A stretch of 64,000 bases of DNA from an uncultured virus (IMG/VR IMGVR_UViG_3300009688_000445) (Duplodnaviria; Heunggongvirae; Uroviricota; Caudoviricetes). The translations under genes were made by a program, and so were the position numbers. The notes below the pieces were generated by a model, which saw only the letters and a list, made by a program, of their open reading frames with translations, searched no databases and was not told the DNA's origin. Positions within the stretch are counted from its first letter, which is position 1, and each line of letters opens with the position of its first letter. Shown here in pieces: positions 1 through 64,000 of the stretch. The stretch is taken from IMG/VR virus record IMGVR_UViG_3300009688_000445. The stretch is one strand, 5' to 3'.

Positions 1-1938
1 AGGATCTGGTTCTAGACTTGCTACTGCTTGTTCTAATGTATAATCACCTTGTCCTAAAACTGATACTGGTCGTTGAACAACATTTACTGGATCTGCCGAA
101 AATCCCCTATAAATCCAGTTAACAGCATATCTATTATTTGTAAGAGTAACTAAATTTGTTCCATTATCGTATTGTGTATTATTATAAGTAGTAGACGTTG
201 TTCTTGTCCACGTACCGCTACTATGATACCAAAGAGCTATATATTGACCTGCTACATTAGATTGCACTTCTGGTAAATCTAAATATGCTGCTCCATACCA
301 AATTCTACCCTCAGTTATATTTACTAGTCTAGTTGCAACTTCAGATAGTATTAACCCACCTTTTTCTACAGTAAACTGTTCTGTTTTTACTAATCTATCA
401 CATAATTTATTAGATAATCCCTTGGCCATTTCATCCCAAAAGATATACAAAATTGTTCCTAATAGATTAAATACACTAAGAACCGGTATTATATCACTTT
501 GATTTATAGCCTCCATATCATCTATTAATTCTAATTGTGGTGAACCAGAATTATAATTAGCTACTATATAATGATTAATACCATCATCTGGTATTGTAAA
601 AGTATCACCAGAAATAGTATACTTATTTAAAGTATTTTCTGTATATGTTGAATCTGAATATAATAGATATTCTCCTTGACCGACTGTTATTATCCCTGTG
701 CTACTACCAACTATAGTTGGTGCTGTGAATACCCCAGAGCTATCATAAAATATATATTCTGGTAATTCTGTTATATGATCAAAAGCAGGGTGTACTACGC
801 CAGTACTACTATTTTTTCCAATTGCGATTCTTCCAATATAAACACAATGATCTCTTAGTACTAAAGGAGGAGTTGGTGGGAGTTCTTGATAAGTTTCATC
901 TGTGTTATAATATTGAATCTGTCCTAATGTGTAAAATACCTGTTTAACATCGCCAATGCTTCTATAAAAGAATCTATTAGAAAATCTATTATCTGTCATT
1001 AAAACAGCATTTGTACCGTTATCATAATATTGATTATCGTAAACAGAAACATTAGTATATGTCCAATTTCCTCCAACATGATTAACTTGAGTTAATAAAT
1101 CTGTACTTGAATTAAATGTAGAAACTACATAAGGTGTAGCAGCTGCATATACAATAGATGCACTGACCAAGATTGTTCTAGCTATAGGAGAAGAACTTTC
1201 AGATAAAATTAACCCACCATCGATACTTCTATTATAAGATTGAGTATTATATAACATTCTATTTATTTTATTTGCAAGACCCATTCCATATGCATCTTCA
1301 TCAACAGAATGTATTACTGAGTCTTGCCTCCAACAAATAAGCAATGTTACAATAGAACTTCCATTTATAAGAGCTTTATTTGTTTCTACTCTCATAATTG
1401 GTGAACCAGAATTATAGTCTGCAACTACATATTCTTCCGATCCTTCTGTAAAAGTAAAAGTATCGCCAGCAATAGTATATTTTGCTGCAGGTTCCACAAA
1501 ATCAGTATTATTGAATAATACTACATCTGTAGATGATATAGTTGCTGTACCATCGCCATTATCTGTCAATACCGGGGTTGTTATTGGTCCAGCATTTCTA
1601 TAATGCTAGTGTCCTGTGGAAGTAAAAAAAGTAGAATTATGCCCTTCTAATTGATGTGAATTATCTACAATACCATCGTTGTTGGTATCGTAAATATACT
1701 TAAACATATCACCCGGAGCACCTGTTTCTGCAGTTATAGCAGACCAAGTTATAGGTGAAATTGCAATAAGCATCCACAAAGAATTGTTATCAGTTTGTCG
1801 TGCTAGTTTTCCAATATCAGTAGAATCGAAACTGATATCAGCTTCTCTAGTAGTTCTAGAACTATATTCAAAAGAATATGGTATATGAATACCACAACTA
1901 GTAGTTAGACTTTCATGATAAATGCTTGTAAGTGCCAT
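1..1938 (-). CDS. Fibre/virion structural protein, partial (runs off left edge), interrupted by one in-frame TAG at 1606-1608
   Basis: The 110-aa ORF 1606..1938 continues in the same frame after TAG (..STGH*HYRNAGPITTPVLTDNGDGTATISS..) with no further stop to base 1. It is Thr/Ser/Gly/Tyr-rich and beta-type, has a GDMxKxxYDTNNDGIVD motif and an HxH motif typical of fibres, and contains two internal repeats of about 280 aa. Confidence 0.65.
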
Positions 1939-1940
1939 AT

Positions 1941-2072
1941 TTATACATACACTATATTTTCATGATTACAAATAATAATACTATTATTTGAGGATAAAAC
2001 AATACGAAGATCTATTTGTTCTTCTTTTCTAATAAGAGAAATTTTAATATTATCTTTCTTAACAATCTTCAT
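1941..2072 (-). CDS. Small hypothetical protein (43 aa)
   Basis: ATG at 2072, MKIVKKDNIKISLIRKEEQIDLRIV...YV*; fills the gap between its neighbours. Confidence 0.4.
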   Translation of the reverse strand: MKIVKKDNIKISLIRKEEQIDLRIVLSSNNSIIICNHENIVYV

Positions 2073-2394
2073 TATTCAGATCTAGAAGTAAAATAAGTTC
2101 TACTGTTGAACTTTGTATAAAATAGATAGTAATATGAAGTATACTTTCTTGTATATATAAACTATCTTTAGAAACTAAAGTTTTAGCTCCTGTAATACTG
2201 GAGGTTAGTACTAATCCGGGTCTAAAAGATACTCAAATATCACCGTCTCCAATATTATCTATTAGAACATTATCAAATTCTTGTTTAATGGGAGAATCAA
2301 AGTAAGATAAAGATCCGTCTGGAAAATTTAATTGAACATAAGATCCAGTAGAACTAGTAACAGAATAAAGTACATTAGATAATCTTCTTTGCAT
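2059..2394 (-). pseudogene. Hypothetical (probably virion) protein of 111 codons with an in-frame TGA at 2233-2235
   Basis: MQRRLSNVLYSVTSSTGSYVQLNF...DNIGDGDI*VSFRPGLVLTSSITGAKTL...; the frame is open on both sides of the single TGA. Confidence 0.5.
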
Positions 2395-2397
2395 GAT

Positions 2398-3430
2398 CTA
2401 TATAACATTTCCATGTAAATTAGAAAAATATTCATCATAAGAAGTATCTAAAAATCTTTTGTTGGTTTTAAATTTATAAAAAGATTCAATGATTCTAATT
2501 ACATTATCCAAATTAGAAAGAATATCTCTTTCCCAGAATCTAAGAACAATGAAGCCTTGTTGTTGAAGATATTGTGTCTGTATTTTATCTTTTAAATCAC
2601 CATTTTAGAACATTAGCTAGTCTAGTTTCAATGGAGGAAATTTTTCTTTGAGAATGACATCCTTTAAGACTATACCTAAGTAATTCTTCACGATGCTCTT
2701 CTGCCCATTTTTTTGATGCAATACTTTTTTCTTGTCTACAGATAATTCCTTCTTCTGTATTATAATACCAATTTTTTATATAATCTCTTGCTTTTTGTTT
2801 AGTTTCTTCAGAATGTTTTTTACCGAAAAAAGGATTATTTTCACCGCTATGATATTTTAAATAACATTCTCGACATATGGTATATTGTATTATTTTAATT
2901 TCCTTAGTTAATCTATTCTCGATACTCCTAGTAATTAAATTTTCTGTAGTTCCACAATATTTACAAGTTTTAGGAAGTTTTGATTCTTCTTGTCTTTTTA
3001 AAAAATCTTCATAATCGAGGCCACGAGATTCTATTTGTTTTCTTTTATTTTCTGGATCTTCAAGCCATTTTAAACTTGCTTCTTTAAGTTTCTGTTTTGT
3101 TTCTTCTGATTTAGACTTCCCCTTAGTTCTTTCACTTATTTGTTTACCAAAACAAGTATTACAGACATTTTGAATTACTGTTTTGGTTTCTTCCATAAAT
3201 TGATTTTTTATAGTTATTGTTTTTAAATCTTCTGTAGTTCCACAATATTTGCAATACTTAATAGTAAAAGATTCTGCTTTATATCCATTAAGTTGTTTTT
3301 GTCTCCATTCTTTAGAATTATTGACATAACAATCCTGACAGATGTTACATACGTATGTTTTTCCTTTTATGGTAGTAGTGTGCAAATTTTCTATTGTTCC
3401 ACACTTTTTACATTTTTTGACTTTAATCAT
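2398..3430 (-). pseudogene. Free-standing homing endonuclease (Zn ribbons, NUMOD3, DUF559/Vsr-like C-terminus) with frameshift and apparent deletion of the catalytic core
   Basis: ORF 2597..3430 has three CxxCGTxExL..CxxC repeats and a NUMOD3 motif (GENNPFFGKKHSEETKQK). The DUF559 tail (DKIQTQYLQQQGFIVLRFWERDI) continues in another frame to a TAG at 2398. The usual D..IExDGxxH segment is absent. Confidence 0.65.
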
Positions 3431-3475
3431 ACTATCTTCCTTTTCATTTCATATATTATTATATATAATAGTACA

Positions 3476-4403
3476 TTAAAGTGGTGTATTGCTTCTAATG
3501 TTAAATCCTAACATTGAGGTTAATGGAATAGTACCACTATGTTCTATCATACCTAAAGCAGAACCGAAAATTCCCCCCGCCGCAAACGGCAAACTTCCTA
3601 AACCAACCCCCGCATGATTTGCGTAGTTCATTTTGGTTAAACCCATTTGTTGGGTATAAGAAGTTAAAAGTCTATCATACCAACTTTGTACATGTCCAAC
3701 TTTATCATAAGTAATAGTAAGTCCTGCGTCGGATGTAGAAAAGTTTAAATCTACTTCTAAAATACCCCAGCTCATTAAAGCTCGAATCATTGCACCTTGT
3801 ACAATTAAATCTACAAAATTATAAGGAACAGCATAACCTGTACTTCTTAAATAAGGATTATTTATTCTATCAGTATCTGCTGTAGTAAATTCCCAATAAA
3901 AACTTGTTACAGGAGGATAAAAGTTAATTTCTATTAATGAACCTTCTATATATCGCATAAGTTCGCTAATAGCGAATTTCTTATAATATCCTCCTGCAAC
4001 TGATGCAACACCATTATCACCAAATCCATCTACGTCTTCTATAATAGTTCCAGGATTGTAATCTTTTTCTAACTAAATCCAATCTATCAATAACATTCAT
4101 TAAAATTTGATGTTCTTGGCTAGTTAGCATATAAAATAGAAAAGGATTTAATTCACTATAATCTGTAATAGGAGGAGTTAATCTAGGATATAAACAATTA
4201 TTATTTATTACTAAACCCACAGCATCTGTAAGACCAGTAGAAGTATATGTATCAGCTCTCCATACATAGTAATCTCTTAGAGTGGTATAACCTGTAGATG
4301 TATCATATACAATATAGCAACGATAATCATCTTCTGTTAATGTTTCTGTTGTAAAAGTTATACCATCTGATAATTGTTCTACTATATCAAAGTCTAGTAA
4401 CAT
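3476..4403 (-). CDS. Putative neck/head-completion protein, split by a frameshift near 4055-4070
   Basis: ORFs 4017..4403 and 3476..3958 join naturally as ..DLVRKRL/NPGTIIEDVDGFGDNGVASVAGGYYKKFAISELMRYIEG..; located just downstream of the capsid gene. Confidence 0.5.
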
Positions 4404-4424
4404 TGTATAATCCTATTTTAGATC

Positions 4425-5432
4425 TTAAAGATCTTGTTTTTTAGAATAAACAAACATACGAATATCTTTATCATCTACGCCGCTAAGAATATAATCTAAT
4501 TCATCAGCGGTTAGTTTTTCTGTATTGACCCATTGGATAAATTCTACAGGAGAAATACCTTTATGAGGTTGATCAGAATAACTTAGTTGTAATTGTAGAA
4601 GTTTAGCTTCAATTACTGGACGAATCGGTTTTTTAGGTTTTGCTTGACCACTTGCAGCTTTAAGTTCGGACATCACTTTAAACTGTTCAATTTTCTCTTT
4701 GTTTTCTGCTAGAATAGTAATTTCTTTTAAATATTCTTCTGGTGTAAGTCTTTGTAGAAGAACCTTACCATCTCTACTCGACATAGCTACACGAAGTTCT
4801 CTGGATTTTTTAAGTGTTTCTAGATCGTATTGTTCGAGAAGATCAACTATTGCTCCACGAGCAATTTTATTTTCACCAGATACACCGTTTTGTCCTCTAT
4901 CAAGATCGGAGATAACGACATGCCCATTACTTACGTTTTTAACATAATAGGTTTCTTCACCAAATTCATCGAAGAATGATCTAAGTTGAGGTGATAGAGA
5001 TTTTTTAGAATTAAATCCAATATCACCATCTAATCTAGCTTTCATTTCCTGAATTTTTTGTTTTGTAGATTTAGCAGGTGCACCTTGAGTAGTAACAATT
5101 TTATCTTGTACTTCGTCATTGTTATAATCTGTTAATTCTTTTGCTTGCTTCATCTGAGGATATTCTACATATTCTACTTTTTTTGAAGCAGGGATTTCTG
5201 GTTCTTGATCAAAAGAACTGGAATCTTTAATAGGCTGAAAGTTTTTAGTTCTAGTACTCAATTCTTCTAATCTTCTTTTAGCATATTCTTTTTCTGCTTC
5301 TTGTTGTACGGCTAATTTTTCCATAATAGCTTCTGGTGCTATAGGATTGACATTTCTTAGATTCTTATCAAATTGAGGTGCATTCAATTGTGAATCAATG
5401 TCTGGATTGAAGACGTTTTGTTGTTCTTTCAT
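4425..5432 (-). CDS. Hypothetical protein (335 aa) downstream of the major capsid gene
   Basis: Long ORF preceded by AAGGAG. Confidence 0.8.
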   Translation of the reverse strand: MKEQQNVFNPDIDSQLNAPQFDKNLRNVNPIAPEAIMEKLAVQQEAEKEYAKRRLEELSTRTKNFQPIKDSSSFDQEPEIPASKKVEYVEYPQMKQAKELTDYNNDEVQDKIVTTQGAPAKSTKQKIQEMKARLDGDIGFNSKKSLSPQLRSFFDEFGEETYYVKNVSNGHVVISDLDRGQNGVSGENKIARGAIVDLLEQYDLETLKKSRELRVAMSSRDGKVLLQRLTPEEYLKEITILAENKEKIEQFKVMSELKAASGQAKPKKPIRPVIEAKLLQLQLSYSDQPHKGISPVEFIQWVNTEKLTADELDYILSGVDDKDIRMFVYSKKQDL

Positions 5433-5508
5433 TTCATTTAAACTCCTTACCCTTCTGGGTATATAATTTTACAAAAAATATAGAAAGTTTTAATAGTATT
5501 TTAAGTAT

Positions 5509-5541
5509 AAAAAAATAGGATGCTCTTTTGGAGCATCCTAT
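5509..5541 (-). terminator. Rho-independent terminator after the major capsid gene
   Basis: 11-bp perfect stem ATAGGATGCTC/GAGCATCCTAT with a 5-nt loop, followed by a T run on the minus strand. Confidence 0.85.
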
Positions 5542-5570
5542 CATTGAAGAGTATATATTGCTAAAAAATC

Positions 5571-6761
5571 TTACGCTGTCATCCAAGTTGGGACGGTAGC
5601 GCTGGATTTCATTGCAACAGCAACTGCTCTTGGGTTAAGAACGATCTGGCTAATTTGTTCTAGGAATAACCAACCATAGGAGGGATATCCAAATACGAAC
5701 TGATCAGCTGGGAATACGCTTAACTCAACGCGGACTGGCATTGCACCAAGGTAACGGCCTTCAGTTACTGCAAAAATCATACCAGCAGGAACGGAAACGC
5801 TTTCAATACCGGCTTCGTCAACACCAGCAGTTACGTAAACATTGACTCCCCAAATTGAACCAAAAATACCAGTTAGAAGTAGATCTCTTGAAGTAATAGG
5901 ATCGAAATCTATAGCATTGATATTTTTCTTCAAATCGCCTAATTCAGCACGATTCATGAGGAACTTGTCTACTTGTAATCTCCAACGCTCAACTTCATAT
6001 TGGAGAGTTTCTAGAGCAGACTTTGAAACTGTTCCAGTTATATTAACAACATCGTTGTTTAGAGTAGAAGCTGCATAGAGCTCTTTTAAGCCCTGGCGGT
6101 CTTCTTTTAACATAATCTGGAATGTAGTTTTGTCATGAGTACGCTCAACAACATCAAATTGTCTTTGAGCAATCTCAGACACAGTGATCTTAGGTAGTGC
6201 AGTTACGAGAAATTCGGGTGGGAATACTCTCTGGCCGCGTACTTGAGATCCAATTGTTTGACCATCTTCGTTAGTTACAAGAGCAACTACGTTAATATCT
6301 TTTTCGTACGAGTTAACCTGGCCTTGAGCTAAGTTATGTGTACGGAATACCTGACGAATAAATCCTTCATAGTCTAGACGATCTAGAACAAGAGGAATCA
6401 TCTCTGCACCAAAGCGAAGTCTTTCTTCAGGAAGTCCAGAAAGAGCAGCTTGGATGATTTGTTGTTTTTCTTCTGGTGTATAGTATGCCTTGTCGTGGGC
6501 AACACGTTTTTCTCTTAGTGCAGCAAAATGCTGTAATTGAGTTAGTGCATCTTTCTTGTCATAAGCTCTTAGTTGACCTTGGTCATCGAAAAGTCTGCTT
6601 GAACCTTTTTGTGCTCTACCATCAGAGGATACGCCACCATATCCTTTGGGTTCTAATAGTTCTTCACTATAAAGTCTGCTTGCTACTTTCTTGGTTTTTT
6701 CTTCAGCGGTTTTATTCATAACTTCTTTCTTTTCCAAACCTTCATTCCATATATTTGCCAT
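5571..6761 (-). CDS. Major capsid protein (HK97 fold)
   Basis: 396 aa; last gene of the protease-scaffold-decoration-capsid order; strong RBS (GGGAGG), biased codons and a terminator. The pattern RLDYEGFIRQ..LAQG..YEKD..PPEF..PKI..EDR recalls Bxz1-like large-phage capsid proteins (recognised from memory). Confidence 0.85.
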   Translation of the reverse strand: MANIWNEGLEKKEVMNKTAEEKTKKVASRLYSEELLEPKGYGGVSSDGRAQKGSSRLFDDQGQLRAYDKKDALTQLQHFAALREKRVAHDKAYYTPEEKQQIIQAALSGLPEERLRFGAEMIPLVLDRLDYEGFIRQVFRTHNLAQGQVNSYEKDINVVALVTNEDGQTIGSQVRGQRVFPPEFLVTALPKITVSEIAQRQFDVVERTHDKTTFQIMLKEDRQGLKELYAASTLNNDVVNITGTVSKSALETLQYEVERWRLQVDKFLMNRAELGDLKKNINAIDFDPITSRDLLLTGIFGSIWGVNVYVTAGVDEAGIESVSVPAGMIFAVTEGRYLGAMPVRVELSVFPADQFVFGYPSYGWLFLEQISQIVLNPRAVAVAMKSSATVPTWMTA

Positions 6762-6780
6762 GGTTTAATTCCTCCCTACC

Positions 6781-7515
6781 TTATACCAAATCTAGTTTTA
6801 TATAAAGTTCGGGATCGTCGGCAGTTGGAACTTTAGTAATAAAACCTATTGCTGAAGAACCGCTAGTAGCAGTAAAATAACCAGAACTGTTATAATAAAT
6901 AGAACCATTAAGAGCATAAGCTGTGGCTGATGTAGTATCGTACTGTAGAGTAGCGATCTCACCGAAATCTTCTAATAGAGCTGCTTTGCCTGACCCAAGA
7001 GTTTGATTAATACCAGAAAGGTTAATATCTTTATACATATAAGTTACATATACAGTAGCAGTTGCACCAATACCGACTAGAGTATTTGTAATTGCGCCGC
7101 TTGTAACATCGATAGTAAAATCTGTAGTTTCGGTATATCTGCTTGCAGTAGCAGTGTCGGCTGCATTGCAAACAACATATGAACTAGCTTTTACATATGG
7201 ATTTACATAGATAACATTGGGAGTGGCTGCGTTCTCACCAAATGTGTGTTCTTCTGCATAAGCTGAACGATAAAAAGTAGTAGTGTTATCAGTAAAGAAA
7301 ACGCCTATAACTTTATCGCCTGTGCTATTTACAGTTTCAACAACTACTTTACCGTTTGAATCGGTAGCTAGAGTTGCTAATTGACCTGCTACGAAAGTAG
7401 CAGTTGGGGATACATCTCTCCAACCAGTTACTGGCATATTAGAAAGGCGTCTTACACCTGTTCCATTGTTAATACCAGTTCTTCCTATTGGAGGTAGTAC
7501 ACTAAAATCTGACAT
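6781..7515 (-). CDS. Putative head decoration/cement protein
   Basis: 244 aa, Thr/Gly-rich beta protein directly upstream of the capsid gene; ends with IGFITKVPTADDPEL. Confidence 0.6.
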   Translation of the reverse strand: MSDFSVLPPIGRTGINNGTGVRRLSNMPVTGWRDVSPTATFVAGQLATLATDSNGKVVVETVNSTGDKVIGVFFTDNTTTFYRSAYAEEHTFGENAATPNVIYVNPYVKASSYVVCNAADTATASRYTETTDFTIDVTSGAITNTLVGIGATATVYVTYMYKDINLSGINQTLGSGKAALLEDFGEIATLQYDTTSATAYALNGSIYYNSSGYFTATSGSSAIGFITKVPTADDPELYIKLDLV

Positions 7516-7533
7516 TATACATTTCTCCTATAA

Positions 7534-9663
7534 TTACTTTCCTGATCTCTGTTCTGCGTAAGCATTACGCCAGAAATCGCGATAAGTTGTGTCACTTTGT
7601 TTGGTGACTTGAGATCCACGGAGAGCGACTGAACCTTTTTCGCTCGCAGTTTTTACTTGCGGTTTAGTTTCTTCAGCTTCTTTTACAGAAGCGTTGAATT
7701 CACCGGAGTATTTCTTTGTAAAAGATGCTACTTTAATAAACTCGTCAATGTTTTGTTTTGCGAGATGATTAAAAGCTTCTGATATAACTTCTTCTTGAGC
7801 TTTTTGATATCCATCTAAGAATGAGTTATGTGCAATAGCTTCTGCAGCTTCTTTTACTATACCAGCTTCTACCATATTTTTAACCATTGCTTCTTTTAAA
7901 GGATTAGAAATAAGATCCTTTAACTGTTGTACTGAAGCAACTTCCATTGCAAGCTTAATTTTAGCAACAGCTTCTTCTACTTCTTGAGCTGTTTTAGTAT
8001 TAGCTTGCTTTATTGTAATCATTTGTTCTTCTGCAGCTTTATTTGCAGGTTTAGAAATCTCCATTCCAGGATCCTTAGGTTGATTTCCGCCTTTCTCTCT
8101 TCCCTGACCTAGGAATTTCTCTTTTTTATCTTTAGTCATTTCTCCAGATTTCATATCTGAATCAATTTCTGTTTTTTGTTTTCCTGCCATTTCAGCATTA
8201 ATATCTGAAAATTGGTATTCTTTAGGCTGCTTGAAAGGATATAGATTAGCTTTTCTAGCTTCAGCTAGTTTTGTCATTCTTTCTTTAATTTTCTCTAGAA
8301 TTTCTTCTTTAGCTTCTTTTTTACCCATTGTAGCTTTCATTGGATCTCCGCCTTCTCCTTTTCCTTGTTCAGGCTCACCTGCTTGAGCAGAAGAAACATT
8401 TACTTTTTTACCACCAGCAGCCGCATCCATAGCCATCTTTTCTGCTTTTTCTTCTACTGGTTCTTCTTTTTCTTCTTTCTCTTCTTTCTTTTCAAAAGGT
8501 TTGAGACCTTCTTCTTTCTTTTCTTCTTTAGGCTTTCCAATACCGGAAAGCATATCTTTTCCTTTTCCTATTTCGTCTTTTGCTTTGCCAATCATAGCAT
8601 CGCTTTTAATAGCAGAATCTGCATCAAGTTTGCTTGAACCTCTTTCATCAAGAAACTTTTTAAGAACGTCAGTTAGCATTTTTAATGCATCTTTCAAATC
8701 GCCTTCTTTAGATCCCATTGCAAGAGGATCAGTTTCTGGCATTTCTTCTTCCATTCCTTTACCTAAACCTAGACCCATTCCTAATGAATCTAGACCGGCT
8801 TTTTTAATTACTGCATCTGCATAGGCTTTTCTTGCTTGAGAAGCGCTATCTATAGCATAAGATAGTTGATTTAGAGAATCTGTAATGTTAGTAACAGATT
8901 CTAGCTTTCCGCTGTTTACAAGAATTTCTTCTTTTGACATAATATAAGTACTCCTAACACTATTTGTTTTACCTATACTAGCTGCTTTAGGTGACTGCAT
9001 CTGTGGTTGTATATTAGGCGCATGCATTGGTTGCATTTGAACAGGTGCATTTTTAGGAGTAGCAGGTGCACTTGCTTGGCCACCAATTGGCGCTTTTGCC
9101 ATAGACGGAGCACTTGGCATTGGCATAGGCGGTGTTAATGGTTTTTGATTTACATCACTTGTTGTATCAGATTTTTTACGACCTTCTAAGAGATCTTGAA
9201 AATATTGTATTATACCTTTTTCGTCTCTAGACGGTAAAAGTTCTTTTAGGCGATCTACACGCCATCCTTTTTCATCTACTAGTTTTCGTATTAAAATATC
9301 TAAACCAAGATCTTCTAAAGATATAATATCTTCAGAGTCTTCTAGTTTTTCTAGAATTAAAATATCTTTTATATCCTGTTCTAATCTTTTTTCAGAGCGT
9401 TCATCTAATAATTGCTCAGGTGTTTTTACTGGCATTGGAGCAGCAGGACCTTTTGCTGCAGGTGGTACTCCACCACCTCCGCCGCCACCGATAGGAGGTA
9501 TTGCCCCTCCACCACCCGGCAATGGTGGTCTACCAGTACCGGCAACTCCCTTTGCATCTACATTAGTACCACCCATACCAACAGGTGTATGATCTTGAGG
9601 CATTTTATCAGGACTTAGACTTCCTTCGCCTTCTGTTGGTGTAATGGGTAATGGTTCTGCCAT
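7534..9663 (-). CDS. Putative capsid scaffolding protein
   Basis: 709 aa with Pro/Gly-rich low-complexity and Lys/Glu-rich coiled segments; lies between protease and capsid genes. Confidence 0.6.
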   Translation of the reverse strand: MAEPLPITPTEGEGSLSPDKMPQDHTPVGMGGTNVDAKGVAGTGRPPLPGGGGAIPPIGGGGGGGVPPAAKGPAAPMPVKTPEQLLDERSEKRLEQDIKDILILEKLEDSEDIISLEDLGLDILIRKLVDEKGWRVDRLKELLPSRDEKGIIQYFQDLLEGRKKSDTTSDVNQKPLTPPMPMPSAPSMAKAPIGGQASAPATPKNAPVQMQPMHAPNIQPQMQSPKAASIGKTNSVRSTYIMSKEEILVNSGKLESVTNITDSLNQLSYAIDSASQARKAYADAVIKKAGLDSLGMGLGLGKGMEEEMPETDPLAMGSKEGDLKDALKMLTDVLKKFLDERGSSKLDADSAIKSDAMIGKAKDEIGKGKDMLSGIGKPKEEKKEEGLKPFEKKEEKEEKEEPVEEKAEKMAMDAAAGGKKVNVSSAQAGEPEQGKGEGGDPMKATMGKKEAKEEILEKIKERMTKLAEARKANLYPFKQPKEYQFSDINAEMAGKQKTEIDSDMKSGEMTKDKKEKFLGQGREKGGNQPKDPGMEISKPANKAAEEQMITIKQANTKTAQEVEEAVAKIKLAMEVASVQQLKDLISNPLKEAMVKNMVEAGIVKEAAEAIAHNSFLDGYQKAQEEVISEAFNHLAKQNIDEFIKVASFTKKYSGEFNASVKEAEETKPQVKTASEKGSVALRGSQVTKQSDTTYRDFWRNAYAEQRSGK

Positions 9664-9744
9664 TTATATGCCTATAGGTGTTCTAACTTGTAAAAATAGA
9701 AAAACGACCATATTTTTTAAGTTAAAAAAATCAAATTTTCTGGT

Positions 9745-11193
9745 CTATTCTTTGAGAATATCTAAAAGTGTTCTGTTTTCTTGAGTAGGTACAGAAGATT
9801 CCTGATCAACAAGAGGAATTTTTTGTGACGCTATCTCGGTAGATTCAGGTATAGGTGCATTATCTTCTTGTTCTTTAATTATAGATGGTTCTTCAGATTC
9901 ACCTTCATTAATAATAATAGTAGTTGCTTTTCTATAATTATCAATTACAGAGTTAAAAGCATACTTATGAATTTCTTCTTTTCTAGAAGTTTTGATATAA
10001 CCTTCTATGCTATTTAATACATAAGATTTTAAAATAGGATTCATATCTTGATTAATTACTAATGGATTAACTTTCTTTTGCCATTCACTATAGACTTTAT
10101 TTAATGTATTTATTCCCTTATAATTCTTTAGATATTTCCAAAAATCATCTGCTGCATATCTAAACATTTCTTCTAAATCATCTAGATACTGTTCAGAACT
10201 TAGTTTAGAAAGAAGAGTTTCTGCTTCATTTTTATTTTCTTTTTTAGCAATATTTTCGATAAGATCATCTGCATTTTCTGTGTTTTCTAAAGTATTTTTA
10301 ATAGATAAGGATTCCTTATCAGTATTTATTTTAGAAACAAGCTTATCTTCTTCTATTCCAGCAGTTTTAAATAAAACATTCCATCCAGGAAGACCAGAAT
10401 CTTTAAAGATATGTTTTAATGATTCTACTACTTCGTCTAGATTAAATGTTGTATGACTTGGATCTTCTGCATTAATAATATCTTTTATTTTAGAGAAATA
10501 CTTAGAAATTACATTTTCAGGATTTTCGCCTGGTGCATATGCTTTTTTCTCTGTATGTACAGATGCCTGAACATTAGATTGTTGTGTCATCCTAGAATCA
10601 GGAGTTACATTAGTAGGATCTGAGAAATATTCTACAAGCTCATTCTTAATAAATTCTATTAATTGTTCATTAGAAGTAATTTCTTCACCAGAATTATCTA
10701 ATTGTATTGAAGGTGATTTAGGTTGTGTTGATTGCATTGCAGGATCTAATGCAATTTTTTCTTTTCTTGGGATTTTGGGATCTTCTAAAGATGCAACTAA
10801 ATTGTTTATTTTAGCTGCTTTTTCATAAAGAATTTGATCAATATCCATTTTTATTTCTCCTTGTGAAGATCCTTGATGTTGAAAACCTTGACCACCTGGT
10901 GATTTATAAGTAACATGAAGCTTTAATTCTTCTTCAAATGCTTTATTAGTATTATATCTAGATTTCTGTTCTTTAACAAGTTCCATAACCTGTTTTTTGG
11001 TTTGAACAAATCTTTCATCTACTTTTTGACCATAATCAAATATTTCTACAATATATCCTTGTCCAAATTCTGAACCAGGAGCTACTTTCATAACATGAAT
11101 ATCTGTTCCTTGTCCAGTAGAATGAGGATTTGCAGCTGATTTAATAGGTTTGATTACTAAATACGTATCTGCACTTATTTTTATAGTAAACAT
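9745..11193 (-). CDS. Hypothetical head-module protein (482 aa)
   Basis: Long ORF in the head operon with many KxA motifs. Confidence 0.75.
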   Translation of the reverse strand: MFTIKISADTYLVIKPIKSAANPHSTGQGTDIHVMKVAPGSEFGQGYIVEIFDYGQKVDERFVQTKKQVMELVKEQKSRYNTNKAFEEELKLHVTYKSPGGQGFQHQGSSQGEIKMDIDQILYEKAAKINNLVASLEDPKIPRKEKIALDPAMQSTQPKSPSIQLDNSGEEITSNEQLIEFIKNELVEYFSDPTNVTPDSRMTQQSNVQASVHTEKKAYAPGENPENVISKYFSKIKDIINAEDPSHTTFNLDEVVESLKHIFKDSGLPGWNVLFKTAGIEEDKLVSKINTDKESLSIKNTLENTENADDLIENIAKKENKNEAETLLSKLSSEQYLDDLEEMFRYAADDFWKYLKNYKGINTLNKVYSEWQKKVNPLVINQDMNPILKSYVLNSIEGYIKTSRKEEIHKYAFNSVIDNYRKATTIIINEGESEEPSIIKEQEDNAPIPESTEIASQKIPLVDQESSVPTQENRTLLDILKE

Positions 11194-11198
11194 ATTTA

Positions 11199-12074
11199 TT
11201 AAACAAGTTTTTCAAGATTAGAAATTATTCTATCAAATTGATTAGCTATTCTTCTCTTCTCTTCTGAAGTTTTTGCCCTATCAATCATTCCATATACTAT
11301 ATTAGAAATTTCTTTTGCATAAGTAGCATTTTCATCTGCTACTTTTAATAATCTACCCGGTACAAGTTCTGATATAGCATCTATAACATAGGCTTTGACT
11401 GCAGCGGGTGAAGTTACTACTGATAACTCAAAAAAATCAACACCCTTAAGAAGTTCTGCTACTTTTTTTCCGTTTCTTCTTCTACCGCGGTGATATTTTA
11501 AACATTCACAAATTTCTGCTTCTTTAAGTATTTCTTTTCCACATGCAGTACATACAGAATGAGTTATGGAACAACCCATAGAAACAGGTACTCGAGTAGG
11601 GTACTTTATTAAATCTCTTGCTATTTTTGGTGCTTTAATGCTATCTATTCCAAATAAAGTTGTTACATGCATATCTTCATAAGGTTTATTTATTAATACA
11701 GCGTCGAATACCAATCCAATTGAATTTTCTATTTTATCTGATTCATGATTCTTATACATTGCTGCTGTTCTGAATGAATAATACCTTTTGATATTTTTAT
11801 CTGAATTTAGATCTTCAAGTTCTGTTATATCAAAGTAATCTGAATTTTTATTTACTGCATGTTCCCATAGCGCAGATTTATTTACTTTTCCATAATAATC
11901 ACCTGCATCTAATGCCCGTGTAGTAGCATATACATAATCTTCTACTGCTTTAGAAATAATCATATGATCTTTCTGGGATTCAATTATAGAAGCAATCTTT
12001 TCTTTATCTTTAGAACTAAATTGCTTAAATTCTTGCGGCTTTAATTCACCCATTTTGTACGTAGAAGTATTCAC
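11199..12074 (-). CDS. Prohead maturation protease
   Basis: Motifs NKNSDYF, YKNH, VSMGC, CxxCG..CxC and FFELSVVTSPA, typical of HK97/herpes-like phage prohead proteases with a Zn-finger insert. Confidence 0.8.
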   Translation of the reverse strand: MNTSTYKMGELKPQEFKQFSSKDKEKIASIIESQKDHMIISKAVEDYVYATTRALDAGDYYGKVNKSALWEHAVNKNSDYFDITELEDLNSDKNIKRYYSFRTAAMYKNHESDKIENSIGLVFDAVLINKPYEDMHVTTLFGIDSIKAPKIARDLIKYPTRVPVSMGCSITHSVCTACGKEILKEAEICECLKYHRGRRRNGKKVAELLKGVDFFELSVVTSPAAVKAYVIDAISELVPGRLLKVADENATYAKEISNIVYGMIDRAKTSEEKRRIANQFDRIISNLEKLV

Positions 12075-12128
12075 AGTAATCTCCAGATTATAGAATATTA
12101 AAAAAATATAAAATTATATAAAATTTTT

Positions 12129-12494
12129 TTAAGTTAAGTTAATACATTGTTGAGCTAATTCTAGAAACTCAGAAATAATATCAGATGTTGTATTATTAGT
12201 TTCCAAAACTATAGCTACACAATCATCTAATATAGAATTTACTTCTTCGACAGAAGAGCTATTTAATGCTAATTCTTTACTTATTTCTTTTACTTGAGTT
12301 TCTTGCTCAATAGAGAGACCATCTGGGAGGGCTTTATAGTAAAGTGTTTCTGCATGTTCAAAATCTAAATCGAACTTAGATTGTATAAAATCAAGAATAT
12401 TATATTTATCATTATTGGAAGAAGGATCTTGTAATCTAATCCATACAATAATTTCTTTTTCTTTATCTGATGATATAAATGCAATTCTTTTCAT
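12129..12494 (-). CDS. Hypothetical protein
   Basis: 121-aa ORF in the operon. Confidence 0.65.
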   Translation of the reverse strand: MKRIAFISSDKEKEIIVWIRLQDPSSNNDKYNILDFIQSKFDLDFEHAETLYYKALPDGLSIEQETQVKEISKELALNSSSVEEVNSILDDCVAIVLETNNTTSDIISEFLELAQQCINLT

Positions 12495-12502
12495 GATAGC
12501 AA

Positions 12503-12979
12503 TTAAATAAAATTCATCACATTCAAAATGGCCAAAAGTTCCACTTCGCCTTTTTCTATCAAGATGCTTGTCATTTCTTTAGTAATTTCAATATCGTATG
12601 TTGCTAATAGGTTTAAGAGTTCTTGTAGATATGCTACCAGTAGAAATCTTTCATAATATTCTGTTCCATTTAAAACATCTGCACATAATGTATAGTTCAT
12701 AGTAGCAATGTATTCATTATGTTTTTCACATAACCACTCAGCTTTTTCAATATCAGTCATTTTAGAAACAAGTTTCACTTGTTCTTTAAGTTTTAATTCC
12801 TCTTTAGCTAATATTTCTATTAAATCTAATTCAGTATTATCTTCTTTTGTGGAAGATTCTTTATTAGATTTTTTATTTTTCTTCTCTTCCCTAATAAACT
12901 TTTTTAATTCTTTTTGAACTTGAAGTTGTAATTCTTCTTTGGAACTTAATTTGAAATCTTCATTTTTCTTCTTAGCCAT
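12503..12979 (-). CDS. Hypothetical protein
   Basis: 158-aa ORF with a GGAGG RBS. Confidence 0.7.
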   Translation of the reverse strand: MAKKKNEDFKLSSKEELQLQVQKELKKFIREEKKNKKSNKESSTKEDNTELDLIEILAKEELKLKEQVKLVSKMTDIEKAEWLCEKHNEYIATMNYTLCADVLNGTEYYERFLLVAYLQELLNLLATYDIEITKEMTSILIEKGEVELLAILNVMNFI

Positions 12980-12994
12980 AATGCCTCCAATAGA

Positions 12995-13408
12995 CTACTT
13001 ATGGGTATGCATATCCCTTAAATGTTTTTTAGCTTCTTCTTCTGTTTTATGAGAAGATATAATATGTCCATCATTGTGATCTTTGATGCACCACTCAGCT
13101 TTTTCTCCTTGACTATTCTTATGTCCAGGGCAATGAGATACAAAACTATATTTATAAATTTGAGATGTAAGATAAGCTATCTTTCTTTTTAGAAGATTTT
13201 CGTATACAGAAGCGTAATTATATTGAGTATCTTCTTTTTCCTTTATGAATTGATCTGTATTTTTTTGCATTTCTAAACCTTCCTCTAAATTAGTAAGAGA
13301 GATAGGCGATTGGTTAGAAGAAATAGGATTATTTTGCGGTTCTTCTGTTTGACTTATTTCTGCTAATTTCTTGTATATCTTATTTACTAGATTAATATGA
13401 TTATACAT
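12995..13408 (-). CDS. Hypothetical head-module protein
   Basis: 137 aa; C-terminal WCIKDHNDGHIISSHKTEEEAKKHL resembles a small domain common in phage head-region proteins. Confidence 0.65.
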   Translation of the reverse strand: MYNHINLVNKIYKKLAEISQTEEPQNNPISSNQSPISLTNLEEGLEMQKNTDQFIKEKEDTQYNYASVYENLLKRKIAYLTSQIYKYSFVSHCPGHKNSQGEKAEWCIKDHNDGHIISSHKTEEEAKKHLRDMHTHK

Positions 13409-13769
13409 AATTTAAACAATATATGCTTATACTACCACTAGCGCTGCCGCTTACACCTTTTATAAGTAAATAAGAAGGTTGTGGTTCTAGAAATTCTTTT
13501 CCAATAAGATCTCTTTGTATAAAAAAATCATCATTTAAGATTCTAACACCTGCAAAATTAGTTTGGCTTGTTTGAAATTCTTTTAATTCTTGTCTAGTTA
13601 TAAAATTGAATTCTACTGTTATACCAGAAGTATTTTTAAAATAAATAACAGTTGGTTTTGTACCTTGACTCCAACGACCAGTAGACGTTATTTCCATTTC
13701 GCAGTTGTATACCTGATAAGTATGAGTACTTAATCCTGTACTAGTAACAGTTATAATTTTATTCTTCAC
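13401..13769 (-). CDS. Hypothetical protein
   Basis: 122 aa, GTG start, coupled to the portal gene. Confidence 0.65.
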   Translation of the reverse strand: MKNKIITVTSTGLSTHTYQVYNCEMEITSTGRWSQGTKPTVIYFKNTSGITVEFNFITRQELKEFQTSQTNFAGVRILNDDFFIQRDLIGKEFLEPQPSYLLIKGVSGSASGSISIYCLNYV

Positions 13770-13771
13770 AA

Positions 13772-16700
13772 TTAATCTCCTAATCTATCGAATGATTCTT
13801 GAAGTTCTTTATCTAAAAGATGTGGGTAATCTATCCACTTGGTAAAATTTTCTCTAAATCTTTGTAATTGATCAGATCCTTCTTTATTTAAACATTTACC
13901 TTGATTATCCCAAACTTTCCCTTTAATAAGTTTGTCGTCTATACTTCCTTGTTTAATTCTTTGTTCATTTAATTCATATCCTACTATCTCTTGATTTGAA
14001 TAAATAGGATATAATATTTGGTATAATTTATATGTATCTAATTCTTCAGAAGAAAGATTATAATCAGGTTCTTTAAAAGCTTTTCTGATCTTCTTCTCCA
14101 GATCTTCGTTTATAAACTCAAAATTCCTTAAAAAGATATTACTTATAGAATCGTTTTCTTGCGCAATCCATTTAGATGCATATAATATATTATTATGTAA
14201 AAAGAAAGGAACATATCCTCTATATTTTATTTTTTCTTGCTGCATTCTAGCAGTTATTAGCATTTCTTGCAATTGAGCAGATTTAGATTCTTTGTCTTCT
14301 TCAGTAGAAGAAAACTGCTTTGCAAGTTTTTCTCTTTCTATTTTTTCCCATTCAGGAATATCAATAATATCTGCAACAAATTCTACTTTATCAAATCTAG
14401 CTTTTTTATGTAACTTGGATATTTTAGATATTAATCGTCTAGTAGGATCTATTAAATCTACTGGACAAGAACCAACTCTAATATCTCCAACATAAAAATC
14501 TTTATAACGTCTTATTTGAGAATCTAATTTATTGCCGAATTCTTCATCACATCCTTCAGTAGCTGGTGATAATAAACATACTTCTAAAGTAGGTGATAAT
14601 AAAAATGCAAGATTTCTTCCTTTGCTTAATAATTCATCAGTTGGAAAGATTTGTCCTTCTTTTGTTAATATATTTTCTACTTTTACATTATAAATACCTT
14701 GTTCATTAAATCCTTTTAATTGCCCAAAACAAAAAGCAGTTACACCTAATCCTTTTATCTTAGAACAAAAATTAGATTGTTTAATATCAGCTTGTTTACT
14801 AAAAAAGAATTCTTTTGCCCAACCTTCTAGTTCATTAGAGATTAATAAATCTGTAAATCCTTGATATTCTTTATTTTGTGTATACGGAACAAAACCTGTT
14901 TTTCCATATGCAAATAGTTTTCCTTGTATATATAGCTTTTTAAAATTATCAATAAGATCTTCAACAGGTTTATTTTTAGATAGATTTTCTCCTATCTTAT
15001 AAAAAAGTAAGGAAACAGGACCAGGAATTTCTTGTGCTTTTAAATTTTTATTCCAAGTTTCTTCTTCTACTGCATCCATATACTTAGAAGTAGATAACTC
15101 TATATTTGCTTCTTTCTGTCTAACTTGATCTGGATGTAATAATACTTCTTCTTGTATTACTTCTGCAGTTTTAGATTCGCTTATAAATTCATTATCTTGT
15201 GCAATATGCTCGATATCTAAATTAACTTGTTCTCTAGGTTTAGAGAGACCAAATTTATTTCTTAATCCTTTAAAAGCTGAACCTAATGCTGACATCGGAG
15301 CACTTATACTACCAGCTGCAGGAGGTTGTGCATATATACCAATTCTTTCTTCTAATTCTTTTTGTTGTTTCTTCTTAATTAATTCTTCTTCTAGATCGAA
15401 ACCCATTGATTGTAGTAGTGTTAATGCAGAAAGAGGACCTTTACCCTGTGCATAAACATTATTCATAAAAGTTAAAAATGCTTGATCATCTCTAAGCATT
15501 AGTTTTTTATGCCAAGCTAATTTTGGTATAATTAAGCGCTCTTCTAATTCTTTTCCTTTTCTAGCTATTCTATATTGTCCGACAATTTCTCTTTTATCTC
15601 TTCTATACCAACCATTTCTTTTTGCCATTCCGCGTAGAAACTTATTCTGAATCCAACGAACTTCAAATAAATCTCTTTTAGCTTTATATCTAGCTAATTG
15701 TGTTTGTAATCCAACATTGGCAGAAGCATATGTAGCTTCTCCTGTCATAAATTGTTGACTTACACCTAATGCTATCATTTTCTTTTTAGCAATTTCATCC
15801 CACTCTCTGTCTAATTTCATTACTTTATCTGCTACTGTAAGAAATTCTACATTTAGGGCATAATGATAGATTAGAGCAAAGTTAGGATCAAAGGTAGCTT
15901 GTTGTAACATTTGAGCTAATGCCATCTGATGATCTGCACTTGGTATCCAACCTTTTTGTGGATCTCCTAATTTAAATAGCTTTAAAGGATAAATAAAATT
16001 ATCAGCAATAGTAATCTGAGATTCTCGTAACTTATCCTCATACATGAGAAGCCTGAAAATGCGATCTAAGATTGAAGTTCCACGTAAATCATACGGATTA
16101 CTTCTTCTTGCTATATGCGTTATTTCGTCTGGATCTAATATTAAATTTTTACCAGATAATACTCGTTTAATGATTTCATGAGGTAATCTTTTCTTGAGTT
16201 CTTGGTCTTGGGGTTTAGTAGAATTTACTAGATGTTTTAATTCATCGTCAGGGATTAATTCTACTGAATATTCTTGATCTGCGAATGGGCTAGCAGATAA
16301 TTCAACGAAATCAGGATTATGAATAATGATGTGTTTCCACATTCCTTTTTCATCATCCCAAGGTGTGTTAATAAATACTTCGCCTATCTTGAGATATTCA
16401 AGATCAATAGCAGGAAGCATAGAAAAGAATTGTGTTTGATCGAAGCAATCTTGTACATGTTGCTTAATAATTTTATCATCACAAACTACTTCTGCTTTAG
16501 AATACGGAAGCTCTGCATGCATGTCGAGAACAGCACCAACAACCTCATCATGATCATAAAACCATCTACGCCATCTATTTTTTTGTTTAATAGATCTAGG
16601 TAGATAAATAGCAGTAGTAGTAATTTCTGGATCATAGAAACGTCTTGAGGAGTTTCTAAGAATATTTAATCCGCCATTTGCTAATCCAGAGGATAGGCCT

Positions 16701-16849
16701 AATGTTGCTAAACTACCAAAATTAGTAGAATTATACGTAGCGGCAGTTTTCTCTCTAGCACCGGATTCAGAAGAATCGCCTAACCAAGCTCTAGAGTTAA
16801 TAGAGCTAGGATACATGCTTTCAAAATTCTTTTCGTAAGTTGAACTCAT
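13772..16849 (-). CDS. Portal protein with long C-terminal extension
   Basis: The N-terminal ~520 aa carry portal-like motifs (WFYDHDEVVGAVLDMH, GEVF, HIARRSNPYDLRGTSILDR, PLKLFKLG); upstream of protease and capsid genes. Confidence 0.75.
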   Translation of the reverse strand: MSSTYEKNFESMYPSSINSRAWLGDSSESGAREKTAATYNSTNFGSLATLGLSSGLANGGLNILRNSSRRFYDPEITTTAIYLPRSIKQKNRWRRWFYDHDEVVGAVLDMHAELPYSKAEVVCDDKIIKQHVQDCFDQTQFFSMLPAIDLEYLKIGEVFINTPWDDEKGMWKHIIIHNPDFVELSASPFADQEYSVELIPDDELKHLVNSTKPQDQELKKRLPHEIIKRVLSGKNLILDPDEITHIARRSNPYDLRGTSILDRIFRLLMYEDKLRESQITIADNFIYPLKLFKLGDPQKGWIPSADHQMALAQMLQQATFDPNFALIYHYALNVEFLTVADKVMKLDREWDEIAKKKMIALGVSQQFMTGEATYASANVGLQTQLARYKAKRDLFEVRWIQNKFLRGMAKRNGWYRRDKREIVGQYRIARKGKELEERLIIPKLAWHKKLMLRDDQAFLTFMNNVYAQGKGPLSALTLLQSMGFDLEEELIKKKQQKELEERIGIYAQPPAAGSISAPMSALGSAFKGLRNKFGLSKPREQVNLDIEHIAQDNEFISESKTAEVIQEEVLLHPDQVRQKEANIELSTSKYMDAVEEETWNKNLKAQEIPGPVSLLFYKIGENLSKNKPVEDLIDNFKKLYIQGKLFAYGKTGFVPYTQNKEYQGFTDLLISNELEGWAKEFFFSKQADIKQSNFCSKIKGLGVTAFCFGQLKGFNEQGIYNVKVENILTKEGQIFPTDELLSKGRNLAFLLSPTLEVCLLSPATEGCDEEFGNKLDSQIRRYKDFYVGDIRVGSCPVDLIDPTRRLISKISKLHKKARFDKVEFVADIIDIPEWEKIEREKLAKQFSSTEEDKESKSAQLQEMLITARMQQEKIKYRGYVPFFLHNNILYASKWIAQENDSISNIFLRNFEFINEDLEKKIRKAFKEPDYNLSSEELDTYKLYQILYPIYSNQEIVGYELNEQRIKQGSIDDKLIKGKVWDNQGKCLNKEGSDQLQRFRENFTKWIDYPHLLDKELQESFDRLGD

Positions 16850-16903
16850 TATTTACCTTCAAAAAATATTCATTTCATTTAATTAAAACAATAATTAGAT
16901 AAC

Positions 16904-17611
16904 TTAGATAGTAGTACCATGTAGATTTATAATATCTTTTCCTTTTTCTACTATCTGACGTACTAATTCTAGTTCGTCACCTTCGGTATAATCCATTGAA
17001 TCATGCATATCTATTAAAGTTTTTGCATCATTATAAATAGCTTGTAGTTTACTAATTTCTTCTTCTTCGCTATATCCTTCTTCTTCTAATTCTTCATACA
17101 TTTCTGCTACTTTTTTAAGACCTTCTTTAACAGAACTCATTTTTCCAGAAGCAATTTGTTCAGGAGTTAAATTACCATAAGGATTTGTAGCTTTAGTTTC
17201 ACCAGTATAAGGATCTACATAAGTTCCTTCTTGTGCTTGAAATTCACCGGCTTGAAAAGGTGTTCCTGTTACCAAAGTCTCTTCTCCTTCTAATTGACTT
17301 TTAGCAGAAGAAAGTTCATTTTCTAGCATGGTTTTATAATCACCAGTTGTTCCTGGAATAGCTTCTTCTAGTTCTTGAATTCTAGCTTTTAATTGACCAG
17401 TTGGAAGACTACCTGTATCAATACCTTCAGAAGTTCCAATTCCTTCTGCTACTTTAAAAGATATAAATCCATTATCTTTTGTAACAGCTAATGAAGCTTG
17501 TTTAATATTACTAATATTATTTTCTTCAGCAATTTTAGTTATTACATTTTCTAGTTCTTTATAAAGATCTGATTCTTTTGCAAGAACTATTGTGTTTGAA
17601 TTGATTTTCAT
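16904..17611 (-). CDS. Hypothetical acidic protein (possible internal head protein)
   Basis: 235 aa, AGGAG RBS, repeated KxA motifs. Confidence 0.7.
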   Translation of the reverse strand: MKINSNTIVLAKESDLYKELENVITKIAEENNISNIKQASLAVTKDNGFISFKVAEGIGTSEGIDTGSLPTGQLKARIQELEEAIPGTTGDYKTMLENELSSAKSQLEGEETLVTGTPFQAGEFQAQEGTYVDPYTGETKATNPYGNLTPEQIASGKMSSVKEGLKKVAEMYEELEEEGYSEEEEISKLQAIYNDAKTLIDMHDSMDYTEGDELELVRQIVEKGKDIINLHGTTI

Positions 17612-17647
17612 GATAAAATTTCTCCTTTTGATATTACATAATAATAT

Positions 17648-17839
17648 TTAAATTTTTTTAAGAAGTTTTCCTAAAATAAAACTTAATGTACATGCTGAAA
17701 AAGTTATTAAACCTGCTTGTAAATCATATTGAACTGTTATACCAATACAAGCACTTAAACAAATAAGAATAAGAATTATCTTCAATGAATTATAAAGAAA
17801 TTTAACAAATTTATGAAATTTACTTGCTGTTTCTTGCAT
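17648..17839 (-). CDS. Small membrane protein with two transmembrane segments
   Basis: Two hydrophobic stretches and basic termini. Confidence 0.5.
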   Translation of the reverse strand: MQETASKFHKFVKFLYNSLKIILILICLSACIGITVQYDLQAGLITFSACTLSFILGKLLKKI

Positions 17840-18968
17840 ATTTTAATAACTCATCTATATTTTTAAACGTTGCTAAAGAAATATCTTTTTTCATTTTCTC
17901 TTCCATCGGAATAAGATAATCTTCATAATAATTAGGTTCTTCTGTATATTTCTCTGCTTCTGTTTCATGATCCAAAGCTATATCTTTTTGTGCGTCAAGA
18001 AGTTCAGTTTCTGAAGGATCTCGATTATCTAATTCATTAAAAATATCTGTTATAGTATTATCGTGCTCACTTTCTATTTCAATACCCTTAAGCAATTCAT
18101 CTTTAGGTACATCTTCTTCTTTTATTTGATCTTCAATAGAGGATTTTCTAAATGTTTGTTTCTTTTCTGGTATCTTAACTACTTCTTTGGGTAGGTTTTT
18201 TTGTTCTTCATACCATTTAAGTTTACCACCTTCTGTTCTAGGTTCCGGATCTTTAATAGGTGATATCTCTGTGATTCCTTCTGGTTTCCATTGCTCTCTA
18301 CCTTCCCATCCACCGGCAGGAGTATTACCTTTACCCCAACCCTTCCAATCTGTATATGCACCAGACCACTGTGGAGTTATTTTTTGCTTAGGTTTTTGTG
18401 GTAAACCTTTTTCTATGTTTTCTTGCTTGTAAAATTCTCTATATTGATCTAATTCATCATACCAGTTTTGTAATATTTCACGTTCTTCAGGTGAAACTAA
18501 AAGCATTCTTTTAGCAATTAAAGCTTGTTGTTTTGCTAATTCTTTAGTAGGATCCTCATAAAAACTGAATTCTTGTGGATCGATATAATCTACACCTGCT
18601 ACAGTTTCTGCGTATTTAGTTGTAAGATTAACTTCTGCTACAATATCTTTTTCATTTTCATCTATAAGTAAATCAAATAAAGATTCTTCTTCTTCAGGAT
18701 CAGCTTCTTCTGGATTATGCCCAATAATATCTAATATTCTTTCTACAACATTAAACATAGAATTAAGTTTTTTAGATACTCCGCCTTTACCAGAAAAATC
18801 TAGCATATCAAGATATAATTTACGAAATGATTCAGATTCTTTTTTAAATTCTTCTAAAGAAATATTACCGTTTTCTTCTATAGCTTGAGCAATTTCTTCC
18901 CAAGTTCTGGGGTAAGGCATTTTTTCAATAATATCTAACCAGGATTGTGCTTGAGCAAATTTTTCCAT
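17820..18968 (-). CDS. Hypothetical acidic protein (possible internal head protein)
   Basis: 382 aa, GGAG RBS. Confidence 0.75.
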   Translation of the reverse strand: MEKFAQAQSWLDIIEKMPYPRTWEEIAQAIEENGNISLEEFKKESESFRKLYLDMLDFSGKGGVSKKLNSMFNVVERILDIIGHNPEEADPEEEESLFDLLIDENEKDIVAEVNLTTKYAETVAGVDYIDPQEFSFYEDPTKELAKQQALIAKRMLLVSPEEREILQNWYDELDQYREFYKQENIEKGLPQKPKQKITPQWSGAYTDWKGWGKGNTPAGGWEGREQWKPEGITEISPIKDPEPRTEGGKLKWYEEQKNLPKEVVKIPEKKQTFRKSSIEDQIKEEDVPKDELLKGIEIESEHDNTITDIFNELDNRDPSETELLDAQKDIALDHETEAEKYTEEPNYYEDYLIPMEEKMKKDISLATFKNIDELLKYARNSK

Positions 18969-18985
18969 TCTTAGTACTCCGAAAC

Positions 18986-21313
18986 TTATTCTTTTGTATC
19001 TAAACCAGGTTGTTGTGTTTCTTCATTAGAAGTTTCTGTTGGGCCTAAATCGTTTTTTTCAGCCAGATTCCCAAACTCACCTGCGTGTTTAAGAAGATCA
19101 TCTATACTTGTAAAAGAAGATATTCTAGTACCATCTATCATTGATACATCATTAGGATTCTGCTGTTCTTGAAGGGTAGATGTTACCGGTGGTTGATCTT
19201 GTTCGCTAACTTCATATGGTTGAAAAGGATGTGAAGTATTATCGTCCGCTTGCTTATTAACATTAGATCCTTTTTCTTCTTTAGAATGAAGTTTTCCTTC
19301 TTGATCATATACAGGATTAGATTTTGGTTTATTTTCTTCTTCACCATATTTTAAAAACTCATCTAGATTTTTAAATCTAGCATACATTCCTTTTGTTTGT
19401 ACTTCGCTTACAATATTTAAATTCATACCATAAGGAATAAAATATTGTTGCAATTCGTCTAAAGTAGTAAATCCTTGTTGCATGTTGATTAGACTATTTA
19501 AAAGAACTTGAACTTCGTCATTAGATTGTGAAGGAATGGAATTATATACTCTAAATCTACCAAGACCGACAGGTGCTGTTTTTAATAATCCCATCCAAAT
19601 AACTGAAGGTTGTCCATTTGCATCCGGTCTTGTTATTTCTGCATTTAAGGATTGATCTCTATTGGGGTCTATTTCGATAGCATATTTATTTTTTAAAGAA
19701 CTTTCACTTGTTCTTAAAAATTCTTTCGCTAGTTGAAATAATTCTTCTGTTAATTCAGAATATTCGCTTTCTTCAGGAATATCTTTAGAAGCATCTAATA
19801 CTTCTATTATTGCAAATTCTTCTGGTTCTTCGCCACACATATCACAACAAGCAGCTTTTTGAAGAGCTTTAAGAAATTTAGCTTCTTTATCGCATAACTC
19901 GATGTCTAAAGCTTCTTTGCTAGTTTCGGGTAAGGTTTTTTCTTCTAGATCTTTTTCTTTAATATATTCTTCTGGAAGTTCTAGTTGATTAAAACTTTGA
20001 TTATATAATCTATATTCTTCTTGGTTAATATTTGCAGATTTATCTAATTCTTTTGCTTGTCGTATATAAGCATTCATTATATTCACCTTTTGTCTTTTTA
20101 TCCAGGTATCTACAGATTTTGCATAAATATCTTCATTTTCTTGTACTTCACCTGGATATTCTACTTTTGCAACACTATAAGGTATAATTTCTTTAAATTT
20201 ACCAGTAGGTTTATTTTGTTCATCAAGTATTTCTACAATCATCCAAGGTACTTGAAATTTTTCTAATTCATTATTATACATTTCTTTGGAAAGAGCATAG
20301 AAATCAAATTTGTTGGGACCTAATGCTTTTTCTATTTGATAAATCATTTTACTATTAATTACTTTATTAGCTTCAACTTGAAAAGTATCAGGATCTAATT
20401 TCTTTTTAAGTTCTAATAATTGAGGTTTATTTTTTTCAATAATATCTTTTCGTAGTTGTTGCACATCTACTTTGTAAAAATCTTGAAGAAGTTCATTATC
20501 TATTTGTTTTTTTAGATCTTTCTTGTAAGCTTCAAAATCTTGTCTTTCTTTTTCTTCAAAAATTACTTCTGGATTAAAATCAGAAACAAAGTATCTTACT
20601 ATCGCTCTCTTAATAGCAGAAGATGGGGCATTTTGAATTAAAGCTGAACTTACTTCTTCGTATGCTTCTTGTGGAACTAAACCGTGCGATATTAAAAACT
20701 CTAGTACAGAAATTAGATTAGGTAACGATCCTGTATTAGTATTAATCATTTCTGCTTTAATATCTGTATCTTCAGTAATACCATAATTGATAGATAAATA
20801 ATCTGCTATATTTTTATTATATGTACAATTATGTTTAAGAACTTGTATTAAAGATTGTCCTGAAGTTACAAGATCAGATTTAACTTTATCATATGCTTCT
20901 GGTGCTATTAGATTTTCTGATACTAACTCTCCCACTATTAGCATAATATCGTCTAAAATAGATATTTTAGTATTTATATCACCTTCTGCTTCTGTTTGTC
21001 TAGTAATACCAAAATATTTTTCAACAAAAGCTTCTACTTCTGGTGTAAGATAGCCTTTACTTTTTAATATTTGAAGAAGAGGTCTTGAAAATCTTTGAGT
21101 ATAAGAAAAATCACCAATTAAATCTACAATATCACCTGCAACAATATCTTCTCCGTTTACATCTTGTACGGAAGTAATAGAATCATCTTCTTCAAAATAT
21201 TTGTATTTACTTTCATCTTCGGGTGCTTGATCGTCTTTAACATAACCAGTATCTTCACCTGTTGGAAAGTAATTAAATTCGTAATCTAATGTTAATGCTA
21301 TCTTAGTTTTCAT
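18986..21313 (-). CDS. Hypothetical multidomain protein (possible internal head protein)
   Basis: 775-aa acidic ORF. Confidence 0.75.
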   Translation of the reverse strand: MKTKIALTLDYEFNYFPTGEDTGYVKDDQAPEDESKYKYFEEDDSITSVQDVNGEDIVAGDIVDLIGDFSYTQRFSRPLLQILKSKGYLTPEVEAFVEKYFGITRQTEAEGDINTKISILDDIMLIVGELVSENLIAPEAYDKVKSDLVTSGQSLIQVLKHNCTYNKNIADYLSINYGITEDTDIKAEMINTNTGSLPNLISVLEFLISHGLVPQEAYEEVSSALIQNAPSSAIKRAIVRYFVSDFNPEVIFEEKERQDFEAYKKDLKKQIDNELLQDFYKVDVQQLRKDIIEKNKPQLLELKKKLDPDTFQVEANKVINSKMIYQIEKALGPNKFDFYALSKEMYNNELEKFQVPWMIVEILDEQNKPTGKFKEIIPYSVAKVEYPGEVQENEDIYAKSVDTWIKRQKVNIMNAYIRQAKELDKSANINQEEYRLYNQSFNQLELPEEYIKEKDLEEKTLPETSKEALDIELCDKEAKFLKALQKAACCDMCGEEPEEFAIIEVLDASKDIPEESEYSELTEELFQLAKEFLRTSESSLKNKYAIEIDPNRDQSLNAEITRPDANGQPSVIWMGLLKTAPVGLGRFRVYNSIPSQSNDEVQVLLNSLINMQQGFTTLDELQQYFIPYGMNLNIVSEVQTKGMYARFKNLDEFLKYGEEENKPKSNPVYDQEGKLHSKEEKGSNVNKQADDNTSHPFQPYEVSEQDQPPVTSTLQEQQNPNDVSMIDGTRISSFTSIDDLLKHAGEFGNLAEKNDLGPTETSNEETQQPGLDTKE

Positions 21314-21316
21314 GCT

Positions 21317-21652
21317 TTAGCCTCTAGACTTTACTTGCTTTTTGATAACTATGGAATTTGAGTGTTGATTATACATTTCATCAGAAACTGCTTTACTGGT
21401 TTTTAATACCACATCAACAGTATGATCATGATTAAGCATGCATTTTTCCGCAATATGAATTTGCATTTGCGGATATTTATCTTGATAAACTTTTGCAGCA
21501 GCATCTTGAAAGGGTGTGTCTAAAAGAAGACCTTTTTTTCCAATACCTTTAAATGATGTTCGTATATATCTATCTAGATTTAGATCTATTAGATCTTGAA
21601 AAGAGAACTTTACTAAACCTCTTTTAGAATTTATTTGAATAATTTCTGGCAT
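21317..21652 (-). CDS. Hypothetical protein
   Basis: 111 aa, GAGGTG RBS. Confidence 0.7.
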   Translation of the reverse strand: MPEIIQINSKRGLVKFSFQDLIDLNLDRYIRTSFKGIGKKGLLLDTPFQDAAAKVYQDKYPQMQIHIAEKCMLNHDHTVDVVLKTSKAVSDEMYNQHSNSIVIKKQVKSRG

Positions 21653-21753
21653 GATAATGCACCTCAGTTATAAGTATTTACTGAATATAATTTCTAAAGA
21701 AAAATTAAAAATATGAAGGTAGTTTTTAAGGTAATATCTAAAACAACAAAAAG

Positions 21754-23361
21754 TTATATAAAGTTGTAGAATATTACATTACTTTTTGAAGTTTGTAGTC
21801 TAAATTCTTTAAAATTATCTAAAGAATTCCTGTACTTACATTTGCAGGATTTGAAAAAATTAAATGCTTTTTGCCAAGTTAAATCTTCAATTGCTAAATT
21901 TAAAATGTTTTTTGAATTACTTCCAGTCATATCTTGAACATCTCTCATTTGATTTTTAATCAAATTACTCATAGTGTCAAGATCCTTGAAAGTTAATTCT
22001 GGAAAAAATTTACCTTTTTCAAACTTGTAAATTCCTCTTCTACAAATTTCCAAAGAGGCACTTACAGGATCGAAAAAAGTATGTTGAATATTACCAATAA
22101 AGCTTGAATATGCAGGCATTACTTCTATTTTGTGAATTCCTAGTGAATTACAATATTTATTTATTAAACTAGTTGTTAATGTTCTGTGCCAAATATTTTT
22201 TATCTTTCTATTAAATTCTCTATTTTCTTGATTTATAGTTTTTTCGTTAAATTGTAATTCTTCACAAACAAAATAAGCTACTTTATAGTGAATTGCTTTT
22301 TTAAATAAATCTTTCCAAACAATAGAAATTTCATATTTTCTTTTATTATTTTGATACTTTTGTTTTTCGTCTTCAGAAGATATTTTTAACTTTACAGAAA
22401 GTTTAGATAGATCATAACATCCCTTATTTATAATTTTAGTTGTATCTTTTAATTTATCACAGATACACCAACCAATATATTGTGGATTTAAATCAACTGC
22501 AAGATATCTATTTCTTTTTTTATTCTTTAATTTTCTTTCTTTCTGTTCTTGATAAAATTCTTTTGTTATTTGTTTTCTTACTTCTTTATTTTCTTTTGGA
22601 ATCTTGCTAAGTTCTCTTAACCAAGAATTTTTATTAAAAGCAAATCCATTTAACAACTCTTCATCAAAAGTTAACCAAATAAATTCAGTTGAAATTCTAA
22701 CAGATATAGGAATTTTATTTTGATTTATTAAATACTGAAGTTTTGTTAATTCAGTTTTTTGTTTCTTAGAACATTTAAATTCGATCCAACACTTTTCTGC
22801 TAGTGTTGGTTTAAAAAGAATTTTTTGATTTTCAAGATCAAAATCTACCTTTTCATTCCCTGAATGATATGCTGCTCCATGTAGATAAATTGATCGTATT
22901 CGATTTTTCTTATATTCTTCTTTAAGTAGATATATATCTTCTTTATTATTAGATTTTGTATCATTCGATAGAACTGATATTCTTTGAAGAAGAGTTTTTC
23001 CACCTAAAACTATATCTTTTGAAAGGGAGTTTTCTAATTCTTGAAGTTTTTTAGTTAGTTTAAATTTTCTAGTTTTATTTGTACAGTTGTTTAGTTCTTC
23101 TTTAATATTTTCTTGTTTTTCTATATTTTGATTTTTAAAAGTAATAACTTGTTTAACTTTAGTTTCTATTTCTTCATTTAAACTAGAATAAATATAATCA
23201 TTGATTTTAAACTTTTTCTTTATTTTATTTTTGAAATCTTTGTTAGTTAAAAGTTTATAATTTTTAAACATTTTTCTATAAGCATAGGAATATCTATTTT
23301 GATATTCTTTTATCAAATCTATATTATCTGTTTTATGTATTTTTAATTTATAAGTTATCAT
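21754..23361 (-). mobile_element. tnpB: TnpB-like (IS200/IS605 OrfB-related) RuvC nuclease, without tnpA
   Basis: RuvC-I YLAVDLNP, RuvC-II VCEELQF, RuvC-III EVMPAYSSFIG..FDPVSASLEICRRG; very Lys/Asn-rich and more AT-rich than its flanks. Confidence 0.75.
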
Positions 23362-23400
23362 AAGTTTTATTTAGGAAATAATAATTCTTAAATAAAACTT
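23362..23400. promoter_or_regulatory. 16-bp hairpin abutting the tnpB start (possible IS left-end hairpin)
   Basis: AAGTTTTATTTAGGAA-7 nt-TTCTTAAATAAAACTT, 15 of 16 positions complementary. Confidence 0.5.
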
Positions 23401-23448
23401 TTAATATAGTTTTTACAGATTTTGTAAAATTTTAGATTGTTTAGATTA

Positions 23449-24111
23449 TTATGAGGGTATAATTAGCTGTTTAGAGGTATCACCTGAATCTATCCATTGT
23501 ATTATTCTAGGTATTTTAGATCTAATTTCAAAGAAATTACACCAATCTTGTAATCTAAGTAATCTTCTCTTCACATCATTTATACTTTCTTGCGTAGGAG
23601 GAGTCATTCTGCATAAAGCACCTTTAGTGCCGTCTAGCTTTATCATTTTCCAATATCTACCACGTAATCTATTAGTAAGATGTGAAGGTTTAGTTATATC
23701 TTTAGGAAGCATAAATCTAATTAATTCAAAATCACATGAGAAACTATGAAAATTATGAATTGTACATCTTCCATTAGTTTTATCTAATTGTTCGCATCTA
23801 TCTGAATATTTAACAGTTCTTTTAACAGCTTTAAGGGTATATGTTTTATTATTAAAATCTACTGGTTTATCTATTACTTCAATACTGGGAGGTGTTTGTT
23901 CTGAAGGTAGATAATCTATAGAAACAAATCTACAACATGCTCCGCAGTTTTCTGGGCAAGTAAAACCGCGCAAAAGACCAGGAGAAACAGTAAGCGTAAT
24001 AGGATGATATTCTTGTCCCTGATATACAAATGGAACTTCAGTTACAGAACTGAAAAATTGAGTTATTATTCTAGGTATTGAGTCATTTTCTTTTGAATAA
24101 TTTGAATTCAT
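23449..24111 (-). CDS. YkgJ-like cysteine-cluster (Fe-S/Zn) protein
   Basis: CPENCGACC ... CEQLD..GRCTIH..SC pattern. Confidence 0.6.
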   Translation of the reverse strand: MNSNYSKENDSIPRIITQFFSSVTEVPFVYQGQEYHPITLTVSPGLLRGFTCPENCGACCRFVSIDYLPSEQTPPSIEVIDKPVDFNNKTYTLKAVKRTVKYSDRCEQLDKTNGRCTIHNFHSFSCDFELIRFMLPKDITKPSHLTNRLRGRYWKMIKLDGTKGALCRMTPPTQESINDVKRRLLRLQDWCNFFEIRSKIPRIIQWIDSGDTSKQLIIPS

Positions 24112-24152
24112 TTCTTTTCCTTTAGTAAATAAATATATTATAGTAATATCAT

Positions 24153-24173
24153 CCTGCTTATAAAATAAGCAGG
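24153..24173. promoter_or_regulatory. Perfect 9-bp inverted repeat next to the putative origin
   Basis: CCTGCTTAT-AAA-ATAAGCAGG within an extremely AT-rich intergenic tract. Confidence 0.5.
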
Positions 24174-24224
24174 TACTATATTTTACTCTATATTTATATT
24201 CTCTATATATTCTCTATTATATAG

Positions 24225-24312
24225 AACCAAGGCGTTTGCCTTGTTTAACCAAGGCGGGCACGCTGTTTAACCAAGGCGTTTGCCTTGTTTAACCAAGGCG
24301 TTTGCCTTGTTT
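24225..24312. repeat. Four tandem 22-bp repeats (iteron-like, candidate replication origin)
   Basis: AACCAAGGCGTTTGCCTTGTTT at 24225, 24269 and 24291; variant AACCAAGGCGGGCACGCTGTTT at 24247; internal palindrome CAAGGC-N4-GCCTTG. Confidence 0.9.
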
Positions 24313-24967
24313 ACATTGATTGTTCTTTATGATAAATAGATATAAGTTTATCATTCTTTTTTCTTTTTAATGTTAATTCTAAAGATTTTTTACGATCTTC
24401 TTCTATATCCTTTTCTTTCTGTAATTCTTGTAATTTTTTAGCTACTACTTCCTCTTTAATACATCTTTCTTTATCTAAACTCGATATGTATTCATCTTTA
24501 AATAACGATGGAAATAAATCTATATATACTTCTTCTAAAGGAAAATTAATAGTTAATAAACTTCCTATAATTCTTTTAATATTTACTCTATATTCATAAG
24601 TATTTTTACTTTGTGCAGAATACTGTTTAGATTTTCTTCTTTTAATATATCCTAAATAAGTTAGTTCTGTTAATTCTTTACGTATTGTTGCTTCATCAGA
24701 CTTTAGCATAGTTTCTTGTTTAAATATATTACCTGATTTATGTATCCAGCAACATTCTTTGATTTCTTTATCAGTAAATTCCTCTTCAAGATATTCTTGT
24801 ATTTCTTTTTCTTTAAATCCTCTATCTGTCCAATATAATAAATGATTTAACAAAATTGCTTTATTATTAGACCCACTAATATCTATTAACTCTTTTCGTA
24901 TAACGGTTACTGGCCATTTTTTAAAATGATTTTGTTGTAATTTTTTTGTTTTTTTCTTATCCTGCAT
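24311..24967 (-). CDS. Putative replication initiator (winged-HTH, phage replisome-organiser-like)
   Basis: KAILLNHLLYW..WIHKS..ETML.SDEATIRKELTELTYLGYI..YRVN pattern; its stop codon overlaps the repeat array. Confidence 0.65.
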   Translation of the reverse strand: MQDKKKTKKLQQNHFKKWPVTVIRKELIDISGSNNKAILLNHLLYWTDRGFKEKEIQEYLEEEFTDKEIKECCWIHKSGNIFKQETMLKSDEATIRKELTELTYLGYIKRRKSKQYSAQSKNTYEYRVNIKRIIGSLLTINFPLEEVYIDLFPSLFKDEYISSLDKERCIKEEVVAKKLQELQKEKDIEEDRKKSLELTLKRKKNDKLISIYHKEQSM

Positions 24968-25047
24968 ATACTCTCTCTTTTTATTATATGTATAGTATAA
25001 ATATAAATATATAGAAAAACTATAAAATTCTATATATATTATACCAT

Positions 25048-25554
25048 ATGAAAACTATTACTACTGAATTTAAAGAATTATGTATTTCTAAGCTAGGTCA
25101 AAATAATGGAGAAAGAGTATACTTTTTTTATATGAAATTATCTAAAAAAAGTTATTCTACTGAAAAAGGTTTAAATTTAACTACAAGAAGATCTAAAAGC
25201 TTAAATTATTTATTAGATAATTATGGAGAAGAAGCTCTTTTAAAAACGATCGATATTTTTGAAAAGAAAATAGAGTCTGGTTCTGCTACGGTTTTAACTA
25301 TACCTTATTTTAATAAATGTGTTGAAAATTACAAACCAGAGATTTCTGTTCAATCTAATCCTTTATTTAATTCACAAGGATCACAAGAACAAATTTATCC
25401 TATAAAACTTAAACAACTATATGATAATCCAATTGAAGCATTAAAATGGTTATATAAATGCTCAGGATGTAATACAGAATTTGATGGATTTAATGAAACA
25501 TGCCCTAGTTGTAAGAAACTAATTAATTGGAAACTGGTTATTAACAATGTTTAA
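25048..25554 (+). CDS. Hypothetical protein with C-terminal Zn ribbon
   Basis: CSGC..CPSC; first gene of the plus-strand arm. Confidence 0.7.
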   Translation: MKTITTEFKELCISKLGQNNGERVYFFYMKLSKKSYSTEKGLNLTTRRSKSLNYLLDNYGEEALLKTIDIFEKKIESGSATVLTIPYFNKCVENYKPEISVQSNPLFNSQGSQEQIYPIKLKQLYDNPIEALKWLYKCSGCNTEFDGFNETCPSCKKLINWKLVINNV

Positions 25555-25792
25555 AATCATCTCTAAAAGACAATATGAATTATATTCTAAGCTAGAACAA
25601 AGCATTGATTTACTCTTGCAACAACCACCAGATCCTTTACTTGCAGAAGATATGGATGAAGAACCTATTTCTACATCCCAACGAATAGATTTACTAAAAA
25701 TTTTTTATAAGAGATTAACTCTTGGAATTTATGGAAGTTCTTTGAAAAATAAGTTATTTAATTCTTCTCCAAAATCTAAGGATATTAAATGA
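25547..25792 (+). CDS. Hypothetical protein
   Basis: 81 aa, overlap-coupled on both sides. Confidence 0.6.
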   Translation: MFKIISKRQYELYSKLEQSIDLLLQQPPDPLLAEDMDEEPISTSQRIDLLKIFYKRLTLGIYGSSLKNKLFNSSPKSKDIK

Positions 25793-26907
25793 TTTTATTC
25801 TTTGCAGATCTACATTTAGGTATTAAAACTTACTCTTCTTATGATAATAAAGGACTAACTACCGCTGAATACGAAGCTAGAAAAGTCTTAGAAGCAATTT
25901 ATTCTAGATCACAAGCTTCTGATATTACATCAATTATTTGTGGTGGTGATTTCTTTCATACTAACCAACCTAGTTCAGAAAATATAAGTTTTGCTATTTC
26001 TTGGTTTCTTAAAATGGATAAGTTAAATAAACCATTTTATATTATACCTGGAAATCACGATGCAGCACTATATTCTAATAGCTTAATATTCTTAAATTCT
26101 TTGAATACTAAAAATATTAAACTTATTCTTCAACCTACAGAGTATAAATGGAATGAATGGAATCTTAATTTTATTCCATATATTTATTCTGATACTATGA
26201 AGAGTAAAGAAAAAGAATTTGAATCTAATATTTTACAAGCTATATCTTCTGCAGATACTAAAACTATTATAATATCTCACATTCAAGAATGTACTGCAAA
26301 AATAGGAACTGAATCTATAATGATATCAAAAGGTGTAGATATTATTGACATAAATAATATTCATTATTCTAAAGATTTATATTTACTTTCTGGTCACATG
26401 CACAAACAGCAATCATATAAAAAAGGACATATGACAGTTGCTTATCCAGGAAGTTGTTTTTACCAAGACATAACAGATTGTAATATATTAAAAGGATTTT
26501 TATTATTTAATGCACAAGGTAATATTTCTTTTGAAGAAATATCTTCTATTAGAAAGTTTATTTCTATTTATATTCCTAAAGATATGGATTATGAAAGAAT
26601 TATTGAAATGCGAAGATTACAAAATAATTCTGTAATTTTTCTTTCTTTAGAACAAGAAAAAGATATAAATACAGAAGACCATATTAAACAATTATTATCT
26701 ATTAAGAATTGCTTACTTGGTAATATAAAGTGGAATCAAAGTGCTTCTTCAGATGAAATTATATCTTCTTTTTTAACAAATTGTGATCCCTATCTACTGC
26801 TAAAAGAAGATATTGATAGTAAAGAAGATTTATCTATGGATATAAAGAAAGATTTAATTAATAAAGGTTTTTCTTATCTAGATTTAATTACTGGTAATAC
26901 ACGTTGA
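25789..26907 (+). CDS. sbcD: SbcD/Mre11-like metallophosphoesterase nuclease
   Basis: DLH, GDFFH, PGNHD, SH, GHMH and YPGS motifs. Confidence 0.9.
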   Translation: MILFFADLHLGIKTYSSYDNKGLTTAEYEARKVLEAIYSRSQASDITSIICGGDFFHTNQPSSENISFAISWFLKMDKLNKPFYIIPGNHDAALYSNSLIFLNSLNTKNIKLILQPTEYKWNEWNLNFIPYIYSDTMKSKEKEFESNILQAISSADTKTIIISHIQECTAKIGTESIMISKGVDIIDINNIHYSKDLYLLSGHMHKQQSYKKGHMTVAYPGSCFYQDITDCNILKGFLLFNAQGNISFEEISSIRKFISIYIPKDMDYERIIEMRRLQNNSVIFLSLEQEKDINTEDHIKQLLSIKNCLLGNIKWNQSASSDEIISSFLTNCDPYLLLKEDIDSKEDLSMDIKKDLINKGFSYLDLITGNTR

Positions 26908-28997
26908 TTATACAAGAGATTATTTTAAAAGGCTTCGGTTCTTACCGTGATTTAACTCATATTAAAATACCACTAGGTTTAACTGGTATTGTAGGTTCTT
27001 ATTGTAGTAATGAAGTTAAATCTGTAGGTGCAGGTAAAACTACTATTGTATCTGCTTTAAACTATGCATTTTTTGGAAAAGGTGAATTTGATAAGATAGA
27101 AGAAATAATTAATGATCAATTATCACCTAAAGATGGATTTTTTGTTAAAGTTATTTTTTCTCAAGGTAATACTGTTTATGAAGTAGAAAGAGGAAAGAAT
27201 CCAGATTCTTATTTAGAGTTTACTGAAAATGGAATTTCTAGAGGAGATCCTAAGATAGATAAAAGAACAGAAGAAATTCAGAAAGTAATTGGTATGGATT
27301 ATCAAATGTTCACAGCTTCTATTTTCTTTGAACAAGATAGATTAAATAAACTTGTAGATACAGATCCTTCTACTAGGAGAAATTATATTGAAAAAGTTTT
27401 AGGTATAGATATTTGGTCTTCTGCTTCTAAACTTATAATAAAAGATAAAAATTCTATTAAAAAAGATCTAGAGTCTTTATCTGAATCTATTTCTTCTCTA
27501 AATCTACTTATAAATGATTATACTATTCAGATATCTAATTTAGAAGATATTGCTAAAGATCTTTCTTATAAAGAAATTAGAAAACAAGAATTATTAGAAA
27601 AGCTTACATCTTTACAAGATTTTAAAAATAATAGGGAATTATTAAGAGATTATACCTCAGAAAAGCATGTTATTGAAACTAAGAAACAATATTATTCTAG
27701 TAAATTAGAACAACTAGCTTTACAAGATGCTAATGACGCAAAAGAATTACTCCCTTTAGAAAAAAAATTAGTAATATGCAATCAGGATTTACTGAAAATA
27801 AAACAAGAAAGAAGTAAATTAAAAGTAGATTTAGATATAGTAAATATTGCTGTAGAAAAACTTAATGAAGAAATTCATTCTTTAACTTCAGATTTAGCAG
27901 GGCATAATGTTGCATTAAATCATTTAAGGCAGTTAAAAAAAGAACTAAAGGAAGGTATTTGTCCAACTTGTACTCAAGAAATCTCAAAAGAATTCATAAT
28001 AGCTAAACATCTTTCCTTAGATAAAGAAATCCAGTGTATAGTAAATAATATTAATAATATTTTTGAAAAACAAGCATTTCTTAAACAAGAGATAGATAAT
28101 TTAAATCAAAAAAATCTAAAGATTTTATTAACAGATAAAGATAAGATATTAGATAATCTTATTAACGAGGAAACAATATTATCTAAACAAATATCTACTA
28201 TAACTTCAAGGATTACAACTAAAGATTCTTTGCATCAAGAATTTTCTGAACATCTAAAAGAATTAGAAGAAAAAGAAAAATTCATAGATTTAAAAATTGC
28301 AGAACTTGAAAAATTACTTACTTCTTCTATTAGTATAGAAATACTTTCAGATTTAGAAAAAGAATCTAGAGAAATAGAAGAAAGTATTAATAAATTACAT
28401 CAAGATATAGGTAGATTAAATAAAATACGAGAAGATCTTGTTATATTACAAACAGAAAAAGATGTAAAAGAAAAAACTTTAAAAGAAAAAGAACAAGATT
28501 TTTCTATCTCCAAAATTCTAGAAGAAGAATTTACAAGAATACCAAGCAGTATTTTAACATCTTCTGTTTCTTGTATAGAAAAAGAAGCAGGTAATATTAT
28601 TCATTCATTTTTTCCTGAAATGAATATTATAGTTCAAGAAGATCTAACTAAAGTTAATAAACCTCTTCAAGTATTTTTTACTATAGATGGAAAAAGAAGA
28701 AATTATAAAAGATTATCAGGTGGTCAACGTACTATAGCTAATCTGGCATTAAGGTTAGGTTTTTCTAAAGTTATTTCATCCAGAGTAGGTGTGCAATTAA
28801 ATTTTCTAATTTTAGATGAGCCTTTTGCTTTTCTAGATAATCATAATAGAGAAATCGTGAAAAAAATATTAATGGAACTTAAAAAATCGTTTTCTCAAAT
28901 CATTGTTATATCACATGTGGATAATATCCAAGATTTTCCTAATTTGATAAAAGTAATGATGGGAGAAGATGGTGTGAGTAGAATATCTACTAATTAA
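26904..28997 (+). CDS. sbcC: SbcC/Rad50-like SMC ATPase
   Basis: Walker A GAGKTT, Zn hook CPTC, signature LSGGQ, Walker B LDEPF, ISH. Confidence 0.9.
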   Translation: MIIQEIILKGFGSYRDLTHIKIPLGLTGIVGSYCSNEVKSVGAGKTTIVSALNYAFFGKGEFDKIEEIINDQLSPKDGFFVKVIFSQGNTVYEVERGKNPDSYLEFTENGISRGDPKIDKRTEEIQKVIGMDYQMFTASIFFEQDRLNKLVDTDPSTRRNYIEKVLGIDIWSSASKLIIKDKNSIKKDLESLSESISSLNLLINDYTIQISNLEDIAKDLSYKEIRKQELLEKLTSLQDFKNNRELLRDYTSEKHVIETKKQYYSSKLEQLALQDANDAKELLPLEKKLVICNQDLLKIKQERSKLKVDLDIVNIAVEKLNEEIHSLTSDLAGHNVALNHLRQLKKELKEGICPTCTQEISKEFIIAKHLSLDKEIQCIVNNINNIFEKQAFLKQEIDNLNQKNLKILLTDKDKILDNLINEETILSKQISTITSRITTKDSLHQEFSEHLKELEEKEKFIDLKIAELEKLLTSSISIEILSDLEKESREIEESINKLHQDIGRLNKIREDLVILQTEKDVKEKTLKEKEQDFSISKILEEEFTRIPSSILTSSVSCIEKEAGNIIHSFFPEMNIIVQEDLTKVNKPLQVFFTIDGKRRNYKRLSGGQRTIANLALRLGFSKVISSRVGVQLNFLILDEPFAFLDNHNREIVKKILMELKKSFSQIIVISHVDNIQDFPNLIKVMMGEDGVSRISTN

Positions 28998-29013
28998 TTA
29001 AGGAGCAGTACAA

Positions 29014-30432
29014 ATGATATTAACTAAATTATATGAGGAGTTTCTTAAAAATACAAATCTAACAGACTCTACTTATAAAACAACCTTCGTTAGAATTCAA
29101 GATATATTTGATTACCTAAATCAGATTTCTTTTAAAACATTTAAGTATACATTAAACGACGATTCTTTTATATATGATTTCGAAGAATCCTCGTCTAAAG
29201 TTCCTTCTTATGTGATTGAAACGATGAAGAATATGTTTGATAAATTCTTCTCTTTTCCTGTAGGAACTTCCATAACTTTAGAAGTATACTACAACAATTT
29301 AGTTTATCGTGTGGTACACGAAGACGGTAGAATTATAATTCCACCACAATTAGAGTTTATGGAAAAATATAAGCTATTTCCTTTCTTTATTGCTACATTA
29401 CAAGAAAAAGACGCATACGATACTTTTGAATATCTTTTTAGATTTTTATATATCAAAGAAGCACAAAAGAATTCATTTACACCTTTAAGAAATTTGTTTG
29501 AAAGAAAAGATGCAATACAGGAAATAGATGATGGAGAAATATCTGAAAAATCTATTAGTTCTTATAGCCTAGTAATAGAAGATTTGCAAGATAATAAAGA
29601 AAAAATTATAAAACAAATAGAAAAGAATAAAAAGAAACGAGAAGAACTACGTGATTTGAAGAATAATTTAATTCAATTCGCCCATTTTAAAGATAAGTAC
29701 GAATTAGAGTATAATTCTCTAACAGACGATTTTAAATATCTTAAAGAACAAAAAAATAGTTATCTAAAAAAATATCAAGAAATCCTAGAACTTATTAAAG
29801 AAATAGACGGTCATTTATCTGATATTAATGCAGCAGAAGAAAAAGATAATACACAACTCAAATATTACCTAGATCAAAAGAAATTTTTACAAGATAAAGG
29901 TGCTATGTTTACTAATACTATAAAAGAATTAGGAGATATGCAAGAAACAACTAAATTTAGATTAGAAGAATTAGATGTTACATTTCAAAAATATAAATCT
30001 TTTAATTTACAAGATTTAGATAAGCTTTCTAAAGATTTAGAAAAGTTGGAAATTAAAGAAGAAAAATTACATATGTCTCTTATAGAAATAGACGGTAATA
30101 TAAAACATGCAAAAGAAGCACAAAATGATACTGCAATAAAACTAGAAAAATCTAGTTATGCGGATCACGTAGTAAATAGTAGTATGATACAAGCAATACC
30201 TGATTTTCTTGCTAAACCTGATTTTCCACAATCTGTAACAATTGTTAGAAACTATCTAAAACAATATTTTGTATATCTTTGTGAAAAAGCTATTCAAGAA
30301 TTGGATATTAAAGAATTAACTACTTCTATTATATTTAATATATTAAGAGACAGTTTTGGATTTAATCCTTTAATATTATTTTCAGCAGAAGAATTAAAAG
30401 GATTTTCTAATATAATTGAGATAGAAAATTAA
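29014..30432 (+). CDS. Long coiled-coil protein
   Basis: 472 aa with a heptad-rich central region and no intact Walker motifs. Confidence 0.7.
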   Translation: MILTKLYEEFLKNTNLTDSTYKTTFVRIQDIFDYLNQISFKTFKYTLNDDSFIYDFEESSSKVPSYVIETMKNMFDKFFSFPVGTSITLEVYYNNLVYRVVHEDGRIIIPPQLEFMEKYKLFPFFIATLQEKDAYDTFEYLFRFLYIKEAQKNSFTPLRNLFERKDAIQEIDDGEISEKSISSYSLVIEDLQDNKEKIIKQIEKNKKKREELRDLKNNLIQFAHFKDKYELEYNSLTDDFKYLKEQKNSYLKKYQEILELIKEIDGHLSDINAAEEKDNTQLKYYLDQKKFLQDKGAMFTNTIKELGDMQETTKFRLEELDVTFQKYKSFNLQDLDKLSKDLEKLEIKEEKLHMSLIEIDGNIKHAKEAQNDTAIKLEKSSYADHVVNSSMIQAIPDFLAKPDFPQSVTIVRNYLKQYFVYLCEKAIQELDIKELTTSIIFNILRDSFGFNPLILFSAEELKGFSNIIEIEN

Positions 30433-30433
30433 C

Positions 30434-30820
30434 ATGAATTTTGAGATACGAAAAGCATTTTCTTTTCTAAAGAAGTTTAAGAAATTAAAAAATCAAATAG
30501 AAGTATCTAATCAACACACTCAAGCTATAAATGAACAAAAAGAAAAGTTAGATCTATTTGAATTTGAAATTCTAAAAGAAAAATCTGAAGAGTATTATAT
30601 ATCTTTTCAAGATTTTCTTTTCTTTATAGAAAACGAACAATATTCGTTAAGAGATATTTTGTCTAGATTTAAGCATATAGGCGAATTAGATAAAAAGAAA
30701 TTTTCTTATCTTGAAGCTTATGCTATACCAACAGAAGATGGAATTTTATTAACAACTAATCAACCTGAGGGAAAGAAAGTAAACAAAGTAAAAATTGTTT
30801 CCTGTTCTACAAAACAATGA
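30434..30820 (+). CDS. Hypothetical protein
   Basis: 128-aa ORF in the operon. Confidence 0.65.
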   Translation: MNFEIRKAFSFLKKFKKLKNQIEVSNQHTQAINEQKEKLDLFEFEILKEKSEEYYISFQDFLFFIENEQYSLRDILSRFKHIGELDKKKFSYLEAYAIPTEDGILLTTNQPEGKKVNKVKIVSCSTKQ

Positions 30821-31644
30821 ATAAAGAATTAGAAGTTAAAGAAGCTGAAATTATTGAACAATCTATAGATTCAACAGCTGTAGTACCTGCATGTTCTTCT
30901 GCAGTAAGTGTATCTAACTCACAAGATACACTAGAGGATCTATATGGATACTATGCAGGTGGTAAATCGCATCTTTGTCCTATCTGTCAAAAATCTAATC
31001 ATATGGAAATCAATCTTCTTCGTGCTAGAGATCATTTAAGTTATGATGAAATAGCTAGAAGAATGAAATCTGCTGCAGTAACACCTTCTAATCTAGAAAA
31101 ACATTTTAAAAATCATTTTATAATTGCGGAAAGGCAAAGAAAACTTATAGCATTAAAAGAGGATAGCACTAGTTCTGCAGATCTTGCTTTGGTGAATAAA
31201 ATCTTTGAAGGAGAAATGGATATCTTTGCTGCTACACAAGCAATTCTAGAATCTAAATCTAGAAGGCATTTAGCAGTAATGAATAGATTAGAATTTTTAA
31301 AAGCGCATTTAGAAGTAGATACTGCTGATGATATAGATAAACAAGAATTTATTCAATTAAATAAAACAGCGGGTGAAATAGAGGATTCAATGGAGAAGAT
31401 AGTCTCGTTACGAGATAAAAAATTATTTCCTGCTTCTCAAGTAGAATTATCCAATGCTATACTCAAATGGAAATTAAATACTTTTGCTAAATTAATAGAT
31501 AGTTTGCAATTTGCACTTCTTAAACTAGAAAAAGATCCAAGACATACTTTAATTATTGCAGAAATAAGATCAGAATTAGCAAAAAATTTAAGTCCAATAG
31601 AAGATGAAATATTAAGATCCGGTGGAATATTAGGTAACAAGTAG
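30817..31644 (+). CDS. Zn-finger/HTH protein (possibly terminase-small-subunit-like)
   Basis: CPIC..SYDEIARRM..LEKHFKNH followed by helical/coiled region. Confidence 0.5.
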   Translation: MNKELEVKEAEIIEQSIDSTAVVPACSSAVSVSNSQDTLEDLYGYYAGGKSHLCPICQKSNHMEINLLRARDHLSYDEIARRMKSAAVTPSNLEKHFKNHFIIAERQRKLIALKEDSTSSADLALVNKIFEGEMDIFAATQAILESKSRRHLAVMNRLEFLKAHLEVDTADDIDKQEFIQLNKTAGEIEDSMEKIVSLRDKKLFPASQVELSNAILKWKLNTFAKLIDSLQFALLKLEKDPRHTLIIAEIRSELAKNLSPIEDEILRSGGILGNK

Positions 31645-31653
31645 GTATTAATT

Positions 31654-32088
31654 ATGGCAAAGAACTCAATTGATGCAATTATAAACGATGCTTCTATGGC
31701 TACTATATATCTTCAAGCTTTATTATCTAATAAATCCAAATCTGAAAGTCAAAGGTTGTCAGAAAGTATTGAAGAACTTTTAGCAGATATTCTTGTTCAA
31801 GCACAAATAGCACTACAACATCTTATAGACAGAGAAAACGCAATACAAAAACTTCAAGGTACTATTATTGGTATAGAAGATGAATTAGATAGCGAAGAAT
31901 ATGCAGCAAAGGAAAGGCCTACACCTAGAAACAAAACTCCAAGAGTTGCTTCACCTGTAAGTAGACCTAATTATTTTCAACAAGAATTTGTTGCTGAAGA
32001 ACCCAAGCAAGAACAACAAGAAAACTCTACGAATAAACCCTCGTATTTAGTCAATATTTCTGAAAAAGAATCAACTACTAAACCTTAA
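31654..32088 (+). CDS. Hypothetical protein
   Basis: 144 aa, coiled N-half and disordered C-half. Confidence 0.65.
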   Translation: MAKNSIDAIINDASMATIYLQALLSNKSKSESQRLSESIEELLADILVQAQIALQHLIDRENAIQKLQGTIIGIEDELDSEEYAAKERPTPRNKTPRVASPVSRPNYFQQEFVAEEPKQEQQENSTNKPSYLVNISEKESTTKP

Positions 32089-32133
32089 TTTTTATCGAAA
32101 CTATTTATTATTTTAAAACAGTAATGAATAGTT

Positions 32134-32772
32134 ATGAATATTCTTAATCTAACACAACAAAACTCTGAAAGAATCTTTATCGTTGGTGCTTTGGAAGGTG
32201 ATTATAAAGCACTAATTAATATTCTGTATGAACAGAATTTTAATTATAAAGATATCTTAATACTAACAGGTAATTTTATAGATAACGAGAACTATAAGAA
32301 TTTGCTAGATATTATTTATTTTTTGAAAGATAATAAAAACTGTTATTCAGTAAAGGGAAAGAAAGAAATAGATTTTCTTGAAGATTATAATGAAGATAAA
32401 TTACCTGATTTCTTAAAAGAACTTTGTACTTTAGAAGTAATATCTTATTTAGATAAATTACCCTTATGTATTCAAATTAATGATTATATAGTTGTAAGTA
32501 AGGGTTTAGAGCCTAATATTTCGTTATCACAGCAACAAGAAGAAGCATTATATTTTATACCACATTACGATAAAGAATCTAAATTTTATCAATTTGATAA
32601 TCCAGAAAAGAAATCATGGTTTGATTTTGAATTTCAAGAAGGAAAGATTTGTTTCAGCGATATAGAATTAGAAGAAATTATAGTAACAGCAGGATATAAT
32701 CTTAAGAATAGTGAAGCAATTTTATCTGCTGTAATCATATTAGATAATGATCAGCCAATAATTATTAATTAG
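32134..32772 (+). CDS. Degenerate Ser/Thr-phosphatase-like metallophosphoesterase
   Basis: Fold pattern IFIVGALEG / LTGNFID / VKGKKE / LPL..VVSKG, with metal ligands substituted. Confidence 0.6.
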   Translation: MNILNLTQQNSERIFIVGALEGDYKALINILYEQNFNYKDILILTGNFIDNENYKNLLDIIYFLKDNKNCYSVKGKKEIDFLEDYNEDKLPDFLKELCTLEVISYLDKLPLCIQINDYIVVSKGLEPNISLSQQQEEALYFIPHYDKESKFYQFDNPEKKSWFDFEFQEGKICFSDIELEEIIVTAGYNLKNSEAILSAVIILDNDQPIIIN

Positions 32773-32781
32773 GAGAATAGA

Positions 32782-33078
32782 ATGAAAATAAATAAGGATA
32801 TTGAAGATTTTTATAATAGATTAGCAGCGCAAGATGCATTACATTTATATCATGATGAACAACCCTTTGATATTGAATATGAAGGATATATTTCTGCAGA
32901 AGTAAATCTTTATTTCGTATTGGATAATCAAAGATTTATTGCAATATGTAATCCTTATGCTAATACAGTAAAATATATTATGACAGATTCTGGAACTACT
33001 GTAGAGGATAAAGATATAATAGAAAAAATAAAAATTGCAGCTTCTCATTTGCTAGAAGCAGGTAGATATTTAAAATAA
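32782..33078 (+). CDS. Hypothetical protein
   Basis: 98 aa, AGGAG RBS. Confidence 0.65.
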   Translation: MKINKDIEDFYNRLAAQDALHLYHDEQPFDIEYEGYISAEVNLYFVLDNQRFIAICNPYANTVKYIMTDSGTTVEDKDIIEKIKIAASHLLEAGRYLK

Positions 33079-33091
33079 CAGGAGAATTACG

Positions 33092-33634
33092 ATGGGAATT
33101 GAACAAGAATATTACGTACCTCTTTACAGGATAGCTATATCAAATATACCTGAAGAATACCGTCTTGAAAAAATGACAGAATGGTTAGCTAAAAACGCTC
33201 TAAAAGTTTCTAATCAAATGGTTAGAAGAACGCTTAAAAAAGCAGGAAGAGAAGATCTTGCAGATTATTTTATACAACAAGAAGACATCGGCATTGGTGA
33301 TAGTGTTAAATCAAGAATGACAGGAAGATTTGGTACTGTAGTAAAAGAACATTGGGATGGAGAAACTGTTTGTGTGCAATGGGAAACAGGTGGAATGCAA
33401 CCTATTTCTAAGGGTGCATTATTTAAAATGCATACAAAGAAAAGAGATGATTATGAGAAAAAAGATTTTGCTATAGCTAAATCAGAAATGGATGAATATG
33501 AATCCATGACAGATAAAAAGAAGGTTATTCAAGAACCTAAAGAAACAGAAGAACCTTTAAAAGAAGGAAAAAAAGCTTCTACTGAAGAATATGAATCTTG
33601 GATAAAAGAAAAATTAGCTAAAACACAAGAATAA
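33092..33634 (+). CDS. Hypothetical protein with SH3/KOW-like domain
   Basis: IGDSVKSRMTGRFGTV..VCVQW. Confidence 0.6.
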   Translation: MGIEQEYYVPLYRIAISNIPEEYRLEKMTEWLAKNALKVSNQMVRRTLKKAGREDLADYFIQQEDIGIGDSVKSRMTGRFGTVVKEHWDGETVCVQWETGGMQPISKGALFKMHTKKRDDYEKKDFAIAKSEMDEYESMTDKKKVIQEPKETEEPLKEGKKASTEEYESWIKEKLAKTQE

Positions 33635-33649
33635 AATATTTAGAATTTC

Positions 33650-34612
33650 GTGAAAAAATATAGTTCTATATTAGATTATCAAAAATCTATTCTTTCGCCA
33701 GAAATTTGGAATTCTGATTTTTCTTTGAAAGAAGAAGTTAAAGAATTTCTTGGTGCATGTTTAAAAAATTTTTTTGATTATCTTAATATTAAAGGTTCAA
33801 ATAAGTGGATATTGGAAGCTATGATTGCTTCTTCTCTTGCCACCTATTTTTACACTGATTATTCTGATTTAGATGTTAAGCTTTTTATTGATATAGATTT
33901 ATTTTTAGAATATAACCCAGATTTTTCTACTTTAAGTGACGAACAACTTCTTAAATGGTTAAAAGAAAAAGGAAGAGAATCTTACTGGTTAACCCAAAAA
34001 GTACCAAATACTGATCATAGAATAGATATTTATTTTTTGTCTGGCAAGCATTTAGAAAGATTAAATACTATTAAATACGATTCTATTTATTTTCTTTCTA
34101 CAGACGATTGGTTGAAATTACCTGAAAAGCCGGATTATTCTAATCCAAGTTTTATTTTAGAAATAGCGAAAAGAAAAGCACAACCATATTTAGATATAAT
34201 AATAGATGATATAGAACAAACAAAACAAGATTGTATAGATTTTTTAGTTCTACAAGACTTTCTAAAATCTTTAGAAGCAGACGATTTATATAATCTTCAA
34301 CAAGAATTTCTAACTCAACTAGACTATGTTCATAGAGATTTAGAACAATTAATTATAGATAAAAATGCTATTAAACAATTAAGGGAAATAGCTTTTGATA
34401 AAAATTATCTAGATACAGAATTAGAAAAGTTAATGGGTTCTTTAAATTATTCAGATGGTAATCTTATTTTTAAGCTTTTACAAAGATACGGATACTTAAG
34501 TATACTTGTAGAAGTTAGTAAATACTTCAAAGAAAAAGATACAGTTCCAAACGAAGTAGAAAAACTATTGATGCTACTTAATCAAGTAAATGAAACAGAA
34601 ATACAGTTATAG
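33650..34612 (+). CDS. Pol-beta-superfamily nucleotidyltransferase-like protein
   Basis: ASSLATYFYTDYSDLDVKLFID (S..DxD) with a third Asp in RIDIY. Confidence 0.65.
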   Translation: MKKYSSILDYQKSILSPEIWNSDFSLKEEVKEFLGACLKNFFDYLNIKGSNKWILEAMIASSLATYFYTDYSDLDVKLFIDIDLFLEYNPDFSTLSDEQLLKWLKEKGRESYWLTQKVPNTDHRIDIYFLSGKHLERLNTIKYDSIYFLSTDDWLKLPEKPDYSNPSFILEIAKRKAQPYLDIIIDDIEQTKQDCIDFLVLQDFLKSLEADDLYNLQQEFLTQLDYVHRDLEQLIIDKNAIKQLREIAFDKNYLDTELEKLMGSLNYSDGNLIFKLLQRYGYLSILVEVSKYFKEKDTVPNEVEKLLMLLNQVNETEIQL

Positions 34613-35348
34613 TAAGATATCTACTTATTTAGAATGTCCTTTTAGATATAAAAAGCAATATATAGAAAAGATAAAAGAAAAACCTAAATGGCAGATATTC
34701 TTTGGTATAACAGCAGCAGATATTTTAGAGAAAGTATATAAAGAAGAAAGTTTTCATAATTCTCTTTTAGAAGATAGTAAATTAAAAGAACTAATAAATT
34801 ATTACTGGATACCTAATCAATACAAGAAAGAATATTCAGAAATAAATCAAGAAAGTTATTTATTTTTAAACTATAAATCAAAGAAAGAAGAAGAAACACA
34901 AAAAGAAAATCTTTTTAAATATCTAAAATTTTACTTTCAGAATAATAAAATAGAAAGAAAATTTGGTATTGAAGTTCCTTTTGAAGTAGAATTTGATGAT
35001 TTTTTATTGACAGGAAAAATAGATAAATTAGAACTTATTAATAATAAAATATATATTATTGATAACAAAGTAACAAGTAATTTTTTAAACGATCTTTTTG
35101 AAAGTATACAGTTAGGAATCTATATATTTGCAATAGAAAATTTAATCAAAAGATTTTCTGTAGAAAAAATAGGATATTATTATATCAAACAAAGTAAAGA
35201 ACAATTAATAGATAGAACAGATTTTAATGATTATAGTGTTCATCAAAAACTACGACAAGCTGTTAGTGGAATACGAGATAACATTTTTCCTGCTTGTTCT
35301 AATCAATTTTGTAATTGGTGTCAATTTAAGAAAGAGTGCGGGTTATGA
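34590..35348 (+). CDS. RecB/Cas4-like PD-(D/E)xK exonuclease
   Basis: SYSKISTYLECP, GKIDKL, IIDNK, QLGIY and a C-terminal CxxC cluster. Confidence 0.85.
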   Translation: MKQKYSYSKISTYLECPFRYKKQYIEKIKEKPKWQIFFGITAADILEKVYKEESFHNSLLEDSKLKELINYYWIPNQYKKEYSEINQESYLFLNYKSKKEEETQKENLFKYLKFYFQNNKIERKFGIEVPFEVEFDDFLLTGKIDKLELINNKIYIIDNKVTSNFLNDLFESIQLGIYIFAIENLIKRFSVEKIGYYYIKQSKEQLIDRTDFNDYSVHQKLRQAVSGIRDNIFPACSNQFCNWCQFKKECGL

Positions 35349-36397
35349 GAAGTAAAATATTACAAGATTTTTATACAGAACTAAAATTTTCAGATATTAT
35401 TTCCGATCTTCTTAAGAAGTATTCAAAATGGTTTACACAAGAAGAATTAACTCTTATTCAACAAGAAGTTCCAAGAAGTTATATTCCTTGGATATTTAAA
35501 CAATATGAGGCTATGATTAAGAGTATTGATAGAATAAAAAATACTAATCCAAATCTTGCAAGAAATTCATATATACAAGCTAAATTTACTTTTCTTGAGG
35601 ATATACCTAATTATCTTCAATATCTTAAAGAATTTGAAAATCATAAACAAGATTTAAGAACTAAAGGATATTCAGCCGATATTAATGATTATTCAATTGA
35701 AAGCTTGAAAAATTTAATTAATTCTGAATATCAATCTAACGTAAAATACACAAAATATGTAGATATAAATGAACTAAAACAAAATATACCAATAGCGTAT
35801 GAAGATGAAAATTGGATCATTTTTACCCCACAAACAGAAGAACAAGCTTGTGAAGTAGGTAAGGGTACAGATTGGTGTACTACTAGAGATAGTTTTAATA
35901 CATATTTTTCTAATGGTCCTATTTACAATCTTATTAATAAGAATGATAATAGAAGATGGCAATACGATAAATTTTCTGGTATGTTTTTTACAGAAGATGA
36001 TAATGATATAGATATTGAGAACTTTTTAATTAAATATGAGAATCAGCTTACGCAAGACTTATTCTTGTTTTTAACACAAACGTCTGGAAATTTATCTTTT
36101 CTATATTCAGATACAGATTCCCCAGAATTTATAGCATCTCAAGATTTTGATCCTGATGCAAATCATCCGAGTGAATTACCTTATTATCTTTATAATAGTT
36201 ATCCGCTTTTTCAAGAGAAAGGAGATACAGCTTATAAGAACTTTGTACTTACTGCATTATCTGTTGCAGATCTTTCTGTAGAGACAATTCAAGAATATTA
36301 TTTACTTTTAAAAAATACACCAGAACAAGAAAGAAAAAAATATCAAACACTAGAACCTCTAGAATTTATTTTATCTTTACTAGACGCATTACCATAA
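35336..36397 (+). CDS. Hypothetical protein with PcfJ-like WC motif
   Basis: PQTEEQACEVGKGTDWCTT. Confidence 0.6.
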   Translation: MRVMRSKILQDFYTELKFSDIISDLLKKYSKWFTQEELTLIQQEVPRSYIPWIFKQYEAMIKSIDRIKNTNPNLARNSYIQAKFTFLEDIPNYLQYLKEFENHKQDLRTKGYSADINDYSIESLKNLINSEYQSNVKYTKYVDINELKQNIPIAYEDENWIIFTPQTEEQACEVGKGTDWCTTRDSFNTYFSNGPIYNLINKNDNRRWQYDKFSGMFFTEDDNDIDIENFLIKYENQLTQDLFLFLTQTSGNLSFLYSDTDSPEFIASQDFDPDANHPSELPYYLYNSYPLFQEKGDTAYKNFVLTALSVADLSVETIQEYYLLLKNTPEQERKKYQTLEPLEFILSLLDALP

Positions 36398-36414
36398 CTT
36401 AACTAGAAATAGAT

Positions 36415-37452
36415 ATGAATAATTTATCTCTAAAAAAGAAAACAGCTATTCTTCCAGAGATTCTTGAAAACATAAATGAAAATATGTTTGAATCTCAAGA
36501 TCCTGAAGAAAAAAAAGAAATATCTGCACCTGCAGAAGAATCTAAACTTCTTCCAATAGATCAACCCTATCATAAACCAGAAGAAACAGGTTTACCACCT
36601 ATACCTACAGATATTCATCTCTGGACATTACCTATTCCAGATGATTACAATATGAAAAATGATCATTCTTATAATGTCTTTAAATATCTCGATTCATTAG
36701 GATACAGAGATGTTATTTGGCATCTAGCTGAATCCCATCCGAAAGTAGATGTTTGCGATGAATTAGAAGGTTTATCTTTTACTACTGATTGGTTACTATT
36801 TGCTTCTCAGCATAATCCTCCTTCACCTATTTTTAGTAGAAGTCACCCAGATTGTAGATGCTATGTAGAATGTCATCCTCCTTTTACTTATCAAGAAATA
36901 CCAGATAATGCTCCTGGTTTACCTATCTATGCAAATCAAGATACTCTAGATGAATATAAACGACAAATATTTTCTAATTTGTTTGTTATTTATGTAGATT
37001 CTCAAACTCTTGCTCCACCGCAGGATACCCTACAGTTACCTATTTACAGTTATTTATATTCTAATAGAACAAAATTTGCTAAAGAATCCAGAAAATGGGT
37101 AGAAGATATTAAACCTATTAAAACACTAAAAACATTTAGATTATTACAACCTTTAGGTATTTATAGACCTATGATAGATAGTTATGAAGGAATACAGATA
37201 AGTATTTCTGATAACATAAGTCAAATATTCTTTCCTTTATTAAACAGAACAGCACAAGTTCCTACTGAGCTAGTAGAAGAACTTTCTTTAAAGCAATCTA
37301 CTGAAGAACCCAAAGTAGATCAATATGTGTATGTAGATGAAGAGAAAACTATAGGTGTTATAACAAGAATATTAAATGATAAGATTTATTGCTACATTCC
37401 AGAATTTGATGATACTTTTGAAGTATCTTCTGTCACTCCTTTAAGTTTTTAA
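36415..37452 (+). CDS. Protein with MuF/head-morphogenesis-like Zn motif
   Basis: W..HPKVDVCDELEG ... SHPDCRCY. Confidence 0.55.
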   Translation: MNNLSLKKKTAILPEILENINENMFESQDPEEKKEISAPAEESKLLPIDQPYHKPEETGLPPIPTDIHLWTLPIPDDYNMKNDHSYNVFKYLDSLGYRDVIWHLAESHPKVDVCDELEGLSFTTDWLLFASQHNPPSPIFSRSHPDCRCYVECHPPFTYQEIPDNAPGLPIYANQDTLDEYKRQIFSNLFVIYVDSQTLAPPQDTLQLPIYSYLYSNRTKFAKESRKWVEDIKPIKTLKTFRLLQPLGIYRPMIDSYEGIQISISDNISQIFFPLLNRTAQVPTELVEELSLKQSTEEPKVDQYVYVDEEKTIGVITRILNDKIYCYIPEFDDTFEVSSVTPLSF

Positions 37453-37509
37453 AAAAATTTAAGAATCTTTTTATTAGTTTATATTATAAGAACTAATAGA
37501 GGTATAATC

Positions 37510-38064
37510 ATGCCTAGAATTCCTATTAGTCAAGAAAAAGATCCTTTCTCTAGTTTTATAGAAGAATTTAAGCAACCAGAAGATGGGCTGGATTATGAAG
37601 ATCTGCAATCCTATGCAGTTAGCTTTGATTCAAAAGATATTCAATTAATAGATCCACATAATCTAGAACAGATTATACTCGAATTAAATAACATACCTAG
37701 AACTTTATTTAGATACAAAATGATTGCTGATACACAAACAAAACTTGTACAGCAATTAGAAGACGAATATAACAAGTGGTATGCAGAAAAATGGATAGAA
37801 ATAGATAATGAAAAAGAACCTAAATATGATAGATCCGGTAATCAAGTAGGAGAGACAAAAGTAGTAAGAACAGAAGGTGCAAAAGAAAAGATTATTATTA
37901 CTACATATAGCGAAGAATATTCTCTTTTTCAGCATAGATTAAGAGAAGAAAAATATAGATTAGCAATTATACGATCAGCAGCTGCATCCATAGATAACTA
38001 TTCTTATAAGCTGCATGCAATACTTGGATACCAAGAAATGCTCATACAGAGAAAGGTGCAATAA
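37510..38064 (+). CDS. Putative recombination mediator (UvsY-like helical protein)
   Basis: 184-aa helical protein near the SSB gene; resemblance only. Confidence 0.45.
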   Translation: MPRIPISQEKDPFSSFIEEFKQPEDGLDYEDLQSYAVSFDSKDIQLIDPHNLEQIILELNNIPRTLFRYKMIADTQTKLVQQLEDEYNKWYAEKWIEIDNEKEPKYDRSGNQVGETKVVRTEGAKEKIIITTYSEEYSLFQHRLREEKYRLAIIRSAAASIDNYSYKLHAILGYQEMLIQRKVQ

Positions 38065-38065
38065 C

Positions 38066-38881
38066 ATGAATGGAAAAAATCTAAGAGAAAAATTTACAGA
38101 AAATAGCTTAGCAAGTAAAGTTTTAAGAGAAGTAGATCCATCTGGAAGTATATATTTCGAAAAAGATAAGAATATACCTTCAATCAAAGCAATTCAACTA
38201 GAAGATAAAGTAATTAAAATTTGTGTAGAGGATAAAGAAAAAACTGTTTCATTTTTGGAAGATATTATTTTAAGTACTTCGGGAACAACTGAAGAGGAAG
38301 CTTTAAAAAAAGTAATTGCACAAGAAGATAGAATATTCAAACACATGCTGCTAAAAGCAAGTGAACAAAATAATGAAGTTATTTCTGATGATTTTACATA
38401 TAAAGGAATTACCAAATCTAATTTAGAAACTGTGCAATACGAAGTAGAAAGACATCGACTTGTTGTAGATAAATTTTTAATGAGCACTTTGGCTAGTAAT
38501 GACATACTAGAAAATAAAGAAAACTTTCCAGCACAGGATTTTGATAAAATAACAGAACAGATATTACTAGATTATTCGTTGATAGGAAGTATTTGGGGTG
38601 TTAATATATTTGATATGGGTTTTGATCTTTTACCTTTAAGAGCTATATTCGCAGTGACAGACGGTAGATATTTAGGTGGTAAAAGAATTAATTCTATTAC
38701 ATCTACTACGTTAGATAATTCTAATGTTAAGGTAACTGTAAACGAAAGTTTATCCATAATTAACCCCAGAGCTGTAGCATGTTTGTTAGATGATTCCTAT
38801 ACAAGTAATCGCTTGCATTTAAAAAAGATTAAAGAAATAGATAAGAAATATAAAGAATTATATCTTAATAAGAAAGCATAA
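38066..38881 (+). CDS. Major capsid protein paralogue
   Basis: Shares EDR, LETxQYEVERxRLxVDKFLM, GSIWGVN, IFAVTxGRYLG and NPRAVA with 5571..6761; likely start is ATG 38066. Confidence 0.85.
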   Translation: MNGKNLREKFTENSLASKVLREVDPSGSIYFEKDKNIPSIKAIQLEDKVIKICVEDKEKTVSFLEDIILSTSGTTEEEALKKVIAQEDRIFKHMLLKASEQNNEVISDDFTYKGITKSNLETVQYEVERHRLVVDKFLMSTLASNDILENKENFPAQDFDKITEQILLDYSLIGSIWGVNIFDMGFDLLPLRAIFAVTDGRYLGGKRINSITSTTLDNSNVKVTVNESLSIINPRAVACLLDDSYTSNRLHLKKIKEIDKKYKELYLNKKA

Positions 38882-38931
38882 CTAGCCATATAATAAGGCC
38901 AGATAGCTAATATAAATTAAGGAGTTTTAAA

Positions 38932-40034
38932 ATGACAGATGTAAATGATAAAATGAGTCGGTATGCCTCACAAATTGATGAATTTGATGGATCTAAAAAA
39001 ACTGATTATAACATCAGGGAAATTAAAATTCAAAAAGAAGTACCTAATCCTATCAGATTAGTAGATACACCTAATGGTGTTGAACGTTATTATGTATCTT
39101 GGATTATCTGCGATGATGATAAGAAAAGACCTTTTATTCTTGAAAACGATTTTGAAGGTAAAAGTATTCTTCTTAAACTTTTAGGTGATAAAGAGAATTT
39201 TTATAAAGGCGGTATTCTAGAATCAGTAAAAGATCCTGTTACTAACAAAGGAAAATATGTATGGGAGGATAAAGATCCAGAGCTTCTACTCAGAGTTGCT
39301 TACAATAATGATCCTACCGGTGATGCAGGATCTTGGAAGCCCAGAGAAGAATATATTTTTAATGCTATTCAAAGAAATCCCGATAAAGATGAGAGTGGTA
39401 CTCTTTATTTTTGGTGTAAAGAAAATAAGCAAACTAAGCTTCTAAAAATGGGAGTTATGGCATATAAAAATCTACAAGATGTTCGTCTTAATGATGGTGA
39501 ATTATCAGAATATGATATCAACTATCTTAAGAAAGGAACAGGTTATGGAACAAAACATAATATTCTAAAAGCCGGTGCAAATGTTCCTAATGTAGTTATC
39601 GGCCCATTAACAGAAGATGAAAAATCTTATACAAGAAATGATCTACAGAAAGAAGCAAAACTAACATCATCTTCTGATATCTTGAAGTATCTAAGAAATA
39701 CAATATCCAGAATAGATACAATCAAAGGTACCAACTGGATTATGCAACTAGAATCTCTAGCAAGACAACAAGAAGGACAAGTTGAAGTGCAACAACCTGC
39801 ACCTCAAGTAGCAGTTCCACCTCAAGCAGCCACACCTTCTAGAGTAGCTTCTAGAGTAGCAGCCCCAGTAGCTAAGGAGATTTGTGGTTATTGTAAAAAA
39901 GAAATTCCAATGAATTCTGTAACTTGCCTGCTTGTAATAATGTTCTTCAAGAACCTTGTGCTAAATGCGGCACACTGTTTTCAGTTTTTGAAACAATATG
40001 TCCGAGCTGTAAAACAGAGTATAAAGTAGGTTAA
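38932..40034 (+). CDS. Single-stranded DNA-binding protein (gp32-like) with C-terminal Zn ribbons; frameshift near 39927
   Basis: OB-like core (..YDINYLKKGTG.GTK.NI), Pro/Ala linker. Restoring one C gives CGYC..CPAC..CAKC..CPSC ending at TAA 40032-40034. Confidence 0.6.
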
Positions 40035-40038
40035 ATAC

Positions 40039-40593
40039 ATGTGCTATTATCTGGGGGCGGATCTTTCTTTGAATTCCAGTGGTCTAGTAATTCTAGATAA
40101 ATCTGCAAACATAGTAAAACAATATCTTTTGACGCCTCCTGATGGTTCTAGAGGCGTTGAAAGATTATTTTTTTTAGAACAATCTTTAATAGAATTTTTA
40201 GATCAGAATCATATATTATATTGTTGTATTGAGAGTCCCGCATTAGGCACAGAACAAGGTAGATTATTTGATTTAGGTGAATGGGCTGGAATTTTTAAAT
40301 TACATCTCTTTAAAAGAAACATAGAATATCTTTTAATAGCACCTAATCAGTTAAAAAAATATGCTTCTGGTCAAGGACAAAGTAGAAAAGATACAATAAT
40401 GTTAGATATCTATAAAAATTACAATATAGAAATTAGACAGAACGATTTAGCAGACGCATATATTCTTGCAAGAATTTGCAGAGATTATCAGATATATAAC
40501 ACACCCAATTCGTCTTTAGAGCTTAAGAAATATCAAGAAGAAGTTTTATTATCTATAAGAAAAAAATATCAAGATATAAATCTTTTAATATGA
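40039..40593 (+). CDS. ruvC: RuvC-like Holliday junction resolvase
   Basis: LGADLSLNSSG, IE, PNQLKKYASG, NDLADAY. Confidence 0.85.
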   Translation: MCYYLGADLSLNSSGLVILDKSANIVKQYLLTPPDGSRGVERLFFLEQSLIEFLDQNHILYCCIESPALGTEQGRLFDLGEWAGIFKLHLFKRNIEYLLIAPNQLKKYASGQGQSRKDTIMLDIYKNYNIEIRQNDLADAYILARICRDYQIYNTPNSSLELKKYQEEVLLSIRKKYQDINLLI

Positions 40594-40757
40594 AAAGATT
40601 CGATTTAACCTTAATTGTGGAAGGAGTAATTATAAGTTACTCCTTTTTTGATAGGGATAAGATGCTTTCTTATCTACAAACTGCCTTGGATACTGGAAAA
40701 GTAGAGACCCATTATATTTCTGAAGCAGAAGTTAGCCCAATAGGACCTAAGAGATAA
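40590..40757 (+). CDS. Small hypothetical protein (55 aa)
   Basis: ATGA overlap with ruvC; stop abuts the polA start. Confidence 0.5.
   Translation: MKRFDLTLIVEGVIISYSFFDRDKMLSYLQTALDTGKVETHYISEAEVSPIGPKR
40621..40649 (+). terminator. Possible intrinsic terminator upstream of polA
   Basis: AAGGAGTAA-7 nt-TTACTCCTT followed by a T run. Confidence 0.4.
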
Positions 40758-43700
40758 ATGTATCATAATAGTTTATGTGAAAAATGTGGATTATGGAAGG
40801 ATGCTAAGCATCCTTGTGTTACAGGAAGAGGCGATCCATCAGCAAAATTACTTATTTTAGGAGAAGCCTTAGGAGAACAAGAGGACTTACAAGGATTACC
40901 TTTTGTAGGTTCTTCTGGACAAAGACTACAAGCATATCTCGATAGATTAAATATCAAATATTATATAAGTAATGCTGTAAAATGTAGACCTACTTCTAAA
41001 AGTTTAAATAGAAAAGGTGAAACTATTCTTCATAATAGAACACCTACTGCTAAAGAAATAAAATTATGTTCAGCAAAAACATATCAGTTAATAGATAAAA
41101 TAAAACCTACTGTAATATTAACTCTAGGATCTATACCTGTAACTCAATTATTACATTTGGGTCTAAGTATGACATCTGTTCGTGGAAGAACGTATTATCA
41201 TCCACAATTAGAATGTCATATTGTACCTACTTGGCATCCTGCTTATTTAGGATACAGTGGAGATAAACTTGTAGAAAAGCAATTTATGCAAGATCTTCAT
41301 CAGGCTATAGAATTATTAAAAGCACCCAGAGTAAGACAAATTAACTCTAATCCGAGATCACTTCAGGATCCTGTAGAAATTAAGGAATATCTGGAGTATT
41401 TAAATACTATTGAAGAATGTGCCATTGACTTAGAAACAACAGGGTTAAATCCTAGAAAAGATAGGATAACAGATATCTCTTTATGTGCAAAATGCGGTGA
41501 AGGTGTACATATAAGATGGATAGATATACTTCCATATTTTGAGTGCTTAAAAAAACTTCTAGAAAAACCAGAATTAAAATGTGTATTTCAAAACGGCAAG
41601 TTTGATACTGCTTTTCTAAAAGCTATTGGTATTAATGTAGCAAATTTTTATTTTGATACCCAATTGGCTTATCATACAACTACAATGACTTTTGAAGGTG
41701 AAGGAAAATCTCTTTATAGTTTGGAGGTTATGTCTTGGCTTTTAACAAGAGAAGGAAATTACAAAGCAATTCTAGAAGAATTTGGTGGAATAGCAGGTCA
41801 TCAAAATGGAATATTGCAGAAGAAAGCAGAGAAGAAAGAAAAGGAGATAAAGAAGGAACAAGAGAAGAAGGAAGAAAAGAAAAAAGAACAGAAGTCAGAG
41901 AAAACTAAACAAGTAATCAGAGTTCCAGTAGTAGAATGTAATTCTTTATTTGATGATATGGCAGAACCAGTAGTTAAAACTAATATCGCAAATGAATATT
42001 TTTCTCATTTATCTACTGAAGAAGATGGTAAATTTCTTGAAAAGTTTACACCAGCAAAGAAATTAAGAAGAACATTATTAGAAGAAGATCCAAATATTTT
42101 TATAATAAATGAAGAACAAGAAAAAGAATTACAGACTTATGTAACCTTTGTTTCAGACAAGCTTAAAAAGAAATTAGAATCTACAAAACTAACAGCTTTA
42201 GAGTATTATTCAGCAATGGATGCGGATGTTACCTTTCAAATTTATAAGAGATTGAAACCACAGATAGATTCAGAATTTAAAGAGGTATTTTATGATTTAA
42301 TTATGCCTCTTTCTTCTACACTACAACGATTAGAACAGAACGGTATTCTTCTAGATACTCCTTACATAGATATGCTTTTAGACGAGAATCGTGCTAGAAC
42401 AGCAGAAATAAAAAATTCTTTTTTTAAGAAAGTAAAGAAAGAATTTAATATGGATTCACCAAAAGAATTAAGAGAAGTTATTTATGATCATTTAAGAATT
42501 CCAGTAGAAGAAGAATATATGACTAATGGTGGAAAAAGTGGAGTAAAAATGCCTTCCACCGATAAAAATGCTATAGAGTATTTAGCTAAAAAACATCCTA
42601 TTTTAAATGGAATTGTAGAATACAGAAAACTCGAGAAAGAAAATTCTACATACTTGGATGGATTTAAAAATCATGTAGATCCTGTTACTGGAAGAATTCA
42701 TACATCTTTTTTGCAGCATGCTACCGCAACTGGCAGATTATCTTGTATAGCTGAAGGTACCAAGATTGCTATAGTAGGAGAAGAAAAAAATATAGAAGAT
42801 GTCCAACCAGGAGATTTTGTTTATAATTATGATAATGATGGAAATTTAACTATTTCTAAAGTATTAAATAAATCATATAGCGGATACGGTGATTGTGTAA
42901 GAGTTAAATGGCAAAGTTCAGGAAATGGAAAAATAGGTGAATTAATTTGTACACCTGAACATAGAATACTACATAAGTATAATGGCTGGACAGAAGCTAA
43001 AGATTTAAAACATTATGATAAGGTATATCACCTAAGAAAAGGAAAAACTTACTCTTATGATCCTCGTCCACGACTATATGGTACAAATTCTTTTTGTGAA
43101 GACGAACAAAGATTTATAAAAAGAGTATATTTTAAGGCAGATCCTAAAAAGACACATATTCATCATATAGATCACAATCCTTCTAATAACAGAATTTCTA
43201 ATTTGGAAATTTTAGATAGTGCTGAACATAATAGATATCATTCTAGATTGCTATACGAAAAAGGAATAGTTAGTGAAAGGCACATGCATACATCAGAAGC
43301 GCATGCAAAACGATTACAATCTTTAAAATATGGTAAAGATAATCCAACATATATTTATAAAACTAAAGAAGAACTTATTCAAATGTTAAAGGATGCCAAA
43401 GGTATAGTTACGCATATTCCAATGGATTTTTTAACATATAAACAAAAATGTGAAACAGAAGGTATCAATCTTAAAGAACTTTGTGACTGTTTCTCAAGAG
43501 GTAAGTTTTTTATTTCTCAAGAAGATGTTTTTAAAGTATGGGATAAATATAAAGATTATGAATATCCTATATATAGATGTGCAGGTGAATTGCATATAAG
43601 TCAAGATAAGTTTAAAAGATTATTAAAGTATTATGATATATCAACTAATCATGTAATTCTATCAGTTAAACCTGCAGGTAAATATCATGTTTGGGATTTA

Positions 43701-44534
43701 GAGATAGAAAATTATCCAAATTTTATTGCTAATGAAATCTGTGTTCATAATTCTAGTGCACCTAATACACAAAATATACCTAGAGATAACCGTATTCGTA
43801 ATATGATTATTCCTAGAGAGGGATGCAAACTTGTAACTGCTGACTTATCACAAGCAGAATTAAGAATTCTAGCTATGATGGCAGACGATAAGAAAATGAT
43901 AGATGCTTTTGCATCTGGATATGACTTCCATGCTTATACTGCATGTGCAATGTTTGGTATAAAACCAGAGATATTTGATAAAGAAAATAATCCAGATCAT
44001 AAAGCAAAACGATCTCTAGCAAAAAATATTAATTTCGGTATTGCGTATCAAATGTCAGCAAATTCATTAGCTTCAGATGTGAATATTTCATTAAAAGAAG
44101 CACAAGATTTTATTGACAAATTTTACAATACTTATTTTAATGTAAAAAGATGGATAGATAAAACAAAATCTTTTGCTTTAAAGAATGGATATGTACAAAC
44201 ATTGCACGGAAGACGTAGATATTTGCCGTATGTACACAGTTCAGATCAAAAAGTTCGTGAAGGTGCATTAAGGCAAGCCGTAAATACACCAATTCAAGGC
44301 ACTGCTAGTGATTGTGCTTGTTTTGGTCTTATTAGAATTCAAAAGTTTATAGACGAGAAACAGTTAAAAACAAAACCTATCATGATTATACATGATGAAA
44401 TTGTTCTAGAAACGCCTTTTGAAGAAGTAGAGTTAATGGTAGAAAAATTACCATATTTTATGACACAAAATTTACCAAAAGTAACAATTCCATTAGTAGC
44501 AGACGCAGAAGTTTTAACGAGATGGAAGAAATAG
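40758..44534 (+). CDS. polA: Family A DNA polymerase with N-terminal family-4 UDG domain and an intein
   Basis: UDG (CxxC, GEALG, PFVG, KCRP, WHPAY), 3'-5' exonuclease (DLETTG, QNGKFD, YSAMD), polymerase motifs TGRLS, DLSQAELR, KNINFGIAY, HDE. Confidence 0.95.
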   Translation: MYHNSLCEKCGLWKDAKHPCVTGRGDPSAKLLILGEALGEQEDLQGLPFVGSSGQRLQAYLDRLNIKYYISNAVKCRPTSKSLNRKGETILHNRTPTAKEIKLCSAKTYQLIDKIKPTVILTLGSIPVTQLLHLGLSMTSVRGRTYYHPQLECHIVPTWHPAYLGYSGDKLVEKQFMQDLHQAIELLKAPRVRQINSNPRSLQDPVEIKEYLEYLNTIEECAIDLETTGLNPRKDRITDISLCAKCGEGVHIRWIDILPYFECLKKLLEKPELKCVFQNGKFDTAFLKAIGINVANFYFDTQLAYHTTTMTFEGEGKSLYSLEVMSWLLTREGNYKAILEEFGGIAGHQNGILQKKAEKKEKEIKKEQEKKEEKKKEQKSEKTKQVIRVPVVECNSLFDDMAEPVVKTNIANEYFSHLSTEEDGKFLEKFTPAKKLRRTLLEEDPNIFIINEEQEKELQTYVTFVSDKLKKKLESTKLTALEYYSAMDADVTFQIYKRLKPQIDSEFKEVFYDLIMPLSSTLQRLEQNGILLDTPYIDMLLDENRARTAEIKNSFFKKVKKEFNMDSPKELREVIYDHLRIPVEEEYMTNGGKSGVKMPSTDKNAIEYLAKKHPILNGIVEYRKLEKENSTYLDGFKNHVDPVTGRIHTSFLQHATATGRLSCIAEGTKIAIVGEEKNIEDVQPGDFVYNYDNDGNLTISKVLNKSYSGYGDCVRVKWQSSGNGKIGELICTPEHRILHKYNGWTEAKDLKHYDKVYHLRKGKTYSYDPRPRLYGTNSFCEDEQRFIKRVYFKADPKKTHIHHIDHNPSNNRISNLEILDSAEHNRYHSRLLYEKGIVSERHMHTSEAHAKRLQSLKYGKDNPTYIYKTKEELIQMLKDAKGIVTHIPMDFLTYKQKCETEGINLKELCDCFSRGKFFISQEDVFKVWDKYKDYEYPIYRCAGELHISQDKFKRLLKYYDISTNHVILSVKPAGKYHVWDLEIENYPNFIANEICVHNSSAPNTQNIPRDNRIRNMIIPREGCKLVTADLSQAELRILAMMADDKKMIDAFASGYDFHAYTACAMFGIKPEIFDKENNPDHKAKRSLAKNINFGIAYQMSANSLASDVNISLKEAQDFIDKFYNTYFNVKRWIDKTKSFALKNGYVQTLHGRRRYLPYVHSSDQKVREGALRQAVNTPIQGTASDCACFGLIRIQKFIDEKQLKTKPIMIIHDEIVLETPFEEVELMVEKLPYFMTQNLPKVTIPLVADAEVLTRWKK
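42744..43751 (+). mobile_element. Intein (336 aa) with in-frame HNH endonuclease in polA
   Basis: TGRLS|CIAEGT..CTPEH..HHIDHNPSNNRISNL..VWDLEIENYPNFIANEICVHN|SSAPN. Confidence 0.95.
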
Positions 44535-44547
44535 GAGGATATTTTAT

Positions 44548-45663
44548 ATGAAAGTTTTACTTGAAACTCAAAATCTAAGAAATTGCTTAAATTATATTAG
44601 CAAAATAACAACGAAAAGCAAGAAAAGTGGTGGATCACCTTTATACTCACAAGTTCAATTGGATTTTAAGAATAATAATTTAACATTATACGCTTACGAT
44701 TCAAGTTATGGTCTACAAATTTCATACGGAGAAGTAAATTGCGAAGATTCTCGTTATCTTATTGATGCAGAAGGCATTTCTCATGTCGTAAAATATAGTG
44801 AACAAGAGAAATTAGATTTTGATTTTAAAGAAACTCGTTTAGTTGTAAAAGATGGTAATAGTTCTTATAAATTTAACTATTTTTCTTCTGAAAATTCTTT
44901 AAGTTACATTTTTGAAAATATATCAGAACAATCTGAAGTATTATTAACTACTAATGCAGCAGAATTTAGTAAAATTTTTAAGTTTTTGGATCCTTGCATT
45001 GCGAATGATGCGGCAAGACCTTTTTTAAATGGCATTCAGTTTGATGGTAATTTTGTAGCAGCAGACGGAAACATATGCGGGGTATATTCTAATGATATAA
45101 AGCAAGAAAATACAGTATTTTTACTGAGTGAGAGTCTTGATTTGATATCATCATTACCAGAGAATAAAGATATTCTAATTTACAAAGCAAATAATCTTAA
45201 TATTATAGAATGCGATAATTTAAAAATGATTACTCCACAAATCAATGGTGCTTTTCCAAATTATAATAAAATCATAGATATAACTTCTAATTATTCGTAC
45301 AAATTTGCAGTGGAGAAATCTAGATTGCAAAAAGTCAGTGAAAAACTAACACCATTTGCAGATATACACCAACGATTAATGGCTTCTGCAGTATTTACTA
45401 AAGATGGTAATCTACAATTAGCAGCAGCTTCTGAAGGTACAAAGGAAGGATTAGAGATTATAAATAGTATTGAAGCAGTTTCACCGAAAGAAGATATTAC
45501 ATTTTATTTAAATATTAGATTACTAGCAAGTTTGGTTAGATCCATACCTAGTGATTTAATTTATATCAAATATAGTGATAATGTAAAAGCACCATTATTA
45601 ATTACGGATGAAGGACAATTTTCTAATTTTCTAAGTGTTTATAACTATATTAAAAATAGCTAG
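44548..45663 (+). CDS. dnaN: DNA polymerase sliding clamp (beta)
   Basis: 371 aa; ARPFLNGI, AADG and INGAFPNY motifs. Confidence 0.85.
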   Translation: MKVLLETQNLRNCLNYISKITTKSKKSGGSPLYSQVQLDFKNNNLTLYAYDSSYGLQISYGEVNCEDSRYLIDAEGISHVVKYSEQEKLDFDFKETRLVVKDGNSSYKFNYFSSENSLSYIFENISEQSEVLLTTNAAEFSKIFKFLDPCIANDAARPFLNGIQFDGNFVAADGNICGVYSNDIKQENTVFLLSESLDLISSLPENKDILIYKANNLNIIECDNLKMITPQINGAFPNYNKIIDITSNYSYKFAVEKSRLQKVSEKLTPFADIHQRLMASAVFTKDGNLQLAAASEGTKEGLEIINSIEAVSPKEDITFYLNIRLLASLVRSIPSDLIYIKYSDNVKAPLLITDEGQFSNFLSVYNYIKNS

Positions 45664-45712
45664 AAATATCTAATAGTTTTATATTATAATTAATTAATAG
45701 GATAAAAGTAGA

Positions 45713-46180
45713 ATGAAAATACAAAAAAAATTTACTACTGAAACAGCCCATATAGTAAGAGAAGCTTCATCGATTCGTTGCAAGAATAATATACATGGTC
45801 ATAGCTATACTTGGATAGTAACAATACAAGGTGGTCTAGATCATGCAGGAATGATTATAGATTTTAAAGATTTAAAACCTATTAAGGATTTTATAGATCT
45901 TTTTGATCACGCAACTGTTTTTTGGTCTAAGGAACCGGATTGTGAAATTCTAGCTTTTTTTCAAGATAAATTTTCAAGAGTTCTTATCATGAAACAAAAT
46001 CCTACAGCAGAAAATATGGCAAGATCACTTTTCAAATTTACTAAAGATTGGTTACAAAAAGATTATCCTACACTTTCTGTTGCAGAGGTAGCGGTATGGG
46101 AAACCGCTACAGGATGTGGTATTGCTACCGAATGCAATGGGAATGATATTTTAGTTTACACTCATTCAGATACTAACTAA
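45713..46180 (+). CDS. queD: 6-carboxytetrahydropterin synthase
   Basis: AH..C..IHGHSY, DF..LK..FDH, PTAEN, WET. Confidence 0.9.
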   Translation: MKIQKKFTTETAHIVREASSIRCKNNIHGHSYTWIVTIQGGLDHAGMIIDFKDLKPIKDFIDLFDHATVFWSKEPDCEILAFFQDKFSRVLIMKQNPTAENMARSLFKFTKDWLQKDYPTLSVAEVAVWETATGCGIATECNGNDILVYTHSDTN

Positions 46181-46195
46181 GTGTGGTGATTTTTA

Positions 46196-46627
46196 ATGTC
46201 TTTTAAAAAGGCTAATTTTGTTAATTGGGATGATATTGCTGCCTATTGTAGAGAATTAAGAGTACAAGAAACACCAGATGTAATTTTAGCAGTCCATCGT
46301 GGTGGTCTTCCTATAGGAGTTCTTCTAAGTCATAAATTTCATGTTCCAGTAGAAATACTATATTTTTCTAGATATGATAGTAATACAAAGATTAAATGTA
46401 ATCTTTCTAGAAAAGAAGAATATAATAGAATATTAGTAGTAGACGATGTATCTGATAAAGGAGAATCCTTAGAAAGAATTACAGAATTTTTATCAAAGAA
46501 GTATTATATTAAAGAATTAACTACACTTACATATGCAATAAAAAATAAAACACAATTTAAACCAAATTATTTCAAAAAAGAATATGACGATCATATTTGG
46601 TTAATCTTTCCTTGGGAGGCAATATGA
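46196..46627 (+). CDS. Purine phosphoribosyltransferase (Gpt-like)
   Basis: RGGL, ILVVDDVSDKGESL, WLIFPWE. Confidence 0.85.
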   Translation: MSFKKANFVNWDDIAAYCRELRVQETPDVILAVHRGGLPIGVLLSHKFHVPVEILYFSRYDSNTKIKCNLSRKEEYNRILVVDDVSDKGESLERITEFLSKKYYIKELTTLTYAIKNKTQFKPNYFKKEYDDHIWLIFPWEAI

Positions 46628-47310
46628 CAGAAAAAGAATGGAATTTAGATATTACAGAAAGCTTCACGTCCATACAGGGAGAAGGAATTCATGAAGGGGT
46701 TCCTTCCCATTTTATTCGACTTGCAAAATGTAATGCTTCATGTCCTTTCTGTGATTCTAAATATAGCTGGAAATCTGGAGATAAATATGATTATCAAGGT
46801 ATTTCAGCACATTTAAGTATGATGTATATTGCAAATCCAAAAGTTAATATGCTAACTATAACAGGTGGTGAGCCAACTTTACAAGATTTAAACCCACTAA
46901 CATCTTTAGTTAAAGATTTTTATAATTGGTTTATAGAAGTAGAAACAAATGGTTTGATTCATAAAGATAGAGAATTGGAAAAAGACGTAGATTTATGGAT
47001 TGTTTCACCAAAACTATACTCAGAAGATATAATAAAAAGATATAATCAAGAAATTTTAGATAGATTTTTATATACGAATCATATCTTTAAATTTGTTATA
47101 GGAACAGAAGAAGAACTAAGTATTGTTTTAGATTTTATAAAATCATATAAATTGGATCTAGATAATAATATTTGGTTAATGCCTAAAGGTACTTCAATAG
47201 AAGAAATTAGAAAATCAAGCAAACTACTTGTCCCTGTTTGCCTAAGAAAAGGATGGAATTTATCTTCCAGACAACAGATAGTTATTTGGGGCAATAAAAA
47301 AGGAGTATAA
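46624..47310 (+). CDS. queE: 7-carboxy-7-deazaguanine synthase (radical SAM)
   Basis: SIQGEG, CNASCPFCD, TGGEP, VETNG, VSPK. Confidence 0.9.
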   Translation: MTEKEWNLDITESFTSIQGEGIHEGVPSHFIRLAKCNASCPFCDSKYSWKSGDKYDYQGISAHLSMMYIANPKVNMLTITGGEPTLQDLNPLTSLVKDFYNWFIEVETNGLIHKDRELEKDVDLWIVSPKLYSEDIIKRYNQEILDRFLYTNHIFKFVIGTEEELSIVLDFIKSYKLDLDNNIWLMPKGTSIEEIRKSSKLLVPVCLRKGWNLSSRQQIVIWGNKKGV

Positions 47311-47314
47311 TGTT

Positions 47315-47545
47315 ATGAATTATTATTGTAAAAATGGTGCATATCATACCTATAAGTGCTGCAATACATGCTGGAATTTACATCCAAAAGCAGAGAAAAA
47401 TAAAATGTTTTTCGGTAGTGAGACCTTTAATAAAGTATTAGATCAAAATTTTATTCAAAAAGCAAAACAAGTAGGATTTACTGAGCAACAAATAGAATTC
47501 TTATCACAGATTATTTCTACAAGATTAAGTGTAGTTATGGAGTAA
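47315..47545 (+). CDS. Hypothetical protein
   Basis: 76 aa with a Cys-rich N-terminus. Confidence 0.5.
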   Translation: MNYYCKNGAYHTYKCCNTCWNLHPKAEKNKMFFGSETFNKVLDQNFIQKAKQVGFTEQQIEFLSQIISTRLSVVME

Positions 47546-47550
47546 GAAGG

Positions 47551-48006
47551 ATGAAAATAATTACAACTTCTGATGGTAAGTGTAAAATACTTTCTTTTCT
47601 TTCTGAAAAGAATATAGCAGCATTTACACTCGATTCTGGTGATTGTCATAATGCAGAACCTATTAAATTAACGTTAAACACATATATCTCCGATTTAGAT
47701 ATTATTGCAAGATGTGAGGGTCTTGATAAAGATTTAAGAATTTTTACTGTTTGTTCTTCTTGCGGTAAAACTTATAATGATTGTAGCTGTGATCATCTTC
47801 ATTCTATTGCTTCTAATTATCAATTATGTGTTAGAGATCTAGAAGGAAAATCACCAGGTTATATACAAAGAATAGAAATTTTTGGTAGTGCAGATCAAGA
47901 TAAACCTATTGTTAAAATATATAAATATGAAATAGATAATAGTAATACAGAAGATATAGTAGTTAAAAGAGATGAAAATGGACAACCTAAACTTTTTATA
48001 TATTAG
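47551..48006 (+). CDS. Hypothetical protein with CxxC..CxC motif
   Basis: 151-aa ORF. Confidence 0.6.
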   Translation: MKIITTSDGKCKILSFLSEKNIAAFTLDSGDCHNAEPIKLTLNTYISDLDIIARCEGLDKDLRIFTVCSSCGKTYNDCSCDHLHSIASNYQLCVRDLEGKSPGYIQRIEIFGSADQDKPIVKIYKYEIDNSNTEDIVVKRDENGQPKLFIY

Positions 48007-48079
48007 AATTTTAAGGAAGAAATATCAACAGAAATGTTGTTTGACCGTTTCCTAATTTATTTTCTTAGGAGAAAAGATT

Positions 48080-48742
48080 ATGGGTAGAGATACAAATTGC
48101 GTAGTACTTCTTTCTGGTGGTTTAGATTCAACAGTTATGCTGTATTGGGTGAAAGAGAGATATGATAAGGTATTTCCTCTTTATATTAACTATGGATCAA
48201 GTCATAAAGAAAAAGAATTTTATGCCGCACAACAAACATGTAAGGAATTAGGATTATTTCTAGAAGAAGTAAAGTTAACTGGCAATATACTTTCAGATTC
48301 TTCTCTAGTAGACAAATCTATTAGAACTCCAGATGATTTAAAAGATACAATTAATACAGTTGTTCCATTTAGAAATATTATGATGATTAGTATCGCAGCT
48401 AGTTATGCAGATAAAGTAAATGCCGGTGTAATTGCAACTAGTCCAACACGAGAAGATTTCGATGTTTTCAGAGATTGTAGAAGAGAATTTCATGATGCAT
48501 TAGAAAAAACTTTACAGATTGCTGCAAAGTACGATCAACCCTATCAAATTTTAACACCTTTTATTACTAATACTAAAGAAGATGTTATTCGTATCGGTGT
48601 TGATATGGATGTAGATTTTTCAAAAACCTGGTCTTGTTATAATCCACAAAGAGACGAACCCTGTGGTGTATGTCCAGCATGTAGGGTTAGAGAAAAAGGA
48701 TTTATGCTAGCTGGTGTAAAAGATCCACTTAGGAGAAATTAA
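48080..48742 (+). CDS. queC: 7-cyano-7-deazaguanine (preQ0) synthase
   Basis: SGGLDS, VPFRN, TWSCY, CGVCPAC. Confidence 0.9.
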   Translation: MGRDTNCVVLLSGGLDSTVMLYWVKERYDKVFPLYINYGSSHKEKEFYAAQQTCKELGLFLEEVKLTGNILSDSSLVDKSIRTPDDLKDTINTVVPFRNIMMISIAASYADKVNAGVIATSPTREDFDVFRDCRREFHDALEKTLQIAAKYDQPYQILTPFITNTKEDVIRIGVDMDVDFSKTWSCYNPQRDEPCGVCPACRVREKGFMLAGVKDPLRRN

Positions 48743-49350
48743 TGCTTAGTTCATTAGATACGTTTTATTACACAGATGAAAATATAGATTATATAGGTGA
48801 TCAACTTCATAGTCTATTCAATTTTAAAACTGCTAATATGATAGGAGATTCTGTTTTTGCTTTTGAAGGAAAAATGGATGTAAAAACTGATCATATGGTA
48901 GATATTGAAGATGTAAAAGAAAATGATTATATCTGGTCGCCTAAAGCTCTTAACTTTATTATAGAGATCTTTAACATCAATATAGAAACTGCAGTACTAT
49001 ATCAAAGAGCTTTTATGCAGATTTGTACAAATGTTCTTAAAGATATATTAGCAGAATCAAATATTATAGTTTATTTAGTTAAACTGAAAGGTGATGATAT
49101 TCTAGTTAAAACATTGGATGGAGAAGTTTGGAAGAAGCTTTCTGTATCTATTGCTACAGTAAGTCATATTTCTGGTTTAATCCACGTAGGTATTAATATA
49201 GATACAGATATGAATATACCTGTTCCAGCAATAGGATTACAAGAACTTATCGATTTGCATGTATACGAATTTGGTGTTCGTGTACTAGAACAATTTAAAG
49301 ACTTTCATAAATCTATAAAATTTGCTTCAGTTAAAATAAAAGGTGTTTAA
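48742..49350 (+). CDS. DUF366-like protein (biotin/lipoate-ligase / class II aaRS-like fold)
   Basis: MVDIED..IWS..NFIIE..AVLYQR..GDD..KLSVSIAT..IHVGINI pattern. Confidence 0.7.
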   Translation: MLSSLDTFYYTDENIDYIGDQLHSLFNFKTANMIGDSVFAFEGKMDVKTDHMVDIEDVKENDYIWSPKALNFIIEIFNINIETAVLYQRAFMQICTNVLKDILAESNIIVYLVKLKGDDILVKTLDGEVWKKLSVSIATVSHISGLIHVGINIDTDMNIPVPAIGLQELIDLHVYEFGVRVLEQFKDFHKSIKFASVKIKGV

Positions 49351-49353
49351 TAT

Positions 49354-49998
49354 ATGGAAGAACAACTAATTAAATTACTCCAAAAAGAATCGTTTAAGAA
49401 AATGGAAGAAGGAGCAAGACTTCTTCTTGAGGGTTTAGGTGAAGTAACAGCACCAGAATCTACCAGTCCCTTAACAACATATTCGACAATTTCTTTGGAT
49501 GATCCTAATTTTAAGAAAACACCTTATAGGATAGCAAAAGCTTGGGTAGAAATGTGTATAGGTCTTTCGCAAAAACACGAAGTAACAAAAATATTAGAAA
49601 CCAATTTTCCAAGTAATTATACAGGAATGATAATTATTGATTCAATTAATTGTTATTCAATGTGTCCACATCATGCACTTCCTGTAGCTTATCGTGTAGA
49701 TTTTGGATATATACCTTCTGATAAAATGTTGGGTCTTTCGAAGATTCCTAGATTTATAAAACTCTTAGCTAAACAACCCATACTTCAAGAGGATTTTACT
49801 AAACAATGTATTGAACAATTTGTCGAACATGTTAAACCTGAAGGTGCTATTTGTGTGGTAAAAGGTGTACATAATTGCATGGTTTGCAGAGGCGTTGGTG
49901 CTATTAATTCAAGTGCTACTACGTCAGAAGTCTACGGAAGTTTTGAAAAACTAGAAACTAGAACAGAATTTTTAAATTTAGTTAAAAAGAATACATAA
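49354..49998 (+). CDS. folE: GTP cyclohydrolase I
   Basis: TPYR, SMCPHH, GLSKIPR, QE, HNCMVCRG. Confidence 0.9.
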   Translation: MEEQLIKLLQKESFKKMEEGARLLLEGLGEVTAPESTSPLTTYSTISLDDPNFKKTPYRIAKAWVEMCIGLSQKHEVTKILETNFPSNYTGMIIIDSINCYSMCPHHALPVAYRVDFGYIPSDKMLGLSKIPRFIKLLAKQPILQEDFTKQCIEQFVEHVKPEGAICVVKGVHNCMVCRGVGAINSSATTSEVYGSFEKLETRTEFLNLVKKNT

Positions 49999-50564
49999 TG
50001 GTATATACTAAACAACAAAATATAGAGATATCTAAAAAAAGATATCAGTATGTTCAACAAATCATTAAACTGCTTCCTTCTAAAACTTATTTACATGAAT
50101 GTTCTTTTGAAGAAGACAAGTTTGGTGGATCTGATTTTATAATCATTCAAAAAGCAATTAATGTCAGTTATGCATGTAGATTATTAAATGATAAACCGCA
50201 TTGGGATCGTATAACTTTTCGTGTGCATACTTATGATCATACTGATGTACCTAATCAAAAATATAGTGAATACTATAAAATTCAAAGAGATGAAGTAACT
50301 TGGGATAGGTATTTCTTTGGTCATATAAATACTAGTAATATAATAACAAAGTGGTTAATTTTTGATAGAAGAAAAGCTATAGATAGTGGCATTTTTAATA
50401 TGCCAGTTCAGCTTAATAACTTCAACTATCCCAGAAATCTAAAATGGAATGATTCAAAAAAAGAAGATGATAGAACAGGATTTATTTCTTGTAGGATGTC
50501 TGATTTTTTTAAAGTTGGTGCAGTATTACATAGTTACGATAAGAAAGGTACTTTAGATGTTTAA
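49998..50564 (+). CDS. Hypothetical protein (possibly nuclease-like)
   Basis: 188-aa ORF coupled to folE. Confidence 0.6.
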   Translation: MVYTKQQNIEISKKRYQYVQQIIKLLPSKTYLHECSFEEDKFGGSDFIIIQKAINVSYACRLLNDKPHWDRITFRVHTYDHTDVPNQKYSEYYKIQRDEVTWDRYFFGHINTSNIITKWLIFDRRKAIDSGIFNMPVQLNNFNYPRNLKWNDSKKEDDRTGFISCRMSDFFKVGAVLHSYDKKGTLDV

Positions 50565-50793
50565 TAATTTTTTTAGAAAGAAAGAAAAAGTAATAATGGA
50601 TACTATACGAGATGATGATACAGTACATTTTCTAACCACACAAAGAATTATTGAAATATTAAATGATCCCAAACTGGCATCAGAAGATGAGATTAGAAAT
50701 TTAGCTTATACTGTTTTAGAAACTTTAGATATTTTAAGTAATGCAATTATGCAAAGTATCACTGATAAAGGTGATCCTTCAAATTTACATTAA
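50557..50793 (+). CDS. Hypothetical protein
   Basis: 78-aa coupled ORF. Confidence 0.55.
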   Translation: MFNNFFRKKEKVIMDTIRDDDTVHFLTTQRIIEILNDPKLASEDEIRNLAYTVLETLDILSNAIMQSITDKGDPSNLH

Positions 50794-50803
50794 GGAAGTA
50801 TGT

Positions 50804-51979
50804 ATGAGTAATATAATAGAATTTATATCTAAATGTTTTGCTTTTAAAAAACTCAGAAAAGCAAATTATAAATGTGAATTTACTGGTGTAGAACTTTCAG
50901 GAAGTACTGGATTTGCAGTATATTCTATTTATAATATTGCAGAAATAGAAGAGTATGTAAAATCATATGAAAATAAAGATGAGATTATTTACTGGGTTTT
51001 CGATAGAATGTGGGAAGATTGGCTTTTGATAATTTCAAAAGATGTTCACTTCGAGCAAGAAGAAAAGGTTAGACAATCAATTAAATCGTTAGATGACTAT
51101 GCAAAAAAGATTATAGATAAAGTTATAGATAATCTAAAAACTCCTCTAGGTTCTAGAACAGCATATATTAATGAGTACGATCCTACTCTGCTTCTTCCAG
51201 TTAAAAGACAACCTACACGTGAAGCAATTGGATATGAGTATATTCCTTTTGTAGGTCTAGATGTATGGAATGGTTATGAATTATCTTATCTGGATAGAAA
51301 TGGAAAACCTGTAAATAAAATGATTCGTATTGCTTATGATTCAGATAGTGAATCTATTATAGAATCTAAATCGTTAAAACTTTATTTTAATTCTTTTAAT
51401 AACACTATAGTAGAAAAATTAGGTAAAGGTAATATAATAGATATTATTAAGCAAGATTTAAAACAAGCAATTAAATGTAATTCTATAGAAGCATACTTTA
51501 TAGAAACAAATTATATTCATGATTTTGCTAAGTATTACTATCCTATAGATCAATTACGTTGTGATAAGTATTCATATGATTATGACCCAGATTTGCTTGA
51601 AATTCAACCTTCATTATATAATTATCCTATTTTTCTAAAGACAGATTTACTTAAATCTAACTGTAGACACAGTGGTTTACCAGATTGGGGAACTGCTTAT
51701 ATTTCTTATGAACCAAATTCTGCGCAATTGGATCCTTATTCTGTTTTAAAATATATAATTTCTTTCAGAAATCACAGAGAATTTCATGAAGAGTGTTGTG
51801 AAAGAATTATGCACGATATCATGTTTAAAATTAACCCAAAATGGTTACGTGTAGAACTTCGGTACACACGTAGGGGCGGTTTAGATATCAACCCAATTCG
51901 TGTATTTGATTCAATAGGTGAGTATAATTATGATTTTCATGTTGAATTTTCTAGATATGCAAGGGAGATAAGGCAATAG
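50804..51979 (+). CDS. queF: preQ0 reductase (bimodular QueF) with N-terminal extension
   Basis: DVWNGYELS, ESKSLKLYFNSF, LKSNC..PDWG, EFHEEC, YTRRGGLDINP, C-terminal RQ; likely start is ATG 50804. Confidence 0.9.
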   Translation: MSNIIEFISKCFAFKKLRKANYKCEFTGVELSGSTGFAVYSIYNIAEIEEYVKSYENKDEIIYWVFDRMWEDWLLIISKDVHFEQEEKVRQSIKSLDDYAKKIIDKVIDNLKTPLGSRTAYINEYDPTLLLPVKRQPTREAIGYEYIPFVGLDVWNGYELSYLDRNGKPVNKMIRIAYDSDSESIIESKSLKLYFNSFNNTIVEKLGKGNIIDIIKQDLKQAIKCNSIEAYFIETNYIHDFAKYYYPIDQLRCDKYSYDYDPDLLEIQPSLYNYPIFLKTDLLKSNCRHSGLPDWGTAYISYEPNSAQLDPYSVLKYIISFRNHREFHEECCERIMHDIMFKINPKWLRVELRYTRRGGLDINPIRVFDSIGEYNYDFHVEFSRYAREIRQ

Positions 51980-53002
51980 ATGGAGAGATTAGTTCTTTCT
52001 GCTTTCATACGCTATTATCATATCTGCAAATACTTAGGAGCCAAGAACTTACTTGGCTCCAAGCATTATCCAGAGCAGATAGTAAAAGCTTTGGATTATG
52101 TTCAAGGCACAGATGCTATTAATCCTATAACAGGAGAAAGAGATAAAGGTATAGATGGCGTAAATCTTATTATAGATTCTGGAGCTTTTTCTGTTTGGAA
52201 TGCAGGTGGTAAATTAGATGTAATGGAATATATTGAATTTTTACGAAAATTTGAAAAAGAACACAGATCTAAATTTAATGAAGTATGGTATGTTAATTTA
52301 GACGTTATTCCAGGAAAACAAGGTGAATCACCTACTATGCAGCAAATTAATGATGCAATAGAGGAAGGATTTAAGAATTATGATATCATGCGAAATGAAT
52401 TTGATAATGTAATTCATGTATTCCACCAAGGTGATTCAGAAGAAGCATTATTACGATTATTAGATACAAAACCTGCTTATATTGGTATATCTCCTTCTAA
52501 TGATGTTATGACACCTCAGAGAACCATTTGGTTGGACGAAACTTTTAAGAAAGTACCGAAGGAAGTTAGAACTCATGGATTTGCTGTAACATCTTTTGAT
52601 TTAATGAAATCATTCGATTGGTTTAGTGTAGATTCAACTTCTTGGTTTATGATAGGAATGTATGGAAAGTTATCTATACCTTTTAATTCTAAAGGAAAGG
52701 TTGTGTTAGGTGACGACGATGTATATTCCAAAAAAGAAATTAGTGTTTCTGTAGAAAAAGCAAGTAAAGGTCCAGATGGATATAAATTTTTAATGCAATC
52801 ACATAAAAAAGGTAATAAAGCTTTTCTTGAACAAGTAAATCAATATATAGAATATCTGTGCAAGAGATATCCATTTATAACACCTTCAGATTTATTTTGT
52901 GAAAGAAATCAAGCAAGAGTATTTGCTAATTTAAATGTGTTTTTAGATTTCGAAAGACAAGGTAAAAGAACCTGTAATGTAGAAGTAAATTCATTGTTCT
53001 AA
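51980..53002 (+). CDS. dpdA: DpdA-like DNA guanine transglycosylase (TGT fold)
   Basis: IIDSGAFS, NLDVIP, HVFHQG, HGFA and SVDSTSW motifs; terminal gene of the Que cluster. Confidence 0.75.
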   Translation: MERLVLSAFIRYYHICKYLGAKNLLGSKHYPEQIVKALDYVQGTDAINPITGERDKGIDGVNLIIDSGAFSVWNAGGKLDVMEYIEFLRKFEKEHRSKFNEVWYVNLDVIPGKQGESPTMQQINDAIEEGFKNYDIMRNEFDNVIHVFHQGDSEEALLRLLDTKPAYIGISPSNDVMTPQRTIWLDETFKKVPKEVRTHGFAVTSFDLMKSFDWFSVDSTSWFMIGMYGKLSIPFNSKGKVVLGDDDVYSKKEISVSVEKASKGPDGYKFLMQSHKKGNKAFLEQVNQYIEYLCKRYPFITPSDLFCERNQARVFANLNVFLDFERQGKRTCNVEVNSLF

Positions 53003-53017
53003 AGGAGAAGGATATTT

Positions 53018-53224
53018 ATGGTAATATATAATCCTCCACCTCAAAACCAGAGTAGAAAAAAAAGAATTCTTGGTAGAATAGTAAGATTATTATTTTGGAT
53101 TTGGTTATTTGGAGCAATACCTATAGGTGTTCTTATTAATAGTACCGCTGCACTGTATTGGATTTTAAGCCCATTTATAGTTATAGTAATATTAGGAATC
53201 GCCAATCATATTTGGAATGGATAA
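53018..53224 (+). CDS. Small membrane protein with two transmembrane segments
   Basis: Basic N-terminus followed by two hydrophobic helices. Confidence 0.6.
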   Translation: MVIYNPPPQNQSRKKRILGRIVRLLFWIWLFGAIPIGVLINSTAALYWILSPFIVIVILGIANHIWNG

Positions 53225-53247
53225 TTAAATTAAAATTAGAGGAAAAT

Positions 53248-53553
53248 ATGGAGACACTTGGTAAAATAACATTTGAAAAGGATGTATTAAATAGTTTAAA
53301 ATTTTATACCATGTTATCAATTTTTCTTGGTAGTCAGGGTATGTCTGAAGAAAGATGTTCTAGAGCTCTTACAGAATATATTCATATGTTAAAAGAAAAT
53401 GATGATCATTTTAAAGATCCAGAAGTTATGTGTGCTTATTTACAAGAAGCTTATAATAAGTTACCAGCTGATTTTCTAGAATTATTCGAAATACCTTCTG
53501 GGCTGGGTGATGGGATACGAATACTTGATAAAACCTATAATTGGATAAAATAA
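53248..53553 (+). CDS. Hypothetical protein
   Basis: ATG 53248 with GAGG RBS. Confidence 0.6.
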   Translation: METLGKITFEKDVLNSLKFYTMLSIFLGSQGMSEERCSRALTEYIHMLKENDDHFKDPEVMCAYLQEAYNKLPADFLELFEIPSGLGDGIRILDKTYNWIK

Positions 53554-53567
53554 CTTAAGGAGTAGAT

Positions 53568-54977
53568 ATGGCAGACGTAAAAGTTAAAGAAAAGAAAGAA
53601 AGTACATTTGTTGCGGATAAAGAACTATCTCCAGTAATTAATCAAATAAATAAAGAATTTGGTACCACCAAAATTACTACTCTTACTAAAGCTAAATCTT
53701 TTGCAGTTAAAAGATATTTTAGTGGTTCTTTTGGTATTGATCACATTACTGGTGGTGGATATACCTATAAAAGAATTCTTTTATTATATGGTCATAAAAG
53801 TAGCGGAAAGAATAGTCAGCTTTACCAAATGCTTGCTTATAATCAGAGACTATGCAGACATTGTAAAGGTGTTCTTCCTGAATATTTTGAAGCAAAAACA
53901 TACGATAGATGGACAAATATTTTAGTTAATTATAAAAATATACCTGTGTGTAATTGTGGAAAAGCACAAGGTAAGATATTTCTTCTTCTAGATTATGAAA
54001 AGTCGCTAGGTGTAGAAGAACCAAGACCTACTATAGTTAGATCTATTACAAATAGAAATACTGGCGATGAAATCAATGAAAATGATTATAATCAACAGGT
54101 AGATATTCTAAAAGATCTTAAAGCTAAAGATAAACTAACAGATGTAGAACAATCTATGATAAAAAACATAGAAACTTGGCTACAAAATCTAGATATAAAA
54201 GAACAAGAAATTACTAAGATACCAGAAACCGATTATATGTCAGCTTGTGGAATTAATATCGATAATCTTTTGGTTGCAGAACCCAAGTTTATGGACGAAG
54301 GTATTGATATTGTTAAGAAGATTGTTAAATCTAGAGAAGTAGATGGAATTATTTGGGATTCTATCCAAGCTGCAATTCCAATGTATGTGGAAAAACGAGA
54401 TGCAGAAGAAGCAACAATGGGTGTTGAAGCAAAATTAACAGGTCTTTTAATGAGACAGATTGGTGCAGCATTTGCAGCAGATGATCTTCTTGATCCTGGC
54501 GAAGCATATAAACCTACAGTATTTATTACTTCACAAGTTAGAAGTGAATTAGGTACAATGTATGCTAAACCAGATTCATACTCTGGCGGTAATGCTTTAG
54601 CTCATCATATTTCTCTTGCTCTAGAAGTTAAAAGAGATAAGTTTCTAGATCAAAACGGAAGAGAGGCTGCTTGGGGGACTGTTTATTATGGTCAGCAAAC
54701 TAGAGTTAGAGCAGAAAAAAGTAAAATAAGTTCACCAGGTGAAATGTTCACATATGATTATTACTTTAAGGCAACTCCACAATTTCCTGTTGGTACTATA
54801 GATCATATTAAAGAGATAATGGATTTAGGTATCGCTTTTTCACTAATAAAGCAAAGAGGACCTTATTTCGATTGCAACGGAAAAACGTTTCAAGGTAAAA
54901 ATGCTTTAAGAGAAGCTCTTGCAATGGATCCTTCTTTCACTTCACAATTATATAATGATATTATAAAAAGGTGCTAG
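53568..54977 (+). CDS. recA: RecA-like recombinase with insertions
   Basis: SGSFGID..GGG, GHKSSGK, DYE, WDS, SQVR, SGGNALAH, QGK motifs. Confidence 0.85.
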   Translation: MADVKVKEKKESTFVADKELSPVINQINKEFGTTKITTLTKAKSFAVKRYFSGSFGIDHITGGGYTYKRILLLYGHKSSGKNSQLYQMLAYNQRLCRHCKGVLPEYFEAKTYDRWTNILVNYKNIPVCNCGKAQGKIFLLLDYEKSLGVEEPRPTIVRSITNRNTGDEINENDYNQQVDILKDLKAKDKLTDVEQSMIKNIETWLQNLDIKEQEITKIPETDYMSACGINIDNLLVAEPKFMDEGIDIVKKIVKSREVDGIIWDSIQAAIPMYVEKRDAEEATMGVEAKLTGLLMRQIGAAFAADDLLDPGEAYKPTVFITSQVRSELGTMYAKPDSYSGGNALAHHISLALEVKRDKFLDQNGREAAWGTVYYGQQTRVRAEKSKISSPGEMFTYDYYFKATPQFPVGTIDHIKEIMDLGIAFSLIKQRGPYFDCNGKTFQGKNALREALAMDPSFTSQLYNDIIKRC

Positions 54978-55481
54978 ATGAATTATAAGAAGATATCCAC
55001 CAAGAGAGAAAAAGAAATTGCAAAAGATATTTCAGGACAAAGACATGTAGGTTCTGGAAATGTCTGGTTTAAAAGAGGCGATGCAAGTAATGAATTTCTT
55101 CTTATAGAAGATAAATTTGTTATATCAGATAGATACAGTATTAAGTTAGATATAATAGATAAATTAACATCACAAGCACATAAACAAGGAAAATTACCTA
55201 TTTTGAGATTTGGATTTAGTAATAGATCCATATTTCAGAACTATGCATGTATAGAATCTTGTTATTGTAACCAAGAAGCAGAAGTAGGCTCTATTATGTT
55301 CTATACTTCTAGTAAGAAAAGTAAAACTATTAAATATAATGATTTATACGCTGCATTAACTACCTTTCAAGGTGATCCCATTGTATTAAAGTTGGTATTC
55401 TATGAAGAAAGAAGAACCTTCTATATAATAGAATGGCAAGATTTTTTAAAATCTCAAGAAAATCTTATTGTTTCTTTTTAG
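54978..55481 (+). CDS. PD-(D/E)xK resolvase-like nuclease (Hjc-like)
   Basis: RE..GSG..GD..LIEDK. Confidence 0.65.
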   Translation: MNYKKISTKREKEIAKDISGQRHVGSGNVWFKRGDASNEFLLIEDKFVISDRYSIKLDIIDKLTSQAHKQGKLPILRFGFSNRSIFQNYACIESCYCNQEAEVGSIMFYTSSKKSKTIKYNDLYAALTTFQGDPIVLKLVFYEERRTFYIIEWQDFLKSQENLIVSF

Positions 55482-55536
55482 AAAAACTATATAATATAAT
55501 ATTATATAGTATAATACCATTTAAAGGGTTAATATA

Positions 55537-56265
55537 TTGAAATGTCCTTACGGAATCTGTAGCGGAACGGGCTTTATGCCAGTAATCTCTGCAACAGGTG
55601 AGCAAGAATTTACTCCGTGTAAATGCCGCCTGGAAAGAATACAGAAAGAATCGTTAAGAAAAAAAAGAATAGAAGCCAGAATCCCGGTTCGATACTGGGA
55701 TTATTCTTTTGATAATTATAAAGCTCTAGCAAAAATGCTAGAGCCTAAGTTATTACCAGCAGTTATTGCTTCAAATGCAGAATATCTTAAAGTTTTAGAA
55801 AATTATATAGATAACCCTCAAAAATTATTAGAAGGTCCTCAGGTTCTATGGATTTGGGGTACAGATGATAATGCTTGTCATACAACCCTAGCTACTGTTT
55901 TAGCAGATAGCTTATTAAAAGTTAATGTGAAAGTTCTTTTTCTTGAATTTTATAAACTAATGGAGATGTTTACAAATTTTTCTTCAAGATCTGAATATTT
56001 TCAGCAATTACAAGGGTATCAAGTATACATTTTAGATGACGCATTCGATACCACTAGATGTAATCCTACAAATTATAAACAATCTCAGTTATTTGGGTTT
56101 GTTAATGATTTATTAAATGATAATAAGCATATAATCTGTACATCTAATATTAGTGCTAAAAGTATTGACAATATTTTTAGTCAATTAAGAATAATTATTA
56201 ATAGATCTGTGGAAGAAGTTAGACTTCAAGGATCTTTTACACCTATTCTTCAACATCTTAAATAA
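55537..56265 (+). CDS. DnaC/DnaI-like helicase loader with degenerate Walker A
   Basis: N-terminal Zn motif, ARIP.RY..SFDNY, ILDD, CTSN; TTG start. Confidence 0.7.
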   Translation: MKCPYGICSGTGFMPVISATGEQEFTPCKCRLERIQKESLRKKRIEARIPVRYWDYSFDNYKALAKMLEPKLLPAVIASNAEYLKVLENYIDNPQKLLEGPQVLWIWGTDDNACHTTLATVLADSLLKVNVKVLFLEFYKLMEMFTNFSSRSEYFQQLQGYQVYILDDAFDTTRCNPTNYKQSQLFGFVNDLLNDNKHIICTSNISAKSIDNIFSQLRIIINRSVEEVRLQGSFTPILQHLK

Positions 56266-56267
56266 AT

Positions 56268-56489
56268 ATGGCAAAATTATTAACCTTCAAGTGTGAAGAT
56301 GTAATTTTTGATGTTTATGATACTGAAAGAGTTCCTATGGACTCAAGTAAATATCAATATTTTATCACACCAAGAAGATTTGCACGAATAGAAGCCTGGA
56401 GAATTCAAAATAACTTAAATTCTCCAATTTCTACTAAAGAACAATTAGATTATCTTATACAAAATGATATGATAGGGACGTATAAATAG
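56268..56489 (+). CDS. Hypothetical protein
   Basis: 73-aa ORF in the operon. Confidence 0.55.
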   Translation: MAKLLTFKCEDVIFDVYDTERVPMDSSKYQYFITPRRFARIEAWRIQNNLNSPISTKEQLDYLIQNDMIGTYK

Positions 56490-56494
56490 AATCT

Positions 56495-57964
56495 ATGTCA
56501 GATACCTTTGCACTACCAGAATTGCCAATAGATTTAGATAATGAAGCATTAATTTTATCTAATGCTCTTAAAAATAAAAAGAATAGAGATCTTTTTATAA
56601 GAAAAACAGATTATCTTGATTTTAGATACAAAGAAAATCAAGTGGTAGCATGGGCAATTAAAGCAGTAGAAGAACAGAAGATGGATATTAATTCTGATGC
56701 TGTTTTATTAAAGTCAAAATCCTGTCCTGTAAGATATAATGTAGATTACAACTTTATTGATAGTTTAATTCAAAACTTTCCAGAAGTTGGTGAAGTAAAC
56801 TATGACACTCATATTTCTAAACTACAATTAGATAAGATTAAATCTGAATTAGTAACAACATTCCATAAATCCATATATACTGCATGTTTAAATCCTAGAT
56901 CAGATTTAAACTTTTTAGCAGCAAGAATGCAAAACGTAAATGATATCCTTCAAAAAGGATATTCCTATAGTCAAGTTCAATTCAAAGATATGAAGCAAGT
57001 CGTAGACGAATATAGAGAATATCGCAAACATTCTCAAGGTTTTTATACTACTGGATTTACACAATTGGATGCATATTTAACTGAAGGATATAAACCAAAG
57101 GGTATCTGTATTATTGCAGGTTTGCCTGGGATGGGTAAAAGCTCTCTGTGTTTAAGTTCAATGAATAACCTTGCTAATCAAGGTATTTATTCTGCACAGT
57201 TTGCATTAGAAATGGATAATAATGCATTAGCCAGTAAACTAGCTTCTTACAATTCGAGAATAAGTGTAGAAAGAATTATAAAGCACTATGATAAATTAAC
57301 AGATGAAGAAAAGAAACTATTAGAATATGAACTTGATAGATTAGCTACTAATAAGTATCTACGATTTAATGATACGCCATCACAAAATCTGGATACTATT
57401 CGAGAACAAATAATGGTATTACAAGATCATTTGAAACAAGAATATATAGTAGTTTCAATAGACTTATTTGGTAAAATAAGAGAGTTTCAAGATAGTGATA
57501 GTTTTGCTACAGATTATGAAAAGAAATTAAATGAAGTACAGATTATGGCAAAGGAAACAGGTGTATGTATTATACCTGTTGCACAGATACATAGATTAGA
57601 ATCTGGAAGAAAATTTAAAAGACCAAAAATGAGTGATTTGAAAAACTCAGGTGCCTGGGAAGAAGTAGCAGATTTAATTTTAGCAGTGCATAGACCGTGG
57701 TATGACCCAGAAACAGCAATGAAGAAACAGATAGCTGAAAATGAATATAGATACGGAACAGGAGAAGAACCAGAAGAATTAGAGGACGATCCTAATGAAT
57801 CTATTGCGGAAGTAATTATTCTTAAACAGAGGATGGGTGAAGGGAATAAGATTATTAATTTCTTTTTTGATAAAATAACAACTAGATATAGTGCTATTAC
57901 ACCAGAATTTCAAGATACTTTGAATGCCCAAAAAGATATAGATCCTGAGGACGTACCCATATGA
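56495..57964 (+). CDS. dnaB: Replicative DNA helicase
   Basis: TGF..LD, AGLPGMGKS, LEM, AQIHR, DLKNSGAWEEVAD, KQRMG. Confidence 0.92.
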   Translation: MSDTFALPELPIDLDNEALILSNALKNKKNRDLFIRKTDYLDFRYKENQVVAWAIKAVEEQKMDINSDAVLLKSKSCPVRYNVDYNFIDSLIQNFPEVGEVNYDTHISKLQLDKIKSELVTTFHKSIYTACLNPRSDLNFLAARMQNVNDILQKGYSYSQVQFKDMKQVVDEYREYRKHSQGFYTTGFTQLDAYLTEGYKPKGICIIAGLPGMGKSSLCLSSMNNLANQGIYSAQFALEMDNNALASKLASYNSRISVERIIKHYDKLTDEEKKLLEYELDRLATNKYLRFNDTPSQNLDTIREQIMVLQDHLKQEYIVVSIDLFGKIREFQDSDSFATDYEKKLNEVQIMAKETGVCIIPVAQIHRLESGRKFKRPKMSDLKNSGAWEEVADLILAVHRPWYDPETAMKKQIAENEYRYGTGEEPEELEDDPNESIAEVIILKQRMGEGNKIINFFFDKITTRYSAITPEFQDTLNAQKDIDPEDVPI

Positions 57965-58158
57965 ATATAATTGATGTAGATATATGTAAATCCTGTAAAA
58001 ATTTAAATCTCTTGACAAAAGAATTTCATCTTTATTATCTAGATTGCAAGATTAATGGAAATAAATTTATTTTGGAAAAAGAATTATTTAACTGTGATTC
58101 TTTTAAACCCATCATAGAACAGAAGAAAGAAGGATTCTTTAAAAAATTATTTAAATAG
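57961..58158 (+). CDS. Hypothetical protein
   Basis: 65 aa with CxxC; ATGA overlap. Confidence 0.55.
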   Translation: MNIIDVDICKSCKNLNLLTKEFHLYYLDCKINGNKFILEKELFNCDSFKPIIEQKKEGFFKKLFK

Positions 58159-58160
58159 AT

Positions 58161-59147
58161 ATGCAAAACTATAACGTAGAAAAAATACTTAAAGATCTTA
58201 ATATAGCATATAAAAAATCTGGTAATAATGCTAGAATTAAATGTTTAAATCCTCATCACAACGAAAAAGAACCCTCCATGTTTGTTCATTTAGATGACGG
58301 AAAGTTTCACTGCTTTGGTTGCGGAACTAAAGGTAATATTTTTACTCTAGCAAAAATGGAATTAAAGCTAGATGATAATGAAGCAAAAAAATATGTAATT
58401 GAGCAGACAAAAGGTGGTAATACCGAAGAAGAGGTATACAATCATCTTATAGAAGAAATGTCAAAGAGATCTCAGAAAAAAGAATGCTCTGAATTTACAG
58501 AAGTTAGAGAATTAGATACACTACCGATTACTTCTAATTTTTATCTAGAATACCAAAGAGGATTTACTAAAGAAGAAATTCATAGATGGAATATACGGCA
58601 GGTTAATACTCCTAGACAACCCTATCATAACTGGATTTATATTCCTATTTATTATAAAGGAAAGCTAAGAACTTGGTTTATTAGAAGTCCTCTTTCTAAT
58701 AGAAAAGTATATGGTTATCATAAAGAAGGTGATACAGTAGTAGGATATCCAAGAAAGGATATCTTATTTGGATACGATACAATTCCTTTTAATACGGAAG
58801 AAGTTTATGGATTTGAAGGAATTTTTGATAAAATTTGGTTTGAAAGAACCAGACGGCAATCTCTAGCGTTTTTGGGTAATAGAATTTCTAAAGAACAGCG
58901 AGAAGCATTAAAAAGATTTAAAACTCTAGTTTTAGGGTTAGACAATGATAATGCTAGTTTACAGTTAATAGAAGATGCATTACAGCTATCTTCTGTTTTA
59001 GAGGTACGAGTATGGTGCCCACCCGTATCTAAAAAAGATGCAAACGAATGCACACTAGAAGAAATGCTAGAATCTATATTTAAAGAAGTAGATATAGCAG
59101 AATTTATAAAATCAGAGAGGTTTTTACAATGGTCCTTGAGCAAGTAG
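58161..59147 (+). CDS. dnaG: DNA primase
   Basis: CHC2 Zn finger (CLNPHH..HCFGC), TOPRIM EGIFD, LDND, KDANE. Confidence 0.9.
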   Translation: MQNYNVEKILKDLNIAYKKSGNNARIKCLNPHHNEKEPSMFVHLDDGKFHCFGCGTKGNIFTLAKMELKLDDNEAKKYVIEQTKGGNTEEEVYNHLIEEMSKRSQKKECSEFTEVRELDTLPITSNFYLEYQRGFTKEEIHRWNIRQVNTPRQPYHNWIYIPIYYKGKLRTWFIRSPLSNRKVYGYHKEGDTVVGYPRKDILFGYDTIPFNTEEVYGFEGIFDKIWFERTRRQSLAFLGNRISKEQREALKRFKTLVLGLDNDNASLQLIEDALQLSSVLEVRVWCPPVSKKDANECTLEEMLESIFKEVDIAEFIKSERFLQWSLSK

Positions 59148-59347
59148 ATTCATCTAATATCGATGCAGCAGGATATGATTCAACTAGTAGCAAAATGATT
59201 ATCAGATTCAAAACTGGTATATATTACGAGTATCTAAAAGTTCCAGAAGTTATTTATAACAGATTTAAAGAAGCACAATCTAAAGGTAGTTTTTTTAATC
59301 AAAATATAAGAAATTCTTATAATTGTAATAGAATAGATACCTTATAA
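59129..59347 (+). CDS. KTSC domain protein
   Basis: VDSSNI..GYD..F..G..YEY..VP..SKGSFFN..IR. Confidence 0.85.
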   Translation: MVLEQVDSSNIDAAGYDSTSSKMIIRFKTGIYYEYLKVPEVIYNRFKEAQSKGSFFNQNIRNSYNCNRIDTL

Positions 59348-59408
59348 GTTTAAATGGTAGTTGTTGCATTATAAGAAATATATTATATTTAAATTACGGA
59401 ATCAAATA

Positions 59409-59840
59409 ATGAAATTAAAAATAAATTTAGAAAAATTACCTCCTACATATGACTCACTTATTATAGACAGATTAGAAAAGAAAAATCTACCTTCTTGTAT
59501 GGGTGGAATGCTTCTTCCTATTTTAAATCAGATAGAAGAAATAGAAGACACAGATATTATAGCACCTACTGAAAGTATACCAGAAATCAATCGAGCGAAT
59601 GTAGATCTAACAGAAGTTTGTGCTAATTCTGACAAAGTCCTTACAGGAAATAGTATGACTGTTTCTGGTTTAAAACATATACTAGCATTTAAAGAATCTA
59701 AGGCAAATGCTTTTGTAGACCAATGTGAAAAATGCATTAATTGTACGTATATAGAAGTATGTAATAATCTAACACGCAATACACTACAATCATTTGCAAT
59801 AATGCAATCTTTATCAATTAAAGGAGTATCGAATGAATAA
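59409..59840 (+). CDS. Hypothetical protein with CxxCxxC motif, coupled to the tubulin gene
   Basis: Likely ATG at 59409; overlaps the next start codon. Confidence 0.6.
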   Translation: MKLKINLEKLPPTYDSLIIDRLEKKNLPSCMGGMLLPILNQIEEIEDTDIIAPTESIPEINRANVDLTEVCANSDKVLTGNSMTVSGLKHILAFKESKANAFVDQCEKCINCTYIEVCNNLTRNTLQSFAIMQSLSIKGVSNE

Positions 59841-60924
59841 ATTCTTTAGATTTATAGGTTTGGGTCAATGCGGTCTACGAATATCTCAAGAATTTGAAAA
59901 AATGGGATTTTATACGTCTATTATTAATTCTGACGAAATAGATGAAAGAGGATATGAGATAGAATCAGATAGATTGCTTGTTTTAAAAGGAACAGGAACA
60001 GGTAAATCTTTAAAGATAGGAAAACAAATTATAGAAAATAATAAAAGTAAATTTGAATCCTTTATCAGAAAGAATTGCAATAAGAATGGTGTTACAATCT
60101 TTATTGCAGGAGGTGGTGGAGGAACAGGTGGATCTTTTATTGCTCCTGCAGTAGAATATACAAAAAGTTTAGGGTATAAAGTAGGCGTAATTTATACTCT
60201 TCCACCTAAAATGCTAGGCATCGTAACAGCAAAAAATTCCTTGATTACTTTAAAAGAACTTTTAAAACTTGAAACAGATTTCTTTATGCTGGTAGATAAT
60301 GAATTATTAATAGAAGAAGTAGGAAAAGATGATACTTGGTGGGGTAAGATAAATAGAATGATATTATCTACTTTCTATTCATCTACTGAAATTATACGTG
60401 AAAATAAAACAGCTCAACAAGGTTTAGGTTCTATAGATAGAGGTGAGGTAATTAGAAGTTTAACTTATGGAAAAGGTTGTACAGATATTAGAAGATACTA
60501 TCTAACCACAGAAGATTGTGGAAAAAGTGAAGAGGAGCTAAGTACTTTACTTTTTCATCCTCAACTTGTAGAAGGATATAATTATAAAGAATCCAAATGT
60601 TATTTGGTATCGATAGACGTACCACAATCTGGAAATTATAGCTTGATATCAAAGAAAATATTTGATATTATAAAGCATCGCGTAGGTAATGCTATATCAA
60701 TATTGGGTATGTTTACAGATCCACTTTTAAAAGATTCTGTTAAAGTAACAATTATAAATTCTGGATTACAATTACCTAAAATACTCCAATCTAGAATAAA
60801 GAATCTAAGAAGAGATGAAAATGCTTTTCAACATAAACAAGAAAAGGAGGATCAAACTATTCAAGTTATTTCAGAATTAACATTTGATGAAGATCTCTCA
60901 CTAGATAAAGACTTTCAACTATAA
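59833..60924 (+). CDS. Tubulin/FtsZ-family GTPase (TubZ/PhuZ-like)
   Basis: GLGQCG, GTGK, GGGGGTGGS, VDNE, SIDRGE; acidic C-terminal tail. Confidence 0.85.
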   Translation: MNKFFRFIGLGQCGLRISQEFEKMGFYTSIINSDEIDERGYEIESDRLLVLKGTGTGKSLKIGKQIIENNKSKFESFIRKNCNKNGVTIFIAGGGGGTGGSFIAPAVEYTKSLGYKVGVIYTLPPKMLGIVTAKNSLITLKELLKLETDFFMLVDNELLIEEVGKDDTWWGKINRMILSTFYSSTEIIRENKTAQQGLGSIDRGEVIRSLTYGKGCTDIRRYYLTTEDCGKSEEELSTLLFHPQLVEGYNYKESKCYLVSIDVPQSGNYSLISKKIFDIIKHRVGNAISILGMFTDPLLKDSVKVTIINSGLQLPKILQSRIKNLRRDENAFQHKQEKEDQTIQVISELTFDEDLSLDKDFQL

Positions 60925-60952
60925 TAGCTATCAAATTATACGGAGGCTTTAC

Positions 60953-61567
60953 ATGAATTCTAATGTAGAAACATTATATGTAGAATATACGCAAGAAAAA
61001 AATACTTTTAAGAAAGAAAGAATTCTAGGTAAAATATTTAAATGTTATGAACCTTTATCTAATAAACTTTCTTATAAATATTCCAGGATTTTCCCATCAT
61101 ATGAAGCAGAGGATTGGAAAATCTTGGTAAATCTAGGAATATGGGAAGGAGTTAATAAAACTCCTACTAAAGAATTAGTTAGAAAATATATCTACTTTAG
61201 AATAAAGCATCAAATTGCAAAAGAAATACAACTTATAACAGCTAGAAAGCAAACTTATTTTCATGAGGTAGAATTAGATTCTGTTATTATTTGTCCAGAA
61301 AATTCTGAAGAAACTCGTAAGATTACTAAATTAGATATAGAAGCTGCTATAAATAAATTACCAGATAAAACAAAACAGATTATTAAATTATGGATGGATG
61401 ATGTTCCAGTATGTCCTGATTCAGCCAAATCATCTTTAATGCAAGCATCAATATGTGATGAAGTTAATCTTTCTTTTCCAGCAGTTTACTTTAGATTAGA
61501 AAGAGCATTTGAATTGTTGTATTGTTATCTATCAGATTATAAGGAAAGTATTTATGAGGAATGGTAG
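60953..61567 (+). CDS. Phage sigma-70-family factor
   Basis: Region-2-like ED..LGIWE..YIYFRI and region-4-like AINKLPDK..ICDEVNLSFPAVYFRL. Confidence 0.65.
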   Translation: MNSNVETLYVEYTQEKNTFKKERILGKIFKCYEPLSNKLSYKYSRIFPSYEAEDWKILVNLGIWEGVNKTPTKELVRKYIYFRIKHQIAKEIQLITARKQTYFHEVELDSVIICPENSEETRKITKLDIEAAINKLPDKTKQIIKLWMDDVPVCPDSAKSSLMQASICDEVNLSFPAVYFRLERAFELLYCYLSDYKESIYEEW

Positions 61568-61766
61568 AAATATTTGTATCTATATGTCTGATTATAACCT
61601 TTATTGTTCTTTAGATAAAGAGGTTAGAGAACTATATTATAAAAAATATGGTCAAGCTCTTTCCAAAAGCGAAGTGATTAATAAAGGATTAGCAGTTTTA
61701 AAAGATACATTAACTAAATCAGAAAATCTTTCTGAGCTACCCAAATATAGCAGGATATTCAAGTGA
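61554..61766 (+). CDS. Small ribbon-helix-helix-like protein
   Basis: ICIYM strand followed by a helix and LSKSEVINKGL. Confidence 0.45.
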   Translation: MRNGRNICIYMSDYNLYCSLDKEVRELYYKKYGQALSKSEVINKGLAVLKDTLTKSENLSELPKYSRIFK

Positions 61767-64000
61767 TAATTTCAGATAAAATATATATTCCATTATGTAA
61801 GTTAGGTGCTAAAGCAAATGATTTAGCTAAGATTTTTACCTATCAAAATCCAGAATATTTTGAAAAATCTAAAATGGGTTTTAGCACCACAAAATGCAGT
61901 CCTTTTCTTGCACATTATGCTTTTCAAGAATCCGAAACAAAGGAAAAATGCATAGTAGTACCTAGAGGTGCTATTAAGAAAGTTAAAACTTTTCTAGAAA
62001 AGAATAATATATCCTTACGCCACTTAGATAACAGAAATGAAGGTAAAGATATAGATATCGAGTTAACAGACACAAGATTAGAACCCCAGCAGTTAGAAAT
62101 CATAGAGCTTTTAAAAGCTAATGAGGGTGGATTGATAGAAATGCTACCGGGCGGTGGGAAGACAATTGCTGCTTTGGGTTTTATCTCAAAAGTAAAAAAA
62201 TCTACTCTTATTCTAGTACATGAACATAGACTTAGAACACAATGGGAAGAAGAAATTAAAAGAAGACTTCAAGGAGATTTTACTTTAGGAAGATTAGATG
62301 GTGACGAGAAACGGGAAGGTGATATAACAATCGGAATTATTAATTCCGTTTATCTGATGTATAAAGAAAATAAAGATATCTTTTCAAAATATGGTGTAGT
62401 TATAGTCGATGAATGCTTTCCTTGGTATTCTAAAGTATTAACTAATTCTGGATATAAAAATATTAAAGATGTACAAAAAGGAGATATTGTTCTAACTACG
62501 AATGAGACTACTAAAGAATTAGAATGGAAATCTGTAGTTAACAATATACAAAAAAAATCAAGAAAAAATCTTATAAGTATAAAACTTAATAATGGTAAAA
62601 GTATTGTTTGTACAGAAGATCATAACATATATACTACTAAAGGATGGATATCAGCTAAAAATCTTGTATTAAATGATGAACTTATTACTGTGGATACTAT
62701 TATTTATGGAAGAACTATCGAGAAGAAAAAAGAAAAACAAAGTGATTGCAATTATTCCCTGTTACATTTGTGGAAAAGATGTGGAAATATTATCTGGAAC
62801 TCAAACAAAGGAAACTTACAGACTGACAGGAAGAGCATATTGTTCAAGGGAATGTTCAAAAGCTTATGTCAGAAAAACGAGCAGCGAGACAATGACAAGA
62901 ACAAATTTGAAATATCGAGATATTATTGTCAAAAGAATGTTGGAAAACAATCCTTCAAAGGATCCAGAGATAGCAAAAAAAGCTGTACAAAAAAATCGAG
63001 AAAATGGTACTTACGATTTAAATTGTTTCGAACATTGCGGAAATGGGCGGGCATGTTCAAAAGAACATCAATCTTTATTAGATTCTCTGAATTTCATACA
63101 AGATATTTGGATAAAAGAATGTCCAGTTCCTACCAAAATGGGAAGAACTTCAGGATATCCAACTTGTTACAAATTGGATATTGGTTGCAAAGAATTAAAA
63201 ATTGGAATAGAAGTAGATGGGGATACTCATTTAAACAAACAACAGATACAATTAGACAAAAAGAAGGATATATTCTTACAAGGATTGGGGTGGAAAGTAT
63301 TACGCTTTACTCACTCGCAGATTCACGAAAACTTGACATCTTGCGTGGCGAAGATTATGTCTATGATCTTACAATAGAAGATAATCATAACTATTTTGTG
63401 GAAAATATATTAGTACATAATTGCCATCATACACCAGCAAAAATGTTTGAATTAGTAGTAAATAATATACCTGCTAAATATAGAATAGGTTTAACAGGTA
63501 CTGTTAAAAGAAAAGATCAAAAAGAAATATTAATGTTCGATATTTTAGGCCCTGTTCTTATTTCTATAGGAGCAGAGGACTTGAAACATCGTGTTACTTC
63601 TTTTACCTATGAAATAGTAGAGACTAATTGTAAAATAGATGCACCTACAAGAAAACTATGGGCTGATGGTGCAAGAGTAACAAAAGTAGATTATGTTTCT
63701 CTTTTAAGCCTACTGGTTAAAAATCAGCAAAGAAATACTATAATTTTAGAAAAAATTATAGAATCCATAAAAGAAGGATATAAGCCTTTAATATTATCAG
63801 ATAGAGTAGATCATTGTAAATATCTTTATCAATATTTATTAGATTTAGGATATAATGTTGTATTATTAATAGGAGCTACACGCAAGCAATCTAATTGGGA
63901 AGAAATCAGACAAGATAATAGCATACAAGCTATTGTAGCACAGCGAAGCATCGCTGAAGAAGGTCTAGATTACCCTTCTCTATCCGCACTGCATTTAACC
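61763..64000 (+). CDS. SF2 (DExH) helicase, intein-containing, partial (runs off right edge)
   Basis: GTG 61763; PGGGKT, VIVDE|intein|CHH, GLTGT, LSDR, AEEGLDYP; no stop codon to base 64000. Confidence 0.9.
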   Translation, partial: MIISDKIYIPLCKLGAKANDLAKIFTYQNPEYFEKSKMGFSTTKCSPFLAHYAFQESETKEKCIVVPRGAIKKVKTFLEKNNISLRHLDNRNEGKDIDIELTDTRLEPQQLEIIELLKANEGGLIEMLPGGGKTIAALGFISKVKKSTLILVHEHRLRTQWEEEIKRRLQGDFTLGRLDGDEKREGDITIGIINSVYLMYKENKDIFSKYGVVIVDECFPWYSKVLTNSGYKNIKDVQKGDIVLTTNETTKELEWKSVVNNIQKKSRKNLISIKLNNGKSIVCTEDHNIYTTKGWISAKNLVLNDELITVDTIIYGRTIEKKKEKQSDCNYSLLHLWKRCGNIIWNSNKGNLQTDRKSILFKGMFKSLCQKNEQRDNDKNKFEISRYYCQKNVGKQSFKGSRDSKKSCTKKSRKWYLRFKLFRTLRKWAGMFKRTSIFIRFSEFHTRYLDKRMSSSYQNGKNFRISNLLQIGYWLQRIKNWNRSRWGYSFKQTTDTIRQKEGYILTRIGVESITLYSLADSRKLDILRGEDYVYDLTIEDNHNYFVENILVHNCHHTPAKMFELVVNNIPAKYRIGLTGTVKRKDQKEILMFDILGPVLISIGAEDLKHRVTSFTYEIVETNCKIDAPTRKLWADGARVTKVDYVSLLSLLVKNQQRNTIILEKIIESIKEGYKPLILSDRVDHCKYLYQYLLDLGYNVVLLIGATRKQSNWEEIRQDNSIQAIVAQRSIAEEGLDYPSLSALHLT
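62414..63421 (+). mobile_element. Intein (336 aa) inserted in the helicase DECH motif
   Basis: CFPWYSKV..CTEDH..GW..VYDLTIEDNHNYFVENILVHN|C. Confidence 0.95.
62673..63377 (+). CDS. DUF559/Vsr-like homing endonuclease nested in the +1 frame inside the intein
   Basis: CYICG, YCSRECS, NNPSKDPE, YKLDIG..IEVDGDTH..DKKKDIFLQGLGWKVLRF; possible starts at 62673, 62676 or 62706. Confidence 0.85.
   Translation: MMNLLLWILLFMEELSRRKKKNKVIAIIPCYICGKDVEILSGTQTKETYRLTGRAYCSRECSKAYVRKTSSETMTRTNLKYRDIIVKRMLENNPSKDPEIAKKAVQKNRENGTYDLNCFEHCGNGRACSKEHQSLLDSLNFIQDIWIKECPVPTKMGRTSGYPTCYKLDIGCKELKIGIEVDGDTHLNKQQIQLDKKKDIFLQGLGWKVLRFTHSQIHENLTSCVAKIMSMILQ

Follow-up and report, generated by a model that had tools for sequence, protein, structure and literature searches.

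A compact HK97-fold paralogue of the major capsid protein encoded in the replication arm of a large uncultured phage

Among the triggers of bacterial immunity, capsid proteins are now recognised as major ones, and satellites exploit homologues of capsid proteins. The gp24 protein of phage T4 is a diverged vertex paralogue of gp23 that has a shorter N-terminal part and is dispensable in some backgrounds. It is a full-size virion protein, is encoded adjacent to gene 23 and is expressed late. The closest characterised case to the gene presented here is Ccm of the staphylococcal phage satellite SaPIbov5, which the sections available of its description present as a 24%-identical homologue of the helper's capsid protein without the long N-arm (PMC8569155). 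According to the same sections, Ccm cannot form capsids alone and fills the pentamers, forcing small isometric heads (PMC8569155). It also has a delta domain of 87 residues, which is removed by cleavage, and its homopentamers are described there as real shell subunits (PMC8569155). Full-text literature searches on jumbo-phage capsid paralogues, decoys, duplicated or truncated major capsid proteins (MCPs) and inhibitors returned no described optional, fast-evolving, one-sided non-shell derivative of a phage's own MCP, and the available part of the jumbo-phage genomics review PMC7824862 names capsid proteins only as group markers. The compact family presented below is an undescribed group of HK97-fold proteins of about 250-280 aa.

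The window, the whole 64,000-nucleotide stretch analysed from the uncultured virus record IMGVR_UViG_3300009688_000445, has a G+C content of 29%. Its nearest record, G001, has 97% of sampled words in common with it and is a 236,368 bp genome with direct terminal repeats that is rated complete. The phage is present in sludge, digester and wastewater metagenomes of 11 studies. The minus-strand arm of the window (1-24967) carries the portal, the head protease (11199-12074) and the 396-aa MCP (5571..6761, minus strand), which is the parent of the paralogue. The plus-strand arm encodes SbcCD-like genes, an exonuclease (34590-35348), a RuvC-like Holliday junction resolvase (40039..40593, plus strand), a Pol III-alpha-like polymerase (40758-44534) and a clamp, along with 7-deazaguanine pathway genes, a UvsX-like recombinase, DnaB and a primase. 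The resolvase is a marker of the replication and recombination arm and is syntenic in all relatives examined. The compact HK97-fold paralogue of the MCP, identified by BLASTP, profile and fold, is located within this arm (38066..38881, plus strand) and encodes 271 aa, from the ATG at 38066 to the stop that ends at 38881. An alternative longer frame starts at 38015 and runs into the upstream gene, while the 271-aa form is identical to the database cluster P0001. The initial annotation had placed this ORF in a replication arm on the strand opposite to the MCP gene; the ORF is present at these coordinates, the arm is marked as such by the resolvase, the polymerase, the exonuclease and the SbcCD-like genes, and the two genes lie on opposite strands with 31.3 kb between them.

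In BLASTP, the paralogue and the MCP are 38% identical along an alignment of 188 aa (E 6e-28), with residues 75-246 of the paralogue corresponding to residues 208-389 of the MCP. Profile-profile alignment with hhalign, using 30 paralogue-family sequences against 36 MCPs, extends this match to residues 3-247 of the paralogue and 122-390 of the MCP (probability 100, E 8.3e-58). Judged by these alignments the homology is far beyond chance and the protein is a true paralogue, as the initial annotation had claimed from shared blocks. The blocks that it quoted, LETVQYEVERHRLVVDKFLM, GSIWGVN, IFAVTDGRYLG, NPRAVA and QEDR, all fall within the BLASTP alignment, and the FEKD/YEKD block is recovered through the profile-profile alignment. 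The nearest sequence relatives of the paralogue are phage MCPs. The MCP itself matches NF042927 ('HK97-fold major capsid protein') at 157.4 bits against a cut-off of 80 and phrog_2522 ('major head protein') at E 2.9e-54, whereas the paralogue reaches only 15.9 bits with the former and E 4e-08 with the latter. No Pfam family matches the paralogue at E 0.01 or at E 10, encapsulin models included, and PADLOC provides no match. In a wider comparison aimed at cultured relatives, 274 phage records match the MCP, each at one place, the best being Virus Rctr197k (37%) and Bacillus phage G (29%); with one such place apiece, they supply no proteome in which a compact paralogue could be sought. Recent gene conversion between the paralogue and the MCP gene was considered and rejected, as the best nucleotide patches reach only 75% over 183 nt for the copy at the related locus L015 and 81% over 58 nt for the window copy.

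The differences from the MCP are concentrated at the ends and in the loops. Approximately 120 aa of the MCP N-terminus, and with them the N-terminal arm, are absent from the paralogue, and the divergence noted earlier in the E-loop region corresponds to a deletion of 16 residues at about MCP 193-208, which the profile-profile alignment places at the junction of the E-loop and the spine helix. The A-domain loops are shorter, and the C-terminus is different from that of the MCP and longer. The basic C-terminal tail of the initial annotation needs to be divided in two: the extension is a trait of the family, running 9-133 aa past the NPRAV motif and commonly 20-40 aa, while the basic charge belongs to this copy, which has a net charge of +5 over its last 38 aa in a range of -2 to +8 across 35 family members. 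The MCPs of the window's group close with a conserved ATxPxWM tail instead of this type of extension. The description of the paralogue as truncated is misleading, as NF042927 spans only residues 98-382 of the MCP and the paralogue covers approximately the whole mature-size HK97 domain.

AlphaFold2, provided with the family alignment, predicts that the paralogue monomer folds as a complete compact HK97 domain (pLDDT 93, pTM 0.87). The model contains two short N-terminal helices, an E-loop-like hairpin at residues 40-54 (strands 40-45 and 49-54), a spine helix at residues 76-101, the A- and P-domain cores, and an extra C-terminal helix at residues 252-269. Foldseek analysis of this model returned HK97-fold shells for all of the best protein data bank matches (LME-1, HFTV1, HK97 proheads, SaPI1, T5 and several encapsulins), with E values from 6e-9 to 3e-7 and TM-scores of 0.4-0.53, the encapsulins scoring 0.43-0.53. 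The model of the MCP is weaker (pLDDT 72) and contains extra N-terminal helices and a hairpin (residues 19-128) together with a 33-residue spine helix. Taken with family conservation, selection and placement on the tree, discussed below, the predicted structure supports the earlier suggestion of a repurposed capsid fold.

The paralogue is directly preceded by a conserved gene of 184 aa (37510..38064, plus strand), which is found in all five relatives searched as well as in L015 and forms the left border of a variable slot. The right border of the slot is a conserved gene (38932..40029, plus strand) whose product features a C-terminal double zinc ribbon in G001 and relatives, and whose reading frame shifts near 39926 in the window. 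The names given to these neighbours by the initial annotation are not sustained. The upstream gene finds no support as UvsY-like from Pfam at E up to 10, PHROGs, NCBIfam, PADLOC or PDB profiles. For the downstream gene, the same searches offer the zinc ribbon and nothing toward a single-stranded DNA-binding protein (SSB), the sole lead in that direction being a weak gp32-like match with ESM Atlas scores of 0.77-0.78. The junction between the 184-aa gene and the paralogue (38052..38068, plus strand) consists of AAAGGTG at 38052-38058, the upstream stop TAA at 38062-38064 and the paralogue ATG at 38066-38068, which places the start codon 2 nt past the stop of a replication-arm gene. The same 1-nt spacing is observed in L015 (6831-7382 followed by 7384-8169), and this layout suggests translational coupling with the upstream gene. 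Early expression, as suggested by the initial annotation, would follow from operon position, on the grounds of which the paralogue is probably made from the replication and recombination operon, before or alongside the head proteins. Between 33000 and 41000, promoter-like sites are at chance level (53 against 46.3 expected) and the scan located no terminator next to the paralogue; an AT-rich motif found upstream of two genes is not enriched (19 matches against 20.7 expected). Two metatranscriptome runs (X18 and X19) provide contigs on the neighbouring genes and none of substance on the paralogue. Because the data are contigs, the libraries may hold DNA and missing coverage is no proof, nothing about expression is concluded from them.

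Searched exhaustively with HMMER, 1.84 billion cluster representatives yielded 48 matches at E values up to 0.001. Among the 47 that are not the query itself, the tree places 36 on its compact side; two more are compact fragments (P0010 and P0038), eight are true MCPs or MCP fragments, and one is an unrelated repeat protein of 4133 aa. The compact family, as delimited by this search and tree, is composed of at least 36 diverged clusters. Its members are mostly 220-290 aa long and align with the query from end to end; seven are extended to 337-366 aa, and three of these seven contain an N-terminal RRXRR domain (PF14239) at 35-39 bits with a cut-off of 25. No signal peptide was noticed in the family. 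The tree was constructed in IQ-TREE quick mode from 91 distinct sequences, once five duplicates, P0001 and P0052 had been removed, and the further removal of six fragments (L024, L037, L051, L055, P0010 and P0038) left 85 rows. A single branch splits all 39 compact-type rows from the 46 MCP rows, with an SH-aLRT of 88 that is not decisive. Terminal branches measure 0.7-3.2 substitutions per site in the compact family against 0.05-0.3 in the window's MCP group. By these sequence comparisons, the compact family split long ago from the MCP lineage of related large uncultured phages.

The paralogue and the syntenic L015 copy are 48% identical with a dN/dS of 0.35, a value that is overestimated if anything because the dS of 1.3 is near saturation. 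The three neighbouring genes exhibit values of 0.16, 0.29 and 0.29 in the same comparison. The ORF is intact in every copy seen, and on this evidence the paralogue belongs to a conserved, selected compact HK97-fold family that stands apart from true MCPs on the tree. A decaying duplicate had been anticipated in the initial annotation to be absent from relatives and to have a dN/dS near 1; most relatives indeed lack the gene, but it evolves under purifying selection, and the two together indicate an accessory gene and not a decaying one. That the gene is a functionless capsid-gene duplicate in decay is accordingly very hard to credit: its absence from most relatives and the loss of many MCP-invariant residues would fit, but the intact ORFs, the confidently predicted fold, a dN/dS of at most about 0.35 at saturated dS, the operon coupling conserved in L015 and a common length, motif set and C-terminal extension across at least 36 diverged clusters are against it. 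Decay is contradicted by selection and by family conservation as read from the sequences.

Five related long records retain the gene order of the 36415 homologue, the 184-aa gene, the variable slot, the downstream gene and RuvC, and the slot is filled by the paralogue only in the window and G001 and in L015. In G004, the closest long relative with an MCP that is approximately 84-85% identical, the slot measures 74 bp and contains no gene, and in G006 it measures 5 bp and is likewise empty. In G003 it encodes a small membrane protein and an acyl-carrier-like gene, and in G002 it is occupied by four or five unrelated ORFs, one of them acyl-carrier-like. The paralogue gene is an accessory gene in a variable slot between two conserved genes of the replication arm. 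A family-profile search revealed no second MCP-like gene in 16 of 17 related records, including the complete G007 and G008; with G001 counted, such a gene is present in two of 18. G005 encodes a 235-aa ORF (P0038) that combines an unrelated N-terminus, the C-terminal half of an MCP and the tail of the family, and that is flanked by HNH endonuclease genes. G001 also carries a further MCP-derived fragment fused to a small-protein family. For a third MCP fragment gene (L003), no homologues were identified outside its own cluster, and its array partners have only an N-terminal domain in common.

Variation at the paralogue is also observed within one population. In the sludge run X14, the flanking contigs are approximately 96% identical to the window at a depth of 23-33, and the sole contig that retains the paralogue is 868 nt long with 13 differences and a depth of 6.4. 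A contig at a depth of 24.7 skips positions 38069-38657 and 38691-38866, and the 35-nt island that it retains encodes TDGRYLGGKRIN, the most conserved motif. This population holds two haplotypes at the paralogue, and the commoner one is probably a strongly diverged allele (<80% identity) and not a clean deletion. Scans of viral contigs with the single proteins P0009, P0019 and P0026 provided no match, and alignment scans of viral contigs returned mostly true MCPs, with one of 42 non-identical loci being compact (L015). A metagenome scan identified one new compact locus (L082), which adjoins a ribonucleotide reductase gene, together with additional contigs that carry either the window copy or the L015 type. 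The genomic context described here covers three lineages of the compact family, namely the window and G001, L015, and L082.

A heterodimer of the paralogue and MCP residues 110-396, predicted with each chain supplied with its own alignment, scored 0.70 (runs of 0.70, 0.70 and 0.73), while the best of three controls scored 0.00. From run to run, at least 89% of contacts are the same, the partner pLDDT is at least 78, and the mark set for this score is reached by 116 of 157 solved complexes and by two of 215 mismatched pairs. The predicted contact is a side-by-side packing of A-domains that involves helix 271-279, loop 311-314 and residues 123-131 of the MCP, and residues 117-133, 177-178, 200-205, 232-235 and 21-36 of the paralogue. 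The pass may reflect likeness to the abundant solved HK97 capsomers and not real affinity, and the score supports binding between the two proteins without proving it.

Conservation of these two surfaces was compared by column in 35 compact and 43 MCP sequences, excluding P0007 (a duplicate of L015), P0010, P0023, P0032, P0038, L062, the open-ended fragments L024, L037, L051 and L055, and P0039, P0042 and P0051. The 28 paralogue-side columns are the best-conserved part of the compact family: their information is 0.57 where the background is 0.41, and relative to the MCPs they are matched by just 0.14% of 5000 randomly drawn column sets. This high conservation is partly circular, because the interface residues were chosen by a predictor fed the same alignments. 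The motifs of this kept face that the paralogue family and the MCPs have in common are LQYEVERxRL, WG, GRYLG and NPR. Conservation in the compact family is lowest in the 26 columns that correspond by homology to the MCP-side face (0.22, with 24% gaps, against 0.69 in the MCPs), and none of 5000 random column sets is as low. Residues Y131, R271, A312 and G313 of the MCP-side face are invariant or nearly so in the MCPs and score only 0.14-0.29 in the compact family, and R292, which is of the same class on this face, is likewise not kept. The independent evidence for asymmetry is the loss of this opposite face only. The asymmetry is not uniform across the family, because some members keep part of the lost face; P0007, P0010, P0023 and P0026, for example, retain much of its NRxxLG...DPITSRDLL stretch.

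The reading favoured here, which is held tentatively, is that the paralogue is a one-sided capsomer cap that would bind free MCP, probably for conflict or for modulation of assembly. The compact family has shed the N-terminal 120 or so residues, comprising the probable propeptide and most of the N-arm, along with part of the junction between the E-loop and the spine helix. On one side of the A-domain wedge its members no longer keep the conserved residues of the face, while the opposite side face is retained better than any other part. Such a protein would be unable to close a capsomer or to knit capsomers together; it would dock on unassembled MCP and fail to recruit the next subunit. With one of two side faces retained, the paralogue probably grips free MCP instead of forming capsids. 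The predicted interface and the one-sided conservation give computational backing to one of the functions listed in the initial annotation, namely capsid interference or binding. Such a cap would come from the replication operon, at a time deduced from operon position, and its purpose could be to mask free MCP from capsid-sensing host immunity or to hold back or poison capsomer formation; a non-essential modulation of assembly is also conceivable. A conflict role is favoured because the paralogue is optional, fast evolving and polymorphic. Because the face that the cap would bind is shared by every related MCP, that of the phage itself would be hit as well, and timing, dosage or a chaperone role would be needed as an explanation.

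The same accessory, fast-evolving and polymorphic character, usual for counter-defence genes, could also fit a decoy or antagonist that mimics the MCP surface read by sensors of the CapRel, Avs7 and Dsr1 type and binds the sensor, rather than the MCP, without activating it. This is unlikely, though less so than the other alternatives. MCP-sensing defences are well documented, and Avs7 and Dsr1 sense the MCP in the available part of bioRxiv 10.64898/2026.01.04.697583. The MCP-like motifs that are kept, an operon that is probably pre-late and the additional fused MCP fragment of G001 would suit this role too. However, an early MCP-like protein might itself trigger capsid sensors, the paralogue has no counterpart in PADLOC, the literature searched describes no MCP decoy, and the conserved surface is a capsomer interface, for which MCP binding is the simpler explanation.

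It is improbable that the paralogue instead enters the virion as a minor subunit and co-assembles with MCP hexamers, whether as a specialised protein of pentons or vertices on the model of T4 gp24 or as a factor for capsid geometry or size on the model of SaPIbov5 Ccm. The complete HK97 fold and the predicted contact with the MCP are compatible with this role, patchy presence would suit a dispensable vertex paralogue, and the available sections on Ccm, which fills pentamers and forms no capsids alone, offer a precedent (PMC8569155). Ccm also weighs against the favoured one-sided cap, as it lacks the long N-arm and is nevertheless described there as a genuine shell subunit (PMC8569155). A pentamer, however, requires both side faces, and one of them is selectively degraded in the family; the paralogue has no N-terminal propeptide or delta domain of the kind found in Ccm; its gene, at 31 kb from the head module, is coupled to genes for replication and is missing from G004, the closest long relative, and from the complete G007 and G008; and the branches of the compact family measure 0.7-3.2 substitutions per site where those of close MCPs measure 0.05-0.3. 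More doubtful again is a self-assembling encapsulin-like shell or ring that would form in the early phase of infection and might enclose phage proteins or DNA. The paralogue has the size and fold of encapsulins, several of which are among the top structural matches (TM-scores 0.43-0.53), and the extra C-terminal helix, basic in the window copy, and the RRXRR domain at the N-terminus of three of the seven extended members could be accommodated. The poor conservation of one capsomer face and the absence of the N-arm speak against a shell, as do the lack of a Pfam encapsulin match and an accessory distribution that is ill-suited to a core compartment. Lineage-specific, co-evolved contacts could still close a ring of paralogues.

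If the one-sided cap is right, the virus would possess a simple, testable means of controlling or hiding the protein that it makes in the largest amount, and the cap would represent a natural reagent against HK97-type assembly. A more speculative and rather improbable extension is that swappable half-interface capsid mimics of this phage lineage clamp new MCP through the single capsomer face left to them and hide it from sensors of the Avs7, Dsr1 and CapRel type, or poison the capsomer closure of co-infecting relatives. If true, such mimics would constitute a new principle of counter-defence or competition built from the virus's own shell protein. Function aside, the family reveals which parts of an HK97 protein are dispensable when selection still acts on the fold and on one interface.

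Several known systems share part of this pattern. Family 1 encapsulins also consist of a compact HK97 fold without a delta domain (approximately 260-300 aa), but they are cellular, have Pfam encapsulin matches and have cargo partners, whereas the paralogue has no Pfam match and is encoded in a phage replication operon. In further contrast to the encapsulins, it derives from the phage lineage's own MCP and is without a conserved second interface. The second MCP paralogue of rudiviruses belongs to an unrelated alpha-helical fold in archaeal filamentous viruses. Like T4 gp24, the paralogue has diverged from an MCP and has a shorter N-terminal part; unlike gp24, it is not full-length and is encoded neither beside the MCP gene nor in the head module. 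The resemblance to Ccm, as far as the available sections of PMC8569155 describe it, is that of an HK97-fold capsid-protein homologue encoded outside the phage head module and without the long N-arm. In that description Ccm on its own forms no capsids and works on the capsid protein of its helper; the paralogue would likewise form none and would act on the MCP. The paralogue differs from Ccm, within the limits of that description, in having no N-terminal (delta) domain and in the degradation of one side face. It differs further in that Ccm is satellite-encoded, whereas the paralogue is encoded by the phage within its replication operon, flanked by core genes of the phage with synteny across five relatives, and not in a satellite.

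The space between a conserved 184-aa gene (window 37510..38064) and its downstream neighbour (38932..40029), which holds the compact paralogue (271 aa; 38066..38881, plus strand) in the window, is an accessory-gene hot spot. In the related phage G003 the corresponding slot (L073:2796-3396) encodes an 81-aa membrane protein and an 89-aa acyl-carrier-like protein, while that of G002 (L074:3262-5486) contains four or five ORFs, one of which is an acyl carrier protein (phrog_5934, E 8.5e-12). In the window's copy of the downstream gene, a frameshift at 39926 (within 38932-40029) removes the C-terminal double zinc ribbon. One extra base is present at this position in the nearest related record, G001, and in contigs of three sequencing runs (X19, X10, X14). 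The frameshift reflects either misassembly or strain variation in the window.

At L082:1690-2760, a homologue of the compact paralogue resembling P0009 precedes a ribonucleotide reductase-like gene, which seems to hold an intein-like insertion. The surroundings of this compact-family gene are again those of nucleotide metabolism rather than of head genes. Three further members of the family (P0012, P0030 and P0041) have an N-terminal RRXRR domain (PF14239) scoring over the cut-off. The gene directly downstream of the true major capsid protein (MCP) in two distant relatives (L133:4447-5379 and L134:1506-2192) also opens with an RRXRR-like stretch, albeit a weaker one (23 and 15 bits, below the cut-off of 25). 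Together, these occurrences suggest a recurrent tie between this small domain and capsid-type proteins.

Two other ORFs contain MCP-derived sequence. The third MCP-derived piece of G001 is a 177-aa ORF (L003:1216-1749) located approximately 5-7 kb past the right end of the window, and its C-terminal part resembles MCP residues 171-222 (38% identity, E 5e-8), a stretch that includes the segment missing from the compact paralogue. This part is joined to an N-terminal domain belonging to a small family of tandemly arranged genes (L003 ORFs 740-1210, 1216-1749, 1773-2099 and 2096-2314), and no homologues of the ORF were found outside its own cluster. In G005, a 235-aa ORF (L062:835-3346, ORF at 1255-1962) consists of an unrelated N-terminus followed by the MCP C-terminal half and a compact-family tail. 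It lies 10 kb from the MCP of the same phage and has HNH endonuclease genes on either side (phrog_4234, E 4.5e-33).

Several distant MCP genes (L039, L047, L048, G008:C1:17420-18196 and G017:C1:13528-14298) are interrupted by one in-frame stop codon (TAG or TAA) close to the C-terminal limit of the homologous region; possible causes are a shorter protein, read-through or error.

Elsewhere in the window, a 1258-aa Pol III-alpha-like DNA polymerase (40758-44534) has HNH endonuclease matches within residues 785-892, which may represent an inserted homing endonuclease or intein. A 7-deazaguanine (queuosine-type) pathway cluster at 45713-53002 includes QueD, QueE, QueC, GTP cyclohydrolases and a tRNA-guanine transglycosylase-like gene, and its presence suggests that the phage has modified DNA bases.

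Follow-up and report, generated by a model that had tools for sequence, protein, structure and literature searches.

The window analysed here is a stretch of 64,000 nucleotides from an uncultured virus of the class Caudoviricetes. Near its right end, the gene for a DNA helicase is interrupted by an intein, and most of the interior of this intein can also be read, in the +1 frame, as a putative homing endonuclease. Intein junctions are written below with a slash. The features of the region are the following:

61763..62413, + strand: N-extein of the DNA helicase (UvsW/ResIII type), with motif II (Walker B), ...VVIVDE, at its end
62414..63421, + strand: contiguous class-1 intein in the helicase frame, 336 codons, Cys1 ... 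TEDH ... VHN, then Cys+1
62414..62713, + strand: N-terminal Hint lobe of the intein, residues 1-100, with blocks A and B (AlphaFold2, Pfam)
62673..63377, + strand: +1-frame ORF of a putative homing endonuclease, 234 aa when started at ATG 62673 (ORF list, DUF559)
62714..63262, + strand: read-through linker in the intein frame, residues ~101-283, constrained only by the absence of stops
62760..62855, + strand: zinc ribbon of the nuclease, C30, C33 ... C57, C61, CxxC...CSxxC (family alignment, model)
63168..63365, + strand: catalytic core (Vsr-like/EDxHD) of the nuclease, Y166 K167 D169 ... E180 D182 G183 H186 ... D195 ... G206 W207
63263..63377, + strand: dual-function overlap of the last ~38 nuclease codons with the start of the intein C-lobe (both models confident)
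63263..63421, + strand: C-terminal Hint lobe of the intein, residues 284-336, with blocks F and G, ...YVYDLTIEDNHNYFVENILVHN (AlphaFold2, alignment)
63422..64000, + strand: helicase C-extein CHHTPAKMF..., Helicase_C, continuing past the end of the window

The intein and the nuclease of the second frame

The first-pass annotation had the helicase frame entering an intein at DE/C (62414) and leaving it at HN/C (63421), and both coordinates proved exact, with the splicing residues intact. The codon of Cys1 (TGC, 62414-62416) directly follows GAT GAA (DE), and the intein ends with CAT AAT (HN, 63416-63421), followed by TGC CAT CAT (CHH), so that VHN/C spans 63413-63424. As that annotation had also stated, the helicase frame is free of stops, with none from 61763 to 64000, while the third frame contains many across the region. 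Along the helicase frame, Pfam profiles match ResIII (6e-21) and DEAD at residues 108-240, Intein_splicing at residues 225-553 (E 4.7e-20 to 3e-19), and Helicase_C at residues 662-741. The intein itself scores 72.4 bits against PF14890, whose cut-off is 35.8, and its residues 1-94 are matched by PT-HINT/Hint. In an alignment of 60 inteins C1, H70, and N336 are invariant, and T67 of the block B sequence C-T-E-D-H is nearly invariant, like V293, V316, Y317, Y327, V334, and H335 of the C-lobe; we take TEDH to be the TxxH motif of block B. The closest helicase homologue, L088, is intein-free: its N-extein is 69% identical, it reads IIDE/VHH at the insertion point, and the C-extein is collinear with it. 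The insertion site DE/CH is helicase motif II, a site of which an intein-free allele exists. Nucleophile, block B, C-terminal HN/C, profile, fold, and host motif all identify the element as a class-1 intein of the Hint fold. A blastn search of the region against GenBank phages gave no match.

The AlphaFold2 model of the intein consists of two confident lobes and a long stretch between them. Residues 1-100 are all beta, with a pLDDT of 95-98, and the C-lobe (pLDDT 78-98) forms strands at 284-299 and 315-335. The linker has a pLDDT of 43-57 and lacks secondary structure, and a Pfam search of residues ~101-283 returned no match, in agreement with the earlier remark that the middle of the intein frame holds no recognisable domain. 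These ~180 residues are predicted to be disordered.

The same bases read in the +1 frame give a very different picture. The ORF ends at a TAG (63375-63377) and has two candidate starts, of which ATG 62706, giving 223 aa, fits the alignment of relatives better than ATG 62673. Its residues 166-231 match DUF559 (PF04480) with 41.6 bits (1.2e-10) against a curated cut-off of 20.6. Eighteen homologues of free-standing length (138-257 aa, 32-51% identical) are called as separate proteins. In the family alignment of 19 sequences, the zinc-ribbon consensus CxxCG...CSxxC is conserved and the residues of the Vsr-like core fall in invariant columns, among them E180, D182, H186, and D195, which are presumably the catalytic residues, to go by the family name EDxHD. 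All 15 invariant residues of the family are present in the window nuclease. Its model reaches a pLDDT of 90.2, the zinc-ribbon strands at 24-40 lying above 90. Profile searches of the PDB matched 3hrl (2e-11) and 3r3p (0.01), and the top Foldseek matches were 3r3p (I-Bth0305I), 1vsr, and 3hrl, with probabilities of 0.97-1.00 and target TM scores of 0.38-0.77; Foldseek E-values for the whole model are weak (8e-3 to 2e-2, none <=1e-3), and it is the ranking of the matches, with the E-value left aside, that is used here. Judged from sequence and predicted fold, the +1 ORF is a complete gene for a zinc-ribbon plus Vsr-like (DUF559/EDxHD) nuclease, as had been proposed, and its product would cleave the intein-less allele site-specifically. 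Over the last ~38 codons both frames would be structured: the nuclease frame encodes the GW...R motif and the C-terminal helix, and the other frame the start of the intein C-lobe.

Selection on two overlapping frames

The nuclease frame and the helicase frame are both open over 234 codons. In the same off-frame, the window's 61 other ORFs (19,136 codons) have 0.125 stops per codon, or one every 8 codons, and their longest open run there is 62 codons, against 91 in the other register. From this stop rate, the chance of finding 234 open codons is P ~2.5e-14. Synonymous resampling of the nuclease ORF (20,000 draws) introduced a mean of 26.2 stops into the intein frame, with a minimum of 13, and permuting the ORF's own codons left a mean of 14.1 and a minimum of 6, never 0.

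The openness is visible in the choice of codons. Where a pyrimidine-ending codon of the nuclease precedes AA, AG, or GA, the ending is C in 15 cases and T in none, against 11 C to 64 T elsewhere in the ORF (Fisher 1.7e-10) and 447 C to 2396 T in other genes; this is the depletion of T-ending codons that the first-pass annotation had suggested looking for. Pooled over 65 related loci, the counts before AA, AG, or GA are 876 C to 0 T, compared with 1392 C to 2435 T elsewhere and 2472 C to 2520 T in a control outside the overlap. The stop-free intein frame is therefore kept by selection. Since selection acts against stops in this frame, and on this one ground, we infer that the intein splices, which would restore DECH.

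The layout recurs widely. Among the viral relatives examined, which were the best 80 of 393 in IMG/VR, 77 keep the host frame stop-free in the same relative register, as do all 17 genome-contig loci, giving 94 of 97 loci with a GC content of 0.26-0.67, so that the two frames stay open in homologues as well. The 66 host ORFs scanned comprise 54 ResIII helicases, 5 SNF2 proteins, and 7 clamp loaders, and 59 of them have a Hint/Intein_splicing match at E<=1e-5. A regular-expression search of 65 loci found the N-terminal junction DE/C in 58 and EE/C in one, with no match in 5; a further match, EA/C in L022, was judged spurious. The C-terminal end reads [HS]N/C in all 65 relatives (HN[CST] in 61, SN/C in 4), and in every one the nuclease stop precedes the end of the intein by 4-24 codons. 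Not one of the 80 viral loci examined (best 80 of 393) has the nuclease and both intein lobes in a shared frame. In one relative, L056, the nuclease is joined in frame to the N-extein and the N-lobe of the intein, so that arrangements of another kind, or decay, do occur. Three more (L028, L029, L031) are free-standing nucleases of the same length. As predicted, ordinary annotation misses the arrangement: in GenBank records of isolated phages, where the layout was checked in CP-T1 and 159E43-1b, the helicase CDS alone is annotated over the nuclease. A tally of such records includes phages whose hosts are given as Corynebacterium glutamicum ATCC13032 and Vibrio lentus.

Substitutions between pairs of relatives fall on nuclease codon positions 1, 2, and 3 in 1252, 960, and 2263 cases. 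Identity is 72% in the nuclease frame and 52% in the intein frame, and all 28 pairs, which are not mutually independent, have the higher value in the nuclease frame. From these comparisons, purifying selection can be assigned to the nuclease frame rather than to the overlapping intein frame. Because identity is lower in the intein frame and the linker model has such a low pLDDT, the ~180 middle codons of the intein frame are seen to be selected for the absence of stops alone and not for the peptide. The suggestion that both frames are under selection stands with this qualification.

The choice of register has a counterpart in the genetic code. The observed register can be made fully stop-free by synonymous changes in 68 of 68 cases, whereas in the other same-strand register 2.9 stops on average cannot be avoided, and 2 of 68 cases are free of such stops.

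The signals for initiation differ between the window and its relatives. An ATG or GTG lies a median of 5 codons (range 2-19) before the CxxC of the zinc ribbon in 63 of 65 relatives, and a Shine-Dalgarno (SD) core is present at 23 of these 63 starts, against a background of 12.7% (p 1.3e-6). Such starts fit a nuclease that is made separately, and the sequences of the relatives accordingly favour the earlier proposal of a separate protein. In the window, a TAA at 62670 closes the +1 frame immediately before ATG 62673, and no SD-like sequence precedes ATG 62673, 62676, or 62706, although one is found at 21 of the window's 39 + strand genes; expression of the nuclease here could be very low or absent.

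A probable mobile intein with an overprinted endonuclease gene

The explanation we favour, with a probability of roughly 0.85, is that of a mobile intein in helicase motif II (DE/CH) whose interior is overprinted, in the +1 frame, with a gene for a homing endonuclease. The endonuclease would be a separate gene and not a domain of the intein. Ribosomes in the helicase frame would traverse it and produce a stop-free, disordered linker of ~180 residues between the Hint lobes, which the intein would remove together with itself on excision. The Vsr-like/EDxHD nuclease, with its zinc ribbon and a core of the PD-(D/E)xK type, would be made alone, with internal initiation at ATG 62706 or 62673 as the most likely way, and would drive homing by cutting alleles that lack the intein, of which the DEVH allele of L088 is an example. 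Codons of the form NNT before AA, AG, or GA would be forbidden in the nuclease frame, and the helicase frame would stay open as a result. That this is the only same-strand register from which all stops can be removed synonymously would explain why the nuclease is always +1 to its host frame.

The usual suspicion for a change of frame in a metagenome is an error of assembly or sequencing, here two compensating indels (near 62680-62710 and 63300-63380) that would mask an ordinary in-frame endonuclease. Nothing positive speaks for it beyond L056, where a change of frame upstream of the nuclease is seen to be possible in one contig. Against it, a different metagenome assembly (L002) shows one mismatch and no gaps over 2,238 nt. 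Contigs from two other studies, those of X10 (62392-62795) and of the RNA library X15 (62538-62758 and 63275-63425), differ nowhere and have no gaps, so that both places are covered, as the first-pass annotation had asked of independent reads; the RNA-library pieces serve for sequence only, their presence not being a sign of transcription. Coverage by contigs from the read runs leaves out 62973-63014 and 63203-63274, and runs X7 (two short stretches on an unrelated contig) and X4 (no coverage) were set aside. Moreover, an artefact could produce neither the codon avoidance of 15 C to 0 T nor the recurrence of the layout at so many loci and GC contents, and a nuclease in frame with both intein lobes was absent from all 80 viral loci examined, so that this reading is effectively refuted. 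Chance overlap of a long off-frame ORF with a degenerate intein is refuted outright: long off-frame ORFs do occur, as the runs of 62 and 91 codons attest, but the odds calculated above, a Pfam match over its curated cut-off, and the recurrence at 94 of 97 loci are incompatible with it.

The two other alternatives accept the overlap and concern its use. The nuclease ORF of the window phage could be a silent relic, with only the intein frame still in use and homing at an end. Such a state would agree with the missing SD-like sequences and with a homing cycle that, as set out in the accessible text of Phillips 2026 (10.64898/2026.09.14.751524), predicts decay of the endonuclease after fixation. 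It is nevertheless improbable, given that the ORF is full length with every invariant family residue kept, that its model is confident, that substitutions in relatives concentrate at third positions of the nuclease, and that the intein-free homologue L088 offers a potential target. Programmed +1 frameshifting in place of internal initiation, with a product in which the nuclease is fused to the N-extein and the N-lobe of the intein, would account for the weak initiation signals, and L056 encodes exactly such a fusion in frame. The TAA just before ATG 62673 stands in its way, however, as do the starts and enriched SD core of 63 of 65 relatives, the free-standing relatives of the same length, and the 18 homologues called as separate proteins, and we regard frameshifting as very improbable.

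A mobile intein carrying an overprinted gene would be of interest in several respects. It points to a whole class of homing endonuclease genes invisible to standard annotation, and it offers a clean natural case of overlapping genes whose two frames are under different selection, one for its protein and the other only for the absence of stops, with an additional ~38 codons in which both products are structured. It supports the view of intein evolution in which the splicing domain comes first and the endonuclease invades later, and it links contiguous inteins to the route of fractured genes and split inteins. On the practical side, inteins would tolerate a long unstructured insert, the DE/C of Walker B would be a permissive insertion point, and Vsr-like nucleases would form a large untapped set of putative site-specific enzymes. 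A broader reading, on which we hold the odds to be even, is that the combination of a sense-strand +1 Vsr-like (EDxHD) gene with a mini-intein is no rarity but the form in which this endonuclease clade mainly occurs in nature. It would be a single composite mobile element of ancient origin, having moved among the Walker-B DE/xH sites in no fewer than three families of ATPases (UvsW-type helicases, SNF2, and clamp loaders), its register dictated by the genetic code. It would represent a contiguous intermediate, absent from the model of Dassa et al. (2009), between mini-intein, fractured gene, and canonical intein, with a Hint domain that tolerates a disordered 'nonsense' linker of ~180 residues.

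Relation to known inteins and homing endonucleases

Several described systems share parts of this organisation; they are compared here through the accessible parts of the respective publications. The ShiLan insertion places an HNH endonuclease that is out of frame within the ORF of a phage methylase (Arsenault, Gosselin and Gogarten 2025, PMC11855218). It resembles the window element in hiding an overprinted, out-of-frame endonuclease gene in a host frame that is stop-free through the insert, but it lacks a splicing domain, the insert is kept in the host protein as a loop, and the nuclease is HNH and not Vsr-like. The nuclease itself has its catalytic-core fold and motif in common with E. coli Vsr and with I-Bth0305I, the prototype of the EDxHD family (Taylor et al. 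2011, PMC3239194). The latter comes from a group I intron within a phage recA, whereas the window nuclease is found in an intein and has an N-terminal zinc ribbon and helical region without a solved match.

The fractured genes of Dassa, London, Stoddard, Schueler-Furman and Pietrokovski (2009, PMC2677866) come close in another way. They contain, on the same strand and inside the intein of phage DNA-metabolism genes, putative homing endonucleases of the same Vsr-like family. Vsr-like and GIY-YIG endonucleases were stated there not to be known in inteins. The 3' end of the nuclease overlaps the C-intein by 6-69 bp, comparable to the stop 4-24 codons before the intein end reported here. In those genes the host frame is broken, with a stop after the N-intein, a spacer of 27-51 nt, and a separate start of the C-intein, and the split intein splices in trans. 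The window helicase frame has no stop and its intein is contiguous, which rules out a fractured gene or split intein, even though the nuclease family and the geometry of insertion are shared. A VSR endonuclease flanked by Hint domains is also mentioned in a paper on translational bypass (10.1101/2022.08.31.505936), whose accessible text does not address reading frames.

The closest likeness is to the non-canonical inteins. Endonucleases out of frame or antisense to their intein were described in a 2025 preprint by Gosselin, Arsenault and Gogarten (10.1101/2025.01.02.630785), and an out-of-frame LAGLIDADG in the cyanobacterial dnaX intein in a 2026 preprint by Phillips, DeSimone and Gogarten (10.64898/2026.09.14.751524); both cite 'Non-canonical inteins' by Gorbalenya (1998, PMC147447). 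The class of architecture has thus been described before. The cases given in the preprints, where they are called rare, are antisense LAGLIDADG, antisense VSR-like, frame-3 endonuclease-VII-like, and the out-of-frame dnaX LAGLIDADG. As in the window, a contiguous and apparently splicing-competent intein holds, between its splicing blocks, a complete homing endonuclease gene that is not in the intein frame; that gene is under purifying selection, and a free-standing endonuclease gene invading a mini-intein is the proposed origin. The accessible text of the two preprints contains neither the codon rule of stop avoidance nor a reason from the genetic code for the register. No sense-strand +1 Vsr-like form was found in the literature searched, and the supplements of the preprints from the Gogarten laboratory could hold such cases. 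The window endonuclease differs from the described ones in being VSR-like/EDxHD, on the sense strand, and in the +1 frame, and the present form, shared by 94 of 97 related loci, sits at a Walker-B DE/C in helicases, SNF2 ATPases, and clamp loaders. With a complete endonuclease ORF, an uninterrupted intein frame, and selection on the endonuclease as measured on relatives, the window element is a non-canonical intein whose homing endonuclease gene lies out of frame.

The helicase intein and its second reading frame

A contiguous intein interrupts the helicase gene here, and a Vsr-like/EDxHD homing-endonuclease gene is overprinted on it in the +1 frame; selection keeps the element readable in both frames. 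The first-pass annotation had proposed such a dual-coding intein, and both its observation and its interpretation are correct on the evidence of the frames, the codon choice and the relatives. The surrounding DNA (29.4% G+C) has a phage-like gene layout, with about 60 closely packed ORFs in two divergent blocks. The helicase frame, read from GTG 61763, reaches the window end with zero stops and has these Pfam matches:

Residues 108-240 of the 61763 frame, + strand: ResIII/DEAD helicase N-part
Residues 225-553 of the 61763 frame, + strand: intein splicing domain (E 3e-19)
Residues 662-741 of the 61763 frame, + strand: Helicase_C

The intein junctions that had been proposed are exact in the sequence: GAT GAA (DE) precedes TGC (Cys1) at 62414, and CAT AAT (HN), ending at 63421, is followed by TGC CAT CAT, so that splicing would restore DECH, the helicase motif II. 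In the +1 frame, which is closed by a TAA at 62670, an ORF of 234 aa runs from ATG 62673 to TAG 63375-63377 and matches DUF559 (PF04480) at 41.6 bits against a Pfam cut-off of 20.6, bearing out the claimed DUF559/Vsr nuclease. Just upstream, the stop of an 85-aa ORF (61509-61766) shares 4 nt (GTGA) with the helicase start at 61763, an overlap that suggests translational coupling of the two.

The phage also encodes, at 40758-44531 (+), a 1258-aa protein consisting of a UDG (residues 23-175), a 3'-5' exonuclease and a family-A DNA polymerase. An intein interrupts the polymerase (Intein_splicing, residues 727-998) and, as previously stated, carries its endonuclease in frame (HNH_3, 796-826), so that a canonical intein and an overprinted one occur together in this phage.

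Codon choice and selection in the overlap

The double openness is not a product of chance. Across 61 further ORFs of the window (19,136 codons), stops in the same off-frame register come every 8 codons and the longest open run is 62 codons; against this background, 234 open codons have P ~2.5e-14. When the nuclease protein is recoded with the codon usage of the window, stops average 26.2 with a minimum of 13 (20,000 draws), and when its own codons are shuffled between synonymous sites they average 14.1 with a minimum of 6; neither resampling was ever stop-free. The helicase frame stays open because C is chosen at 15 sites where T would create TAA, TAG or TGA. All 15 pyrimidine-ending nuclease codons before AA, AG or GA end in C, with no T, versus 11 C to 64 T in all other contexts (Fisher 1.7e-10), and the other window genes have 447 C to 2396 T before the same dinucleotides. 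The expected depletion of T at these positions is thus complete here, as it is in 65 related viral loci, which remain after leaving out 12 near-duplicates and three exceptions from the best 80 relatives: pooled, they have 876 C to 0 T before AA/AG/GA versus 1392 C to 2435 T elsewhere. Host-frame codons outside the overlap, used as a control, have no such bias (2472:2520 versus 6328:7085).

Two compensating indels could in principle have hidden an in-frame endonuclease, but this reading is excluded, since the codon bias cannot arise from sequencing errors and independent contigs agree with the window wherever they cover it. Locus L002, the same stretch from a different metagenome assembly, has one mismatch and zero gaps over 2,238 nt. 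Contigs from a run of another study (X10) cover 62392-62795, and those from an RNA library of a third study (X15) cover 62538-62758 and 63275-63425, in both cases with zero differences and zero gaps. The region 62300-63500 is found whole (share 1.00) in contigs of seven runs from five studies dated 2016-2022, comprising anaerobic digester, activated sludge, biofilm and wastewater metagenomes, all possible sources of this DNA. Two pieces of it occur in an RNA-library run, a presence which is no proof of transcription.

Selection acts differently on the two frames. In 28 non-independent locus pairs (nuclease identity at least 60%, nucleotide identity below 99.5%), differences at the three successive nuclease codon positions number 1252, 960 and 2263. 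Over the same columns the nuclease frame averages 72% identity and the intein frame 52%, and the former is the better conserved in 28/28 of these non-independent pairs. The codon rule agrees with the earlier claim that selection causes the stop-free overlap. The AlphaFold2 model of the nuclease has a mean pLDDT of 90.2, and structural comparison ranks the catalytic domain of I-Bth0305I (3r3p), Vsr (1vsr) and the DUF559 protein 3hrl highest, with weak Foldseek E values (8e-3 to 2e-2); the sequence profile finds 3hrl at 2e-11 and 3r3p at 0.01. In the intein-frame model, built with 60 aligned inteins, the Hint lobes are confident (pLDDT 95-98 for residues 1-100 and 78-98 for residues 284-336), and residues 101-280 have pLDDT 43-57 and zero secondary structure. 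Low identity and predicted disorder mark this middle part as a spacer selected only to be readable. Since about 38 codons at the 3' end of the nuclease ORF overlap the start of the C-lobe, 63263-63377 is predicted to encode structured parts of both proteins. The distance from the nuclease stop to the downstream intein end is 4-24 codons (median 16) in 65/65 relatives.

Relatives, host genes and the fixed register

The element belongs to a large, mostly unannotated family. All 18 nuclease homologues aligned (free-standing length 138-257 aa, 32-51% identity) match PF04480, and the alignment conserves a zinc ribbon (CxxC...CSxxC) as well as Y166 K167 D169, E180 D182 G183 H186, D195 and G206 W207. 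A search of IMG/VR with this alignment found 393 relatives. Among the best 80, the frame to which the nuclease is +1 is stop-free over the whole match in 77, within host open frames of 1.4-4.8 kb (mostly 2-3 kb), and the third frame has 5-34 stops. The same relation holds in 17/17 loci on bacterial genome or MAG contigs (Cyanobacteriota, Chloroflexi/Anaerolineales, Riflebacteria, Bacteroidales, WWE3, Clostridia, Phycisphaerae, a Verrucomicrobium isolate and Methylococcaceae), and G+C of the related loci ranges from 0.26 to 0.67. Homologous inteins are open in both frames, which had been the point to check, and the nuclease shares its frame with both intein lobes in none of the loci examined.

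The three exceptions (L028, L029 and L031) are intergenic, free-standing nuclease copies. Two of them (L028:2959-3597 and L031:2995-3636) lie directly upstream of a helicase gene, whose start is overlapped by their 3' end by ~30 nt, and recall the stand-alone inserts described by Dassa et al. 2009 (PMC2677866). At L056:2353-3700, helicase N-extein and intein N-lobe are in frame with a nuclease that has no first CxxC, and the host frame (C-lobe/C-extein) opens only at 2943, some 20 codons ahead of the nuclease match. A (recent) indel, decay of this copy or a fractured-gene-like arrangement may account for it. In the Anaerolineales/Chloroflexi loci L102-L106 the host frame stays open over more than 3.8-5.9 kb and a helicase-type DE/C junction pattern was not found, the host probably being a different, larger gene.

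The scan took in 66 of 74 unique host ORFs and set eight aside: three near-duplicates, two that match the window exactly and three exceptions that have no host ORF. The 66 comprise 54 ResIII/Helicase_C helicases, five SNF2-type ATPases and seven DNA_pol3_delta2 clamp-loader ATPases, and 59/66 have Hint/Intein_splicing matches at E<=1e-5. Across 65 unique loci the N junction reads DE/C in 58 and EE/C in one, and the C end reads HN/C in 61 and SN/C in four. The N-junction pattern is unmatched in five (L016, L060, L063 and L076, cut at the 5' end, and L056), and an EA/C regex match in L022 looks spurious. By these tallies, three ATPase families have the same intein and nuclease module inserted at their Walker-B acidic pair. 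The host ORFs of L006, L012 and L027 hold, upstream of the overprinted intein, another one whose LAGLIDADG endonuclease (LAGLIDADG_3/Hom_end) is in frame, and L057 and L058 have two intein signals each. The closest non-identical helicase, in L088 (N-extein 69% identical), has no intein and reads IIDEVHH, a sporadic distribution as is expected of a mobile element. Two genes downstream of it (L088:5721-6464) lies an ORF whose N-terminus presumably resembles a GIY-YIG endonuclease.

The register is always +1. Each host codon there consists of the third base of a nuclease codon and the next two bases, and because of the genetic code a synonymous change from T to C is enough to abolish any stop: for 68/68 nuclease proteins the attainable minimum is 0. 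The other same-strand register has a mean of 2.9 unavoidable stops and could be stop-free for only 2/68. The genetic code would explain the fixed register in this way, with common descent as the alternative explanation.

Proposed working and comparison with published systems

The observed part of the mechanism consists of the layout, the avoidance of stops under selection and the conserved nuclease. The precursor would be translated straight through the nuclease gene, the intein then excising along with its disordered linker, since there is otherwise no reason for an open frame in an essential-looking replication helicase. The nuclease would be made as a separate protein by internal initiation, as suggested by an ATG/GTG kept a median of 5 codons ahead of the zinc ribbon in 63/65 relatives, by an SD core at -18 to -4 in 23/63 (versus 12.7% of background windows, p 1.3e-6), and by the free-standing copies (L028, L029, L031), which have the same length as the overprinted ones. 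It would then cut intein-less alleles, leading to homing. In the window, where 21/39 + strand genes have an SD-like sequence, neither nuclease ATG is preceded by one, so expression in this phage may be low; ATG 62706 suits the family alignment better than 62673.

The architecture had been predicted to escape ordinary annotation, and the GenBank records listed bear this out. In tblastn, the nuclease matched 40 phage records (37 Vibrio, two Corynebacterium, one Pseudomonas), and among the 25 matches listed the underlying annotation is only a helicase or a generic name (hypothetical, P-loop NTPase, coil-containing). The records of Vibrio phage CP-T1 (gp10) and phage 159E43-1b annotate a helicase CDS, to which the match is +1, but no nuclease gene.

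Inteins with an off-frame or antisense endonuclease are already in print. In actinophage inteins, Gosselin, Arsenault and Gogarten (2025 preprint, 10.1101/2025.01.02.630785) report antisense LAGLIDADG, antisense VSR-like and 'frame 3' endonuclease-VII-like genes; they state that VSR-like endonucleases are otherwise known only with split inteins, and credit the first non-canonical inteins to Gorbalenya 1998. Phillips, DeSimone and Gogarten (2026 preprint, 10.64898/2026.09.14.751524) report an out-of-frame LAGLIDADG gene in a cyanobacterial dnaX intein, a layout they term a rarity, and Arsenault et al. 2025 (PMC11855218) an HNH gene that lies out of frame in a methylase insert free of splicing domains. 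The 'fractured genes' of Dassa et al. 2009 hold free-standing Vsr-like genes between split-intein halves, with the C-intein overlapped 6-69 bp by the nuclease 3' end; these nucleases, stated there as not known in inteins, are of the same Vsr-like family as the one studied here. A literature search, with the preprint supplements and Gorbalenya 1998 outside its scope, returned no report of a VSR-like gene lying on the sense strand at +1 within a contiguous intein, of the codon rule or of the abundance. Relative to the published descriptions as far as compared, the new elements are this abundance, the absolute codon rule and the genetic-code rationale for the register.
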